Positions 1-64,000 of a DNA stretch of 64,000 bases are shown in pieces. How positions within the stretch are numbered: the first letter of the stretch is position 1; every line of letters begins with the position of its first letter. This DNA comes from Phyllobates terribilis (lineage: Eukaryota), in contig NW_027362767.1 of assembly GCF_046119375.1 (NCBI RefSeq), forward strand, positions 378,758,001 through 378,822,000. The letters are read 5' to 3'. The notes under the pieces were generated by a model. That model made no database searches, was not told where the DNA came from, and worked only from the letters and a program-made list of their open reading frames with translations. The position numbers and the translations under genes were made by a program.

Positions 1-153
1 CATCTTGGATGGCATGCAGATGCATATGCCCGACCTCCACATCATCGGTGTCTATGTGATTGTATCAGACATTTATAGGGATTATATCGGATATTTACAG
101 TATTTTTGGCCCGTGGACACCCGGGATATATACGTATGCAAATTGCCTCTGCA

Positions 154-450
154 GAGAGGAAGAGGACTTGAATTCTATAGCGCCACCTGTTCGAAGCAGC
201 AATCCTACAAGCTATTATCGACCCTTGCACTGTGATTTAGGATAAAAGCCAAATGAGAATCTCAATTTGCAGACACGGTGTTTTGGGGTACTGCCCCTCA
301 TCAGTGCAAAGTATGAAAACTGAATTGGCTAGGTGTGAGGCTCTGGACTGAAGCAATTTGCACATTAAATTTCCCAGAGGAGCATTGCATGGCGAATAAG
401 CCTCCTTCCACTGGCATTGCAGAGCCAGTATGTCACTCTCCACAGGGATG
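154..450 (-). mobile_element. Penelope/retrozyme-like short repeat carrying a hammerhead motif (copy 1)
   Basis: The reverse complement matches 14155-14466 plus 15026-15082 (shared gggtcgataat, ctttgcactgatgagg, tcctcttcctct blocks). Contains a CTGATGA hammerhead core. Boundaries are approximate. Confidence 0.7.
266..310 (-). ncRNA. Minimal type I hammerhead ribozyme motif, catalytic G mutated
   Basis: Minus strand reads tttgca-CTGATGA-gggg cagta cccc-AAAAC-accgt-GTC-tgcaaa. Helix I and helix II pair perfectly. The required GAAA is AAAA. Confidence 0.75.
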
Positions 451-698
451 TATACGGTAATTCAGACCAGAAGTCTGTGATAAATGCATCCATCACCAAT
501 CAAAAAAAATAAATAAAGCTGCAGGCAAATACATGCTGTTTTTTTTTTTTTTTTGCTTGTAGTGGTCCTCTGTATAGGAAAAGATAAACTGTATGGCAGT
601 GGATTAAGGGGTTTTCTGCTCATAAAGGATAAAAAGCCATGCTTACCCCCAAAATGCACCAGCCGCATTTCTGAAGTCAAGTGACTGGTGGTCAGCAC

Positions 699-984
699 CA
701 GGGCTGTGGAGTCGGTATAAAATGGACCGACTCCTAAAATATATAATAAATTGGGTACAGTAGTTCAATGCAGTTTGTGGGGAATAGTTTTTCATAAGAA
801 TTTGGGAAAGTTATGAAATGTCCTATACATGTCTGTCCTATTCCTGATCTAAGGATCTAGACTTTTAGCTGAGATGAATCTGCGCTACAGTAAATTTATC
901 ACTTACACATGAGCCGTGTATGAGGGAGTCGGAGTCATGGAAATCGAGGAGTCGGAGGTTTGGCTTACCCACTTCACAGCCCTG
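699..984. mobile_element. Non-autonomous hAT element (MITE)
   Basis: Termini cagggctgtg...cacagccctg; 8-bp TSD gtcagcac/gtcggcac (7/8). Confidence 0.8.
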
Positions 985-2135
985 GTCGGCACGTCATGGC
1001 TTCTGGTCCAGTGGAGACCATCAAGGCGGCAGCAACGGGTGAATTTCAGGAGTGACTATGGCTTCCCACTGTGAGCTAGCTGCCTCGTAGGCTTATTCGA
1101 GGCTAAGGATAGGAGATCCAGGCGTCAGGCCGGGTTTCCCCCTCACACGTCCATGTTATACCGGTACCGGAGAAAACAGGGCTGGTGTCATCAGTGACTT
1201 GGATCAGTGTGTCATCTGTTTTTTTTTCCGGTGTGGCTTAAGAAAAATCAATTCCAAAGCTTCTATAATTTTCAATGTTAAACATGGACGATAGACTTTT
1301 ATTGGCCCATGTCATTAATGTTGCCTGAAAGAAACAGACATGTTTAAGTGTGGTCTACATGGACAGGCAGTCCGTGTGAATGCACAGACGTGACGATCAC
1401 CATAGGCTTTAATTGGTACTTGTGGATAAGTGTCTCCGATACCTATGAAAACAGATGCCACACGTATCGAAAACCCGTACATGTGAAGGGGGTCTTGGGG
1501 CCTGTTCAGACTGCTGTATTTTGGGTCCGTGTGAACACCGGACAGCACACTGGTCCAAAAGTAACCAGTCTGTCTACACTAAGAATTTTTCATATGGAAC
1601 TAAAAAAAAAAAAATATGGAAGCATGCGCTAAGTATTTATTTTTTACAATTCACAAACCGGACTCGTGCTTATCAAGAATGGGCCACTCCTGCTCTCATC
1701 CATTATGGGATGATTACTGGCCATGGAGTCAGTCATATTCGCAGTTTGCAGATAAAACTTTCCTAAGTTTTAGACGGCGGTGTGAACCCAGCCTGTAATA
1801 ATTTGAGCGCCTGCCTCTAACAGCAAAGACTGGAGCACGCTCAGATTGCTGCTGATAACAACTTTCATGCTGCTGTTGCCAGAAACTGACATCAATGTTT
1901 GTTTTGTTTTTTTTTTTAACTCAGTTTATTGAATATTATACAACACAGCAAGGTTTCATCATAGACCAAAGAATATTTCTCATTAATGCTGTCTGGCAAA
2001 GTTATCCTTCCCCCTTAATGTACCATGGGTCTAATCTCTTTACCAAAACCATGAGACCCCCATGTCCTGCACCAGCTATCACATACTTTATCATGAGAGG
2101 ATGCTCCTCATTGCCTGGGGACTAATGATCCTTAA

Positions 2136-2252
2136 AAGAAACCGGTCAGCAGGATTGTGCTAAGTAAACTACAGGCAGTGTCAGGTTGGTGCAGTTACAC
2201 TGATTAAAATGATACCTGGGTTGATGAAATCCGTCCTGCTGTCAGATTCCCT
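2136..2252. mobile_element. Small Kolobok/T2-type MITE
   Basis: TTAA on both flanks; imperfect TIR aagaaaccggtcagcagg...cctgctgtcagattccct. Confidence 0.55.
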
Positions 2253-4450
2253 TTAAAGTGGAACCAAACCAAGGCTCCTGCACCTTATCACATTTTTCAG
2301 GACATTGTCTATTTTTATTTAGCACCATCTCATTTACCATACTGACCCGGTGTGAAATTCATAAGGGTCTTCTATCCATCCATCTCATTTCAGCGGTGCA
2401 GTCCTGTAATCGTAGCGCCCTAGAGAATCATATTGGCAGCTCATTATTGACGCGCAATGCATGCTGTAAAAAACAATGGAGGAATTAGTTGTTTTTTTTT
2501 CTTCTCATTTTTCAGTACATTATATGGTGACATTAATGATGTAATTTCAAACTACAACTCAGCACTCAAAAAACAAGGGCTATGGCTTGTGGAAAAAGAA
2601 GTATGAAAAAACAAAAGTGTAAAAAAATAAAATGTCTTCATCATTAAGGAGTTAATAACAAGCCCGCAACCGCCCCAGAATTGGCGCATCCAATGAGATG
2701 TGCCAATTTTGGCCCTTTGCCCAACTCTTCCTGATTGTCCTGGTGCGGTGGCAATCGGGTAATGGTAGTTGGGGTTGATGACTGCTGTGATTAGTCCCTT
2801 ATTCACCTATTTATTACCCAAAATGTTCCTACGAAGCTCCGCCATAGTCCACGTTCCTCAAATATGGCTCCCGAGACTGAATAGCAGTATAGTAACCGCT
2901 ATTCACAGGCGCTGGGTAGTGATGACAACACTCATCAGAGCCGCCAGATCTAATCTATCTCTATTCGGAGGGTTCGGGCTGTGAATTTACTGTACTCGGC
3001 TGAAGTGTAGGATTTCCTTTGAGATTTGTGCATAAAAATCGAGCAGCATACGCATGGTCGGTCTGCCTTCTATTTTTTTTCTCGCACCCATTGTCTTGCA
3101 TTGGCGAGTCTTGTCCGATATATGCGGCCACTTGCAGCATGCTGCAGGTGAGCACTGACACATTTACTAACAGAGTGCAACAGGATATTTTCTCGCCTCC
3201 TCCATATTATACCAGTCTAAGCTGTATTTTGGTGCATGTCATTTTTAAAACGTGCAGGATCTATCCTTATCCTCATGGTCTGTAACTTGCCATTCAATCT
3301 CTTTCAGTGGACAGTTCCTTTTCATTAGCATTCTGCCAGCACTATAGATATTGGAACTTCCTTTGTGTTAAGTCTGTATATAGTTAGGCAAATAGAAGAG
3401 TAGGAGCAGAGAAGAGGCAAATACCGGCCCCCCACTTCCTGTAATCCATCCCTGAGTCTTTCTTCTAGAGACTGGTTTTACTTTACAATAAGCGCTGGAC
3501 ATACAGTAGGGATACACCTAGTGGCCAGAGCGTAGAAGTGATTTTTCAGAAGTAAGACAACATTATTTTTAAAGACTAATGAAATGTTTCTAAAGTTTTT
3601 ACATGTTTCATTGCCCTTGCAATTACTAGCAGATCGGTCCTAAGACCCCCCACCTATTGCTCAGGTCACAGTTCAGGAGACGGGCGCACACGCAGCTTCC
3701 AGTATGGATACAACAGAATGCATAGGCTTCTAACCTAATCTTTCTATAGGATTCACTCCCCACTGTATGTGTGCTCCTATCGGTGCAATTTCTGAGTGAT
3801 AGGTGGGGTCTCAGGACCCGGACCACCACATATCTTCTTGTAATTACAAAGGTAGTGATGGGTTATCTAATGCTGTAATATGTCTGTGCAGGTGTAAATG
3901 TTTGCTAAATCCAGTGCAGGTGGAGATAATTTTAGTGTTTAGATCCAGGTAGAAGATAACCTCGTGATCACATTTAACAGGAGCAGTTACACCCATCATT
4001 CACAGGGCTACTACTTCGGGGCAGCATGTATGGAATCCGCACACAAAGAGCAATGCATATTCCCAGCTGCCGTGTTTGCACTGGTTGAGTTATGGTTTGG
4101 TCGTGTTGATTTGGGCAGAGCTTTATCAAAGTCATTCATTTTCCGGGTAGGACGTAATGATGAGTGCAGCCACAGTTACTATTTGCATTTGCTACACAGG
4201 GATGGCTGCTTCATACGTGACCGTGCCGCTCCCCACATGTGCATTGTGCTAGCCGCCATCTGGGTGTGTTAAACCCACGCCAAATAACTGAGATCAAGGC
4301 TCACAAATCCCTAATGATTTTTCAATGAGCATTTAAGGTGTACTTGTCATTGTAGGTAACTTCAGAATAAGTTGCAGTGTGTGTTCATGGTTTTATATGA
4401 CTTGTATCCTGCAGTTTTCACTAGTTATTCCCCTCTGCATGTTCTCTCTC

Positions 4451-4853
4451 AATATCCCTTACACAATACCCAGAGAGCTGGATTTCTGCAGTTCTTCCTT
4501 TGCAGTACACAGAAGCAGTTGCAGTATGGAAAACATAGTACTGAGCTGAGTAGCTGTGAATCCAGCACCAATTAGAATGGAGACAATTTGCTATATCTCC
4601 AATACACAGCACCCAGAGAGATGGATTTCTGCAGCTGTTCCTTTGCAGCACACAGAAGCAGTAGCAGCATGGAAACATTGTACTGAGCTGCGTGGCTGTG
4701 AATCCAGCACCAATTAGAGTGGAGACAATCTGCTATATCTCCCATACACACAAATCAGATAGATTTCTGCCGTTCTTCCTTTGCAGCACACATACAGAAG
4801 CAGTAGCAGCAGTGAAATTTTGTACTGAGCTGTGTGGCTGTGATTCCAGCACT
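4451..4853. repeat. 142-bp tandem repeat, about 3 diverged copies
   Basis: The anchor tccagcac recurs at 4561, 4703 and 4845; gatttctgc...cctttgcag...cagaagcagt...tactgagctg also repeats. Confidence 0.85.
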
Positions 4854-5368
4854 GAATACATTTGATGAAATCTGCAGCGTGATTTACTTGTGTTAGCCTG
4901 GTCTCTCACTGTGCTGAGTTCTCCTCACTCTTTCACTCTTACTCCCCATTTTTATTTGACCGTTTTTTCATTTTTTTGGCTCCATTTTGCACATTGAAAA
5001 TAGCACTTTTATGCTTGTTTGTCATTTATCACTATATGTCTGAAGAAGAAGAAAGGGGTACAACTGGTACTGAGGGGGAGAGGACCCTGCTCTCTAAGGA
5101 AGAAGACAGTAGGTCCGGGTGTTGGAAAAGCAGCGGTGGTAGTGAGCTGGCAGTGGGGTTATAGCACTTAATGGTTTATCATGCTGGTTATATGGATTGC
5201 ATCCTATTGCCAGATTTTGGTTCTGCCTCAACAGACGGATTTTGAAAATGTTTTATTTGTTTTTTCTAGCTTTCTGTGTTTGCTATGTTGATTTATTATT
5301 GTTAAAATTTAGAAAGTATAAACGATCTTTTGTATGCGCCTTTCCTCCTTTTTGAATTATATGTTTTA

Positions 5369-5562
5369 GGCCACCTTCACACTTTCAGCATTTGGTCAGT
5401 ATTTTCGATCAGTATTTGTAAGCCAAAATCAGGAGTGGGTGATAAATACAGAAGTGGTGACGTGTTTCTATTATACTTTTCCTCTGATTGTTCCTCACCT
5501 GGTTTTGGCTTACAAATACTGATGTAAAATACTGACCAAATACTGATATTGTGAACGTGGCC
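5369..5562. mobile_element. PIF/Harbinger-type MITE
   Basis: ggccaccttcac...gtgaacgtggcc termini, TTA on both flanks, palindromic body. Related copies at 57785 and 61381. Confidence 0.8.
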
Positions 5563-6648
5563 TTATTTGTAAAGAATTTTTACACATTATTTCATATTCT
5601 CACGTTACAGATTTTGCATTGCAAATCTGCAGAAAAAAACCCACAAAACATTATGGTTCACATACATGACCGATTTCTCCATATCTGAGAAAAATGGTCC
5701 GAAAACTCTGATCAGACTTTGATCAGAGCGGCATCAGTTTTTCTCAGACATGGAAAGAAAAAAAGAAAAAAAAGTTTTCGCACCCTCTCTATTCTGTCAG
5801 TCCGTGAAAATCGGAGCGCACCCAGATGTCGATTTTTTTTTTTTTTTTTTTTTTTGCCGACCCATAGACTTGCATTGCTGATTTTCATCCGACACTGATC
5901 AAAATAGGACTTGTCTCCAATTCTTACCGCGGATCACTCGGTCCGAGGGAAAAAAAAACGGACATGTGCACAGCCCCACGGAATATCAAAGGTAAGAGTG
6001 CAATCCGACAAAACCACAGGTAACACACGTCCAAGTAAATCGACCTTTAATGTAAAAAAAATATTAAAGCATGCTGCGGGTTTTTAAATGTTAAAAATGT
6101 GGCAAATTTTTGCACCGGATATCATCTCTTCATTATAGGGTGCAGCACAGTTTGCAGCAAGGATATAAGTACATTTTCTTGCAGAGTCGCCAGTGGAAAA
6201 AAAGTTGCATTATATTTCCACCCAGGAATGTAAATTGTAGTATTAGTCAGATGTCAGTTGCCCCCTTATCATGTAATTTGTAGGTTTAAAGTCCAAGCCA
6301 GGCGCATGTTGACTTACTCCAGTGTAAGCCATATCTATTATTCCATAATACCATTCCAAACAGGCGTGGAATCAGCTTCTAGAACTCCGAAACACTGAGA
6401 GAAGGATTTATGAAGGCATTCAGTCCGGTAAGTGCAGCTCTCTTCCTCCGAAAGATTGTCCTATATGTATACAGGCAGATATATGTGCAGATGCTATGTA
6501 CTCAGTAGTGTTGGTGGTCCCTAGGGCAACGGCGGAGGGGTAGAACTTAGATATTAAACGTGGCAATTATCAATCAAAAAGAAAAACACACAGTGAGCAG
6601 GTGCCAGCAACACTACTGCTGGTGGGTCCCTCCATGTATATTATCACC

Positions 6649-6926
6649 CAGGCTCGGACTGACCCACAGGAGAACAGGTGAATTCCCCGGTATGCCCCTC
6701 TGCAGGAGATGGCCCCCCAGTCTTCTATATGAGCAGTTGTTGGCACAATAAACTTGATTTTCTATGTACAGACAATGACCGCATCTTATCAATCATTTAA
6801 CAAACTACCTTGCTTAATGTACAAAAGGTTTGTGACAGAGGGTAATGCAATATTTGCATGTAGCTGAAAAGGGGGCCCTCACAGTCAATGTTACTGGCGG
6901 GCCCTTGGCATCCCAGTCCAACACTG
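6649..6926. mobile_element. Non-autonomous hAT element
   Basis: caggctcggact...agtccaacactg termini with a perfect 8-bp TSD ttatcacc (6641-6648 and 6927-6934). Confidence 0.85.
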
Positions 6927-8676
6927 TTATCACCCCTCCTTATACTCTACGAAGCCAAGGGGGCGATCAACACAACAGTCAGCCAGGGATGAATTTCTGA
7001 CTTTTTTGTTGCATAGTTGCATTACTAGATGGCATTTTCTCTGTATGTGAGAAAGTGTGACGGCAGCCATATAGAAGTATCTGGCAGCGATTTACTACCC
7101 TCTTGCACATTCGGCCAAGCTGAGCGTGCATGTGTTGGGGTGGATCACTCGCTGTGCAGCTGACAGCCATTCGAGGTGTTTGACCAGCTTTAGGTCACCG
7201 AGTAAAGATATGACTACAAATATGTTTGCTATTCAAATACTTATGCAGGTGCTGCATCCTGTAGTTGATCAAAAATGCAATGAACATAAAGGAGAAAAAG
7301 AACTACATTAGGATGAGCACACCTGAGATTTCATAAAAAAGTCTAATCAAATTTTATTAGGAAAAATGGCCAAACATTTAAAAAACATTTAAAACTAAGC
7401 ACCATGACAACACCCGATTCTACATGAAACAGATGAATCAAATAATGTGCTCCATTGGTTACCTGTTTAGGTGGCATTTGCATATTTTCATTAGTCCAAT
7501 TACTTTTGGACTATATATTATCTATGAGACATGTTTATAGATTTGTTACACTGGTATTATCTTAAGCATATCAACTGCATATATTAAAATACATATATTG
7601 TTTATATTGGTTGTATATTCTGACTTTGACAGCCTTTTTTGCATATTACATCTTTGTGGTGCTGGGGCTATATTGTGCAATCATGGGACCCTCCTGGTGA
7701 TTACTTATATAACCAATGGAGCACATTATTTGATTCATTTTATATTTCATGTAGAATCAGGTTATGGCATGGTGCTTAGTTTTAAATGTTTGTCTATTTT
7801 TCCTAGTAAAATTTGATTAGATTTTGTATGAAATCTCAGGTGTGCTCATTGTTTTTCAAAATTTTTGAGTACAAAATCTGTCTAATTTTACATTTGCGCA
7901 GTTGAAGACTAAAGTGCAACATTTAAAGTAACATGCAGACTTCTTGTCTAAAATGCACAAAAAAGATAAAAAAAAAACTAAAAAAGAACTTCTTTAATTT
8001 TGTGCAAAATTCATTAACCCGAGGGCAACATGTTGATGAGTTTCACACAAAATAAAATGGCAACAAACACAAGACAAAAAAAGAAAAGTTACTTAAAAAA
8101 AACAACAACCCGCAAATGATGAATCAGGGTCAAAGTTTTCCTTTCTGAAGAAGAAAAATTTGAAATAGTTTCACAGATATAAACAAAGTTTTATCGAAGT
8201 AATTTTCCCTCGACTGGGGACAATGACAGGACAATCAGACACTCCGGACACACAAGAGTCACTATAGGAATATCCCATTTACAATTTATTCATTCATTTC
8301 CAGGAGGAATAACAGTGGCACAGCACAATGCAAAGGTTTTTTTTTCCTAAATGACGCTCTAGAATTGTATACAAGAATTGACAAAAACAGACAGGTTTGG
8401 GTGATGACAGGTCCAAAACCTAAAACAGATCTCATCCAGCTTGACGGATCAGTTTTTGATCCTTGCAGACAGCAATCCTGTGACCATTACAACAGGAAAC
8501 AAATAGTGATTTTATGGTGATGTCTCTTTAGATTACACACAAGATAATATGAAAATGAAAAACACAAAATCCAGCCCTTAAAGGGGTTGTCCAGTACTTA
8601 TTTGAACTGGCTCAATGTATTCAGCATGTGGCCATAAGTTATTTTGTAAATGCCTTTAGTTGTATGTATTGCCTGT

Positions 8677-8990
8677 GAGCGGCGCAATCACTAGCCGCTC
8701 ACAGGCATCACGTGACCCCCGGCTGCAGCCGGCGCTGACATCTGCTGATGAGCGGCGCAATCACTAGCCGCTCACAGGCATCACGTGACCCCCGGCTGCA
8801 GCCGGCGCTGACATCTGCTGATGAGCAGCGCAATCACTAGCCGCTCACAGGCATCACGTGACCCCCGGCTGCAGCCGGCGCTGACATCTGCTGATGAGCA
8901 GCGCAATCACTAGCCGCTCACAGGCATCACGTGACCCCCGGCTGCAGCCGGCGCTGACATCTGCTGATGAGCGGCGCTATCACTAGCCTC
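8677..8990. repeat. CpG-rich 73-bp minisatellite, about 4.3 near-identical copies, inside a Kolobok-like MITE starting TTAAAGGGGTTGTCC at about 8579
   Basis: Unit starts at 8677, 8750, 8823, 8896 and 8969. Confidence 0.92.
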
Positions 8991-9653
8991 TGAGAACGTC
9001 CGCTTACCTAGCGGCATACCCGGCTTTTCTTTTGATTAGTCGACCAGGGGCAACGTCACATGTGTGTCACACTGCAACGATGGCATCGCGCCAAGCCACT
9101 AATCAAAAGAAGAGCTGGAGACGCCATCAGGTGAGAGGCGGTTCTCATGTCTCCCCTCCGATAGCCACAGATTACTAATCCGGTTCCTGCAAATCAGTTT
9201 GTGCTAACTCTGGTGATAACTTGTTTTAACCAAATTGTCTGTATGATTTAGATCTGTGTTGTCCTGACGGCCCCCATGAAGCGGAGCATGCACCTGTAGG
9301 GACGTAGGAGTAGGTGTGGATTTACAATGGCAGATGTTCTGAATGCTGATTGAAGATATAGCAGGTTTACTGGCTGCTGTTTACATCGGCCAATGCAAAG
9401 TGTATGAGAACAAACATTAAAGAGGAAATCTTCCTAATGTACGCCACCAGCAGAAAGCTCAGATGCAATATACACAGAGCACTGAAGGGGTTGTCCCACT
9501 TTTTTTTTCACTTTTTTGCAGTTTTGATAATTTGACAGACGGAGGTCTGACCTTCTAGACTCAAGACAAGTAGGAGGTTACTTGTAAATATTGGATTCCA
9601 GCTCCAAGACCAACAGTAATGTGTGAGCTGCAGTCAAGGTTTGGTATAGTAAT

Positions 9654-9897
9654 CAGGCTCGGACTGGCTCACGGGAGAACAGGAGAATCCTCCGGTGGAC
9701 CCCCATGCAGAAATGGGCTTTCCACTCTACCTATATGAGAAGTAGGTGGCACAGTACATTTGTTTCACTATGTTCAGAAAAGGGCATCATCTCAACCTAC
9801 ATTTAAGAAAATACCCTGTTTATTATTATATAGAAACACAGGCAAATTTGTGAATGAGGGTAATGTGATATTTGCATGTAGCTGAACAGTGGGACCC
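9654..9897. mobile_element. Second, 3'-truncated copy of the 6649-6926 hAT element
   Basis: caggctcggactggctcacgggagaacagg and gagggtaatgtgatatttgcatgtagctga align with 6649-6870. The copy ends where the satellite begins. Confidence 0.7.
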
Positions 9898-9904
9898 AGA
9901 TTCA

Positions 9905-11022
9905 ATTTACCATCAGTGTATCATCAGTATTTGGTCAGTGTCAGTATGTATCATCAGTATTTGGTCAATTTGGTCAGTGTCAGTATGTATCATCAGTATT
10001 TACCATCAGTGTTTCATCAGTATTTGGTCAGTGTCAGTATGTATCATCAGTATTTACCATCAGTGTTTCATCAGTATTTGGTCAGTGTCAGTATTTATCA
10101 TCAGTATTTGGCCAGTGTCAGTATGTATCATCAGTATTTACCATCAGTGTTTCATCAGTATTTGGTCAGTGTGAGTATTTACCATCAGTGTTTCATCAGT
10201 ATTCTGGTCAGTGTCAGTATTTATCATCAGTGCTTCATCAGTATTTGGTCAGTGTCAGTATTTACCATCAGTGTTTCATCAGTATTTGGTCAGTGTCAGT
10301 ATTTATCATCAGTATTTGGCCAGTGTCAGTATGTATCATCAGTATTTACCATCAGTGTTTCATCAGTATTTGGTCAGTGTCAGTATTTATCATCAGTATT
10401 TGGCCAGTGTCAGTATGTATCATCAATATTTACCATCAGTGTTTCATCAGTATTTGGTCAGTGTGAGTATTTACCATCAGAGTTTCATCAGTATTCTGGT
10501 CAGTGTCAGTATTTATCATCAGTGCTTCATCAGTATTTGGTCAGTGTCAGTATTTACCATCAGTGTTTCATCAGTATTTGGTCAGTGTCAGTATTTATCA
10601 TCAGTATTTGGCCAGTGTCAGTATGTATCATCAGTATTTACCATCAGTGTTTCATCAGTATTTGGTCAGGGTCAGTATTTACCATCAGTGTTTCATCAGT
10701 ATTTGGTCAGTGTCAGTATTTACCATCAGTGTTTCACCAGTATTTGGTCAGTGTCATTATTTACCATCAGTGTTTCACCAGTATTTGGTCAGTGTCCATA
10801 TTTACCATCAGTGTTTCATCAGTATTTGGTCAGTATTTACCATCAGTGTTTCACCAGTATTTGGTCAGTGTCAGTATTTACCATCAGTGTTTCATCAGTA
10901 TTTGGTCAGTGTCAGTATTTACCATCAGTATACCATCAGTATTTGGTCAGTGTCAGTATTTACCATCAGTATTTGGTCAGTGTCTGTGTATCATCAGTAT
11001 TTTGTCAGTATTTATCATCAGT
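9905..11022. repeat. Modular CATCAGT satellite (30-, 13- and 11-nt modules; 292-bp higher-order duplication)
   Basis: Modules catcagtatttggtcagtgtcagtatNtaN, catcagtatttac and catcagtgttt. The rare variants gtgagt and tattctgg recur exactly 292 bp apart (10171/10463; 10204/10496). Confidence 0.93.
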
Positions 11023-11327
11023 GAATAAATAAATTGGAAAGCCTCTCCGATACATTATAAATGTAAAAATGGACGTCACACTGATGACACACGGACGGCA
11101 ATGTGAGCTGTCTGTGATTTTTCACAGACTCAAAAACTTGTGTGGCTAATTTTGATCTATGATGTTGATAAAAAAAATCAGAAATCTTGATGATTTTTGC
11201 TCGGACACACGGTCCACAAAAAAACAAGGACAAGTGAATAGCCCTATAGACTATAATGGGTAAATGTTCTATCCGTGAAAATCATGGCTACAGCATGTAT
11301 GTGAAAAACGGATGTCTGAATGAGGCC
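11023..11327. mobile_element. Right end of a Harbinger-type non-autonomous element that hosts the satellite
   Basis: Ends gatgtctgaatgaggcc followed by TTA. The subterminal sequence matches 15370-15416. Left end not found. Confidence 0.5.
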
Positions 11328-12209
11328 TTACTGAGTAGCTATCTCCGAAAACTGCACTGGCATGACAGTCTTCTTTCTTCCTGAGGACTAATTTGCATAC
11401 TTTATCGAAACCTGAAAGACAACAACAGCATCAACATCAAACCCCTCCATTGTATTCTGAGCACAGTCACTTGTAGGGATCCAGATAGAGCAGACGTGGG
11501 GGGTTGTTGTGCGGCCGCAGGTGGTGGAGAGCTCTGATGCCAAAAATTCGGTAATGGGTGTAATACACAAACTCTGTAACTTCAAGTCAGTACTGGAAGT
11601 AGTATCAGCTCTGTGGGTTCAGTGTATGTATGAAGCAGGTTCTTGGCTTTTCTGTCCTTATATGTGTACAAACGCTCTGAATGTATGTGTGTGGTTATAC
11701 AGCTGGAGGGGAAAATGTTGACTTTTTTTAATCTAGTTCCCTGCAAAAAATATTTTTTTTGTAAAAGATTTGCATTATTAATTTTGCCATATTGTACCAA
11801 AAAGTGTCTGAACGTTATACACCTTTATAGTGTCATTTATTACTATTTGCTCAGAAGTTTCTATACTCAACCCTGTTTAGGTGATGATGGGAATCAATAT
11901 CTATCATTATCTATATATCCAAAAAAAGATGAAGACAGCACTCCAAAAGTTCCGATTTTTAGTGGCTTATTGACCCATTGTAATAAAGTGACTTTTCGTT
12001 CCAAGTGTGAAACTTTTTCAACTCACTTGGAACAAAACGTCACCTTATTACAATGGTTCAATAAACCACAAAAAACTGGACTTTTGGAGTGCTGTCTACA
12101 TCTTTTTTGAATACGTATGTATTGAGGTTTGGTTTTGCCTGGTAGGCTTTGCACCCACTAATATATATATTTTTTGCCTTTGCTGGTGCTGCACTTCTAT
12201 TTTTGTAAA

Positions 12210-12263
12210 TATCTATCTATTTACTATCTATACATCTATATATTTACTATCTATCTATCTATC
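12210..12263. repeat. Imperfect (TATC)n microsatellite
   Basis: atctatctat ttactatcta ... ctatctatctatc. Confidence 0.8.
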
Positions 12264-13270
12264 ACAGGATTACATAATGTATTTATGATTCCTGATTGTT
12301 GTACTCTAAAATAATTACAATCTTCTATAGTTGGATTTATATTGTCTGTGCACCACGTGTCGTTATTGTGAGCTGCAGTCATTTATTATTTATTTATACA
12401 TTTTGGATAATGTTTTTCCTTTTTGCTTGTTACTAAAATGTCCACTGATAATCCCACTCTGTTGCCTTGAATGATCCACAAGCTGTGTATTATGCAAAGT
12501 AGAGCTGAATAGCTACATATAAGAAAAGGTAAAAATAGTTCAAAGAGCAAACCATGAAGGGTTAATCCAGCAGCTCTCACATCTGATTAAACTATCAGGT
12601 CTGCACATGTCCTATTGTAATTAAAGGGATCTTGCCATTAGGACTTACCCCTATACCTGGACTAGTCTGCGACCACTGCCCCTCAACCCATCGCTGCTGT
12701 GTTGTCTGTGACTTCCACCTTCCAATGCAGAAGTGAGAGGAGCTGGAAAACCCTCTTTGAAGGTTGTGGACACCTTTGTGGGCATTTTTGTTTTTTTTTC
12801 ACTGAAATGCATGTATTTAGGAGTAAAAATATTTTTTACAATTGGGTTTCATCAAAAATTTTGGCTGGTCCAGCTTTTACAGGATTTATGATTCACTTTA
12901 CATAGCTGGCACAGAATGAGTTAAAAGGTTATTCCCAATATAAGAAAAAAAGTGATAACTTGCTGATCATGGGGGTCTGACCGCTGGGACCATGCCCTTC
13001 TGAATGAATGGGAATGCTGAGATATGGGGCTATTCAGGATAGCTGAGTACAGCACTTGGCTTTTTCCAGCAGTTCTATAGAGAATAGATGGAGTGTTCCC
13101 GCACATGTGTGATCACTGCTCGACTCTGGTCAACCAGTCCAGAATCTCATTCTGGAGATCAATGGTGGGGCTCAATGGTTAGAGCCTTAGCGATCAGCAA
13201 ACTTATATGCGCATACCAAGCCTCCTGTCCTATCAATGTCTATGGGACTGTCGGAGAAAACCGAACATGA

Positions 13271-13670
13271 AGGTTCACTCACACTTGCGTATAAATCGGA
13301 CTAGTGCAATCAGATAAAAAAAATCGGATTGCTCTTGGACCAATGTTATTCAATGAGGGAATGCAGATCGTATTTTTTCTCAGCTGTATCCAGCATGAGA
13401 AAAAAATTGCAGCATGCTGTGATTTCACTCCAAAATCAGATGGGAGCGAGAAAAAAAAAAATCGCTGGTCAGTAAAGCATCCAATTTTTACTGATAAATT
13501 ACAATTCTGTGGCATAGGAAACTGTAAATGGTCCTGTAAAAGATTAATAACTGCTGGGAAAAAAAATTGGATTACACATGGACTGCACACAGATGTCAAA
13601 TGAGAAAAAATAGTCATACTCTCCTGGATGAGAATAAACCAAATATTTATATGCAAGTGTGAGTGAGCCC
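13271..13670. mobile_element. Harbinger-type MITE
   Basis: TIR aggttcactcacacttgc...gcaagtgtgagtgagccc; flanks TGA/TTA. Confidence 0.7.
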
Positions 13671-14353
13671 TTAAACTCACCTATTTCCAGCAGTGCAACA
13701 GAAAATCAGTGGAGTGGAGGCCAAGTATGAGCACCTGCGATCCATTCAAGATAACGCTTCAGATCCTTGTTCTCGAGGTCCTTGGGGGTACAACCACTGG
13801 CATAGGGGATAATTGATTTCTTTTTTAATAAGTGAACATTTATTGATTGTGACTAATAGATTACATCCAAACTGACTTTAATGTGTATGTTCAGTATCCT
13901 GTCATGTTTGTTTTAGTAAGAACTACGCTGTTCCTTTACTAATCTTACTGGAAATGTGTAACTAAGTTGTCAACTGGACATTCCCTTATCTATAGTGTGT
14001 CAATACACAAGGCTCATTAAGACATCAATGATTTTTCTCGTACAAGAAAATCAGTCCATGTTTCACCAGAGTTTTTCTATCAGATTTTCACCAGTGTTTG
14101 ATCAGTGTCACTTTTAACCATCAGTGTTTGGTCCGAGATTCATCGGTTTTTCTTGAATCTAAGGGATAAGGTTTCTCCTTGTGGGAATGACATGCCACAT
14201 CTGGCATGCCAGTATGAGGAGACTTAAATGCCTTGCATGCTCCTCTTGGAAATTCTAGGCGTACCAGATGTGGCATGTCACTCTCCACAAGAAAAAACCT
14301 TACCCCTTAGATCCCAGTCTTAGTCTCTCACCTAGCCAAATCAGATCTCATAC

Positions 14354-14396
14354 TTTGCACTGATGAGGGACAATATCCAGAAACACTGTCTACAAA
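14354..14396 (+). ncRNA. Degenerate minimal hammerhead ribozyme motif
   Basis: tttgca-CTGATGA-ggga caata tcca-GAAAC-act-GTC-tacaaa. Core intact, mismatches in helices I and II, helix III shortened. Confidence 0.65.
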
Positions 14397-14466
14397 CTGA
14401 GATACTGATTTGGCTATTATCCTAAGTCATATTGCAAGGTTCGTTAAAGGGTCGATAATGACTTGT

Positions 14467-15025
14467 TGTCACGGGTGTGTCAGAAGTGACAGACAGTCGC
14501 CCTGCAGTTGGTTTCAGGAGATCTCTACGTCTGGCATTACAGACATCTTCTTAGAGGCTGTCCCTAGGACCTAGTGGCTACCTTCCTCTGGCTAATTAAC
14601 TGCCTGGTCTGGGTGTATAAATAGCTGCTGAGTACAGAGGGACGTGCCGGTGATATTCGTTACTCCCTGTGAGACTTCAGCAAGAGCAGTGCTTCCTCCT
14701 CTCTGGTGTTTGAGGACGTGTGCGCATTTGTCTGGTGTTGTCTAAAAGCTAAGCAATCCCCCCTGTTTGTCCTTCCTTTTTGTCTTTAGAGTTCAGTGGA
14801 GATCGACTAGTGCTCATCTCCTCCCTTCCCTAGCTTGAGTCTTATGCCAGGGACAGACAGGGCGAGGAACTCGTGCAGCGATTGGTTAAGAGACAATATA
14901 GGGTCGATATTTGAGACAAGGTGACACTAGACCAGACTAGGAGGTCTTCACTCCCTCCTTTCCCTAGAGTCTGGGCTCCCTTTCCCTCTTCCCTCTGTGT
15001 TGTCTTTTCCACACCTTGCGTGACA
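14467..15025 (+). mobile_element. Solo LTR (559 bp)
   Basis: TGTCACG...CGTGACA termini, perfect 5-bp TSD cttgt, TATAAATA at 14616-14623. Confidence 0.88.
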
Positions 15026-15676
15026 CTTGTAGGATCTCTGCTTCCAACACGTGGCACTATAGAGTTCTTGTCCTCTTCCTCTTTGAAGAGACAATTTGCA
15101 TAATCAGTTTTTCTTTGATTGGAAACAAATAAAAAAAGTTTCTCTATCTTTTCCTATCTAGCAATCTGTGAAAAACATACAGCGCTCAAATGGCATCCGA
15201 GGGCTGTACAAATTTTTTCATGGACCCATATATTTGCATTGCTGATTTTGATTTGACACTAGAATGAATATCGAACATGTCTTTGCAATTGTGCGTGGTT
15301 CTCCCCTCCCCTGGTCCGCAAAAATCAAAGACATGTGAATGACCCCATTCACTGTAATCGGAACGAGTGCTATCCATGAAAAATACGGATAGAAAAACTG
15401 ACATCTGAATGAGCCCTTCCAATATGAGCATTGATTACACAGTGTAGAGCACCTAATGGAAATGCAAACTCCTATCTGTCTAGTTCTTTATACATTTCCA
15501 GGAGAACTAATAGAGGAAAAGAGGTCTAATAAAAGCTCCAAAAATTATCCAAACATCTTTTATTTATTTATTTATTTTTTTAATGGAGTACACAAATATT
15601 TACTAAATCTGGCATGAAGAGGAAGAGACTGATACTTGTGTGGTGTGTTACTATACATCTATACAAATAATATATA

Positions 15677-17257
15677 CACTGCTCACAAAAATAAAGGGAA
15701 CACTGAAATAACACATCCTAGATCTGAATGAATGAAATATTCTCATTGAATATTTTGTTCTGTACAAAGTTGAATGTGCTCACAACAAAATCACACAAAA
15801 ATCATCAATGGAAATCAAATTTATTAACCAATGGAGGCCTGGATTTGGAGTCACCCCCAAAATTAAAGTGGAGAAACACACTACAGGCTGATCCAACTTT
15901 GATGTAATGTCCTTAAAACAAGTCAAATTGAGGCTCAGTATTGTGTGTGGCCTCCACGTGCCTGTATGACCTCCCTACAATGCCTGGGCATGCTCCTGAT
16001 GAGGTTGCAGATGGTCTCCTGTGAGATCTCCTCCCAGACCTGGACTAAAGCATCCGCCAACTCCTGGACAGTCTGTGGTGCAACGTGACCTTGGTGGATG
16101 GAGCGAGACATGATGTCCCAGATGTGCTCAGTCGGATTCTGGTCTGGGGAACGGGCGGGCCAGTCCATAGCTTCAATGCCTTCATCTTTCAGGAACTGCT
16201 GACACACTCCAGCCACATGAGGTCTGGCATTGTCCTGCATTAGGAGGAACCCAGGGCCAACCGCACCAGCATATGGTCTCACAAGGGGTCTGAGGATCTC
16301 ATCTCGGTACCTAATGGCAGTCCGACTACCTCTGGCGAGCACATGGCGGGCTGTGCGGCCCTCCAAAGAAATGCCACCCCACACCATTACTGACCTACTG
16401 CCAAACCGGTCATGCTAAAGGATGTTGCAGGCAGCAGATCACTCTCCACGGCGTCTCCAGACTCTGTCACGTCTGTCACATGTGCTCAGTGTGAACCTGC
16501 TTTCATCTGTGAAGAGCACAGGGCGCCAGTGGCGACTTTGCCAATCCTGGTGTTCTGTGGCAAATGCCAAGCGTCCTGCACGGTGTTGGGCTGTGAGCAC
16601 AACCCCCATCTGTGGACGTCGGGCCCTCATACCACCCTCATGGAGTCGGTTTCTAACCTTTTGTACAGACACATGCACATTTGTGGCCTGCTGGAGGTCA
16701 TTTTGCAGGGCTCTGGCAGTGCTCCTCCTGATCCTCCTTGCACAAAGGTGGAGGTAGCGGTCCTGCTGCAGAGTTGTTGCCCTCCTACGACCCCCTCCAT
16801 GTCTCCTGGTGTACTGGCCTGTCTCCTGGTAGCGCCTCCAGCCTCTGGACACTACGCTGACAGACACAGCAAACCTTCCTGCCACAGTTCGCATTGATGT
16901 GCCATCCTGGATGAGCTGCACTACCTGAGGAACTTCTGTGGGTTGTAGAGTCCGTCTCATGCTACCACGAGTGTGAAAGCACAACCAACATTCAAAAGTG
17001 ACCAAAACATCAGCCAGAAAGCATTGGTACTGAGGTGTGGTCTGTGGTCCCCACCTGCTGAACCACTCCTTTATTGAGGGTGTCTTGATAATTGCCAATA
17101 ATTTCCATCTATTGTCTATTCCATTTGCACAACAGCATGTGAAATTGATTGTCAATCAGTGTTGCTTCCTAAGTGGACAGTTTGATTTCACAGAAGTTTG
17201 ATTTACTTAGAGTTATAGTCTGTTGTTTAAGTGTTCCCTTTATTTTTTTGAGCAGTG
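15677..17257 (-). mobile_element. Tc1 transposon, DD34E, full length
   Basis: TA TSDs; TIR cactgctcacaaaaataaagggaacact...agtgttccctttatttttttgagcagtg. Confidence 0.95.
15935..16960 (-). pseudogene. Tc1 DD34E transposase with two in-frame nonsense codons
   Basis: MRRTLQPTE...VLFTDESRF...RRRGE*SAACNIL*HDRF...MQDNARPH...WPARSPDQNPTEH; D to E spacing 34. Confidence 0.92.
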
Positions 17258-17468
17258 TATAAATATAACATTATGTGTATATATTACACATTTTATCTAA
17301 GTTAATAAACAAATATGAATAATACAAGGGAGGAGCACAGAGGGGAAGACGTCCGACTGCCAAGGACTTTGGTCCTAATGTGACTGAGAGTTCATGTTCA
17401 GAAGTATTTCCTCTTTTTTCTGCAGGTGTAAGGATCTCCGGAGAAGTCGCTCATTGTGAAGTGATGAC

Positions 17469-17481
17469 ATGGTGTGTCCTG
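17469..17481 (+). CDS. NKPD1: NKPD1-like probable first coding segment (exon 17426..17481; MVCP+G)
   Basis: Acceptor ctcttttttctgcag, Kozak-like gacATGg, in-frame upstream TGA, donor G|GTAAGG in phase 1 matching the next exon. Confidence 0.6.
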
Positions 17482-20400
17482 GTAAGGAGACGTTTCATCC
17501 CTTTAATACTCATTTTTTTCTACTGCATTATTCATTATTCTGATACCCCCCCCACCCATTGCACAATACTCGCCCACACCAACCCTATTAATTCCTACAT
17601 AGTGTTAATATTCTGCAGCCATTAAATACATGTTATCTTATCGGCTGTATATTACCCCTCCGCTTATCTCCGCTCCCTTAATCATTACATACACACACAC
17701 CTAGTTTTCCATATAAATCCATGGATGATGCCATTACTTTTCTAACATTCTTTAACCTCTTCCTAACAGGAATTTTGTTCTCTTTTGACACTTTCATTAT
17801 TTCCTCCCCTTCTTCCAAGAGCCAGGCTCGTATATTTTTGAGCGGACGTGGCCATATGTGGGTTTATTTTTTAAAGGACAATTTGTAGTTTTGAATGACT
17901 TCTTTCACGTCACCATGTCATGTACTAAAAAACAGAAAAAGAATTCCAAGTGATGTGAAATGGTGAAAAAAAAATGCAATTCCGCCATTGTTTCTAGTTT
18001 TTACAGCATTCATTAGAATTCTTTAGGTTAATAATAAAAAAATGTATTGTCATTTTCTGAGCTCTGTAACTTTTTAATTTTCCAATTGATAAACCTGTAT
18101 GAGGGTTTATTTGTGGTGTGGCAAGCTGATGTACACTGTGTGCAGAATTATTAGGCAAGTTGTATTTTAGAGGATTATTTTTATTATTGATCAACAACTA
18201 TGTTCTCAATCAACCGAAAAGACTCATAAATATCAAAGCTTAATATTTTTGGAAGTTGGAGTGTTTTTTTTTTTTAGATTTGGCTATCTTAGGAGGATAT
18301 CTGTTTGTGCAGGTAACTATTACTGTGCCGAATTATTAGGCAACTTAATAAAAACCAAATATAATCCCATCTCACTTGTTTATTTTCACCAAGTAAACCA
18401 ATATCAGTGCACAAAATTTAGAAATAAACATTTCTGACATGCAAAAACAAAAAAAATTAGTGATCAGTATAGCCACCTTTCTTTATGACACTCAACAGCC
18501 TTCCATCCATAGATTCTGTCAGTTTCTTGATCTGTCTTCGATCAACATTGCGTGCAGCAGCCACCACAGCCTCCCAGACACTGCTCTGAGAGGTGTACTG
18601 TTTTCCCTCCCTGTAGATCTCACATTTTATGATGGACCACAGGTTCTCTATGGGGTTCAGATCAGGTGAACAAGGGGGCCATGTCATTATTTTTTCTTCT
18701 TTTAGACCTTTACTGGCCAGCCACGCTGTGGAGTAGTTGGATGCATGTGATGGAGCATTGTCCTGCATGAAAATCATGTTTTTCTTGAACGATATCGACT
18801 TCTTCCTGTACCACTGCTTGAAGAAGTTGTCTTCCAGAAACTGGCAGTAGGTCTGGGAGTTGCGCTTCACTCCATCCTCAACCCGAAAAGGTCCCACAAG
18901 TTCATCTTTGATGATACCAGCCCATACCAGTACCCCACCTCCACCTTGCTGGCGTCTGAGTCGGAGTGGAGCTCTCTGCCCCTTACTGATCCAGCCTCTG
19001 ACCCATCCATCTGGCCCATCAAGAGTCACTCTCATTTCATCAGTCCATAAAACCTTTGAAAAATCAGTCTTAAGATATTTCTTGGCCCATTCTTGACGTT
19101 TTATCTTATGTTTCTTGTTCAAAGGTGGTCGTTTTTCAGCCTTCCTTACCTTGGCCATGTCCCTGAGTATCGCACACCTTGTGCTTTTTGATACTCCAGT
19201 AACGTTGCAGCTCTGAAATATGGCAAAACTGGTGTCGAATGGCATCTTGGCAGCTTCACGCTTGATTTTCCTCAATTCATGGGCAGTTATTTTGCGCCTT
19301 TTTTGGCCAACACGCTTCTTGCGACCCTGTTGGCTATTTGCCATGAAACGCTTGATTGTTCGGTGATCACGCTTCAAAACTTTGGAAATTTCAAGACTGC
19401 TGCATCCCTCTGCAAGACATCTCACAATTTTGGACTTTTCAGAACCCGTCAAATCTCTCTTCTGACCCATTTTGCCAAAGGAAAGGAAGTTGCCTAATAA
19501 TTAAGCACACCTTATATAGAGTGTTGATGTCATTAGTCAACACCCCTCCTCATTACAGAGATGCACATCACCAGATTTACTTAATTGGTAGTTGGCTCTC
19601 AAGGCTATGCTGCTTGGAGTAGGACAACATGTAGAAAAAGTATTGAAGTGATCAAAATACGCATCTGCCTAATAATTCTGCACGCGGTGTATGTATTGCT
19701 ACCATGTTTCCATTCAATACGATGTTTTGATCACTCTGTAATACATTTTTTTGGGGGGGTATGGAAATAATAAAAACTGAAAAGCCAGAATTAATTTATC
19801 ACTGCGTTTACTGTATGGGTTAATTAATTTTTAGATTTCGTAGATTGAACTTTTATGGCAATACTAATTATGTTTTTTTTTATTTTATATTTTTGAACTG
19901 AGAAATGAACAGTGATTTATTTAAACTTTCGTATTCTTTTATTTTTAAGAACATTTTTTTGTTTTACTTTATTTTTTGCGTTGAGATTTGAATCTTGAAT
20001 TTGACAACACAATATTGGTCCAAGTGTGATCCGACAAAACATCAGATCGCACTGGGAAAAATGTTAATCTATGGGGCCACGCACATGTCCATTTTTTTTT
20101 CCTCAGACTGAGCCGATCTGAGGATAAAATTGTAGTATGTCTAAGTTTGATCTGATATTCGGATCACACTCGGCAATGCAAGTCAATGAATCTGTGGAAA
20201 CCATCGGACTGCACTCGGATGACATTTTCGCGCACTGACACAATGGAGAAGATGGAGAAATTTTGTTCTCCATCTTCTCCTCAGTGTGTTCTGACTGTCT
20301 CATCCAAGAAAATCAGATCACACTATGCTGACACTCTGATCTTAGTGTTATTGGCATAATTGACCCAATTCTCTCAGATGTGAGAATCTATAGTCGTGTG

Positions 20401-23400
20401 ACTCTGGCCTTAATGTATATAGGGACACTACCCAAGTGGTAACACCCAGTTGTCAATTTATTTATATTTATTGTAGAAGAAAAAAGCAGGGCAATGGTAC
20501 AACATAGAGGAGATGGGAAGGAGTGTATCAAGAAAGTTCTCTTATCTTCTCTGCGGTGGCTCCAATCTCCATACTGTCGCTGTTTTGAGGACCCATATGA
20601 CTGTGATGTCATTGGTCCTTCACCTGTTCTGGTCATGAAGGCAGGCATTTTGCAGGGCCAGCTGCATTTTTTTTTACAAATATGGCGCCCCCTGCTGTCA
20701 GGAAAGATTGTTGACTGAGGTGTAGTGCACCTCTCCTCGTGAATGATGCACCCTGGCTTATGAATGACATAGAGGAGGATCTCAGTTCATGGAACCTCCT
20801 CTATGAGCCATTGTGGGTAGCCGTTAAAGGGAATCTGTCACCAGAAAGCAGCCAATCAGTGGTGTGGGCGGAGTTATACAGAGCTCACCAATCAGAGAAC
20901 TGCTAGAGAAAACAGTGATTTTTATCAAAACCGCAGCAAACAGCCCAGTAAGTGACACATCATTGGGATCAGGGTCTCTGCCCCTATTTCATGTTGCTTT
21001 CAGAAGGAGTAGCAAAAACTTGGTGACAGATTCCCTTTAAGAATGGGCTGTTCGCATCTTGCAAGACCCAAATGTCCATATATTACACATTCAGGCATGT
21101 ATTACTACAGCTCACTAGGACGGATGTCAGAGAAGGCATTGTCTTATGGATATTTACTGTAAAAAAGGTCAGTATCGTCAGACCTGTACTCCTCCGGCAA
21201 ACACTAAGGCCTCATGCACACCGCCGTATCATGGGTTTGTATTATCTGGGTGGGCTCCTTTGCGTGGCACTGCCCTGTGCATTGGCACCAAGTGATAGTC
21301 TTTCTTGCTTTCATCCTTAAGGTTTTGAGACCAAAGATGACGTCTACTGTTACTCGCTGGCGAAAGCTTTGTATTATGTTGTATCCCCTGTGACGGTCGG
21401 GTTTTATGCTCCGTGGGGCAGACGCAAAGATTTCCTTCTCAACAAGGTCGAATGTGAGTAAATAGTTATAAGCCGATTCCTATCAATTTGCCATAAAATT
21501 GTTCTCTTAGGACATAATAATGGAAGAAGTCATTTCAATGTACAATCATGCAGCTATATTCGGACAATAAGACAGATTTGTACCACCATAAGGCTGCGGA
21601 CCCCCAGTAGATGTCTAATTCACCCCTTCTACAATATATCATTATAATTTGTATGATAGGGGGTGTCTGGTGCCTCCATCCTCCTCCGCTTCTGACATCA
21701 GGTGTCGAGAGCTGCTGCTATATGAGGGGGCGGGGCAATTTCCATGGCAACCATCTGGTTTCCTCGGCAACTGTCCCGCCCTTATACTGCAGCAGCTCTC
21801 CCCACCGGATGTGAGAACAGAGGCGCCAGCTAACCCTTGCAATCTAAATGCTTGATGAAGAAGATCAGACCCTTCTAGCTGTTATAACTACCTCTACATT
21901 ACTGGTAGATCTATGGCTTTTATCTGTACTTTATTTTTTCTTTTATTTAATTTACCAAGAAAATGCATTAAAATTAGACATAACATAAGTAAAAACCCCA
22001 ACTAATCTGATCCAACGCCAGCCAGAGTTGTAGCCATTGATAGAATTTGTCACAAACATAAAGATCAATCCAACCTGAGGTGTCACATTTCTAAAAAACA
22101 CATTTTATAAAAAAAAAAGTCTCTTAAAGGCCACTTTATGGCCCAAATGGTCTTCAAATTCATCTCCGGATATCATCCCTCCCAAAATGCTACGAGGTAG
22201 ACCATGATTTACTCTTTATTAATAAAGACATTAAGGCTGTGTGCCCACGATGCGTTTTTTAAGCGTTTTTGCAGCAGCAAAAACACTGCAGAAACGCTTA
22301 AAAAACGCTTGATAGAAGGTCTGCCATGTTCCCCAATGATAATCCGCATGTGCTGTGCACATGCTGCGGAAATTTCCGCTGCGAATTATCATTGCAGAAA
22401 AAAACGCAGCACTACCAATTATTTTGCGGAAGCGCTGCTTTTTCGCCGCCATTGACTTGCATGGAATCCGCATCACTGCATCTGTACATGCGGAATCCAA
22501 ACGTTTCAATGTGCGGATGGTGCCCGGGTCTGGAGAAGAGGAGACTCCTCCGGACCCGGGTCCATAGTACCTGTAAAAAAGGATAAAATAAAAAATAAAT
22601 ATTATACTTACCTTCTGATGGTCCCCGGTGCGCTTGTCTTCGCTTGCCAGCAGATCGCGGTGGACTGAAGGACCTGCGCTGATGTCCACCGCGATCTGCT
22701 GGCAAGCGAAGACAAGCGCACCGGGGACTATCAGAAGGTAGGTATAGTATTTATTTTTTATTTTATCCTTTTTTACAGGTACTATGGACCCGGGTCCGGA
22801 GGAGTCTCCTCTTCTCCAGACCCGGGCACCATCCGCACATTGAAACGTTTGGATTCCGCATGTACAGATGCAGTGATGCGGATTCCATGCAAGTCAATGG
22901 CGGCGAAAACGCAGCACTTCCGCAAAATAATTGGTAGTGCTGCGTTTTTTTCCGCAATGATAATTCGCAGCGGAAATTTCCGCAGCATGTGCACAGCACA
23001 TGCGGATTATCATTGGGGAACATGGCAGGCCTTCTACCATGTGTTTTTTAAGCGTTTCTGCAGCGTTTTTGCCGCTGCGGAAACGCTTAAAAAACGCATC
23101 GTGGGCACACAGCCTAAATGTTCATTTTTCAAAATAAAAAAGTAATTGACCCAAATAGTAAATAAAAGATTGAGGAAAAAATAAAAAAATGCCAGAATTG
23201 TATTTTTTTTCTCTAAAAAAAATTCAATAAAAAGCGATTAGAATGTTATATGCATCCCCCAAAAATTAAAAATATAAATGTAAAAAGTTAAAAAGTTAAG
23301 GGTCTAAGAAAATGGCGACACAAAACATTTTTTTTTTTTTTTTTTTTTTTTTTTAGTTTTCCATTTTTTTTAATCCCCCCCCCCAAAAAAATGATAAATG

Positions 23401-26400
23401 TTTGATTGATTTGTAATCATACTGACCAGGAAAATAATATTTCTGCACAATAAACACTGCACAATGAACACCATAGAGGTAAACCTCCCAAACACCGACA
23501 CCTGTATTTCGATATTGGCACCGTACAAATGAATATGGTGAACAGACACTGGTGGTGACATCATATTTTACATCTAAATTTCCTATAAATGTAGAAATTA
23601 ATTTTCCGCTGTGATTGCAGCATACCTCTGTCTCGAAGCATGGAAGAAAGAGAAAGAAGAAGTGGAGAGGACTGGACAACGGACAAGAAAATGCAAAGGA
23701 AAAGATCTCATCAAACTCATCTTTCTTATGATATTTTACCATCCGGTGATCACAGAAAAACACAAGCACAGAGAGAATATACGTTACTGCTTTATCCGCT
23801 TTAGTGCATGGGAATTTGCCGGCAGTGACCAACTTTGGGCTGGACTGGTTACCACACTCTGTGATGGTATTGAAAACTGCTTTGGACTTGCACCTATTAG
23901 TATCTATCGAGCGGTAGGCAGAAAAACCCAAATTATAGATGGTCCAATCAAGCACGAATGGGTTAGTAAGAAGTTCCTCTGTATCCCGCTTTGGGTTGCC
24001 ACTTTGCTGGTGATCTTCATTGCAATCACAGTGGGTGCCCTCATCCTGATATTTGGCTTTCCATTCGGTGACCCCGCCGGAGATATGTTGGCTGCCGCTG
24101 AAGGTGTTGGGGCAACCGTAGTTGGCCTGTCGGCGGCAGGAGCGATCAGAGTAGCGATTGTGGTGATCAGAAATGCCGTTGTGACTCAGAAAGGTAAAGT
24201 GGAACAAAAAATGAATCGAACCGATATGAGCTCCCAGTTGGGTTTCATGAGCGATGTGAAAAGGGAGGTTAAAATCATCACCCGTTACCTTCAACTCATG
24301 GAAATCTTCCAAAGACAAAAAATTAAAGTTGTACTTGAGATCACCAACTTGGACAGATGCATGCCAGACAAAGTGATAGGGGTCCTCAATGCCATGAATA
24401 TCCTTCTGTCTGATCCAAATGCCCCATTTATTTCCATTTTGGCCGTGGATCCTCATATCATCATAGATTGTGTTGAAAGCTCTCAGGTCTTGAAAGGAAT
24501 GGCCAACAACGGCTACCAGATCTTAAACCGCATAATCACGTTACCTTTTTGTATCCCAAAAATGGACTGTGACACTAAATTATCTATACTGAAAAATATT
24601 GTTGAAGGCAAAGGTGAGCTTGTTAGAGATACAGAAGAAGGTACCACATTGGAGAATGAGGCTTCAAATGAGAAAGACTACCTGATATACCAACAAACTG
24701 TCCCCAACACTGACCATAATACCAGTGATGACCCACTGACGGTAAGAAGCTCAAATGACGAGCACAACAGCTGTTTCCAAGAAAAAGGGCCAACGACAAA
24801 AAATCTAATAGACGAAGCCTTTGATTATCTTTTTGACGAGAGCATGAGGGACTATATCACTGACAACGTTGTTCATATCAGAAGGGTTGTAAATACTATT
24901 ACCATAACCATCAGACTGATGATCAGGGAAGTACCAAAAAGCCAAATACAACCTCGAAAAGTGACAGAATGGGTCCTCCTGGCTACCCAATGGCCGTGTC
25001 GTCTCAGCTGGATATTGCAGTGCATTGAGGACGAGCAACAGAGGAGATGCCTGAATGAACAAGAACCCAACAGTGAATATACTACATACTCCAGAACTTT
25101 CCTTTGGGATGTTTTTGAGAAGTCTTTGGAAGAGTTGGATGCTATGAAGGCTAGTCTAAATCGACTACTGGAGTTGGATGGAGATCCTGAGATCTTCCAC
25201 AATCTCTTATATGAGAACTTTACTGTGAAAGATGCCAACTTTTTCGTGCCATTCACTGTGAATTTAGATGTTTCTATTAAAAGACAAATGGAGCTTCTAA
25301 GAGGCAGTAACAATATGTGGGAATTAAAGAAAAGCAACCGGGTGACTATGCTGTCATTGCTGAACATGAGTGTGGAAGAGGTGTGCAAAGAGGTAAGTGT
25401 GGAGTTGTGTGTCAGTTACTTATTATTTGATATTAAAGGGGTTGTACGGGATTTGAAAAAAAAAAAAAACATGGCTGTTTTTTTTCTCCAAAAACAGAGC
25501 CACAATGGTGTACAGGTTGTGTATTGCAACTGTATCCTGTCTACTGTATTGGGAGAAAAAATTAGCCATGTTTTCAAGTTAAATCTTGAATATATTTCAT
25601 AGGAACTCCTCCTGCCATTCAATCCTCAAAAAAGTTTAGTGAGCTGGTCAGGCATTCCATGTTCTAGTGAGAGGTGCTGACGTTTTTGCCTACCACCATG
25701 CAACCTACCATTAAAAGGGTTTTCCTGGACTTTAATATTGTTAACATATCCATAGGCTAAGACAGACCTGGGCAAAGTGCAGCCCACAGGCCACATCCGG
25801 CCCCCTGGCTGTTCCAGTCCGGCTCGAGGACAGAGACAGCTGAAGGGCTGAAACTGTAGCCCACAGGCCGCACTGTGCCCTCCCCTGCCATCCGTCACCA
25901 CTTGCTGTCACAAGTATGTGGGGAACATGCTGTATATCAAAGGCTATGTAGGGCACATGCTGTACATGGGAGGCTATGTGAGGGCTCATACTGTATACAG
26001 GAGGCTATGTGGAGGCTCATACTGTATATAGGGGGGCTGTGTGCGGGCTCATACGGTATATAGGGGGATGCCAGCATATACTTAATTCTGCTCAATATTA
26101 AGTCATACAATTAATATTAATCTAAAATAATTATAATAATTAATATGGCAACATTCATATTGAGCAGAATTGATTTTAGCCTATTGGTATGGCCCTCCAC
26201 AACAGTCACGGTCTCTCATGTGGCCCCTCGGGAAAATTAAATGCCCACCCCTGGGCTAGGACATTAATGCCAGATCAGTGGGGATCAAGCTCCTAGCACC
26301 CACAACCTGATTGAAAAAGCCGTTGGGCACCCACAGAGTACTGTTCCGTACATTGTGTAGTGGCCATGACTGGTATTGCAAGCTTTTTTCTCATTCAATC

Positions 26401-29400
26401 ATTCCATTTTGGGGTGGCTAGAATCAGACTCCCACTGATCTGAAATTGATGACTCATACTAGTAAAAGTTCATCATTAGTAAAGTCCCAGAAAACCCCTT
26501 TAAAGTATTATTCCAAAAATCATAATGTGGTCTCAGTTTTCTGTACAAATAGACAATCATGTGTGCCAATACAACCTAATTTTAAATCTGCACTTATTTG
26601 CAGCTCTCGTTCCCCTAATGATGACTCCTCAGGGCTCTCATTAGCCATCATCAAGTAGTCCTAATGCTGTCGGTTGAGCATGCTCAGATGTAACTACTGA
26701 CTCTTTCTAAAAACATAATATCTGACAGCCAGGTTGTAGCACAGTTCAACTATGCTATGCTGATGATCAAACTGATACCAGCTGCATATGCACCTTATGA
26801 CCCTAAATAAAAAAAAACAGATGCACCTATGACCCTGTCTAATAAAACATTCTCCAGATCCTCATTGCCCTGACAGCCATGCTGTAGCACAGCCCAGCTA
26901 TTCTGTACTCAGCTCTGCTATACAGTGGGGAAAAAAAGTATTTAGTCAGCCACCAATTGTGCAAGTTCTCCCACTTAAAAAGGTGAGAGAGGCCTGTAAT
27001 TGACATCATAGGTAGACCTCAACTATGAGAGACAATATGAGAAAACAAATCCTGAAAATCACATTGTCTGATTTGGAAAGACATTTTTGTCAAATTTTGG
27101 TGGAAAATAAGTACCGTATTTTTCGGACCATAAGACGCACTTTTTTCCCCCCAAATTTGGAAGGAAAATGGGGGGTGCGTCTTATGGTCCGAACCTTACT
27201 TTACCGGTGGTGTTGGAGCGGGGATCGCAGGGTCCACCGGCGGCGGCAGAGGTGACATACGGCTGGAGCCGGGGTCTGTACCTGTGCTGGAGTGGCTGGT
27301 GAAGCTTTGGAGCCGGGGCCTGTGCCGGGCTGTGAGCAGCGTCCGGCGGTGAGGCAGAGGAGCCGGGGTCTGTGCCAGGCTGTGAGCGGCGTCCGATGGT
27401 GAGGCAGAGGAGTGTGTGCGGCACCCGGTGGCCATCTTCCTGAGGCCATGATCTACAGGAAAATGGCCGCCGGAGCCGGCGCATGTGCCGACCGGGAGCT
27501 TCGGCGGCCATTTTCCTGTAGTTCACGGCCTCAGGAAGAGGACCGGGTGCCGCACACGCTCCTCTTCCTCACCGCCGGACTCCGCTCACAGCCCGGCACA
27601 GACCCCGGCTCCTCTGCCTCACCGCTGGACGCCTCTTACAGACCCCAGCAGGAGACAGGGCCCAGTCAGACACCGGCCCCGCAACATTTCACCTCTTCTG
27701 CTGCCGCCGCCAAGTTCTTGAGGCAGGGAACAGAGGGACCTGCGATCCTGCTGCACTACCACCGCAACTCACAGCTGCTGGAGCACCAGCTTCATGTATC
27801 CAGGGTCCGCAGCATTCGTCCACTTCCGCCGGGTCGGTTTCCTGAAGGACCCAACCTCCTGTGACCCCCGCTTCACCACCCCCCAGGTAAGATACCGTAC
27901 CTATTCTGACTATAAGACGGACCCCATCTTATAAAAAAAATTTGGTTTCCTATTTTCCACCCCAAAATTTGGGGTGCGTCTTATGGTCCGGTGCGTCTTA
28001 TAGTCCGAAAAATACGGCATTTGGTCAATTACAAAAGTTCATCTCAATACTTTGTTATATATTCTTTGTTGGCAATGACAGAGGTCAAACGTTTTCTGTA
28101 AGTCTTCACAAGGTTGGCACACACTGTTGCTGGTATGTTGGCCCATTCCTCCATGCAGATCTCCTCTAGAGCAGTGATGTTTTGGGGCTGTCGCTGGGCA
28201 ACACAGACTTTCAACTCCCTCCAAAGATTTTCTATAGGGTTTAGATCTGGAGACTGGCTAGGCCACTCCAGGACCTTGAAATGCTTCTTACAAAGCCACT
28301 CTTTCGTTGCCCTGGCGGTGTGCTCGGGATCATTGTCATGCTGAAAGACCCAGCCACGTTTCATCTTCAATGCCCTTGCTGATGGAAGGAGGTTTGCACT
28401 CAAAATCTCACGATACATGGCCCCATTCATTCTTTCATGTCCAGGAACAGTCATCCTTGTCCCTTGGCAGAGAAACAGCCCCAAAGTATGATGTTGCCAC
28501 CCCCATGCTTCACAGTAGGTATGGTGTTTGGATGCAATTCGGCATTCTTTCTCCTCCAAACACGACGAGTTGTGTTTCTACCAAACAGTTCTACTTTGGT
28601 TTCATCGGACCATGTGACATTCTCCCAATACTCTTCTGGATCATCCAAATGCTCTCTAGCAAACTTCGGACGGGCCGGGACATGTAATGGCTTAAGCAGG
28701 GGGACGCGTCTGGCACTGCAGGATCTGAGTCCCTGGCGACGTAGTGTGTTACTGATGGTAGCCTGTGTAACGTTGGTCCCAGCTCTCTGCAGGTCATTCA
28801 CTATGCCCCCCGTGTGGTTCTGGGATTTTTGCTCACCGTTCTTCAGATCATTTTGATCCCACAGGGTGAGATCTTATGTGGAACCCCAGATCGAGGGAGA
28901 TTATCATTGGTCTTATATGTCTTCCATTTTCTAATTATCGCTGCTACAGTTGATTTCTTCCCACCAAGCTGCTTGCCTATTGCAGATTCAGTCTTCCCAG
29001 CCTGGTGCAGGGCTACAATTTTGTTTCTGGTGTCCTTGGACAGCTCTTTGGTCTTCACCATAGTGGAGTTTGGAGTGTGACTGTTTGAGGTTGTGGACAG
29101 GTGTCTTTTATACTGATAACAAGTTCAAACAGGTGCCAGTGCTACAGGTAATGAGTGGAGGACAGAGGAGCCTCTTAAAGAAGAAGTTACAGGTCTGTGA
29201 GAGCCAGAAATCTTACTTGTTTGTAATTGACCAAATACTTATTTTCCACCAAAATTTGGAAAAAAAAATACAAATCAGACAATGTGATTTTCAGGATTTG
29301 TTTTCTCATTTTGTCTCTCATAGTTGAGGTCTACCTATCATGTCAATTACAGACCTCTCTCATCTTTTTAAGTGGGAGAACTTGCACAATTGGTGGCTGA

Positions 29401-32400
29401 CTAAATACTTCTTTTCCCCCACTGTATATGCAGAGAACATTATGCTATGAAGATCCCCATGAACAATCAATGAAATGTGAACTTTGTAAAAAGCCATGAA
29501 TATTGGTCAAATAGTGGATCACAGTTACTACACTAAAAAAAACTACCAATGGCCACCTCATCCATATAAATACAAATTGCCTGTGTTGAGATCTGTCTCT
29601 ATCAGGAAGCACAGATGAGAGCAGAGGATGGGGCCTTCAGCACTGAGGAACAGCGGGGTGCTGCCTGGAAATGTAGATTTAGCAGATAAGAATAGGAACA
29701 GTCAATCAGCTCTACAAAGCTAGATGCACAGGGGGGCAGATGGAGATGAAAAAAAGGTACAAGAAAGAAACTTTATGGTGGGCCTGTACTGTATGTTAAA
29801 TTGGTTATCCAGCCTAAAGGCCCCGTCACACATAACGAGATCGCTAGCGAGATTGCTAATGAGTCACAGTTTTGGTGACGCAATAGCGATCTCGCTAGCG
29901 ATCTCGTTATGTGTGACGGGGCCTTTAAGGTACAAGTCTGCAGTCATTCTATGTGACTGCAGACTTGTGAAGACGCACATCTCGTGTACTGCACGCTGAA
30001 AGGATTCTCTGGTGCGGGGAGATATGCGATAGTATATAAGCGGTCACGTGCTGACTAGACGTAATGTATTGAGCGAGTCCGGACACGTCTAGTCGGAATG
30101 TGCCTGGAAATATGCAAACCGCATACTTGTGGTCACGTGACCGCCCACTCCTGGAGAACGCTTACAGCTTGCAGACTTGTACCCGAAGGTCGAACAACCC
30201 CTTTAACAATAGACATGCAGATACTTAGATTTCTAAAAGAATATTTCCATTATGGAAATAACCTTTTAAATTAAAGTCAATTTGCCATCTCTGCTGTAAA
30301 AGTGAAGCTCTTGATGCTACTGTTTTAGGGAGAACTTCTTACCAGCTTCCCAAGAACACCAGATGTCCAAGGAATCTTGGTTGGGATATATATATTTACA
30401 ACAATGTTGAGACCCCTATTTGACGTACAGTACAGACCAAAAGTTTGGACACACCTTCTCATTTAAAGATTTTTCTATATTTTCATGACTATGAAAATTG
30501 TACATTCACACTGAAGGCATCAAAACTATGAATTAACACATGTGGAATTATATACTTAACAAAAAAGTGTGAAACAACTGAAAATATGTCTTATATTCCA
30601 GGTTCTTCAAAGTAGCCACCTTTTGCTTTGATGACTGCTTTGTACACTCTTGGCATTCTCTTGATGAGCTTCAAGAGGTAGTCACCGGAAATGGTTTTCA
30701 CTTCACAGGTGTGCCCTGTCAGGTTTAAAAAGTGGGATTTCTTGCCTTATAAATGGGATTGGGACCATCAGTTGTGTTGTGCAGAAGTCTGGTGGATACA
30801 CAGCTGATAGTCCTACTGAATAGACTGTTAGAATTTGTATTATGGCAAGAAAAAAGCAGCTCAGTAAAGAAAAACGAGTGGCCATTATTACTTTAAGAAA
30901 TGAAGGTCAGTCAGTGCGAAAAATTGGGAAACCTTTGAAAGTGTCCCCAAGTGCAGTTGCAAAAACCATCGAGCACTACAAAGAAACTGGCTCACATGAG
31001 GACCGCCCCAGGAAAGGAAGACCAAGAGTCACCTCTGCTTCTGAGGATAAGTTTATCCGAGTCACCAGCCTCAGACATCGCAGGTTAACAGCAGCTCAGA
31101 TTAGAGACCAGGTCAATGCCACACAGAGTTCTAGCTGCAGACACATCTCTACAACAACTGTTAAGAGGAGACTTTGTGCAGCAGGCCTTCATGGTAAAAT
31201 AGCTGCTAGGAAACCACTGCTAAGGACAGGCAACAAGCAGAAGAGACTTGTTTGGGCTAAAGAACACAAGGAATGGACATTAGACCAGTGGAAATTTGTG
31301 CTTTGGTCTGATGAGTCCAAATTTGAGATCTTTGGTTACAACCAACGTGTCTTTGTGCGACGCAGAAAAGGTGAACGGATGGACTCTACATGCCTGGTTC
31401 CCACCGTGAAGCATGGAGGAGGAGGTGTGATGGTGTGGGGGTGCTTTGCTGCTGACACTGTTGGGGATTTATTCAAAATTGAAGGCATACTGAACCAGCA
31501 TGGCTACCACAGCATCTTCAGCGGCATGCTATTCCATCCGGTTTGCGTTTAGTTGGACCATCATTTATTTTTCAACAGGACAATGACCCCAAACACACAT
31601 CCAGGCTGTGTAAGGGCTATTTGACCAAGAAGGAGAGTGATGGGGTGCTACGCCAGATGACCTGGCCTCCACAGTCACCAGACCTGAACCCAATCGAGAT
31701 GGTTTGGGGTGAGCTGGACCGCAGAGTGAAGGCAAAAGGGCCAACAAGTGCTAAGCATCTCTGGGAACTCCTTCAAGATTGTTGGAAGACCATTTCCGGT
31801 GACTACCTCTTGAAGATCATCAAGAGAATGCCAAGAGTGTGCAGAGCAGTCATCAAAGCAAAAGGTGGCTACTTTGAAGAACCTAAAATATAAGACATAT
31901 TTTCAGATGTTTCACACATTTTTGTTAAGTATATAATTCCACACGTGTTAATTCATAGTTTTGATGCCTTCAGTGTGAATGTACAATTTTCATAGTCATG
32001 AAAATACAGAAAAATCTTTAAATGAGAAGGTGTGTCCAAACTTTTGGTCTGTACTGTATATGTTGGGAAATGCCCCTGATGCGTATATCCAACTTATGTA
32101 ACTATGCCATGCAGTTGCATATGTAGCTCATTGGCCCCTATATACCATCTCAGCGGACAGCAAAAGTACACTCTTGGCATCTCTCTTGATGAGATCCAGA
32201 CCATTGATGTTTCAAATAGCACAAATAGCCCATAAATGAAGCCTACCCAGTTATAGTTTATCTTTGTATACCCTTCTATTTTCCAATGTAAAATTAAGGA
32301 CGAAAATGATAACCCAAGGGACTAGATTATTTCCCCCTACAACCTAGCTGTCCTATATTGGAGATAGTCTTCTGTTTTACGTAAATTTTAGGTAATATAT

Positions 32401-32791
32401 TAAAACACAAACCTGTTATGACCCGCCCCTGAGGAGCGGAGACTCAAGTGTAACACTTATATTTTCTTCTCTTTAGATGAACAAACTAGGATTTCGGGAT
32501 GAGAACCTTCAACACTATAAGCGGAAGATTAAGGACCACAACCTAAACGGCAGAGCTCTTGTATACAGTGATAATAATGAGATAAAAGATGTGTTGTGTA
32601 TGGGTCTCGGAGACTGGACACTTTTCAGCGTGTACTTCCTAGGGGTGCTCCCTCCACCTCCTGCTGTTCCTGCAACTGCCCCAGTGATTGGCAAGCAAGA
32701 AGCTACAAAACTCGGGGCTGTATCCAAAGAGAATATATTAAAAAAGAGCAAGATATCTCTGTATTTATCAGACGATGATATTCTCTCTTAA
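17469..32791 (+). CDS. NKPD1: NKPD1-like KAP-family P-loop NTPase with two TM segments and a C-terminal SAM-like domain; join(17469..17481,21322..21453,23621..25392,32477..32791), 743 aa
   Basis: Motifs [68 protein letters not shown] and FTVNLD match NKPD1. All introns are GT-AG with compatible phases, total 2232 nt. The start exon is less certain; ortholog versus paralog is unresolved. Confidence 0.88.
18134..19689 (-). mobile_element. Tc1-like DD37E (TRT family) transposon, full length, intronic
   Basis: TA TSDs; TIR cactgtgtgcagaattattaggca...tgcctaataattctgcacgcggtg; internal repeats of the TIR core at about 18323 and 19490. Confidence 0.95.
18457..19470 (-). CDS. DD37E transposase, uninterrupted 337-aa ORF
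   Basis: [15 protein letters not shown] and [12 protein letters not shown] motifs; 37 residues between the second D and the E. Confidence 0.92.
   Translation of the reverse strand: MGQKRDLTGSEKSKIVRCLAEGCSSLEISKVLKRDHRTIKRFMANSQQGRKKRVGQKRRKITAHELRKIKREAAKMPFDTSFAIFQSCNVTGVSKSTRCAILRDMAKVRKAEKRPPLNKKHKIKRQEWAKKYLKTDFSKVLWTDEMRVTLDGPDGWVRGWISKGQRAPLRLRRQQGGGGVLVWAGIIKDELVGPFRVEDGVKRNSQTYCQFLEDNFFKQWYRKKSISFKKNMIFMQDNAPSHASNYSTAWLASKGLKEEKIMTWPPCSPDLNPIENLWSIIKCEIYREGKQYTSQSSVWEAVVAAARNVDRRQIKKLTESMDGRLLSVIKKGGYTDH
20828..21036. mobile_element. Kolobok/T2-type MITE
   Basis: TTAA|agggaatctgtcacca...tggtgacagattccct|TTAA. Confidence 0.88.
21322..21453 (+). CDS. NKPD1: NKPD1-like exon with the degenerate Walker A region
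   Basis: [43 protein letters not shown]; pyrimidine tract plus AAG acceptor, GTGAGT donor, phase 1-1. Confidence 0.9.
22235..23114. mobile_element. 880-bp foldback Harbinger-type element (431-bp arms, 18-nt loop)
   Basis: TAA TSD on both sides; ggctgtgtgcccacgatgcg...cgcatcgtgggcacacagcc; arms 22235-22665 and 22684-23114 are near-perfect complements. Confidence 0.93.
23621..25392 (+). CDS. NKPD1: NKPD1-like large exon (KAP domain, TM helices, start of SAM)
   Basis: Acceptor ttgcag|ca, donor GAG|GTAAGT. Open frame with KAP motifs and hydrophobic segments at about 23974-24170. Confidence 0.93.
25763..26253. mobile_element. hAT-Charlie-type non-autonomous element with internal tandem repeats
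   Basis: cagacctgggcaaagtgcagccc...gcccacccctg; TSD ggctaaga/ggctagga; about 30-bp repeats aggctatgtg...ctcatactgtata. Confidence 0.8.
26923..29424 (-). mobile_element. Tc1 DD34E transposon with long (about 200-bp) TIRs, left TIR interrupted by a nested element
   Basis: TA TSDs; cagtggggaaaa...ttttccccactg; frameshifted transposase 28044-29061 ([30 protein letters not shown]). Confidence 0.93.
27114..28017. mobile_element. Tc2/pogo-type non-autonomous element inserted at a TA in the Tc1 TIR
   Basis: ccgtatttttcggaccataagacgcac...gtgcgtcttatagtccgaaaaatacgg. The host TIR aataagTAtttggtc is rejoined on removal (right TSD reads CA). Confidence 0.85.
29818..29924. mobile_element. About 105-bp Harbinger-type hairpin MITE nested in a Kolobok-like MITE (about 29800-30202)
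   Basis: aggccccgtcacacataacgagatcgctagcgag...ctcgctagcgatctcgttatgtgtgacggggcct; TAA/TTA flanks. Confidence 0.75.
30428..32056 (+). mobile_element. Tc1-like DD38E (Intruder family) transposon, full length, about 270-bp TIRs
   Basis: TA TSDs; cagtacagaccaaaagtttggacac...gtgtccaaacttttggtctgtactg. Confidence 0.95.
30842..31893 (+). pseudogene. DD38E transposase with a single frameshift near 31515-31545
   Basis: [12 protein letters not shown]...WSDESKFE then QQDNDPKH...[12 protein letters not shown]; 38 residues between D and E. Confidence 0.9.
32477..32791 (+). CDS. NKPD1: NKPD1-like last coding exon (SAM-like domain plus Pro-rich tail)
   Basis: Acceptor ttcttctctttag| in phase 0; [16 protein letters not shown]...MGLGDWTLF resembles the KIDINS220 SAM. 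Confidence 0.85.
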   Translation: MNKLGFRDENLQHYKRKIKDHNLNGRALVYSDNNEIKDVLCMGLGDWTLFSVYFLGVLPPPPAVPATAPVIGKQEATKLGAVSKENILKKSKISLYLSDDDILS

Positions 32792-33152
32792 GTTCTGTTC
32801 CAAACATTTCACATTTTCTTTGAATTCCTAATAGAATCAACAGTCTGATAAAGAGACATCCAATTTACCCTAAAGCGTATTTCCGCCCAAAATTAAAAAT
32901 GCTCATATATTATAAAAATCAGACGTTTTTCTAGCAGCCACAGTTAAGTAATAATGTTTTCTTAGATTCAGAGACATAGCCATTTTAGGTTTTGTTGCGG
33001 AAGACATTTTCATGAACGCTAAGTGCAACCATATTGGTTATACTGTATTTCTGCATCAGCTCATTGGATAATGATAACTAAGGCTAGGGAATGCAAGATA
33101 GTTGTTCTCGTTACAGAATTTCAGATTTCAGCAGAATCCACTTTCAGACAAT

Positions 33153-33158
33153 AATAAA
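33153..33158 (+). terminator. Candidate polyadenylation signal for the NKPD1-like gene
   Basis: AATAAA about 360 nt after the stop codon; position only. Confidence 0.35.
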
Positions 33159-33474
33159 CTGTTTTACGTAAGACAAACATTATCTACATCATCTTAACAT
33201 AAGGGATTACAGGAAAACCATGAAAAAACAACCAGAGAGGTCATACAATATAGTCCAAAACACAATGGCAACTGCTGTCTACTAATGATAGTACCTCCAT
33301 AGTATAAGCCTGCAGCTGTTGTATGTGCCAACTCCTCATCTCAACAGCTAAGGTTTAGACCAATAGCTCTACCCTCATGATCATCTGGGAAAGTCTCTCT
33401 TTGAAATCAGTAAAAGTATCCATGATGGCTTGTGGATGTTCTCTGAACTTTGCCTTTAGAGTGTTCCTTTAGGT

Positions 33475-33636
33475 CAGGGTTCCCCAACTCCAGTCCTGAA
33501 GAGCCACCAACAGGTCATGTTTTCAGGATTTCCTTAGTATTGCTCAGGTGATTACTCCATCACCTGTGCAATACGAAGGAAATCCTGAAAGCATCACCTG
33601 TTGGTGGCTCTTCATTACCGGAGTTGGGGAACACTG
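33475..33636. mobile_element. Palindromic hAT MITE (162 bp)
   Basis: cagggttccccaactcc...ggagttggggaacactg; TSD ctttaggt/ctttagat. Confidence 0.85.
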
Positions 33637-33903
33637 CTTTAGATTATCATGTCTATTTCTTTCACATTTTCCTCTTTCATCTGATAAAAGTCCAACCAGT
33701 TTCTGCCTTGAGATGTTTCTCTTTTCTTCTTTCATCTTATCTACCAAGCTTTGTCTCTGCAGTTTTAACTGTTTCACCTTCTTTTCTATGCCTTCTGATT
33801 TTTCCTCCTTCTTCCACGGATCTGCTTTATTTTTCATGATTGTCTTTATATTTCTCATCAGCCTTCATCCATTTATTGGCTTCCTCTTCTGAGAGTTGAG
33901 ATA

Positions 33904-35539
33904 CAGTGGCGTACGGAAAGTATTCAGACCCCTTTAAATTTTTCACTCTTTTCATTGCAGCCATTTGGTAAATTCTAAAAAGTTCATTTTTTTCTCACTA
34001 AAGGTACACTCTGCACCCCATCTTGACTGAAAAAAACCAACACAGAATTGTTGAAATTTTTGCAAATTTATTAAAGAAAAACTGAAATATCACATGATCA
34101 TAAGTATTCAGACCCTTTGCTCAGTATTGAGTAGAAGCCCCCTTTTGAGCTAGTACAGCCATGAGTCTTCTTGGGAATGATGCAACAAGTTTTTCACACC
34201 TGGATTTGGGGATCCTCTGCCATTCTTCCTTGCAGATCCTCTCCAGTTCCATCAGGTTGGATGGTGATTGTTGGTGGGCAGCCATTTTCAGGTCTCTCCA
34301 GAGATGCTCAATTGGGTTTATGTCAGGGCTCTGGCTGGGCCAGTCAAGAATGGTCACAGAGTTGTTCTGAAGCCACGCCTTTGTTATTTAAGCTATGTGC
34401 TTAGGGTCAGTCTTTTTGGAAGGTGAACCTTTGGCCAAGTCTGAGGTCCAGAGCACTCTGGAAGAGGTTTTCATCCAGGATATCTCTGTACTTGGCCACA
34501 TTCATGTTTCCTTCAATTGCAACCAGTTGTCCTGTCCCTGCAGCTGAAAAATACCCCCATAGCATGATGCTGCCACCACCATGTTTCACTGTTGGGATTG
34601 TATTGGGCAGGTGATGAGCTATGCCTGGTTTTCTCCACGCATACCGCTTAGAATTATCACCAAAAAGTTCTATCTTCGTCTCATCAGACCAGAGAATCTT
34701 CTTTCTCATAGTCTGGGAGTCCTTCATGTGTTTTTGAGCAAACTCTATGCGGGCTTTCTTAGGTCTTGCACTGAGGAGAGGCTATCGTCGGGCCACTCTG
34801 CCATAAAGGCCAGACTGGTGGAGGGCTGCAGTGATAGTTGACTTTGTGGAAATTTCTCCCATCTCCCTCCTGCATCTCTGGAGCTCAGCCACAGTGATCT
34901 AGGGGTTCTTCTTTACCTCTCTCACCAAGGCTCTTCTCCCACAATTTCTCAGTTTAGCTGGATGGCCAGGTCTAGGGAGACTTCTGGTGGTCCCAAACTT
35001 CATCCATTTAAGAATTATGGAGGCCACTGTGCTCTTAGGAACCTTTGAATAATGCAGAAATTCTTTTGTAACCTTGGCCAGATCTGTGCCTTGCCACAAT
35101 TCTGTCTCTGAGCTCCTTGGGCAGTTCCTTTGAGCTCATGATTCTCATTTGGTCTGACATGAACTGTGAGCTGTGAGGTCTTATATAGACAGGTGTGTGC
35201 CTTTCCAAATCAAGTTCTATCAGTTTAATTAAACACAGCTGGACTCCAATGAAGGAGTAGAACCATCTCAAGGAGGATCACAAGGAAATGGACAGCATGT
35301 GACTTAAACGAGTGTCTGAGCAAAGGGTCTGAATACTTATGACCATGTGATATTTCAGTTTTTCTTTTTTAATAAATTTGCAAAAAAAAAATCTACATTT
35401 CTGTTTTTTTCAGTAAAGATGGGGTGCAGAGTATACTTTAATGAGAAAAAAAAATGAACTTTTTAGAATTTACCAAATGGCTGCAATGAAACAAAGAGTG
35501 AAAAATTTAAAGGGGTCAGAATACTTTCCGTACCCACTG
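33904..35539 (-). mobile_element. Tc1 transposon, full length, degraded transposase
   Basis: TA TSDs; cagtggcgtacggaaagtattcagacccc...ggggtcagaatactttccgtacccactg; fragments [32 protein letters not shown]. Confidence 0.93.
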
Positions 35540-36577
35540 TAGGTCTTCCCAAGATGGGGGTTCACATATACGGTCTGTACGGGGGCCGCGCATGAGTAGA
35601 ATTTCTCACATTAGCAAAAGGAATTATCACTTTATCCAAAAATATTGGATATCTTCAGCTATTGTCAACTTATGCTTTACTAACAGCTGGCTAGTTTTAA
35701 AGAGAATGTGTTATTAAAAAATGGCCTATAGTTTAAATCAGATTTTTATGTTAAATATTTTTTTTTCCATATTTATGTCTAGATAACAAAAATCTTGCAA
35801 TTTTCACACTGGCCACTAGGTATAATATTAGACTGTCACTTCATGGTGTGTAGAGATTACTTTTCAGCGGTCTCATTATCATCACAGAAAGAATTACAAT
35901 GACTGATATAATCTCTATATATAGTAGATAACACAAGATCCACCACTCACAATAGGTGATATCACAGCTCACCTCCTTCCTCCTGTACAATGTCTGATAA
36001 CACCTCTATGTACAGTAGATAGCACAGGATCCACCGCTCACAATAGGTGATGTCACAGCTCACCTCCTCCTAAAACCACGGAGCATGCTCAGATAACACC
36101 TCTATACAGACAAATAGGGTCTGAGTCAGTCTATTGCTGCTAATGTTCATGTTAAGAACAGAAAGTAGGAGTCTAATATTAGTCCTAGAGGTTTTTTTTA
36201 TTTTTATAGATAGAAATATGAATTTTTGTTTTTTAAATACATTGACCGCTCCTTGCTCAGTGAGGTTGTCATCTCAAATATACAATGTCCTATGAACACT
36301 TCTGTATTAGTAATAGCAGTTTTCATGTGTGTTTTATTATGAAAAGAGTACTATGTTTTTAATAAATGACCTGAACCTCCAAATATTATGTTCTGCTTCT
36401 TTTTATCTCATTTATTTCATGTTGCTTATATAACAGATACAACATAACCGCAGTACATTTTGCAGGGCGTTGCAGAGACTGACCATTCACATTTGTCCCT
36501 GTCCCCAAATGGGGCTCACAAACTAATTTCTCTACAAAGTATGGATTTGGGGTGTGGTTAAGTGGATTAATGACAGA

Positions 36578-36931
36578 CAGTGGAATTGACAGACAAGAGA
36601 ACTTTCCATCTAAGTGTGTGCCATCAATATAAGCCTGATAGCAACAGCCAGCTATCCAAAAAGTAAGTACTGTAAGGGTTAAGTTACCTAATCAGCCGGC
36701 CACCTATGCAAAAGTGAAGCAGTGTCCTCCCCACCCTGACGCCGTTCATCAACGCTTCTTCCGGGGGCATGTCCCGGATGAAGCGTTGGCGAAACGGAGG
36801 ACACTGCTTCACTTTTGCATAGGTGGCCGGTTGATTAGGTAACTTAACCCTTACAGTACTTACTTTTTGGATAGCTGGCCATTGCTATGAGGCTTATATA
36901 GATGGAAAGTTCTCGTCTGTCCATTCCTCTG
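36578..36931. repeat. Foldback element with arms of about 140 bp and a structured loop
   Basis: 36588-36730 pairs with 36796-36921; inner hairpin aacgcttc...gaagcgtt at 36751-36787. Confidence 0.85.
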
Positions 36932-37877
36932 CACTGTGCACTTTATATTTTGTTAGGGGTGAATATTCAGCATACAGGCATTTCCGGTTTTAGGACCCCT
37001 GGAGTTATCCATCTCATCCTAACCTAATTTGACTTTCATTAGCAGACACTAATTATAGACTTATGGTAGTTATTGGATTGCCTTTTCCACAGATTCAGGT
37101 GTGACCTGCTATTTTCTCTATGTATCACATGTCCATCTTCTGATTATCAATAGCCTGCAGCAGGATTACAATCCCATCTATGCATGTGTGGTCATCCTCT
37201 TTTGGAGGTTGTTGCCCTGTCTTTTTAATGGTTTTTATTTTTTTGATTGAATAAAATTTATATTTTTATCATTAAAGCTGGAATCTCTTGTTTTCTAGAC
37301 AGCTACCGTATATATTGTGCTGATTTAGATTTTGGTTGTTCATTGTCAGTTTAAGTGTACAGCAATGGATTGGTATTGGACATATTTAGACTAAAAGTTC
37401 ATAGCATTGTCTGACATGACAGGTTGCCTTTAATAGCTGTAGTGGTCATTTGAAAATTAATCTGAAAAAATTAAATTTTGCTTCCATGTGTCCACCTTGG
37501 TGCTGCTGGTGAAGTCTCCTTCCCCCTCTGGCAGCTGACAATTTAGTCCTTTCTTACCTCTCCTGCAGGAGGTTTCACCATTATCCTGCCACACTACTGT
37601 AGTCTCTGCTCCTAACCTGACAAGCAGGTCAGAAAGCTTCTGCTATTGGCTGCTCGGCAGGAAAAGGGTTCATTGTGCAGAGTTGAACAACTGAGCATGT
37701 GTGTCCTCCAACACCTGGTGGTGCAGTACTATGTGAGTAAATGTAAGAACTCATCTCTGGATAAGGTTTATTAGCATGTATATGGCACAGTGTTATCTTT
37801 TATGATCGATACAAAGAATATAATATTTAAAGTGGATTTTCCATGATTTTAGCTGCCCTATGGTAGAGAATGGTATA

Positions 37878-39494
37878 CACATGTGGTCAAAATTGTTGGT
37901 ACCCCTCGTTCAATGAAAGAAAAACCCACAATGGTCACAGAAATAACTTGAATCTGACAAAAGTAATAATAAATTAAAAATCTATGAAAATGAACAAATG
38001 AAAGTCAGACATTGCTTTTCCACCCTGCTTCCATAGAATTTTTTCAAAAATTGAAGTCATGAAATAGGCCTGGACAGAAATGATGGTATCCCTGAAAATA
38101 ATGTGACAACAGCGACATGTTAAATCAAGTTGTGTCCACTAATTAGCATCACAGGTGTCTACAATCTTGTAATCAGTCAGTGGGCCGGTATATAGGGCTG
38201 CAGATACTCACTGTGCTGTTTGGTGACATGGTGTGTACCACACTCAATATGGACCAGAGGAAGCAAAGGAAAGAGTTGTCTCAGGAGATTAGAAAGAACA
38301 TTATTGACAAGCATGTTAAAGGTAAAGGTTATAAGACCATCTCCAAGAAGCTTGATGTTCCTGTGACTACAGTTGCACATATTATTCAGAAATTTAAGAT
38401 CCATGTGACTGTAGCCAATCTCCCTGGATGTGGCCGTAGGAGGAAAATTGATGACAAATCAAAGAGACGGATAATACGAATGGTAACAAAAGAGCCCAGG
38501 ATAACTTCTAAAGAGATTAAAGGTGAACTGCAAGCTCAAGGAACATCGGTGTCAGATCGATCGCACCATCCGTCGTTGTTTGATCCAAAGTGGACTTCAT
38601 GGGAGATGACCAAAGAGAACACCATTGTTGAAAAAAATCATAAAAAAGCCAGACTGGAATTTGCCAAAACTACATGTTGACAAGTCACAAAGCTTCTGGG
38701 AGAATGTCCTATGGACAGATGAGACAAGAATGGAAGTTTTTAGCAAGGCACATCAGCTCTATGTTCACAGATGGAAAAATGAAGCATATCAAGAAAATTA
38801 CGCTGTCCCTACTGTGAAACATGGAGGAGGCTCTTATGTTCTGGGGCTGCTTTGCTGCATCTGGCACAGGGTGTCTTGAATCTGTGCAGGTTACAATGAA
38901 ATCTCACGACTATCAAGGGATTCTAGAGAGAAATGTGCTGCCCAGTGTCAGAAAGCTTGGTCTCAGTCGCAGGTCATGGGTCTTGCAACAGGATAATGAC
39001 CCAAAACACATAGCAAAAAACACCCAAGAATGGCTAAGAGGAAAACATTGGACTATTCTGAAGTGGCCTTCTATGAGCCCTGACCTAAATCCTATTATCT
39101 TTGGAAAGAGCTGAAACATGGCGTCTGGAAAAGGCAACCTTCACACACGAGACAACTGGAGCAGTTTGCTCATGAGGAGTGGCCAAAATACCTGTCGAGA
39201 GGTGCAGAAGTCTCATTGACAGTTACAGGAATCGTTTGATTGCAGTGATTGCCTCAAAAGATTGTTCAACAAAAAAGTTAAGAAGAACCATCATTTCTGT
39301 CCAGGCCGATTTCATGAGTTTAATTTTTTTTTAAATTCTGTGGAAGCAAGGTTGAAAAGCAATGTCTGACTTTCATTTGTTCATTTTCATAGATTTTTAA
39401 TTTATTATTACTTTTGTCAGATTCAAGTTATTTCTGTGACCACTGTGGGTTTTTCTTTCATTAAACGAAGGGTACCAACAATTTTGACCTCGTG
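37878..39494 (+). mobile_element. Tc1 transposon with long TIRs, frameshifted transposase
   Basis: TA TSDs; cacatgtggtcaaaattgttggtacc...ggtaccaacaattttgacctcgtg; MDQRKQRKELSQ (38249), [14 protein letters not shown]. Confidence 0.93.
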
Positions 39495-40071
39495 TATATA
39501 TTAATAATGTATATTACTACTCCATGAATCAACTGCTGCTCTATAGAAATGCATAGAGGAGACTTCTAATTCTTCTCAATGGCTCCAAAATCCTTTTTGG
39601 ATAACCCCTGTGCAGAAGTCCTATTTAGGCATCATGATGTCATATAGTTTCTCTAATTTTGGTGCTCAGGATCTCTGCCCTGAACCCGCTCTATGAGCCG
39701 AGGCCTCTGTAAAGATCGTGGTTAATGAGCAGCTTTCTCCGGAGATAAAAGCTGATACTTAGGAAGCTTTATTATAACACAGGGCTGTCGACTTTGGAGA
39801 CAAATTTCCACCTTTTCATTATAACCTGATGTGTAAAATGTTTCTCATAATAAGACTTTCGAGAAGATGGGCTCTCAGTACCGCAGCTTCGATCATCTAG
39901 CCAACCCTGGGTGCTATAGGTTTTGTACAAATGCTGATAATCCCAAGAGCTGCCCTCATAGAGCCCATGAAGAGGCGGCCACCAGGATGACCGTCGTATA
40001 CAGAGGACCTATGTATAAAGACCAAAGCATGAGGGTGGACATCTAGATATTGAATGCAGAGGGCTGTGTAT

Positions 40072-40626
40072 TCAGATCCTAATCTCAGGCAGTAAGTTAC
40101 AGCTGGTTATTATGTCAATCTTCTCCGACACCCCTTTCAAGTCATCAAGAGCGAGTCTGATATTGTGGGACGCATTAATGATTGCATTCTGGGAGTTGCT
40201 CAGTTGAGCCGTCAGTGTCCGGATCTCATTAGTGGTCGTATGGTAGACCTGCCGGATGGTGGTGTTGACATCGTGGTAAAGACGAGCATTGCTTTCCAGC
40301 AGTTTTTGCTGTAGCAACGTGCTGTAGCGTCCTGCTTGCTGTATATTGACAATAGGCTTTTCTTCAAAACTAACGGGAGAACTTTCTCCTTCATTCCTGA
40401 TGACCACTAATGGAGGAAGATCCTTCTCTAAACACATGGAAGGAGTCTTATTTTTCTTAATGTCTTCATCATCCTCTTCATCGGTCTCTGAGGCTTCTCC
40501 TTGGATTTTTACACCACATGTACCAGAAACTGATCTTGTTGGGACAGAAGTCACATACATCTCCTCTTCGTCATCAGTTTCAGAAGCTTCCCCCTTTATG
40601 ATTGTTTGGAAACCTTGAGAAGACAT
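40072..40626 (-). CDS. BLOC1S3: Biogenesis of lysosome-related organelles complex 1 subunit 3, single coding exon, 184 aa
   Basis: Duplicated GEASETD motifs, DLPPLVV, LLQQKLLESNARLYHDV and KIDIITSCNLLPEI match BLOC1S3. Acceptor ttctctattctcag lies 10 nt upstream of the ATG (exon starts 40636). Confidence 0.95.
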   Translation of the reverse strand: MSSQGFQTIIKGEASETDDEEEMYVTSVPTRSVSGTCGVKIQGEASETDEEDDEDIKKNKTPSMCLEKDLPPLVVIRNEGESSPVSFEEKPIVNIQQAGRYSTLLQQKLLESNARLYHDVNTTIRQVYHTTTNEIRTLTAQLSNSQNAIINASHNIRLALDDLKGVSEKIDIITSCNLLPEIRI

Positions 40627-41212
40627 TTCTGACCAGCTGAGAATAGAGAAGACAAGGATGATTCACTTGTACACAGATACTCTAATAATAATTTTGGCTA
40701 ACAGTCATCTCTCTAATACAAATGGAAGCTTGGCTCAGTGGAGAAACCCTGTGTTCTCTATGAGAGAGACCCCTCTGATGGCGGCTTATCTCCCAAAGAA
40801 CTGAAGACTTTTGGCCAATACCGGCAGATTTTGTCAACTTTAGTCTAATGTTTACGGGAGACTTAGGGTTAATTTGGCTCTTATGAAATTTGCCTAAGGC
40901 ATCATTCAGATGGCTGTAATCAAGACGCATTTTTGAATCCAAATCATGGCTGCATGTCTTGTCTAATAATATATATATTAGTACAGACCAAAAGTTTGGA
41001 CACACCTTCTCATTTAAAGATTTGTCTGTATTTTCATGACTTTGAAAATTGTACATTCACACTGAAGGCATCAAAACTATGAATTTACACATGTGGAATT
41101 ATATACTTAACAAAAAAGTGTGAAACAACTGAAAATAGGGTCATTCCACATCAAGTGGACCAGTTTTAAAAATCGTCCCCACTCGACCTTCTCCGATTTT
41201 GTTGAAAATTTA

Positions 41213-42273
41213 CAGTGCCTACAAGTAGTATTCAACCCCCTGCAGAATTAGCTGGTTTGATAAGATGCAAATAAGTTAGAGCCTTCAAACTGCAAACGAG
41301 AGTAGGTTTTATGAACAGAAACATAAATCTTACAAACCAAAAGTTATGTTGCTCAGTTGAATTTTATTAAATTTTAAACATAAAAGTGTGGGTCAATTAT
41401 TATACAACCCCTATGTTTAATATTTTGTGGAATAACCCTTGTTTGCAATTACAGCTAATAATCGTCTTTTATAAGAAACAGCCCCACAGCATGATGCTGC
41501 CACCACCATGCTTGACTGTAGGGATGGTATTCTTGGGGTCGTATGCAGTGCCATCCAGTCTCCAAACGTCACGTGTGTGGTTGGCACCAAAGGTCTCGAT
41601 CTTGGTCTCATCAGACCATAGAACCTTGAACCAGTCTGTCTCAGAGTCCTCCAAGTGATCATGAGCAAACTGTAGACGAGCCTTGACATGACGCTTTGAA
41701 AGTAAAGGTACCTTACGGGCTCGTCTGGAACGGAGACCATTGCGGTGGAGTACGTTACTTATGGTATTGACTGAAACCAATGTCCCCACTGCCATGAGAT
41801 CTTCCCGGAGCACCTTCCTTGTTGTCCTTGGGTTAGCCTTGACTCTTCGGACAAGCCTGGCCTCGGCACGGGAGGACACTTTCAAAGGCTGTCCTGGCCG
41901 TGGAAGGCTAACAGTAGTTCCATAAGCCTTCCACTTACGGATGATGCTCCCAACAGTGGAGACAGGTAGGCCCAACTCCTTGGAAAGGGTTTTGTACCCC
42001 TTGCCAGCCTTGTGACCCTCCACGATCTTGTCTCTGATGGCCTTGGAATGCTCCTTTGTCTTTCCCATGTTGACCATGTCTGAGTGCTGTTCACAAGTTT
42101 GGGGAGGGTCTTAAATAGTCAGAAAAGGCTGGCAAAAGAGATCTTTAATCCACACATGTGAAGCTCATTATTCTTGGTGCCTGAACTACTTCTTAATACT
42201 TTTGGGGGACCAAACAGAATTCTTGTGGTTTGAGGGGTTGAATAATAAATGACACTCTGAATTAACTTTTAAC

Positions 42274-42312
<39 letters not shown>

Positions 42313-42431
42313 CTGCAGTGCATTTCCCACTTCCAGGCTGATCTACAGTACAAATGTCACAATGCCAAGTTAATTCCGCATGTGTCAACCAGCTAAATCT
42401 GCAGGGGGTTGAATACTACTTGTAGGCACTG
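41213..42431 (-). mobile_element. Internally deleted Tc1 transposon inserted at a TA in the left TIR of the Sola2 element
   Basis: TA TSDs; cagtgcctacaagtagtattcaaccccctgcaga at both ends; ORF 41469-42077 MGKTKEHSK...WSDETK...MLWGCF jumps to the C-terminal YKRRLLAVIANKG, so the second and third catalytic residues are deleted. Confidence 0.93.
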
Positions 42432-43245
42432 TATAAGGATGTACATGTATGTTTGAAAAGAGGTTCTGTAAATTTTTAGGGCCAGATCTCAAATACATTG
42501 GGCACTGTTGACCTTTCACTGGAGGTTCCACCAAGCCTGCGGCTTCAGCTAAGAGGATTTTGCAAACTTTGGCACATAGCCATTAGAGTTCTATACTGGC
42601 TATGATGCTGAAATTTGGCATACTAGCTCAACTTTTGCTGCTAAACACGATAAAATTATTACCGGCTATGACAAAACAATATTTCGGCCGCAATTTTGTG
42701 TCAAAGTAGCTTGTAAAACGCGTCGCATAAAATTTATGCCAAACTTTGCCCATATATAACTCAAGACCAAAAACCAATAGTAACTGGTGCTTTGCCCTGT
42801 ACACCAAACATCTACATGACTTTGCATTGCTGCAATATCACGGTCAAACCATATGTATTTGTGGAAATATTCACACCCACATATGATGAAAAACTTAAAA
42901 AAAAACGAATTTTACCTATTTTTAGGTCAAATTTCTCAAAAAGGGTACCCCTAAAATATATTAATTCTGATATCATTAGAAAGAGCACATTTTTCTCTAC
43001 AAGGATCATTGTTTTTTTTTTTGGAGTCTCTCAGTTTAAGAAAAGAAAAATGCCACTGAACATCGTGTTATTTATGCGCGTAATGCATTGATTTTGTGTT
43101 TGATTTTCAGATTCTTATCACATGTTACAGAGTTGTATTGTTGCTAGCAATGTCTATTATAATCAAAAACCTATAAACCTTTTTGTTTATGAAAAGTTAT
43201 TGACTATTGTTACATTTTAATGCATATATTATTTATTTTTTAGCG

Positions 43246-45583
43246 ATGGAGAATGAAATTGATGAAGAATCGGCCCAGTGCTCTATCGGCCTTGCGAACA
43301 TTTCGAAGTGCCACCTTAAGACATTCACCCATAGCAAGGATGAGTTGAAATTGTTCACAAGCTTTGGATTGGATGAACAGAAATTGCTGCGTCGATGAGT
43401 GGGACTAAATTTTGACGAACATTCACAAATCTGTTTACACCATGAAGCTTCATTCTTGACCAAATATGAGCATTTGCAAAAATCGTGTTGCAATCCTTTT
43501 GGGAAGAAAGGTCATAACACCAAAAAGAATTTGCGAGCTATCAATTTGTTAGCAGCTGACCAGTTGAATGAATTTACAAAGAATGATGTGAAGCCTGGCC
43601 AGAAGATGTGTGCATCATGTCGAAAAGAATTTGCTAACAGGAAAAAATCAGCTGATCCAGTTTCCTCTGAATGAGATCCAGATGGAATGGAATGTTCTCC
43701 TGAAAGTCTAAATTCAAGCTTAACATCCATTGGCATCTCTCCTCTGAAATATCCACGGGTAAGCCAGCGGGATTCACTTGGATATGCAAGGAGAAAGATA
43801 AGCCAGGTACAAAATGCATTTTCTAGCAAGATTGCTTCAATTGGAGGGCTTGAGTCGAAAGACATTGAGCAAACAAAAACAGCACAGTGCAAAATGTGTC
43901 TGGATTACAATCACCTTTTGGCAGATTTGAAGCAAAAGCTGCAGGTGTCCAGTCAGGCAGAAAAGGTCCAAATCTTGACATTGGCACCTAAAAGTTGGTC
44001 CATTAAGGCTATATCAGACGAATTCGGTGTCTCAAAAAATAGTCGCAAAAGCGACTATTACTGAGCAATATGAGGGAAATGTTTGTTGCCTATCGGGATC
44101 GGAATTTCCCTGAAATTGGATTTTCCAAGTTTTGTGAGCTTCGGCCAAAGTGGTGCGTAACCGTTGGATCTGCTGGAACACATTCCATTTGTGTGTGTAC
44201 CATTCACCAAAATGTCAAACTAATGCTTGCAGCATGCCCAATCAATGATGACTACAAAGAGCTCATATGCAAAATGGTCTGTGGAATTGAATCCAAGGAC
44301 TGTATGCTTGGCCGTTGTGATAAATGCCTGGGTCCTGAAGTTTTAAAAGAATTTCTAGTCAATGTGTTTGTCAACAGTGACCCTGAAGATATTATTGAGT
44401 TCAAGCAACGGATTCACACTGATCGAGACACGCTTGATGCCAAACAACTGACTATAGAAGATTTCATTGAAGAATTAGTTTTGAAAATTTCTAAACTTTG
44501 TAGCCATCACTACATTGCCAAGCATCAAAGTAGCTATTTGAAATCGTTGAAGGAAAATCTGAGACCTGGAGAGCTGGTGATCCTTATGGACTTTGCTGAA
44601 AATTACTCATTTATTGTTCAAGATGCCATTCAAGGTTTCCACTGGGAAAATAGTCAAGCTACAGTACACCCATTTGTAATTTACTTCAAGGAGTTAAATG
44701 GTGAAGCTGCGCAGAACATCAGCTTGTGCATAATCAGTGATTGCTCACGACATGACACAGTTGCAGTCCACACTTTCTTAACAGTAATTGTGGAGTATCT
44801 CAAGACTCTCATCTATGAGAGTCGTCATATCCACTACTTCAGCGATGGATCTGCAGCCCAGTACAAAAATTTCAAAAATGTTCTCAACTTGTGCCACCAC
44901 AATGCTGATTTCAATATCAGCGCTGAATGGAATTTTTTTGGTGCCAGTCATGGAAAGTCGCCCTGTGATGGGATTGGAGGGACAGCAAAGAGGTTGGCAG
45001 CTCGTGCCAGTCTTCAACGCCCAACTGAAAACCAAATACTGACCCCGGTGGATTTATTCAACTTTTGCAACGAGCAACTGCATGGAATCAAATTTTTTTT
45101 TGTTCCAAAAGAAAAAATTGACGAAATACGGGTAAGTTCAAGAGGAAAGGTTCAAAGATGGACATACAATTGCTGGAACAAGAGAAAATCACCAGTTTGT
45201 GCCAATTGATGACAAAAAGATTCGCATTTCAAGGGTGTCAAATGACCCATCATCTTTCATTGCCCAAGTAGATAGATCTGTCATATCAGAAATGCCTTTT
45301 GTGCCAATTGCAAACCTCCAGCCAGGGCAATACATTGCCTGCATTTACGATAGGAACTATTTCTGAAATTTCAGTCGACGACCATGATGCATTAATAAAT
45401 TTTATGCATCCTCATGGACCAGCTAGCTTCTTTCACTGGCCTGTGAGAAATGATACATGCTGGATTCCCGAGCAGTCAATCATTGCAATAATTCCAGCAC
45501 CAGCTGCAACAGCAATGGGCCGACAATACAGCTTCTCTGAACCGATTATGTTGCAAATTCAGCAACAATTCCAGACCACTTAG
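43246..45583 (+). pseudogene. Sola2-type DDD transposase pseudogene with an N-terminal Cys/His domain
   Basis: Stops at 43396 and 43672, a deletion/frameshift near 44040 (EFGVSK joined to QKRLLLSNMRE), frameshifts near 45135 and 45360. Motifs IGFSKFCELRPKWC, MDFAENY, FSDGSAAQYKN, SHGKSPCDGIGG. Splice acceptor just before the ATG. Confidence 0.88.
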
Positions 45584-46599
45584 ACTGAACATTATGGCTT
45601 GGGAACCAACAAAAGATACCCAATATTAGGCTTGGGATCCTAGGCAAAGACACCCACCCTCAGGCTACGGAACCTGCGATAAAGAGACCGCCCGCGGCTG
45701 GCCTTGCACGGCTATCGGCCATGGCTCCTAGGCGATGGGGCTGCCAATTCTCGAAAGACAGCATTATTACAATTCTTAATAGAATTATAATACCAATTCT
45801 TAGGGAATTGGTTGCGGTATAACCACCATGGACCAACGCAAGGGTTTGAATAGTGCAGTTACCATTCATTGCGTATTAATAAATAACACCATGTTCAGTG
45901 GCATTTTTCTTTTCTTAAACTGAGGGACTCCAAAAAAAAAAAAAAAACAATGATCCTTGTAGAGAAAAATGTGCTCTTACTAATGATATCAGAATTAATA
46001 TATTTTAGGGGTACCCTTTTTGAGAAATTTGACCTAAAAATAGGTAAAATTCGTTTTTTTTTAAGTTTTTCATCATATGTGGGTGTGAATATTTCCACAA
46101 ATACATATGGTTTGACCGTGATATTGCAGCAATGCAAAGTCATGTAGATGTTTGGTGTACAGGGCAAAGCACCAGTTACTATTGGTTTTTGGTCTTGAGT
46201 TATATATGAGCAAAGTTTGGCATAAATTTTATGCGACACGTTTCACAAGCTACTTTGACACAAAATTGCGGCCGAAATATTGTTTTGTCATAGCCGGTAA
46301 TAATTTTATCGTGTTTAGCAGCAAAAGTTGAGCTAGTATGCCAAATTTCAGCATCATAGCCAGTATAGAACTCTAATGGCTATGTGCCAAAGTTTGCAAA
46401 ATCCTCTTAGCTGAAGCCGTAGGCTTGGTGGAACCTCCAGTGAAAGGTCAACAGTGCCCAATGTATTTGAGATCTGGCCCTAAAAATTAATAGAACCTCT
46501 TTTCAAACATACATGTACATCCTTATAAATTTTCAGCAAAATCGGAGAAGGTCGAGTGGGGACCACTGGTCCGCTTGACATGGAATGACTCAATATGTC

Positions 46600-47662
46600 T
46601 TATATTCTAGGTTCTTCAAAGTAGCCACCTTTTGCTTTGATGACTGCTTTGCACACTCTTGGCATTCTCTTGATGAGCTTCAAGAGGTAGTCACCGGAAA
46701 TGGTCTTCCAACAATCTTGAAGGAGTTCCCAGAGATGCTTAGCACTTGTTGGCCCTTTTGCCTTCACTCTGCGGTCCAGCTCACCCCAAACCATCTCGAT
46801 TGGGTTCAGGTCTGGTGACTGTGGAGGCCAGGTCATCTGGCGTAGCACCCCATCACTCTCCCTCTTGGTCAAATAGCCCTTACACAGCCTGGAGGTGTGT
46901 TTGGGGTCATGGTCCTGTTGAAAAATAAATGATGGTCCAACTAAACACAAACCGGATGGAATAGCATGCTGCTGCAAGATGCTGTGGTAGCCAGGCTGGT
47001 TCAGTATGCCTTCAATTTTGAATAAATCCCCAACAGTGTCACCAGCAAAGCACCCCCACACCATCACACCTCCTCCTCCATGCTTCACGGTGGGAACCAG
47101 GCATGTAGAGTCCATCCGTTCACCTTTTCTGCGTCGCACAAAGACACGGTGGTTGGAACCAAAGATCTCAAATTTGGACTCATCAGACCAAAGCACAGAT
47201 TTCCACTGGTCTAATGTCCATTCCTTGTGTTCTTTAGCCCAAACAAGTCTCTTCTGCTTGTTGCCTGTCCTTAGCAGTGGTTTCCTAGCAGCTATTTTAC
47301 CATGAAGGCCTGCTGCACAAAGTCTCCTCTTAACAGTTGTTGTAGAGATGTGTCTGCTGCTAGAACTCTGTGTGGCATTGACCTGGTCTCTAATCTGAGC
47401 TGCTGTTAACCTGCGATTTCTGAGGCTGGTGACTCGGATAAACTTATCCTCAGAAGCACAGGTGACTCTTGGTCTTCCTTTCCTGGGACGGTCCTCATGT
47501 GAGCCAGTTTCTTTGTAGCGCTTGATGGTTTTTGCAACTGCACTTGGGGACACATTCAAAGTTTGCCCAATTTTTCAGACTGACTGACCTTAATTTCTTA
47601 AAGTAGTGATGGCCACTCGTTTTTCTTTACTTAGAATTTGTATTATGGCAAGAAAAAAGCAG
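46600..47662 (-). pseudogene. DD38E transposase; body open, but the start codon is removed by a 28-bp inversion
   Basis: ORF 46600-47559 is near-identical to 30842-31893; ATGGCAAGAAAAAAGCAG appears on the opposite strand at 47645-47662. Confidence 0.88.
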
Positions 47663-48719
47663 CTAACAGTCTATTCAGTAGGACTATCAGCTGTGTATCC
47701 ACCAGACTTCTGCACAACACAACTGATGGTCCCAACCCCATTTATAAGGCAAGAAATCCCACTTATTAAACCTGACAGGGCACACCTGTGAAGTGAAAAC
47801 CATTTCCGGTGACTACCTCTTGAAGCTCATCAAGAGAATGCCAAGAGTGTGCAAAGCAGTCATCAAAGCAAAAGGTGGCTACTTTGAAGAACCTGGAATA
47901 TAAGACATATTTTCAGTTGTTTCACACTTTTTTGTTAAGTATATAATTCCACATGTGTTAATTCATAGTTTTGATGCCTTCAGTGTGAATGTACAATTTT
48001 CAAAGTCATGAAAATACAGAAAAATCTTTAAATGAGGTGTGTCCAAACTTTTGGTCTGTACTGTATGTGTATATATTAGTTTCCTATGATAAAACTGGAT
48101 CACTGTTGTGCCCATGCACCAACCATCCCAATCACACATCGGCTTTTCACTGATAGACAATAATTGTGCATGTCCTAAGGCCTGTTAACATGCCCGTGTT
48201 TTTTTTTTTTTTTTTGGAGGGGAGGGGGAGGGGGGGGGGGTCTGGACCAAGTGTCCCAAAAACAAACAAAAGAAAAAATGTTGACATGTCCATTTCTGAT
48301 CCAATTTGTGGACCAAACTTGCCCATTTAAGTTAAACTCACATGCAACATTTTAATGGTTTCTGAAGGGATCCTGCAACTTTTGAAAAGAGGCTCAAAAG
48401 AGCAAAACAAATAATTGAGTCGGTGGAAATTCATCAAACACTGCACTTATTTTGATAGATTTAGCAAAAATCCCACTGAAGAAAAAGAACAATAAAAAAA
48501 ACAACAACAAAATGCAAATGATGAATCTTTCTAACACAGCCTGCTGGGGGATGTAGTTCAGCAATATGTGCAAAGTACGGCATGCTGGGAGTTGTAGTTT
48601 TTGCAGCCGGACTATTATAATAGTAACAGAAGGATCAGTACATTCCAAATGGGGTGTGGGAGGAAGAACTGCACAGAGAGGATGGGCAGCAGCGCCATGA
48701 CTGGGGGGCACATCCTCAC

Positions 48720-48850
48720 CTCCCAGATCCTGATCACTGGTAACACCAAGGTATCCAGCACCAAGCAGAGCTGACCAGGAATGAAGGCAGCAGCTCAGTC
48801 ACCTGACCGGAAGTGGGCCAAGACTCCATCATCACAGGTGCCCCCACGTC
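48720..48850 (-). other. BLOC1S3: Probable non-coding first exon of BLOC1S3 (5' limit unknown)
   Basis: Minus-strand donor G|GTGAG at 48719 next to the promoter motifs; the coding exon needs an upstream exon. Confidence 0.5.
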
Positions 48851-49125
48851 ACATACGCGGATTAACCATCAGCTTTACTTCTGCAGACGTTCTGCTTAGA
48901 CCGACGTTCTTACACGTCCGCCAATTAATGCGCGTAGTGTAAATTCGTAAACTTTATAAACAGTTTTAACTGGGAAAAAAAAAAATTACGATATCCGCCG
49001 GAAGTGGGGCATCAGGTGACTAGTGCGCCGGAAGTTGGGCGTCTTAGGGAGCCGGAAGTGGGGCATCAGGTGACGATGACGTTTTGTACAGAGCCGGAAG
49101 TGTAGTTAGAGTAACCCGGAAGAAG
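48795..49125. promoter_or_regulatory. Bidirectional promoter between BLOC1S3 and TRAPPC6 with clustered ETS/GABP motifs
   Basis: CCGGAAGT at 48807, 48998, 49028, 49052 and 49094, CCGGAAG at 49116; CpG-rich; divergent genes on both sides. Confidence 0.8.
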
Positions 49126-49378
49126 GGAATTAGTGTGAATAAGCTGTCTTATCGTAAACATCTCTGTGGTGCAGCCTGCTCCGAGGTCCCGGATGTAGAA
49201 CAGTTATTAGATTTTAAAAAAAAAGAGGAAAAAGAGAAGAGAGACGACTGTCTGCCATATGTCTCACTAACGATAATGTAGTCACCCAGCCTAGGGCACA
49301 GAGGGGTGAGATAAGACGCTGGATTACAGGAGCAGACATCTAATGAGGCAGTGACTGGATCCTGGGACGAGGCTGGCG

Positions 49379-49459
49379 ATGGCGGACGAGACGTTATTCG
49401 CGCTGTTACATATGGAGATGATCTGCCATGCACATAAGAGCGCGGGGCAGGACGAGGAG
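49379..49459 (+). CDS. TRAPPC6A: TRAPPC6 exon 1 (27 codons)
   Basis: gcgATGg start; donor GAG|GTAAGG. Confidence 0.92.
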
Positions 49460-52400
49460 GTAAGGCCGGAGGGTCACAAGGGGGTCAGCTCAGGACCAAT
49501 GCCTTATCCTTCATCACAGATCAGTCGGGACCCTCATTAGCACCTGATGGATGTGACTGCGGCTCTCCACCGAGCGCCGTGTCCCCTTTATTACTTACCA
49601 TGCACAGCGCCCCACATGTGGTTATGGTGGTGCCAGGTATTGCAGTACAGTCCCTCTTGTATGGAAGCTGCAGAACAAGAAGATGCAGCCACTAGAAAGA
49701 TTACTGCGCTGTGTCCGAAAAGTACTAAAGGGGTCATTGAGATCCCCGGAGAGCAGCGATCACTTTGATCCTGGCTCCCCCACCAATCCGCTGATCAAAC
49801 ACTGGTGCCATCCATATTTAAAGGGAACCTGTCACCTTGTACATGCAGTTCCGATCTGTGGACGATATAAAAAAGGATTGTGGGAAAAGATTCAGTATAA
49901 CTTGTATTTTATCCATTGAAATCCCTGGTGTTTGTATGTAGGAGTCCAGTGGGCTTTCCTACTAGTGACTGACAGCAGTTTATACAGGGAAGACTGTCAA
50001 TCACTAGTAGAACTGTTCACTGGACTCCTAAAGAAACCTGGGATTGCAATGAATGAAATGCAACTTTTACTGATATTCTTCCCACAAAAATGTCTTATCA
50101 ATCTGATCAGCTCTATAACATCCCATTATTTAGTCTCCTGACCGTGCAATAAATCACTGGCCCCAAAGGTGACATTTCCCTGAGCGCCACCGGGCAGCTG
50201 AGGCCAGTGATTGGTTGCTGCGGTCACTTGTATAACGGACAAGATTTCATCACCTCCGGTATCTGCGGGGACCACCTGAGAGGTGCGGGATGCAAAGGGT
50301 ATAATTTATAACATCACCTACTCTTTGGCAAAATCGTAGAGATCACCTTTATCTGGATGTAAACACGAGATCGCTCTTGGTTAAAGGGATCATGTACTAC
50401 TCGACAATCCCCTTATCAATGTCCCCAAAGTGCAGCTTAAATTAAAAAAAAAATCTTTACTTACCTCCCAGACCAGCGTCACTCGCACAGTAATGTGAAG
50501 GCTGCAGCCGATCAGCAGACACAGGGCAGAGAGCGGAGGAGCGCTGCTTATCTGGGGGAATAGATATAGTTCTTTTTTAAATTTATGTAGATCCCTGAGG
50601 CCATTAATAAGGAAAGCCCCTTTAAATTATGATTTCAATACAGAAACGTCGCCCTCTGGCCAATATTTTGAATCACATCCAGTGCACTCCACTAATTCCA
50701 AACATGGAAAATAAATAATAGGTGAAAAAAGGATGTGATGAACTTTTATTAGACCCTCTGAGGAATCCCAGCGAAACATGACTCTTAATAAAAGTTATAT
50801 TTAATTAATCACATTAGTATCAGAAGGATCAGAGGTTTTTCGCTACTTAGATATTGAAGGCCATCAAAATCAGGACGGTGGGGTCCAACACCCGTTACCC
50901 CTCCCCATCAATCAGCTATTTGCAGCACTGGCGGTAAACTGTGTATAGACCCAGGACAGCTCCATACACCGCTTAGTGGCCATTCTGAGGTACTGCGGCT
51001 CAGCTCCCATTGGAGTGAATATTGGAGGTTGTCGTACCTGAGGACGTACACTACACAGTGTATAGGGCAGCACGGTGGCTCAGTGGTTAGAATTGCAGCC
51101 TTGCAGCGCTGGGGTCCTGGGTTCAAATCCCACCAAGGACAACATCTGCAAGGAGTTTGTATGTTCTCTCCGTGTTTGTGTGAGTTTCCTCCGGGTTCTC
51201 CGGTTTCCTCCCACACTCCAAAGACATACTGATAGGGAATGTAGATTGTGAGCCCCAATGGGGACAGTGCTGATAATGTCTGTATAGCGCTGTGGAATTA
51301 ATGGCGCTATATAAGTGAGTAAAATAATAATAATATAGAGCTGCGCTGTTCTCTCCTTGTATACTGTAAACATCTGGCCACCGGTGGGGCACTGGGATAG
51401 GTCATCAGTATCTAGGTAGTGGACAACCCCCTTTAAAGACCGACCTGTTTAATCCTGTGAACAGCTCATAGTGGATTCTGTCAGGATTATCTAGAACATC
51501 ATGAAAAATCTGTGGCCAGATGGAAGAATAATAATGTCCATGGCCACAGGCGGGATGATAATAGTGATTTATGGTAATTTATTTTATTATTATTAATATT
51601 ATTAATATTTATATGATGAAGAATTATGTTACAGGAACAAGGAAAACACATCCGGATCTTAGAAGGCATGGGTTTCCGTGTGGGTCAAGGACTGATTGAG
51701 CGGTGAGTATTTTCCCCATTTTTTTTTGCTGTACAAACCCTAGAACAAGATATTCTGTAACCCGATCACCTGGACGTTCTGCTTATATTGGATGTAACAC
51801 TATTGGGCCCCAGCTGTAAAAGCTGAAAAACGCGTATTTCCACTGCTGCTTGATGGATACCTTGGAGCAGCCGTCTTATTTCAGTTTATTCTGAATTTTA
51901 CCTGTCCTCTCACACTAAACCGGTAGAAAGGGATCGTCCTGCTGCCCCCCCCCCCCACAGTAAGTTAAAAACTTTTGGTGCACATATATGACTAATATAT
52001 CCAGAAACTGGCCTGATTCTCAATCTCTGTAACTTCTACACTTTTTGAGCATTCTGTCAGCACTATAGGGACTGGAATTTGCATTGTGCTAAGCCCATCA
52101 TTGAGTTATTCTGTATGCAATTAGACAGACAGGAGAGCAGGAGCAGAAAGACGAAGCTTCTCCCCGGCCATCTGTTATCCCTCTCGGTGTCTCTTCTCCT
52201 GGAGATGGATCATACATGACCACAAGCAGTGAGCAAGTTACATGGAATGGAGACACCTAGTGGTCAGCACTTTGAACTGATTTTTTTTTTTAGTGGGCTA
52301 AGACAAGACAACATATGCTTTCACCCCTTTAATGATATAGACATTTTTCTTTAGTTTGCACTTCAGTTTTATTTTACTTTTTTTTATTTTATTGTGTACA

Positions 52401-55400
52401 CAGCCATATGAGGGCTTGTTTTTTTTTATCCCAAGTGAGGTAAAAGGGTGAAAAATCCCGCAATGCCACCGTTTTCATTTGCTTTTATCACTTTAATTGT
52501 GCAGTAAAATGACCCAGCGTCACGATTCTTCACGTCAGGATGATTACACCGATACCAAACGTGTATAGTTTTTTTCATTTTTATTATAGTGGCTTAAAAA
52601 TCCTGAATTTTGTAAAAAAAAAAATATATATATATCTATTTTTTTTTTTTATGGGGCTGTATGTGACACTGGCACAGGGATTCTGATGTTTCTGTTTAGT
52701 TTTGTTTACCTTATGGGTTAAATAATTTTATCTTTTGATAAATCAGACTTTAATGGATGCGGGAATACCAAGGGAGGAGGAGTTTTTTTTGTTATTTTTT
52801 TTATTGTTTTTTACTTTATTTTCACTTGGGATCCTGAAGCTGTGATTGTTTGTAATATATACTGGATTATTGCAGTATATATTATTACCGTATATATACT
52901 GTATATACTGTAACTGGGCTTCACAGGAGCATCAAAACTGCTGTGGTGGAGCGTAGACCGCACCGTTATCGCACCAGTTAAATGCCACTGTTGGATTTTG
53001 ACAGTAGCATTTTAGTAGTTATAAAGCTGTGGCCAGAGCCAGCATGTGATGGCTGTATAGCGCAGCTGGCATCTGTGCTGCTTGGATCAGGCTCAGCTTC
53101 CGAGCCTGCTTCATTCACCTCCACATACAGGTGCATCTCACTAAATTAGAATATCATCAAAAAGTTAATTTATTTCAGTTCTTCAGTACAAAAAGTGAAA
53201 CTCCTATATTATATAGAGTCATTACAAACAGAGTGATCTATTTCAAGTGTTTATTTCTGTTAATGTTGATGATTATGGCTTACAGCCAATGAAAACACAA
53301 AAGTCATCTCAGTAAATTGGAATAATGAACAAAAAACACCTGCAAAGGCTTCCTAAGTGTTTAAAAAGGTCCCTTAGTCTGTTTCTGTAGGCTCCACAAT
53401 CATGGGGAAGATTGCTGACTTGACAGATGTCCAGAAGGCAATCATTGACACACTCCACAAGGTCCCAGAGTTCCAATTTTCATTTGGAAATCAAGGTCCC
53501 AGAGTCTGGAGGAAGAATGAAGAGGCCACAATACAAGCTGCTTGAGGTCTAGTGTGAAGTTTCCACAATCAGTGATGGTTTGGGAGCCATGTCATCTGCT
53601 GGTGTAGGTCCACTGTGTTTTATCAAGACCAAAGTCAGCGCAGCCGTCTACCAGGAAATTTTAGAGCACTTCATGCTTCCCCCTGCCGACAAGCTTTTTG
53701 GAGATGGAAATGTCATTCTCCAGCAGGACTTGGCCCCTGTCCACACTGCCAGAAGCACCAATACCTGGTTTACACACAACAGTATCACTGTGCTTGATTG
53801 GCCAGAAAGCTCGCCTGACCTTAACCCCATAGAGAATCTATTATAGAGAATCTATGGGGTATTGTCAAGAGGAAGATGAGAGACACCAGACCCAACAATG
53901 CAGACGAGCTGAAGGCAGCTATCAAAGCCACCTGGGCTTCCATAACACCTCAGCAGTGTCACAGGCTGATCACCTCCATGCCACATTGCCACATTGATGC
54001 AGTAATTGATGCAAAAGGAGCCCGACCAAGTATTGAGGGCATTTACTGAACATACATTTCAGAAGGCCAACATTTCGGATTCTAAAAACATTTTTCAAGC
54101 TGTTATAAAGTATTCTAATTTACTGAGATAATAACTTTTGTGTGTTTCATTGGCTGTAAGCCATAATCATCAATATTAACAGAAATAAACACTTGAAATA
54201 GATCACTCTGTGTGTAATGATTCTATATAATATAGGAGTTTCACTTTTTGTATTGAAGAACTGAAATAAATTAACTTTTTGATGATATTCTCATTTAGTG
54301 AGATGCACCTGTACATTATGGGAATGGAAGAGGTTAAATAAAGCAATTTGCCCATTTATCACGTATGTAGTGAGGTCAGGTTGTCGGGAACTTTAGTGAC
54401 CGGTGCACAGTGCGGCATCTCTATAAGTTTGTCCTTTTGCCTCTAGGCTGACGAAGGATAGCCCGTCCTTCAAGGATGACCTGGACACCGTAAAATTTGT
54501 CTGTAAAGAGTTTTGGAACATCATTTTCAAGAAGCAGATTGATAATCTGAGAACAAACCATCAGGTATTTCTCTTGTTTTTGATGTAATGAAGTGTTACA
54601 TACTCTCACACATGTGCGGACTGACAATGCGTCTCAGGGGGTCCCCAGCAATCCACATGACATCACCTGTCCCCTCTAGGTCCTGGTGGGAGAACTGTAT
54701 CTGCGATGCTTACCTTTCTGCGTCTCTCGTGCAGGGTACATATGTCTTACAAGACAACAGGTTTCTGCTGCTGACCCAGATCTCCTGCAGTAAGCAATAT
54801 TTAGAGGAAGCGCCAAAGGTACGACTTAGTAATATGCAGCCATCCATTATACCTGCTGCAGAGTATGGCTCATTTTATCACCCGCTGTCTTTTCAGTTTC
54901 TGGCTTACACTTGTGGACTCATCAAAGGTGCACTCTCAAATTTAGGAATCAGTTGTACAGTCTCTGCGGAGGTCCCAGTGATGCCTACATGTGAGTTATT
55001 ACTTGTATACACTGTTTTGATGAAAAGACCCTTCCCAATGTATCTATTACTGCATATCCATCATTGGGTGGGTGCGGGGGTATAAAGCTGAGGAGCTGAG
55101 CTCACTCCATCCATATATACAGCTGGCACCTGTCTTCAGAAGCAGCGATCGGAGCGAGCTCTGACAGTAGCACTGAAACGGCACAGTCTTGGTGAAGGGT
55201 CTATTGTAGTGATTAATGGCTCCCCGGGAGGTGATCATGGCGTGACAATGGGTTGCTAAGCCAGCCAGGGGACCTGCTGAAGGCCTCCATCACTGCCATC
55301 TTGGTGCTCCTATGAAGACCAGCCATAGGCACCGACTGGGCATCATAAGAAATCATTATTTGTACTATATACTGCAATACCGGAGTATTGAGGTATATAG

Positions 55401-56451
55401 TGCGGATCACAGCTCCCATTGGGGGGGGGGGGTTAAAATGAAAAAAAAAAAAAGTTTTTTTTTTTAAGTGATTTAAACAAAAGTAAAAATATCTAAAAGT
55501 TTTGAATCATTCCTTTTTTCACCATCCAAAAATAAAGAAATAATTAAAAAAAATAAAAATAAAAAGCATTCTGCATCACCGCATCCATAACAGTCTTATC
55601 TATGAAAATATACAATTATTTAACTCATAAGTTAAATGTAAAAAAGAAAATCTCAGAATTGATGTTTTTCATTTGTTGCATATCCCCCCCCCCCCCCCAA
55701 ATAAAGTACCGGTCAAAATGTCCTACGTTTCTTAAAATGGTACCAATATAAACTACAGTCAGCACAGAAAAATCAAGCCCGGCACAGCTCCATCAGTGGA
55801 AAAATAGAAAAGTTACAGGTCCCAGAAAATGGCGACACAAACCAAGGTTTTTCTGTTTATTTTTTACAAAGTTGATATTCTTTGCTGATCAGTTTAATGA
55901 TGTATCCTTCAAGGGGTTTGGAGCTCAGTTTCCACTTCAGAGCTCCACATCCCTCCTGCACAGCCATAGATGTTGAATGACCAATTGTAGGGATAAAAAA
56001 AAGACAAAGACCACATGTCCACATCTAGATTGGAAAAGCCACTTGCCACTTATTGCCGACTTTTCTTACGTAGATCTTTGCTCTATTAGCTATAGCGCTG
56101 CCTGTGCAGAGCAGCATCTGCTCTTCTTCTTCCAGGCTACTGTCGACAGAGCATGACTGCTGACTCCCTGCAGTTAGGCCGCGGGGAGCTGGCTGTCAAT
56201 CAGCATGACGTTGCCCCGTAGACAGAGCAGAGCGAAACAGAAGCTGCCGCTCTGTCGACATGACGTCGGCGGAATCCGCTGATTTGCCCCAATGAGCGGT
56301 AAGTGACGGGCTCCAGGCACAGCGGCCAGACCTTCCCTTGAGCTCCATCTACATTGTATGTCTTTCTTGTTCCCTGGTGTAACACGTGTGCAGTAACAAT
56401 GACTTTCTATTCCTCTTAGGTAAATTCCAAGTTGTCGTCTCCAAGAACTAG
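49379..56451 (+). CDS. TRAPPC6A: Trafficking protein particle complex subunit 6; join(49379..49459,51635..51702,54447..54564,54735..54818,54897..54990,56420..56451), 158 aa
   Basis: MADETLFALLHMEM, LEGMGFRVGQGLIER, KKQIDNLRTNHQGTYVLQDN, FLAYTCGLIKGALSNLGI, CKFQV. Exons 81/68/118/84/94/32 nt, all GT-AG. Residues resemble TRAPPC6B; the 6A name rests on adjacency to BLOC1S3 and NKPD1. Confidence 0.93.
51065..51335 (+). mobile_element. tRNA-derived V-SINE in TRAPPC6 intron 1
   Basis: A box gtggctcagtggttag, B box gggttcaaatccc, V-core ggagtttgtatgttctc...ccggtttcctcccacactcc, (AAT)n tail. Confidence 0.9.
51635..51702 (+). CDS. TRAPPC6A: TRAPPC6 exon 2
   Basis: EQGKHIRILEGMGFRVGQGLIER; CAG acceptor, GTGAGT donor. 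Confidence 0.92.
53128..54311 (+). mobile_element. Internally deleted Tc1 DD34E transposon in TRAPPC6 intron 2
   Basis: TA TSDs; caggtgcatctcactaaattagaat...catttagtgagatgcacctg; MGKIADLTD start, QQDLAPVH...SPDLNPIE. Confidence 0.92.
54447..54564 (+). CDS. TRAPPC6A: TRAPPC6 exon 3
   Basis: LTKDSPSFKDDLDTVKFVCKEFWNIIFKKQIDNLRTNHQ. Confidence 0.94.
54735..54818 (+). CDS. TRAPPC6A: TRAPPC6 exon 4
   Basis: GTYVLQDNRFLLLTQISCSKQYLEEAPK. Confidence 0.94.
54897..54990 (+). CDS. TRAPPC6A: TRAPPC6 exon 5
   Basis: FLAYTCGLIKGALSNLGISCTVSAEVPVMPT. Confidence 0.94.
56420..56451 (+). CDS. TRAPPC6A: TRAPPC6 exon 6 (last coding segment)
   Basis: ttcctcttag|gt aaa ttc caa gtt... = CKFQVVVSKN*. Confidence 0.92.
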
Positions 56452-57114
56452 AGAAATAACACCCAGAATTCTTCTACAACTACAATCAGGATCCGTGTTT
56501 AATGCGAAACAAAAAATATCAAAGAAGCCAGCAATATTAGCTATGCAACGCGTTTCACAGATTCCACGTATGCTGTTACGACCTGTAGCCTTCCCTTCTC
56601 ACTGTCGATCTTGCACTTTTTTGATTATTTAGTTCCATTGATCCACAGTAAATGTTCCACGGCCCCGTTCTGTATTTATAGATGTATATACAGTGACAAG
56701 TCCACACTTTGCCGCCCCTTCACTGCCACGTTACATAATCGGGCGGCCGCAGGGAACGCGCTGGTATATTGACTCCTGATTGTCTGCAGCCTCGTTCCCT
56801 AGTGGCACTACGCTCACAAGACTGCCGTGTGTACTGGTGACCACAGACGTTCATTGCTCCGAGGTCTGCAACCTGTCGTGAAACGAACACTCCCAGCGTG
56901 CCATTGCATCTGTGGGTGGTAATGGCATGCTGGGAGTTGTAGTTCCACACCAACTGGGAAGTCACACTTTTAGAAGCCATTGGCATTGATGTTGGACGTT
57001 TGCTCCGTGCCCCCGCGTAGCCCACCTCATACTACTGTACGTTACACTGTGATTATGTTAGTCTTACGAGCCTGCACTGTTTTGTAAAGTGACTTTCCGA
57101 ATTCTTGGTTTGCT

Positions 57115-57120
57115 AATAAA
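57115..57120 (+). terminator. Candidate polyadenylation signal of TRAPPC6
   Basis: First AATAAA after the stop codon, about 660 nt downstream. Confidence 0.55.
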
Positions 57121-57329
57121 GTTTAATTTAATACAAATGCGTTAATTACTGATCTCAGATGTTCTGTAGTAATCGTCAGAAGGGTGGAACAGAAAGCAAA
57201 TGAAAACTGATCTTATAAGCCACTCTGCCCCCTACTGGCAAATTCATGTATACACTATTTAAGAATGGTATATGCAGATGTGGCAGAGCAGATGTTGTCA
57301 TGTGACTGACTTTTTACAGCAATCATTAA

Positions 57330-57655
57330 AGGGATTGTCCACTGCTTACATTTTAGGATGGGTTATCAATATCAGATCAGTGGGGGTCTGACACCCGGTG
57401 TCCCCACTCATCAGCTATTTGCAGGTTCTACATTAACATTGCACAGCTCCGTTCACTGTGTAGTGGCTGTTCTCGGGTACTACAGCCCAGCTCATATTGA
57501 AATCTAAGACGCAGTACCTGCGAATGGCCACTACGCAGAGTATTGTGCTATGCTGCATCCGCGCTTACACTGTATGTGCAAACAGTGGGGTCTCAGCCCC
57601 CCATCAATATGACCCTCAGTATAGCTCATCAATATCTTAGTAGTGGAAAGCCCCT
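57330..57655. mobile_element. Kolobok/T2-type MITE
   Basis: TTAA|agggattgtccact...agtggaaagcccct|TTAA. Confidence 0.7.
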
Positions 57656-57784
57656 TTAATAGGGAAAACCATTGTACATAGAGGGGATCTGCCCAGCTCA
57701 TCTCCCTTCATCATGTGCCAACAGCAGAAATCCATGATCCTGTGTGATCTGCAGTTGAAAGCTAGGTCACATCCCTCGTCCTTA

Positions 57785-57954
57785 GAACACATTCACACCA
57801 TCAGTATTTGTAAGCCAAAACCAGGAGTGGGTGATAAATGCAGAAGTGGTGACGTGTTTCTATTATACTTTTCCTCTGATTGTTCCACTCCGGGTTTTGG
57901 CTTACAAATACTGATGTAAAATACTGACCAAATACTGTAGGTGAGAATGTGGGC
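57785..57954. mobile_element. Harbinger-type MITE, same family as 5369-5562
   Basis: Shared core gtaagccaaaaccaggagtgggtgataaat...ggttttggcttacaaatactgatgtaaaatactgacc. Confidence 0.8.
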
Positions 57955-58381
57955 TTTATATGATCTTCCTCATCTACAGGAACTTTTGCCTTAATATGTG
58001 CCGTCATTACATGGAATTGTGCAGAAAGTTACAGCGAAGTTGAAGGGTCTCAAATTCATAAATGGGTAAAATTGCAAAGTGCTCGTAAGAACAAGTAACT
58101 GCAATGTAACCCTTATTAAAAATTCTCTCTGTTCTCAAGTACGGAAGGATTCTTAATTTTACAGCTCGTTGCCTATGTTTCCGACCACCTCTGCAATCTC
58201 AGCATGGCCTATTACCTAGGCAAGAAGTGCACGAGTGGGCTCTATGCTTTACAGCCTGCCTGCGTCTCTCTGATGCTGGCGGACGTGTGCGGATCAGGGT
58301 CAGTCTATTGTGAGGATCTAGATTTCAGGATAATTTTTTTTTTCAAACCATGATGTGAAAAATTAACAAAAAGTGCTTTAA

Positions 58382-58705
58382 GGGGTTTTCCTTTTCCAGA
58401 AAACCCCTTTTCTCAGCTGCAAGCTGTTTGAAAATAAAAATCAAGTTGTTCTTTACTCACCTTCCCCAGGTCCAGTATTCAGTCTCTGCCGCTGATCCCA
58501 GTGTCTGTTATTGACTGCAGCACTGACATCACATCGACAGCGCTGCAGCCAATCATTGAACTCAGCGGCTCACTCAATTTGGGCAGAGCTCAGTGCTGCA
58601 GTCAATAACCAACATCGGAGACTCTGCTCTGGACCTGGGGAGGGTGGTTAAAGGTTTTTTTTTCCATTGCAGGCAGGCAGGCACAGGAGTCTTCTGAAAA
58701 CCCCT
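58382..58705. mobile_element. Kolobok/T2-type MITE
   Basis: TTAA|ggggttttc...gaaaacccct|TTAA with an internal inverted tccccaggtccag/ctggacctggg. Confidence 0.7.
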
Positions 58706-58944
58706 TTAACATAAAAACTTTATTCAAACTCTAGATTATTTTCTGAAGATAGCTCGTTGTTACAGCCCCTATGACACAGTCTTCAGCTGTCATTCCTGGT
58801 CAGCTACTTTTGGTCTCCCGAAAAATGGCTTTATCATACTCTTGTAATTCAAAACAGTCACATGACTCTTCTTTTTTAGCCAATGAGCGCGTTTCCAGTA
58901 AGGAAGGCGTGGCTCGTTCTAGAAGCGCTGAGAAACACATGACT

Positions 58945-59100
58945 GCCACCGCGCCTGCGCACTAACGTGAATGGGAGCGCGCAGCGTATGACGTCACTCT
59001 GTGGGCATATACCCCGCCCACATTCGCCCTCACGGCATCCGGGAGCAGCTTTGCGGCAGTCGCATCATTTCCGGTCTGTAGAAGCAGGGACCTGGTGAGG
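58945..59100 (+). promoter_or_regulatory. CpG-rich promoter and probable non-coding first exon of an unidentified downstream gene
   Basis: NRF1-like GCGCCTGCGC 58951, CRE TGACGTCA 58989, GC box CCCCGCCC 59012, ETS-like TTTCCGG 59068, donor CTG|GTGAGG at 59095. Confidence 0.6.
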
Positions 59101-61380
59101 AGGGTGCTGTAGGGAGCGGTGTTCTGCGGTCGTTGTGTCCCGTGTATATGGAGTTATGTGGTGCTGCTGTGTTGGGGGATGGGTGCGGGGAGCTGACGGT
59201 GTAACACAGCAGGGGAGGCTCCCGCCATTGCTCTGGGTGCTGCATGGCCTGGGAGCTGCTGCCATGACAGCTGGCGTGCAGCATGTAGTCTGCAGGCAGG
59301 CGGAGGCGCACAAGGCTCTGTCACTGCTGAAAGCTCATTTGTGCAAAATAAATTCTGCAGATTGCATTTATCATTTCATGTTGTTGCATTTTATATCGTC
59401 CCCCAGGATTGGTGCAACCTCTTCATATGCACTGTCCTGATCAGAAGCCGCCTGTGCTGTCATACAGGTTCAAAGATGGGGGCTGTGTCCTATGCTCAGC
59501 CTGATTGTAGTTCCTTCTAAAAGGGGCTGTCCACTCCATTATAACTGTTATATAGGGGCAGAGACCCTGAGTCCTGTGATATATCACTTAACGGGCTGCT
59601 TGCTGCAGTTTTGATAAAATCACAGGTTTCTCTGCTGCAGATCTAGCAGAGCTGTGAATGCTGATCTGTGCATAACTCCGCCCACACCACTGATTGGCAG
59701 CCCTTTCAGCCTATGCACAGTTTACACAGAGGTGCAGGGTTATAAAGAGCTCATATATATGGAGGACTAAATGGCAGCAGGTTTATTAGTCCTCTAGTGA
59801 TAATCTGCTGATAAAACAGTGATTTTTTTTTTTTTATTTTTATTTTTTTTTAAATCAAAACTACAGCAAGCAGCCCAGTAAGTGACCCATTCCTGGAATC
59901 AGGGTCTTTGTGCCTACATTAGCCTGCTCTCAGATGGAGAAGCAAATTCCCTTTAGATTCCCTTTAAATCTGTCAGCCAGATTCCATAGCCCAAACTATT
60001 TATTTATATGCGTAAGTTAAGAAAAGTCCAGCACTGCCTTTACCCAGAGAGTTCCTCCCGCCCAGCGCTGCCTGCTTGACTGACGACTCCTTTTCCTAAA
60101 GTTACAGTATAGAGGCTGTCAGTCAAGCAGGAGGAGGCGGGAAATAGAGCTGGAGCTGGAGTGACAACGGCTTCAGATCTACTATAGCTCTTCAGCCTCA
60201 TTTGCATATAGATTCAAATGCTGATTTCTCAGTAATAGAGGAACAGACTGGCCATGTAAAGGTCTTGCTGCACCTGTCTTTAAATGAGCCACGTGCATAC
60301 GAATAGTTTAGGGTCACGTCATCCACTTTTCATCAAGATAGAATTATAATAATCTTTATTTATATAGCGCCAACATCTTCCGCAGCGCTTAACAATTCAC
60401 AGGTTCATGTACAACAGTCATAAGTAACATAGCTAAAGATAATATTTGCGGCCTGTGAAAGGATCGGGGCGACGCTGAGTGTGAGCTAGTTCCACCCATT
60501 GGACTGGACCGTGCAATTTGCATGACGTGAGGGACATGAATTAAAGACTTTTTTCGGGGCTATGCAGGGGCACCTATGAGGGTGGTATAAAGGGGTTGTA
60601 GGACAATTTGCATGCTTTAAAAAAAGTTTAACTTTTCTCTTTTTCTGTTGCCTCCTGTTGAGATTGCCCACTGATCACATGTTGGACTAAAGTGTTGTCA
60701 GGGATAATTGCTGTGATACCAGGGTGCACTCATTAAAAGTGCTACATTGATTACGGGAATGTTTAGATATTTACATGTCGGCTTGTGGAGAGTTTTTGTT
60801 GCTTTGTGCATTTCTTAGCAGATGGCTACGGGGATTTTTTTTTTTTACATTTTTTTTTTCTTCCCACCTGCAGCACTGCATCAGGAACCTCCCATAGATA
60901 AAAGCTGCTTTATTGTCCGTGACATTATATTGGACACATTCTGTTTATACAAATTGCTAATCTCTTGTTTGAAGAGCGGATTTATTAGCTTGTTCTGCTG
61001 GTTTTACACATAAGCTATTTTCTCCTACTTCTGTGGGGTGTGTTGTCCTGTGATCCCCCGGCTCCACAAGCATCTACTGGATCAGCCAAAAATTGTCGAT
61101 TTCATTCATTCTTTCATGCGTTCGGTCGGTCATTCATGCATGCATGCATGCATGCCTGCATTAGCAACGTTTTATGACAGACTGGATTGTATGAAGCCGA
61201 TGTTACAATTTTTATTTTTTTTTTATAATCTGAATTAGCATTTTCCTGTTTGACTTATATATCCCTTTTAAAGGGTTATTCTTATTGTAGATGGTTAAAA
61301 TTGACAATTGCTTGTAAAACAGTAACTTTGCAACTCGCTATTAAAAAAAATACTCTGTTCTCAGGAACTTTTTAGTTTTA

Positions 61381-61561
61381 GACCACGACCCCACTATCAG
61401 TATTCGGTCAGTATTTTTTCTCAGGAGTGGAAGCCAAAACCAGGTGAGGAACAATCAGAAAAAAGGTATAATAGAAACAAGTCACCAATTCTGCATTTAT
61501 CACTTACTCCTGGTTTTGGCTCCCACTCCTGAGAAAAAATAGTGATAGTGGGGCCGTGGCC
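61381..61561. mobile_element. Harbinger-type MITE related to 5369-5562, opposite orientation
   Basis: gaccacgaccccactatca...tgatagtggggccgtggcc; the core is the reverse complement of the 5369 family core. Confidence 0.72.
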
Positions 61562-62777
61562 TCATAGCTTACATCTTGTTTCCCAGGTTACCAGCTACTG
61601 CTGATGTTGGCAGTTGTCCAGTGGTAATTAGTCTCCTAGGCAAGGAGCCAGCGCTTACAATATTTTTCGAATAGAACTTTTAAGCGCTGCTCTGAAGCTG
61701 ACCGGATCTCTGGATCCATCCAACTTCAGTGCCCTTGTGTTCCTCTGATGCAGCACCGGAGACTTCTGTGTTCAGGCCAGCGGTTCAGCTATTCTGCTGG
61801 TCCAGACACTGAGGTCGATCAGGCATACACAGCTGCCTGACAAACTGGAAGCCCGGAGGAAGGGGAGCCGCTCCCTCCTGAAGATCGAAGTTGAGCCTAA
61901 TAAGGACAAATACTTATTAATGGTCCGGCGTTGCTGCTTAGATTAAAAAAAATAATAATAATTGTACTTCTCTCCCAGAGCCACATTCCTTGCATAATGT
62001 CTTGTGACTGCTGCAGACAATCAACGGCTGCTGATTGGCTGCATCTTTTACATTTAAACTGTCAACTATACTTTTTTTTTTTTTTTATATATATACTTAT
62101 TTTTGGTTGCTGCTGTAGCCAATAAATTAAGAAGTTTTAAGATATCACCAGCTGCATCCAAATGTCATGTGGGTGGAGCTTCTATCCTGAAGAATCACAA
62201 TGGCCGATCCCTTTTCATGCAACTCCTGGCTTGATCGACATTCAGTATGCCAGGATATGTGATGGTGGCATCCAACACATAGTGCGCGGATGAGGCCAGG
62301 GCCGTACAGCTTCCACCATTGCCCACGTGCCACACCTAGCTGCTATGATGTATTCTGGCCTGTGGGAGGTCAGGAAGTGATTTTAGGAGATCAACCAATA
62401 TGACTTTTCAGGAGAGAAGCCATCTCCTTGTTATGACCTGTTCCCTTTTAACAATAGAAACTTTTACAATGTCCAGTTGGAAAGTTTTTATAAAGTTTGT
62501 ACAGAGTCTGCAAAGTGTTATAACTACTGGCAGCTTTACAAGGGGAACGTTCACACGCTGTGGAATTGGTGCAGATTCTTGATTTTTTTTTTTTTTTTTT
62601 CAGCAAGAATTTCCTCCAATGCTGAAATGAATGGAGTGTTTTTTTCTTATTCTATTCTTGTGTATTATATAGTATTTACTAACATGTCTTATATTCCTCA
62701 TTTTACTCTATGGGGAAAGATACATTTATTCTTGCCCATTTTGGTAACATTGTGCTGACTTGTTTGTGTTCACATTA

Positions 62778-64000
62778 CACTGTGTGCAGAATTATTAGGC
62801 AAGTTGTATTTTAGGATTATTTTTATTATTGATCAACAACTATGTTCTCAATCAACCCAAAAGACTCATAAATATCCAAGCTTAATATTTTTGGAAGTTG
62901 GAGTTTTTTTTTTTTAGATTTGGCTATTTTAGGAGGATATCTGTTTGTGCAGGTAACTATTACTGTGCAGAATTATTAGGCAACTTAATGAAAACCAAAT
63001 ATAATCCCATCTCACTTGTTTATTTTCACCAGGTAAACCAATATCAGTGCACAAAATTTAGAAATAAACATTTCTGACATGAAAACCAAAAACCCCCAAA
63101 AATTAGTGATCAATATAGCCACCTTTCTTTATGATGACACTCAACAGCCTCCATCCATAGATTGTCAGTTGCTTGATCTGTTTTCGATCAACATTGCGTG
63201 CAGCAGTCACCACAGCCTCCCAGACACTGTTCCGAGAGGTGTACTGTTTTCCCTCCCTGTAGATCTCACATTTTATGATGGACCACAGGTTCTCTATGGG
63301 GTTCAGATCACGTGAACAAGGGGGCCATGTCATTATTTTTTCTTCTTTTAGACCTTTACTGGCCAGCCACGCTGTGGAGTAGTTGGATGCATGTGATGGA
63401 GCATTGTCCTGCATGAAAATCATGTTTTTCTTGAACGATACAGACTTCTTCCTGTACGACTGCTTGAAGAAGTTGTCTTCCAGGAACTGGCAGTAGGTCT
63501 GGGAGTTGAGCTTCACTCCATCCTCAACCCGAAAAGGTCCCACAAGTTCATCTTTGATGATACCAGCCCATACCAGTACCCCACCTCCACCTTGCTGGCG
63601 TCTGAGTCGGAGTGGAGCTCTCTGCCCTTTATTGATCCAGCCTCTGGCCCATCCATCTGGCCCATCAAGAGTCACGCTCATTTCATCAGTCCATAAAACC
63701 TTTGAAAAATCAGTCTTAAGATATTTCTTGGCCCATTCTTGACGTTTTATCTTATGTTTCTTGTTCAAAGGTGGTCGTTTTTCAGCCTTCCTTACCTTGG
63801 CCATGTCCCTGAGTATCGCACACCTTGTGCTTTTTGATACTCCAGTAACGTTGCAGCTCTGAAATATGGCAAAACTGGTGTCGAATGGCATCTTGGCAGC
63901 TTCACGCTTGATTTTCCTCAATTCATGGGCAGTTATTTTGCGCCTTTTTTGGCCAACACGCTTCTTGCGACGCTGTTGGCTATTTGCCATGAAACGCTTG
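62778..64000 (-). mobile_element. Second DD37E (TRT) copy, truncated by the window end
   Basis: TA|cactgtgtgcagaattattaggcaag; nearly identical to 18134 onward. Confidence 0.94.
63103..64000 (-). CDS. DD37E transposase, 5'-partial, open frame with compensating C-terminal indels
   Basis: Same motifs as 18457-19470; the C-terminus LTIYGWRLL arises from -2 and -1 deletions relative to [10 protein letters not shown]. Confidence 0.8.
   Translation of the reverse strand, partial: KRFMANSQQRRKKRVGQKRRKITAHELRKIKREAAKMPFDTSFAIFQSCNVTGVSKSTRCAILRDMAKVRKAEKRPPLNKKHKIKRQEWAKKYLKTDFSKVLWTDEMSVTLDGPDGWARGWINKGQRAPLRLRRQQGGGGVLVWAGIIKDELVGPFRVEDGVKLNSQTYCQFLEDNFFKQSYRKKSVSFKKNMIFMQDNAPSHASNYSTAWLASKGLKEEKIMTWPPCSRDLNPIENLWSIIKCEIYREGKQYTSRNSVWEAVVTAARNVDRKQIKQLTIYGWRLLSVIIKKGGYIDH

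Follow-up and report, generated by a model that had tools for sequence, protein, structure and literature searches.

KAP and KIDINS220-type SAM domains are spliced together over a 7-kb intron in a dendrobatid frog NKPD1-like gene

Results

Organization of the locus

The window (the whole stretch of DNA analyzed, 64,000 nucleotides from Phyllobates terribilis) contains an NKPD1-like gene whose coding sequence of 743 codons is distributed over four coding exons (17469-17481, 21322-21453, 23621-25392, and 32477-32791), here termed A to D. Searches and the KAP tree were performed with P0001, the 743-aa "NKPD1-like" protein of Ranitomeya variabilis, in place of the window's joined protein, to which this orthologue is 95% identical. 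The features of the locus, with the basis of each, are as follows.

17469..17481, + strand: exon A, first coding exon, coding part only (pattern match and sequence)
21322..21453, + strand: exon B, coding, N-terminal part of the KAP domain (tblastn of P0001, sequence, motif table)
21399-21431, + strand: degenerate Walker A equivalent (sequence, motif table)
23621..25392, + strand: exon C, coding, bulk of KAP_NTPase, helical C-terminal region and start of SAM (Pfam, P0001 identity, splice sites)
23995..24168, + strand: two hydrophobic segments within the KAP domain, a predicted transmembrane hairpin (Kyte-Doolittle)
24328..24360, + strand: Walker B equivalent (hmmalign columns across 80 proteins)
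25351..25392, + strand: N-terminal piece of SAM, a short helix 1 and the greater part of helix 2 (PF23307 on P0001, AF2 model)
25393..32476, + strand: intron of 7084 bases (splice sites; no RNA-contig depth at 32250-32474)
28044-29061, - strand: Tc1/mariner (Sleeping-Beauty-like) transposase remnant in the intron (Pfam HTH_SB, HTH_Tnp_Tc3_2, and DDE_3 matches over the two remnants)
30842-31893, + strand: second such remnant in the intron (basis as for the first)
32477..32791, + strand: exon D, last coding exon, C-terminal piece of SAM and tail (translation, Pfam, RNA contigs)
32477..32632, + strand: C-terminal piece of SAM (PF23307 on exon D alone)
32633..32791, + strand: C-terminal tail (translation; 91% identical to the P0001 tail)
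32792..33533, + strand: 3' UTR, at least to 33533 (RNA contigs from three runs)
40072-40626, - strand: BLOC1S3 (synteny)
~54.7-55.0 kb, + strand: TRAPP exon (synteny)

Exon A reads ATG GTG TGT CCT G, i.e., M V C P and the first base of a Gly codon, in line with the MVCPGFE N-terminus of P0001, and is followed by the donor GTAAGG at 17482. A candidate acceptor (...ctgcAG at 17424-25) indicates that a 5' UTR exon may lie upstream of exon A, and RNA contigs hold ~205 extra letters upstream of exons B and C. Exon B is 100% identical to P0001 residues 5-48 by tblastn and is bordered by an acceptor AG at 21320-21 and a GTGAGT donor at 21454. Since exon A stops one base into the Gly codon and the acceptor AG occupies 21320-21, exon B starts at 21322 and not at 21321; a pattern built on the latter start, ATGGTNTGYCCNGT, was unmatched. 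Exon C (acceptor AG at 23619-20) is 94-95% identical to P0001 residues 47-641. Its helical C-terminal region closes with ...FTVNLD..., followed by the first 14 SAM residues, and its last codons, GTG TGC AAA GAG, extend to 25392, where the donor GTAAGT begins at 25393; if read on past this donor, the frame meets a stop at 25600-25602. Exon D opens with ATG AAC AAA at 32477 after ...tctttAG (AG at 32475-76) and terminates in a TAA stop at 32789-32791; translated alone, it gives the peptide quoted in an earlier reading of these letters (the sequence-only reading). The C-terminal tail contains the proline run LPPPPAVP and closes with the acidic stretch LSDDDILS. A high-copy element starts at ~33472, within the 3' UTR.

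Transcripts join exons C and D

The sequence-only reading had proposed that 25392 is spliced to 32477 across a ~7-kb, transposon-filled intron that splits a SAM domain. In transcript contigs from four public runs of two studies, ...GTGTGCAAAGAG is joined directly to ATGAACAAAC at 32477, so the proposed splice, with its donor and acceptor in place, is borne out by RNA as well as by P0001, which has the identical join (...VEEVCKE/MNKLGF). The contigs covering exon D in these runs are 2.2-3.2 kb long and have zero depth on the intron side, at 32250-32474. Their loose end, in all four runs, is TGAACATGAGTGTGGAAGAGGTGTGCAAAG, corresponding to 25361-25390 of the window, and the next letters, AG, fit both 25391-92 and 32475-76. 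In three runs, contigs continue unbroken from 32475 to 33491-33533, through ~1 kb that includes the 3' UTR. The intron itself is of the predicted size and contains two Tc1/Sleeping-Beauty-type remnants.

Exon D starts with ATG, stands alone as a 104-codon ORF and lies 7 kb from the KAP exon, as might a chance ORF or part of another transcript. However, RNA contigs link it to exon C, orthologues have the same join and its domain match is significant (see below); this explanation is thus refuted, and we consider its probability negligible. These results confirm that splicing over the intron connects the gene's membrane-embedded KAP domain with a SAM domain of the KIDINS220 type.

The KAP domain and its Walker motifs

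The KAP_NTPase family (PF07693; gathering cut-off, 20 bits) matched exon C alone with an E-value of 9e-18 (65 bits) and P0001 with 82 bits, the latter covering nearly the whole profile (positions 7-292 of 293). NCBIfam returned only a sub-threshold match to QatA, a bacterial KAP ATPase, and was uninformative. The two hydrophobic segments scored 2.98 and 2.13 in 19-residue Kyte-Doolittle windows, and both 19-mers fall between the Walker A and Walker B equivalents, as judged by hydropathy only. With such a hairpin, both of its flanks, and hence the SAM domain, would face the cytoplasm, which is the arrangement of KIDINS220.

The Walker positions themselves are degenerate. The window's APWGRRKD does not fit the Walker A consensus [AG]x4GK[ST], whereas KIDINS220 has A.WGSGKS, and the acidic residue of Walker B (VVVDGLD in KIDINS220 and LIIDDID in the tunicate homologue) is replaced by Thr in the window's VVLEITNLD. 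When 80 proteins were aligned by hmmalign, both motifs were degenerate in all jawed-vertebrate family members, and the Walker positions varied across vertebrate lineages (GSGIN, GCRLH, SCPRRI), while the canonical forms were kept in KIDINS220 and the tunicate homologue (WGSGKS/WGTGKS and VDGLD/IDDID). Because of this degeneracy, a scaffold is the more likely interpretation, and NKPD1-like is probably not an NTPase. The protein could conceivably still be a working NTPase with a non-canonical mode of nucleotide binding, in which SAM serves only to localize or regulate it. Consistent with this are the nearly end-to-end match to the KAP_NTPase profile and the lysine retained at the Walker A position in frogs (RRKD); nevertheless, the failed consensus, the Asp-to-Thr replacement in Walker B and the free drift of motif positions that are conserved in KIDINS220 and the tunicate homologue make it rather unlikely.

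The C-terminal domain is a KIDINS220-type SAM

Exon D alone matched Pfam family PF23307 (SAM_KIDINS220; cut-off, 27 bits) with an E-value of 6e-12 and 45.7 bits over profile positions 25-70 of 90, and P0001 matched it at residues 626-691 (E 2.2e-14, 53.5 bits). When the final 80 or 164 residues of exon C were searched by themselves, Pfam reported no SAM, since the 14 SAM residues encoded there are too short to score. An AF2 model of P0001 residues 618-704, built with 35 homologues, had a pLDDT of 87 and helices at residues 8-12 and 16-23 of this segment; the intron interrupts SAM inside the second helix, not at the domain's edge. When the model was searched against the PDB with Foldseek, nearly all of the top 45 matches were SAM domains (probability 0.9-1.0), and the best PDB sequence match of the SAM profile was the SAM of Polyhomeotic (E 9e-4). 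The same profile, searched against 1.84 billion proteins, retrieved 276 at E<=1e-3, including Ank+KAP+SAM proteins named KIDINS220. The frog and KIDINS220 domains have in common the pattern NxNGRxL ... M..GDW.LF, and the SAM of donkey KIDINS220 aligns over 70 residues with 37% identity (E 2e-13), so the KIDINS220 pattern given in the sequence-only reading proved accurate. The Pfam matches, the profile search and the predicted fold support its identification of the domain as a KIDINS220-type SAM.

NKPD1-like is a paralogue of NKPD1

The window's gene is the same gene as P0001, in another dendrobatid frog. In the KAP tree, with KIDINS220 as outgroup, P0001 lies within a tetrapod NKPD1-like clade of 25 rows (100% support), and NKPD1 proper, from amphibians to mammals, forms a SAM-less clade, likewise with 100% support. 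Frogs also have a separate, SAM-less NKPD1. The sequence-only reading is to be corrected in this respect: the window's gene, NKPD1-like, and human NKPD1 are paralogues, not orthologues.

A direct-orthologue interpretation would require that mammals lost the SAM exon or that it escaped annotation. Many SAM-bearing fish genes are named plainly 'NKPD1' by NCBI, and the window's gene adjoins BLOC1S3 and TRAPPC6A, which is the neighborhood of mammalian NKPD1. However, the order in the bear is NKPD1-TRAPPC6A-BLOC1S3-EXOC3L2 (PMC12693532), placing NKPD1 on the TRAPPC6A side, whereas the frog gene is on the other side of BLOC1S3. Furthermore, both genes occur in frogs, salamanders, caecilians, turtles, crocodilians, and platypus, in many cases with the two on one chromosome-sized contig, and the NKPD1-proper clade includes amphibians. 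Direct orthology is therefore largely refuted, with only a very slim probability left to it.

The SAM-bearing form was found in a tunicate, lamprey, hagfish, chimaera, ray-finned fishes, lungfish, coelacanth, amphibians, reptiles, platypus, and marsupials. No SAM match at E<=1 was obtained in NKPD1 proper of frog, platypus, whale, seal, monkey, opossum, finch, alligator, and others. The survey thus locates SAM in the NKPD1-like paralogue and not in tetrapod NKPD1 proper, every therian sequence tested included, as anticipated for human NKPD1, and the low-complexity tail expected after the TVNLD region was present in the NKPD1-proper sequences tested. Database searches suggest that placentals and birds have no SAM-bearing copy; marsupials and platypus still have it. 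A home-made SAM HMM matched the tail of Xenopus tropicalis NKPD1 proper (P0120) with 29.5 bits, and this candidate remnant was rejected because the tail is charged and of low complexity, with no hydrophobic-core pattern and no Pfam match. P0101, also matched by this HMM, is NKPD1-like of the platypus, read on into an intron of the gene. Wallaby P0169 fell in a frog paralogue clade of the KAP tree on a 2.5-unit branch. We regarded this position as a long-branch artefact; by its SAM, P0169 belongs with the NKPD1-like sequences of tetrapods and coelacanth. In the free tree, NKPD1 proper branches outside every SAM-bearing gene of bony vertebrates, and an AU test on the timing of the NKPD1/NKPD1-like duplication did not reject a tetrapod-only clade (p 0.152).

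Origin of the KAP+SAM architecture

The NKPD1 KAP HMM aligns end to end with KIDINS220 Ank+KAP+SAM proteins, and in the SAM tree one branch with 100/99 support separates the NKPD1-like group from that of KIDINS220. Since the KAP and SAM trees agree, both domains were inherited together, and by this phylogenetic evidence the KAP+SAM module is taken to be common by descent to NKPD1-like and KIDINS220. Capture of the SAM exon from KIDINS220 by exon shuffling, with the KAP-SAM combination convergent, might explain why SAM has its own exon behind a long intron and why, by the standards of SAM pairs, its sequence is so close to that of the KIDINS220 SAM. However, the intron position lies within the domain, the tunicate, lamprey, hagfish, chimaera, and bony-vertebrate members have SAM, and the NKPD1-like SAMs stand together, apart from all KIDINS220 SAMs, protostome included, rather than nested beside those of vertebrate KIDINS220, a split repeated in the KAP tree. 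The chance of exon capture is consequently slim.

The sequence-only reading proposed that the frog gene represents an ancestral KAP-TM-SAM architecture. Presence in the tunicate, cyclostomes, chimaera, and fishes supports the SAM-bearing form as the older state within the NKPD1 family. Relative to KIDINS220, the ankyrin-less form may be either the ancestor or a pared-down duplicate, the tree being unrooted beyond these two groups.

Discussion

We are confident that the window's gene is the dendrobatid orthologue of vertebrate 'NKPD1-like', a paralogue of NKPD1 that encodes a KAP domain with a two-helix hairpin, a SAM domain, and a proline-rich, acidic tail. Its KAP+SAM module has a common origin with that of KIDINS220. 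Tetrapod NKPD1 proper lost SAM, and the SAM-bearing copy seems to be absent from placentals and birds, with humans keeping NKPD1 proper. The most likely role, as we infer from the degenerate Walker motifs, is that of a scaffold anchored in the membrane, with a cytoplasmic SAM that would serve contacts between proteins, either by self-association or by binding of partners. A broader proposal, which we hold only tentatively and think likelier wrong than right, is that the whole jawed-vertebrate NKPD1/NKPD1-like family consists of dead pseudo-NTPase scaffolds from a KIDINS220-like KAP+SAM ancestor, the SAM-bearing paralogue self-assembling in membranes through its SAM and its loss in placentals and birds leaving humans just the SAM-less copy with a diverged tail. 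If true, the pseudo-NTPase scaffold would be the first functional handle on the uncharacterized human NKPD1.

The KAP+SAM architecture of frog NKPD1-like is sound but ordinary, being already annotated in a known gene family: PF23307 and PF07693 are precomputed in public databases for dozens of NKPD1-like proteins. The sequence-only reading suggested that the split ORF hides the domain; in public data it is not hidden, as Gnomon models and these precomputed matches already display SAM. We found no paper discussing this architecture in NKPD1-like, and in the literature searched NKPD1 occurred only in gene lists of genetic and expression studies, with no title or abstract naming it. For human biology, the point is that an older KAP+SAM protein, a relative of KIDINS220, is represented in humans by its derived, SAM-less paralogue alone. 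Together with the degenerate P-loop of the family, this shifts the questions to ask from hydrolysis of nucleotides to scaffolding and the binding of partners, and it makes frog, fish, or marsupial genes better entry points to the NKPD1 family.

Among known systems, P0001 and the frog, salamander, reptile, platypus, lungfish, and coelacanth orthologues share the PF23307+PF07693 pair with the window's gene; P0001 has the same length and the same exon junction, is 91% identical over exon D and differs in nothing of substance. The nearest solved structures to the frog SAM are polymerizing SAMs (Polyhomeotic, Scm, SAMD1/L3MBTL3, DGK-delta, and Shank), which form the same helical bundle (target-normalized TM 0.6-0.75, rmsd 2-3 A) with an identity of only 12-21%, a resemblance that does not imply polymerization. 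Oligomerization is a property of the SAM class and would be plausible for NKPD1-like.

NKPD1 proper resembles NKPD1-like in its KAP region (~40% identity up to ...TVNLD.SIK..M.LLRG), degenerate Walker motifs and chromosomal neighborhood, but beyond ...LRGxNNLQxxW its sequence turns into a tail of charged, low-complexity composition where NKPD1-like has its SAM. KIDINS220/ARMS, like the frog protein, has membrane segments inserted in its KAP domain and, after that domain, a SAM of the same subtype, both SAMs falling in PF23307. Its N-terminal ankyrin repeats (Ank matches of 1e-60 to 1e-108 in the KIDINS220 rows) have no counterpart in P0001 or the window's exons, on which no Ank family matched at E<=1. 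KIDINS220 further differs in its four hydrophobic segments as against two, its canonical rather than degenerate Walker A and B, and the ~100-130 residues, compared to ~20, that separate the KAP end from SAM. After SAM, KIDINS220 continues for ~500 residues. Its further features include a proline-rich region, a kinesin-interacting motif, and a PDZ ligand, the role of its SAM being described as incompletely understood (PMC12558908). Judged from its tail of ~50 residues, ending in ...LSDDDILS, the frog protein lacks this long C-terminal region and proceeds almost directly from KAP to SAM to its terminus.

Gene Structure and Transcript Evidence

The coding exons of NKPD1-like, the SAM-bearing paralogue of NKPD1, were located by tblastn with the best homologue, and splice sites were then read from the sequence. 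The resulting four-exon model, with the transposase remnants of its last intron, is as follows:

17469-17481, + strand, exon A, coding (ATGGTGTGTCCTG, donor GTAAGG)
21322-21453, + strand, exon B, coding (tblastn with best homologue and sequence reading)
23621-25392, + strand, exon C, coding, ending ...ATG AGT GTG GAA GAG GTG TGC AAA GAG
28044-29061, - strand, Tc1/Sleeping-Beauty-type transposase remnant
30842-31893, + strand, Tc1/Sleeping-Beauty-type transposase remnant
32477-32791, + strand, exon D, coding, 104-codon frame with TAA stop at 32789-32791

The four exons sum to 743 codons, the protein length given by an earlier, sequence-only reading, which had also proposed that 25392 is spliced to 32477; both its splice coordinates and its joined peptide proved exact when the sequence was read at these positions. 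A consensus donor (GTAAGT) directly follows exon C, and exon D is preceded by a pyrimidine-rich tract and AG. The intervening intron measures 7084 bases, and the two transposase remnants within it bear out its description as TE-filled.

To the acceptor side of this junction (32250-33650) we mapped contigs from four public runs of two studies. All four runs contained a 2.2-3.2 kb contig whose match started at 32475, extending in three of them ~1 kb over exon D and the 3' UTR, and contig depth on the intron side (32250-32474) was zero in the four runs. Every contig bore an identical 30-letter loose end, TGAACATGAGTGTGGAAGAGGTGTGCAAAG, which equals window 25361-25390 and is followed by an AG compatible with both 25391-92 and 32475-76. 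The contigs, reading ...GTGTGCAAAGAG directly into ATGAACAAAC..., therefore carry the proposed join of exons C and D, so that contigs spanning the 25392-32477 join are present in four runs from two studies. The run records state just "RNA?"; the 7-kb intron is absent from the contigs of these runs of 80-150 million letters, which shows that they are transcript assemblies. One contig has ~2107 letters upstream of the join, which fits exons A-C plus ~205 letters of 5' UTR.

Domain Architecture

Pfam searches were performed on the window's exons singly and, for the whole protein, on the annotated NKPD1-like of Ranitomeya variabilis (95% identity), which has the same join (...VEEVCKE/MNKLGF). Exon C alone matched KAP_NTPase (E 9e-18) and exon D alone matched PF23307, SAM_KIDINS220 (E 6e-12, profile positions 25-70 of 90); the Ranitomeya protein matched PF23307 at 2.2e-14 over residues 626-691. 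With a profile built from 35 homologous C-terminal regions, the top sequence matches among solved structures were classical SAM domains, Polyhomeotic SAM being first (E 9e-4). When an AlphaFold2 model of the C-terminal region (mean pLDDT 87) was compared with the PDB by Foldseek, its neighbours were almost exclusively SAM domains (Scm, Ph, SAMD1, L3MBTL3, Hyphen, CNK, DGK-delta, Shank; probability about 1.0, rmsd 2-3 A). The SAM domain expected of the joined protein is thus recovered by profile and by predicted fold.

Membrane insertion inside the domain is typical of KAP proteins, and two strong hydrophobic segments detected by hydropathy within the KAP domain (23995-24168) are the predicted insertion of this type. 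Together, the domain matches and hydropathy give the order KAP with a predicted TM hairpin, SAM, and a short proline-rich, acidic tail.

Repeats In and Around the Gene

Additional Tc1/mariner transposase remnants, the second and fourth of which are near-copies of one family, were identified by Pfam (first two) or judged by ORF translation (last two):

15935-17155, - strand, remnant
18457-19470, - strand, remnant in the first intron
46600-47559, - strand, remnant downstream
63103-63990, - strand, remnant downstream

Upstream of the gene, a long imperfect, minisatellite-like tandem array (9889-11032, + strand) translates to repeated ...SVSIYHQCFISIW... in each of the three + frames. The exon B-C intron holds a large inverted repeat (22204-23145), probably a foldback or MITE-like element, whose ORFs (22326-22586, + strand, and 22763-23023, - strand) encode nearly identical 86-residue peptides. 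In the 3' UTR, a very high-copy element (33472-33612) is stacked with many short unrelated contigs, raising summed contig depth 10- to 100-fold. At 33487, 33492, and 33500, transcript contigs belonging to the gene itself differ from the window by A>G, which could be allelic variation or RNA editing.

Distribution of SAM-Bearing and SAM-Less Genes

Word-index searches of annotated proteins showed two gene types in tetrapods. NKPD1-like (~740-770 residues, precomputed pair PF23307 and PF07693, the latter being KAP_NTPase) occurs in frogs, salamanders, turtles, crocodilians, lizards, and platypus, and NKPD1 proper (PF07693 alone) in caecilians, salamanders, frogs, turtles, crocodilians, birds, platypus, marsupials, and placentals. 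Both co-occur in many species, often on one chromosome-sized contig. Among ten NKPD1-proper proteins covering nine lineages, Pfam gave no credible SAM match, nor did a SAM HMM specific to the family give one in NKPD1 proper when applied to all 163 collected proteins, supporting the sequence-only reading that human NKPD1 seems to lack the domain. The one apparent match, in Xenopus NKPD1 proper (P0120 of our collected homologues), was rejected as compositional similarity within a charged tail.

In a KAP-domain tree (80 rows, rooted on KIDINS220, quick search mode), NKPD1 proper formed a long-stemmed clade confined to tetrapods (100% support). SAM-bearing members occurred in all other lineages: tunicate (Phallusia); lamprey and hagfish; chimaera; bichir relative, sturgeon, gar, bowfin, eel, and other teleosts; lungfish and coelacanth; and tetrapod NKPD1-like. 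Hence the SAM-bearing state is the older in this family and the human-type gene derived. The "ancestral KAP-TM-SAM" architecture of the sequence-only reading thus stands within the NKPD1 family, the tree being rooted on KIDINS220 only. Duplication on the tetrapod stem was not rejected by an AU test (p 0.152).

SAM-bearing NKPD1-like proteins are present in wallaby and bilby, and none from placentals or birds appeared in any protein-database search; judged from these sequences, the SAM-bearing copy seems to have been lost in placentals and birds specifically, not in all mammals. The marsupial proteins (Notamacropus eugenii P0169, P0312, P0313; Macrotis lagotis P0166) are fast-evolving with an intact SAM, which has a small insertion after the intron-split helix. 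Annotated shark and ray NKPD1 (P0075, P0077, P0079, P0080, P0083, P0122, P0124, P0129) end 15-25 residues past ...LLLGSR, where SAM would start, and both chimaera genes have SAM; the elasmobranch absence may be either real loss or a last exon missed in annotation.

Genomic Neighborhood

Two neighboring genes were identified, arranged head-to-head:

40072-40626, - strand, BLOC1S3, single-exon gene downstream of NKPD1-like (Pfam E 3.8e-61)
within ORF 54588-55085, + strand, TRAPP-component exon, probably TRAPPC6A (E 8e-10)

This pair is the conserved neighborhood of mammalian NKPD1. Gene order in the grizzly bear is PPP1R37, NKPD1, TRAPPC6A, BLOC1S3, EXOC3L2 (PMC12693532), placing frog NKPD1-like beyond BLOC1S3 toward EXOC3L2, with NKPD1 of mammals on the TRAPPC6A side. 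A local duplication flanking the BLOC1S3-TRAPPC6A pair would fit this arrangement, frog NKPD1 proper lying outside the window.

Prior Annotation

For dozens of species, public databases already contain this gene model with its pair of domains, and in UniProt some fragments bear the name "KIDINS220-like SAM domain-containing protein"; the architecture is therefore known at the annotation level. The observation and most of the inference of the sequence-only reading held. We found no paper discussing the KAP and SAM architecture of NKPD1-like: with title and abstract matches ranked first, the best-ranked 25 of 63 papers mentioning NKPD1 had it in neither, and the seven combining KIDINS220, SAM domain, and KAP were, by their titles, not about NKPD1. 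Our analysis adds modestly to this annotation, through the paralogy and loss pattern, synteny, and motif decay.

Walker Motifs and Relation to KIDINS220

Motif comparison showed that WGSGKS and VDGLD are retained in KIDINS220 rows, as are WGTGKS and IIDDID in NKPD1-like of the tunicate. Every NKPD1 and NKPD1-like row examined from jawed vertebrates has lost GK[ST] as well as the aspartate of Walker B, the lost positions drifting from lineage to lineage. The window's equivalents are:

21399-21431, + strand, degenerate Walker A equivalent (APWGRRKD)
24328-24360, + strand, degenerate Walker B equivalent (LEITNLD)

The family name "P-loop NTPase" may thus be misleading for NKPD1 and NKPD1-like. 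Judging from the motif decay, NKPD1-like would have ceased nucleotide hydrolysis, and would more likely be a membrane-anchored scaffold offering its cytoplasmic SAM and proline-rich tail to partners. The closest structural neighbors of its SAM are polymer-forming SAMs, a resemblance of the predicted model; even in KIDINS220, the role of SAM is described as incompletely understood (PMC12558908).

A search of 1.84 billion representative proteins with the SAM profile gave only 276 matches at E<=1e-3, indicating that the profile is specific to this subtype of SAM. Matches other than NKPD1-like were proteins of 1,700-2,000 residues with SAM at about 1,150-1,350, composed of Ank repeats, KAP_NTPase, and SAM_KIDINS220 (Pfam) and named at source as KIDINS220 (donkey, amphioxus, mites, scorpion, and others). 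The KAP region of NKPD1, built into an HMM, aligned with these proteins from one end of the model to the other. In a SAM-only tree, a single branch (100/99 support) parted all NKPD1-like from all KIDINS220 SAMs, including those of protostomes; because this split is congruent with the KAP tree, SAM was inherited together with KAP rather than recently shuffled in. Donkey KIDINS220 SAM is 37% identical to the frog-type SAM, and the two have in common MSV..VC ... NxNGRxL ... M..GDW.LF, the pattern given for KIDINS220 in the sequence-only reading.

What the first reader, a model, noticed from the sequence alone, without database searches (positions are those of the whole stretch)
43279..43620. Sola2 transposase N-terminus looks homologous to the N-terminal domain of vertebrate ARL14EP (possible transposase capture into a SETDB1 cofactor)
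Seen: reading through the CGA>TGA stop gives CSIG..CH..ICLHH-x10-LQKSCCNPF-x7-KKNL-x20-PGQKMCASC. Recalled human ARL14EP/C11orf46 has CSVG..CH..ICFHH-x10-LQKSCCDPF-x7-KKNL-x20-PGWKLCPKC, with identical spacing over about 65 residues. Established: ARL14EP associates with the SETDB1/ATF7IP H3K9 methylation machinery through its C-terminal Cys-rich domain; as I recall, invertebrate orthologues share mainly that C-terminal part. Inference: the vertebrate N-terminal domain is a captured Sola2 metal-binding, possibly DNA-binding, module fused to a silencing cofactor. I do not know of this link being described.
Basis: partly seen in the sequence, partly recalled or inferred. Interest (0 to 1): 0.85.

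Follow-up and report, generated by a model that had tools for sequence, protein, structure and literature searches.

The report
Transposase zinc domain captured by ARL14EP
A decayed jumping gene in this window encodes a zinc-binding head domain that is clearly related to the uncharacterised front half of ARL14EP, a partner of the gene-silencing enzyme SETDB1, which suggests that bony vertebrates once took this domain from such a transposon.

Summary

**The element.** Window 43246-43674 encodes the N-terminal Cys/His domain of a dead DNA transposon. The element spans 42436-46523 and has about 640-bp inverted ends. Its reading frame carries 2 stops, at least 3 frameshifts and one deletion.

**The homology.**
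- A profile built only from transposon copies matches ARL14EP residues 1-130 at E 1e-43 to 1e-48.
- A profile built only from ARL14EP matches window 43399-43671 at E 9.5e-19.
- An AlphaFold model of the transposase domain superposes on ARL14EP models (TM 0.83, rmsd 1.8 Å).

**The direction of transfer.**
- ARL14EP N-domains form one clade (100/99) that follows the vertebrate tree. Their sisters are transposase-bearing sequences.
- The domain is seen in tetrapods, coelacanth and early-branching ray-finned fishes.
- It was not found in shark ARL14EP. Arthropod relatives (106-134 aa) are too short to hold it.
- In bowfin it is a single alternative first exon.

**Extra finding.** Ray-finned fishes also splice a canonical THAP domain onto the same SETDB1-binding module.

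**What stays inferred.** The direction of transfer, the "Sola2" label (motif-level check only) and any DNA-binding role are inferred, not shown. No paper found describes the link. The scan noted the same resemblance on another copy in this genome (s1-209075).

The parts
42436..46523 (+). Whole non-autonomous (dead) Sola2-type DNA transposon, termini AGGATGTACATG...CATGTACATCCT
   Evidence: Inverted repeat I1/I4. The terminal 25-mer occurs exactly twice in the window, at the two ends. Junctions were read.
42432..43075 (.). Left terminal inverted repeat (about 640 bp), including the flanking TATA at 42432-42435
   Evidence: arms 42432-43022 / 45937-46527 are 99% complementary. Arms 43009-43075 / 45879-45945 are 96% complementary.
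45879..46527 (.). Right terminal inverted repeat, including the flanking TATA at 46524-46527
   Evidence: TATA on both sides is compatible with a 4-bp AT-rich TSD, but the count is ambiguous because the target is a palindrome (GAAAATT-TATA-AATTTTC).
43246..43674 (+). Coding region of the N-terminal Cys/His domain (ATG at 43246). In-frame TGA at 43396-43398 and TGA at 43672-43674.
   Evidence: Translation. tblastn of intact transposase P0124 aa 16-272 onto 43264-44034, frame 1, 44% identity.
43279..43620 (+). Core of the finding, from the first conserved Cys (CSIG) to the last (CASC). All 11 family-conserved Cys/His positions are present.
   Evidence: The ARL14EP-only HMM gives E 9.5e-19 on 43399-43671.
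43675..44064 (+). Linker plus helix-turn-helix region of the transposase, same frame as the N-domain. This part was not captured by ARL14EP.
   Evidence: Weak Pfam HTH_23 hit at E 0.0047. The same region in P0124 gives E 4.5e-4. Match to P0124.
44046..45209 (+). Catalytic core (frame 3) with motifs LMDFAEN, YFSDG and SHGKSPCDG. About 63 codons are missing between 44034 and 44046.
   Evidence: 379-aa ORF. 1,263 homologues, best E 2.9e-140. 62% identity to P0124 aa 336-703. Motifs compared with Sola2_DFa-2 and Sola2_PPa-1.
45136..45583 (+). C-terminal region of the transposase, broken by two more frameshifts (near 45136-45173 and 45350-45363)
   Evidence: tblastn pieces in frames 1 and 2. ORF 45299-45583.

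Best explanation
**The element in the window.** Window 42436-46523 is a dead copy of a cut-and-paste DNA transposon of the Sola2 type. Its transposase begins with a domain of about 130 residues that carries 11 conserved Cys/His positions. That is enough for two zinc sites. One site is a C-x10-C-x40-C-x2-H lobe. The other is a CC...H...C-x2-C lobe followed by a long helix. In the transposon this head domain, together with the helix-turn-helix that follows it, most likely recognises the element's own ends (inferred).

**The capture.** The same domain forms residues 1-130 of ARL14EP in bony vertebrates. The best-supported history is a single capture before ray-finned and lobe-finned fishes split. 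The 5' part of a transposase ORF, with its own ATG, became an alternative first coding exon. That exon splices onto the older SETDB1-binding ARF7EP_C module. The domain has been kept under purifying selection since then.

**Likely role in ARL14EP.** The domain most likely serves as the targeting or assembly end (DNA, chromatin or self-association) of a SETDB1 adaptor. This last step is inference.
For: **Homology**
- phmmer of the window piece finds ARL14EP at E 2.7e-9 and 6.7e-6. The second hit carries Pfam ARF7EP_C at E 4.6e-34.
- A transposon-only HMM hits 20 or more ARL14EP orthologues end to end at E 1e-43 to 1e-48.
- An ARL14EP-only HMM hits the window at E 9.5e-19.
- The AF2 model of the transposase domain (pLDDT 93) matches ARL14EP of cow, human, mouse and rat. 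TM is 0.83, rmsd 1.8-1.9 Å over 121 residues, probability 1.00. These are the only significant Swiss-Prot matches.

**Single origin**
- The ARL14EP clade has support 100/99 and its internal order follows the vertebrate tree.
- Its starred sisters are P0188 and P0248 (97/81). P0248 carries the transposase core at E 2.7e-41.
- P0188 is 42-46% identical to ARL14EP but only 31-35% identical to other transposon copies.

**Direction**
- Full-length transposases of 820-882 aa carry the domain.
- Transposon copies occur in crayfish, stick insect and caecilians. The fold occurs in many invertebrate proteins.
- Shark ARL14EP is 154-158 aa, and no N-domain exon lies within 38 kb of the bamboo-shark locus.
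- Arthropod ARF7EP_C clusters have 106- and 134-aa representatives.

**Exon capture**
- In bowfin locus L001 the whole domain is one exon (10001 to about 10435) with its own ATG, roughly 500 bp upstream of the shared exons.

**Selection**
- N-domain identity between tetrapods or coelacanth and ray-finned fishes is 55-66%.

**Sola2 type**
- The motifs LMDFxEN, (F/W)SDG and HGKSxxD are shared with the published Sola2_DFa-2 and Sola2_PPa-1 transposases. Sola2 elements have AT-rich 4-bp TSDs.
Against: - The tree is unrooted, so topology alone cannot exclude transfer from host to transposon.
- The shark locus has a 1.75-kb assembly gap in the relevant intron. Jawless fishes were not examined.
- Invertebrate ARL14EP sequences were not retrieved. 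Only the lengths of cluster representatives are known.
- Many family members of 650 aa or less found lack the domain. These may be truncated gene calls or real variants.
- The Sola2 assignment was checked by eye against two distant Sola2 proteins, not by a scored comparison with Repbase.
- Published work attributes histone H3 binding to regions of C11orf46 outside the Cys-rich domain (PMC6739341).
Confidence: 0.85

Rival explanations
1. Reverse transfer. The domain arose in the ARL14EP gene of an early bony vertebrate. A transposon then picked it up and spread, partly by horizontal transfer, to arthropods, cnidarians and others.
For: The unrooted tree allows a root on the ARL14EP stem. The transposon rows nearest to ARL14EP (P0188, P0248, P0191) would then simply be the earliest transposon branches.
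Against: This needs an unexplained de novo origin of a two-zinc domain in ARL14EP. It also needs spread of a vertebrate-derived transposon across phyla. Transposon N-domains are far more divergent (median end branch 0.65) than the whole ARL14EP clade. The fold occurs in many invertebrate proteins of other architectures. In ARL14EP the domain is an optional, self-starting first exon, which is the expected footprint of a captured transposase 5' end.
Confidence: 0.06
2. Common descent from a third source. Both ARL14EP and this transposase family took the domain independently from a wider family of zinc-finger modules. There was no direct Sola2-to-ARL14EP step.
For: afdb_clusters finds the fold (TM 0.55-0.66) in proteins that also carry C2H2, BEN, reverse-transcriptase, THAP or DUF7869 domains. 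The module is therefore mobile among architectures.
Against: Those matches are much weaker (14-21% identity) than ARL14EP versus transposase (33-46%). ARL14EP groups inside the transposase-linked sequences with starred support, next to a row that carries the Sola2-type core.
Confidence: 0.08
3. Chance or convergent resemblance of Cys/His-rich motifs.
For: Short Cys/His motifs recur in unrelated zinc fingers. The piece upstream of the stop is not significant alone (E 1.7).
Against: Reciprocal profile E-values are 1e-19 to 1e-48 over about 125 gap-free columns. The structural match has TM 0.83.
Confidence: 0.01

Closest known systems
Host-transposase fusion genes formed by exon capture (Cosby et al., bioRxiv 10.1101/2020.05.07.082677), such as SETMAR, KRABINER and the THAP-containing genes
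   Same: A transposase N-terminal, presumably DNA-binding, domain is spliced onto a host chromatin-regulator module. It is kept under selection and is orthologous across a large vertebrate clade. The capture took the form of an alternative exon.
   Different: The donor is a Sola2-type element. The preprint's main text mentions neither Sola, ARL14EP nor SETDB1. The partner module is a small SETDB1-MBD-binding Cys-rich domain rather than KRAB, SCAN or SET. The event is old, at least at the bony-vertebrate ancestor.
Sola2 DNA transposons (Bao, Jurka and Kapitonov 2009; Bao and Jurka 2013, PMC3627910)
   Same: Terminal inverted repeats. A flank compatible with a 4-bp AT-rich TSD. Catalytic motifs MDFxEN, SDG and HGKSxxD, as in Sola2_DFa-2 and Sola2_PPa-1. 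Metazoan distribution including Hydra, echinoderms and fishes.
   Different: The TIRs here are very long (about 640 bp). The copy is dead. No scored comparison with Repbase Sola2 consensus sequences could be run.
THAP zinc finger (Pfam PF05485), the DNA-binding domain of P-element transposase and THAP1-11
   Different: There is no profile similarity (hhalign probability 0.75%) and no AVPTIF box. The first Cys pair is spaced 10 apart, not 2-4.
ZAD (zinc-finger-associated domain) of insect C2H2 proteins and vertebrate ZNF276
   Different: Z lies below the tool's caution line of about 8. No sequence similarity was tested or seen. ZAD is a dimerisation module, which would suggest self-association rather than DNA binding.

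Membership tests
ARL14EP N-terminal domain (homologous family) | Significant reciprocal profile match over the whole domain | tested here: met
   The transposon-only HMM against ARL14EP gives E 1e-43 to 1e-48 over profile 3-130. The ARL14EP-only HMM against window 43399-43671 gives E 9.5e-19.
ARL14EP N-terminal domain (homologous family) | Same fold | tested here: met
   The AF2 model of P0124:16-149 against AFDB ARL14EP (Q5EA92, Q8N8R7, Q8BIX3, Q5FVK8) gives TM 0.83, rmsd 1.8-5.2 Å and probability 1.00. Both sides are predictions.
ARL14EP N-terminal domain (homologous family) | Conserved Cys/His ligand set | tested here: met
   C6, C17, H18, C58, H60, H61, C76, C77, H83, C117 and C120 are conserved in 83 sequences covering both groups. 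All are present in the window copy.
ARL14EP gene (orthologue) | C-terminal ARF7EP_C (PF14949) SETDB1-binding module | tested here: not met
   The window protein continues into an HTH and a transposase core. It is a transposase, not an ARL14EP gene.
Sola2 transposon | Sequence similarity of the catalytic core to named Sola2 transposases | tested here: inconclusive
   Only a motif-level comparison by eye was made, against Sola2_DFa-2 and Sola2_PPa-1 printed in the supplement of PMC3627910. The matches are VLMDFKEN vs ILMDFAEN, FWSDGAKHFK vs YFSDGSAAQYK, and YHGKSDVD vs SHGKSPCD. Pfam has no model for this core.
Sola2 transposon | 4-bp AT-rich target-site duplication | tested here: inconclusive
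   TATA flanks both ends. The insertion site is a palindrome and a Tc1-like element abuts the left end, so 2, 4 or 6 bp all fit.
Sola2 transposon | Terminal inverted repeats | tested here: met
   Arms of 591 + 67 nt, 96-99% complementary.
Host-transposase fusion gene (for ARL14EP) | The host module is older than, and occurs without, the transposase-derived domain | tested here: met
   Shark ARL14EP is 154-198 aa without the domain. No N-domain exon lies in bamboo-shark locus L003, apart from a 1.75-kb gap. Arthropod ARF7EP_C clusters have 106- and 134-aa representatives. Invertebrate orthologues ARLE-14 and CG14464 are reported in PMC13108219.
Host-transposase fusion gene (for ARL14EP) | The captured domain is orthologous and under constraint across species | tested here: met
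   One clade with support 100/99 that follows the species tree. Identity is 55-66% across roughly the bony-vertebrate divergence.
Host-transposase fusion gene (for ARL14EP) | The domain is encoded as a discrete exon joined by splicing | tested here: met
   In Amia locus L001 a single exon (10001 to about 10435) encodes aa 1 to about 145. The shared exons are 10939-11064 and 11386-11613. The alternative THAP exons lie upstream.
THAP domain (PF05485) | Profile match to THAP | tested here: not met
   Pfam finds no hit on the window pieces or on P0124:1-160. hhalign against fish ARL14EP THAP domains gives probability 0.75%.
ZAD domain | Structural match of the second lobe | tested here: inconclusive

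The most novel reading that the evidence does not exclude
The ARL14EP N-domain is a working sequence-specific DNA-binding (or self-associating) module inherited from a Sola2 transposase. It steers SETDB1/ATF7IP to defined loci. Ray-finned fishes alternatively splice a THAP domain onto the same SETDB1-binding module. Taken together, ARL14EP would be a modular adaptor that has twice been armed with transposon-type zinc fingers. It would also be the first trace of the Sola superfamily in the human genome.
Probability: 0.35. Interest if true: 0.85.

Novelty: new member of a known kind. Interest (0 to 1): 0.72.

Why it matters
**Why ARL14EP matters.** ARL14EP/C11orf46 is a SETDB1 cofactor linked to neurodevelopmental disease. 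Only its C-terminal Cys-rich domain has a known role and a solved structure (8hfp; PMC13108219; PMC6739341). Its front half, which is half of the protein, is unannotated.

**What the finding offers.** If that half is a transposase head domain, there is a concrete hypothesis to test: that it is the DNA or chromatin targeting end, or the dimerising end, of the adaptor. The finding would also add the Sola superfamily to the short list of transposons that left protein-coding traces in tetrapods. In Kojima's 2018 table (PMC5753468) Sola does not appear to be marked as leaving such a trace in human. This reading rests on the text formatting of that table.

**Other consequences.**
- The parallel THAP isoform in fishes supports the idea that this locus repeatedly recruits DNA-binding heads.
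- Automatic annotation labels transposon fragments in crayfish, sterlet and spider as 'ARL14 effector protein(-like)'. This finding explains why.

Tried and rejected
- **Pfam.** Scans of the window pieces gave nothing meaningful.
- **PDB sequence search.** The 91-aa piece found nothing.
- **ESM Atlas.** The feature search gave only unnamed clusters at 0.89.
- **Word-indexed search.** A search with P0124 region 15-150 found only the query itself, so one search was wasted.
- **THAP membership.** It was rejected by hhalign.
- **Foldseek against PDB.** No significant match.
- **Locus look-ups.** Attempts for catshark, elephant shark, the Xenopus short form and Danio gave no DNA. The Xenopus locus has 27.9 kb masked, so absence of the exon there is only provisional.
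- **Organism of P0188.** It could not be learned.
- **Sola papers.** The original Sola paper and Yuan and Wessler 2011 are not held.
- **Literature on the link.** Searches for ARL14EP or C11orf46 together with transposase, THAP, domesticated or DNA-binding found no paper on this link.

Full report
**1. What is in the window**

The motifs are CSIG at 43279, KCH, ICLHH, LQKSCCNPF, KKNL and PGQKMCASC, ending at 43620. The frame is interrupted by TGA at 43396-43398 and closed by TGA at 43672-43674.

The same frame runs on to 44064. A 379-aa ORF follows in another frame (44070-45209), and then a 94-aa ORF (45299-45583).

Laying an intact 853-aa relative (P0124) on the window shows how the gene is broken:

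| P0124 residues | Window coordinates | Note |
|---|---|---|
| 16-272 | 43264-44034 | 44% identity, two in-frame stops |
| about 273-335 | missing | internal deletion |
| 336-703 | 44046-45173 | new frame, 62% identity |
| 696-771 and 772-812 | 45136-45363 and 45350-45472 | two further frameshifts |

The gene sits between inverted repeats 42432-43075 and 45879-46527, which are 96-99% complementary. The terminal 25-mer occurs only at these two ends. TATA flanks both ends.

The element lies at the centre of a palindromic older element. A Tc1-like element abuts its left end. The duplication length (2, 4 or 6 bp) therefore cannot be fixed from this copy.

The locus is thus a dead copy of a cut-and-paste transposon.

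**2. Which transposon**

The core has more than 1,200 relatives with no Pfam domain. The named ones come from Hydra, crinoids, a sea cucumber and a beetle.

The supplement of Bao and Jurka 2013 prints two bona fide Sola2 transposases. Sola2_DFa-2 contains VLMDFKEN, FWSDGAKHFK and YHGKSDVD. These sit where the window protein has ILMDFAEN, YFSDGSAAQYK and SHGKSPCD. Sola2_PPa-1 shows related motifs, including YHGKSECD.

That paper also states that Sola2 elements have AT-rich 4-bp TSDs. I therefore accept 'Sola2-type'. The check is by eye against two distant members, not a scored comparison with Repbase.

**3. Is the N-domain related to ARL14EP?**

Yes, on four lines of evidence.

- *Single-sequence search.* phmmer of the 91-aa piece (43399-43671) against 1.8 billion representatives gave 269 hits. 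Most are transposon proteins or fragments. Four carry or adjoin the ARF7EP_C domain and are named ARL14 effector protein, from duck, owl monkey, sturgeon and a mormyrid fish.
- *Transposon profile.* An HMM built only from 70 transposon N-domains hits every full-length tetrapod, coelacanth, bichir, sturgeon, gar, bowfin, eel, tarpon and mormyrid ARL14EP. The match runs from residue 1 to about 129 at E 1e-43 to 1e-48.
- *ARL14EP profile.* An HMM built only from 14 ARL14EP N-domains picks out window piece 43399-43671 at E 9.5e-19 among 1,699 six-frame pieces.
- *Alignment.* The alignment needs almost no gaps over about 130 columns. Eleven Cys/His positions are conserved across both groups.

**4. 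Structure**

The transposase domain (P0124:16-149, with an 83-sequence alignment) folds with mean pLDDT 93 and pTM 0.83.

In Swiss-Prot AlphaFold models the only significant matches are ARL14EP of cow, human, mouse and rat. TM is 0.83 and rmsd 1.8 Å over 121 residues for the rodent models.

Both scores lie below the tool's caution line. hhalign against THAP finds nothing. The fold is best called a two-lobed zinc module with no solved counterpart. Only the C-terminal 75 residues of ARL14EP have been solved (8hfp).

**5. History**

*Tree.* In a careful ML tree of 97 N-domains the ARL14EP sequences form one clade (UFBoot 100, SH-aLRT 99). The internal order of that clade follows the vertebrate tree. 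The clade is joined with starred support to P0188 and P0248 (97/81), and then to P0191 (98/88).
- P0248 carries the transposase core at E 2.7e-41.
- P0188 continues into the transposase linker region.
- P0188 is 42-46% identical to ARL14EP but only 31-35% identical to other transposon copies. It shares the PGWKLC variant of the last motif.

*Distribution of ARL14EP N-termini.* Three kinds are seen:

| N-terminus | Where seen |
|---|---|
| Sola2-type domain | Tetrapods, coelacanth, bichir, sturgeon, gar, bowfin isoform X2, elopomorphs, mormyrids |
| Canonical THAP domain (Pfam E about 1e-16) | Gar, bowfin and bony-tongue isoform X1, some eels, all other teleosts listed |
| Short N-terminus, no domain | Several frogs (143 aa), sharks, a ray and a chimaera (154-198 aa) |

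*Loci.*
- The bamboo-shark locus (38 kb) shows no N-domain or THAP exon, apart from a 1.75-kb gap.
- The readable part of the Xenopus tropicalis locus shows none either.
- Arthropod ARF7EP_C clusters have 106- and 134-aa representatives, too short to hold the domain.
- Invertebrate orthologues that bind SETDB1/MET-2 are reported in the literature (PMC13108219).

*Transposon copies elsewhere.* Copies with the domain occur in a crayfish, a stick insect and caecilians. The fold recurs in many invertebrate proteins.

*Exon structure.* In the bowfin locus the entire domain is one exon with its own ATG (L001 10001 to about 10435). It lies about 500 bp upstream of the two shared exons. The three THAP exons lie 5-8 kb further upstream. 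This is the layout expected if the 5' end of a transposase ORF was trapped as an alternative first exon.

*Constraint.* The domain has stayed 55-66% identical between tetrapods or coelacanth and ray-finned fishes. The C-terminal module is 75-83% identical over the same span.

*What the tree cannot show.* The tree has no root, so the direction rests on distribution and gene structure. I put transposon-to-host at about 0.85.

**6. How it probably works**

In the transposon, an N-terminal zinc module followed by a helix-turn-helix is the usual end-recognition part of a transposase. This is inference from general knowledge. The median net charge of transposon N-domains is +6.

ARL14EP kept only the zinc module, not the HTH or the catalytic core. 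Published work shows two things:
- The C-terminal Cys-rich domain binds the SETDB1 MBD.
- C11orf46 lacking that domain still binds histone H3 (PMC6739341; PMC13108219).

The N-domain is therefore the candidate for the chromatin or DNA contact. Given the ZAD-like lobe, it could instead mediate dimerisation. None of this is tested.

**7. Novelty**

Full-text searches found no paper linking ARL14EP or C11orf46 to a transposase, to THAP or to domestication. The transposase-capture preprint mentions neither ARL14EP nor Sola.

Databases show unnoticed traces of the link:
- Transposon fragments are named 'ARL14 effector protein(-like)' in crayfish, sterlet and other species.
- Fish ARL14EP entries are named 'THAP-type domain-containing protein'.

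The kind of event, a host-transposase fusion, is well known. This would be a new and old example from a superfamily not previously credited with one, in a disease-linked SETDB1 cofactor.

The scan's first stage noted the same resemblance on another copy in this genome (s1-209075). That is not independent evidence.

Noticed in passing
L001:2479-4813 (Amia ocellicauda ARL14EP locus); proteins P0278, P0286, P0344, P0391: Ray-finned-fish ARL14EP has a canonical THAP domain as an alternative N-terminus (Pfam E about 1e-16; closest solved relatives are THAP1 and THAP2). In most teleosts it is the only N-terminus. It is encoded by three exons upstream of the Sola2-type exon. No paper found mentions it.
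   Followed up: partly
P0128 (Rhinatrema bivittatum XP_029470548.1), residues 98-142 and 377-511: A caecilian gene model named SPINDOC-like joins a Spin-doc zinc finger (Pfam E 1.6e-6) to a Sola2-type N-domain. That N-domain groups with a caecilian transposon copy (P0134). This is either a second capture by another chromatin regulator or a chimeric gene model.
   Followed up: partly
P0122, P0133; AFDB A0A444V1X4, A0A4Y2A5B6: Transposon fragments (N-domain plus transposase linker, no ARF7EP_C) are named 'ARL14 effector protein' or '-like' by automatic annotation in crayfish, sterlet and another invertebrate. These are misannotations caused by this homology.
   Followed up: yes
window 41009-41212 and 46526-48036; 41211-42433; 46592-47911: Nested transposons. 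A palindromic outer element was hit at its centre by the Sola2-type element. Two Tc1-like elements are also present. One of them (46600-47559, minus strand) has an uninterrupted 319-aa transposase ORF.
   Followed up: no
P0314, P0297, P0299, P0304, P0309, P0311, P0319; L004: Several frogs and a caecilian have 143-150-aa ARL14EP forms without the N-domain, whereas Spea and Ascaphus keep it. No N-domain exon is visible in the readable part of the Xenopus tropicalis locus. This points to lineage-specific loss, though 27.9 kb of that locus is masked.
   Followed up: partly
afdb_clusters hits of model m53889471519c: The same fold (TM 0.55-0.66, 14-21% identity) heads many invertebrate proteins that also carry C2H2, BEN, reverse-transcriptase, THAP or DUF7869 domains. 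The module seems to be widely shuffled among mobile-element proteins.
   Followed up: no
P0221, residues 61-323 and 328-464: A gene model joins Fringe and CHGN glycosyltransferase domains to a Sola2-type N-domain. This is probably a transposon insertion merged into a gene model.
   Followed up: no
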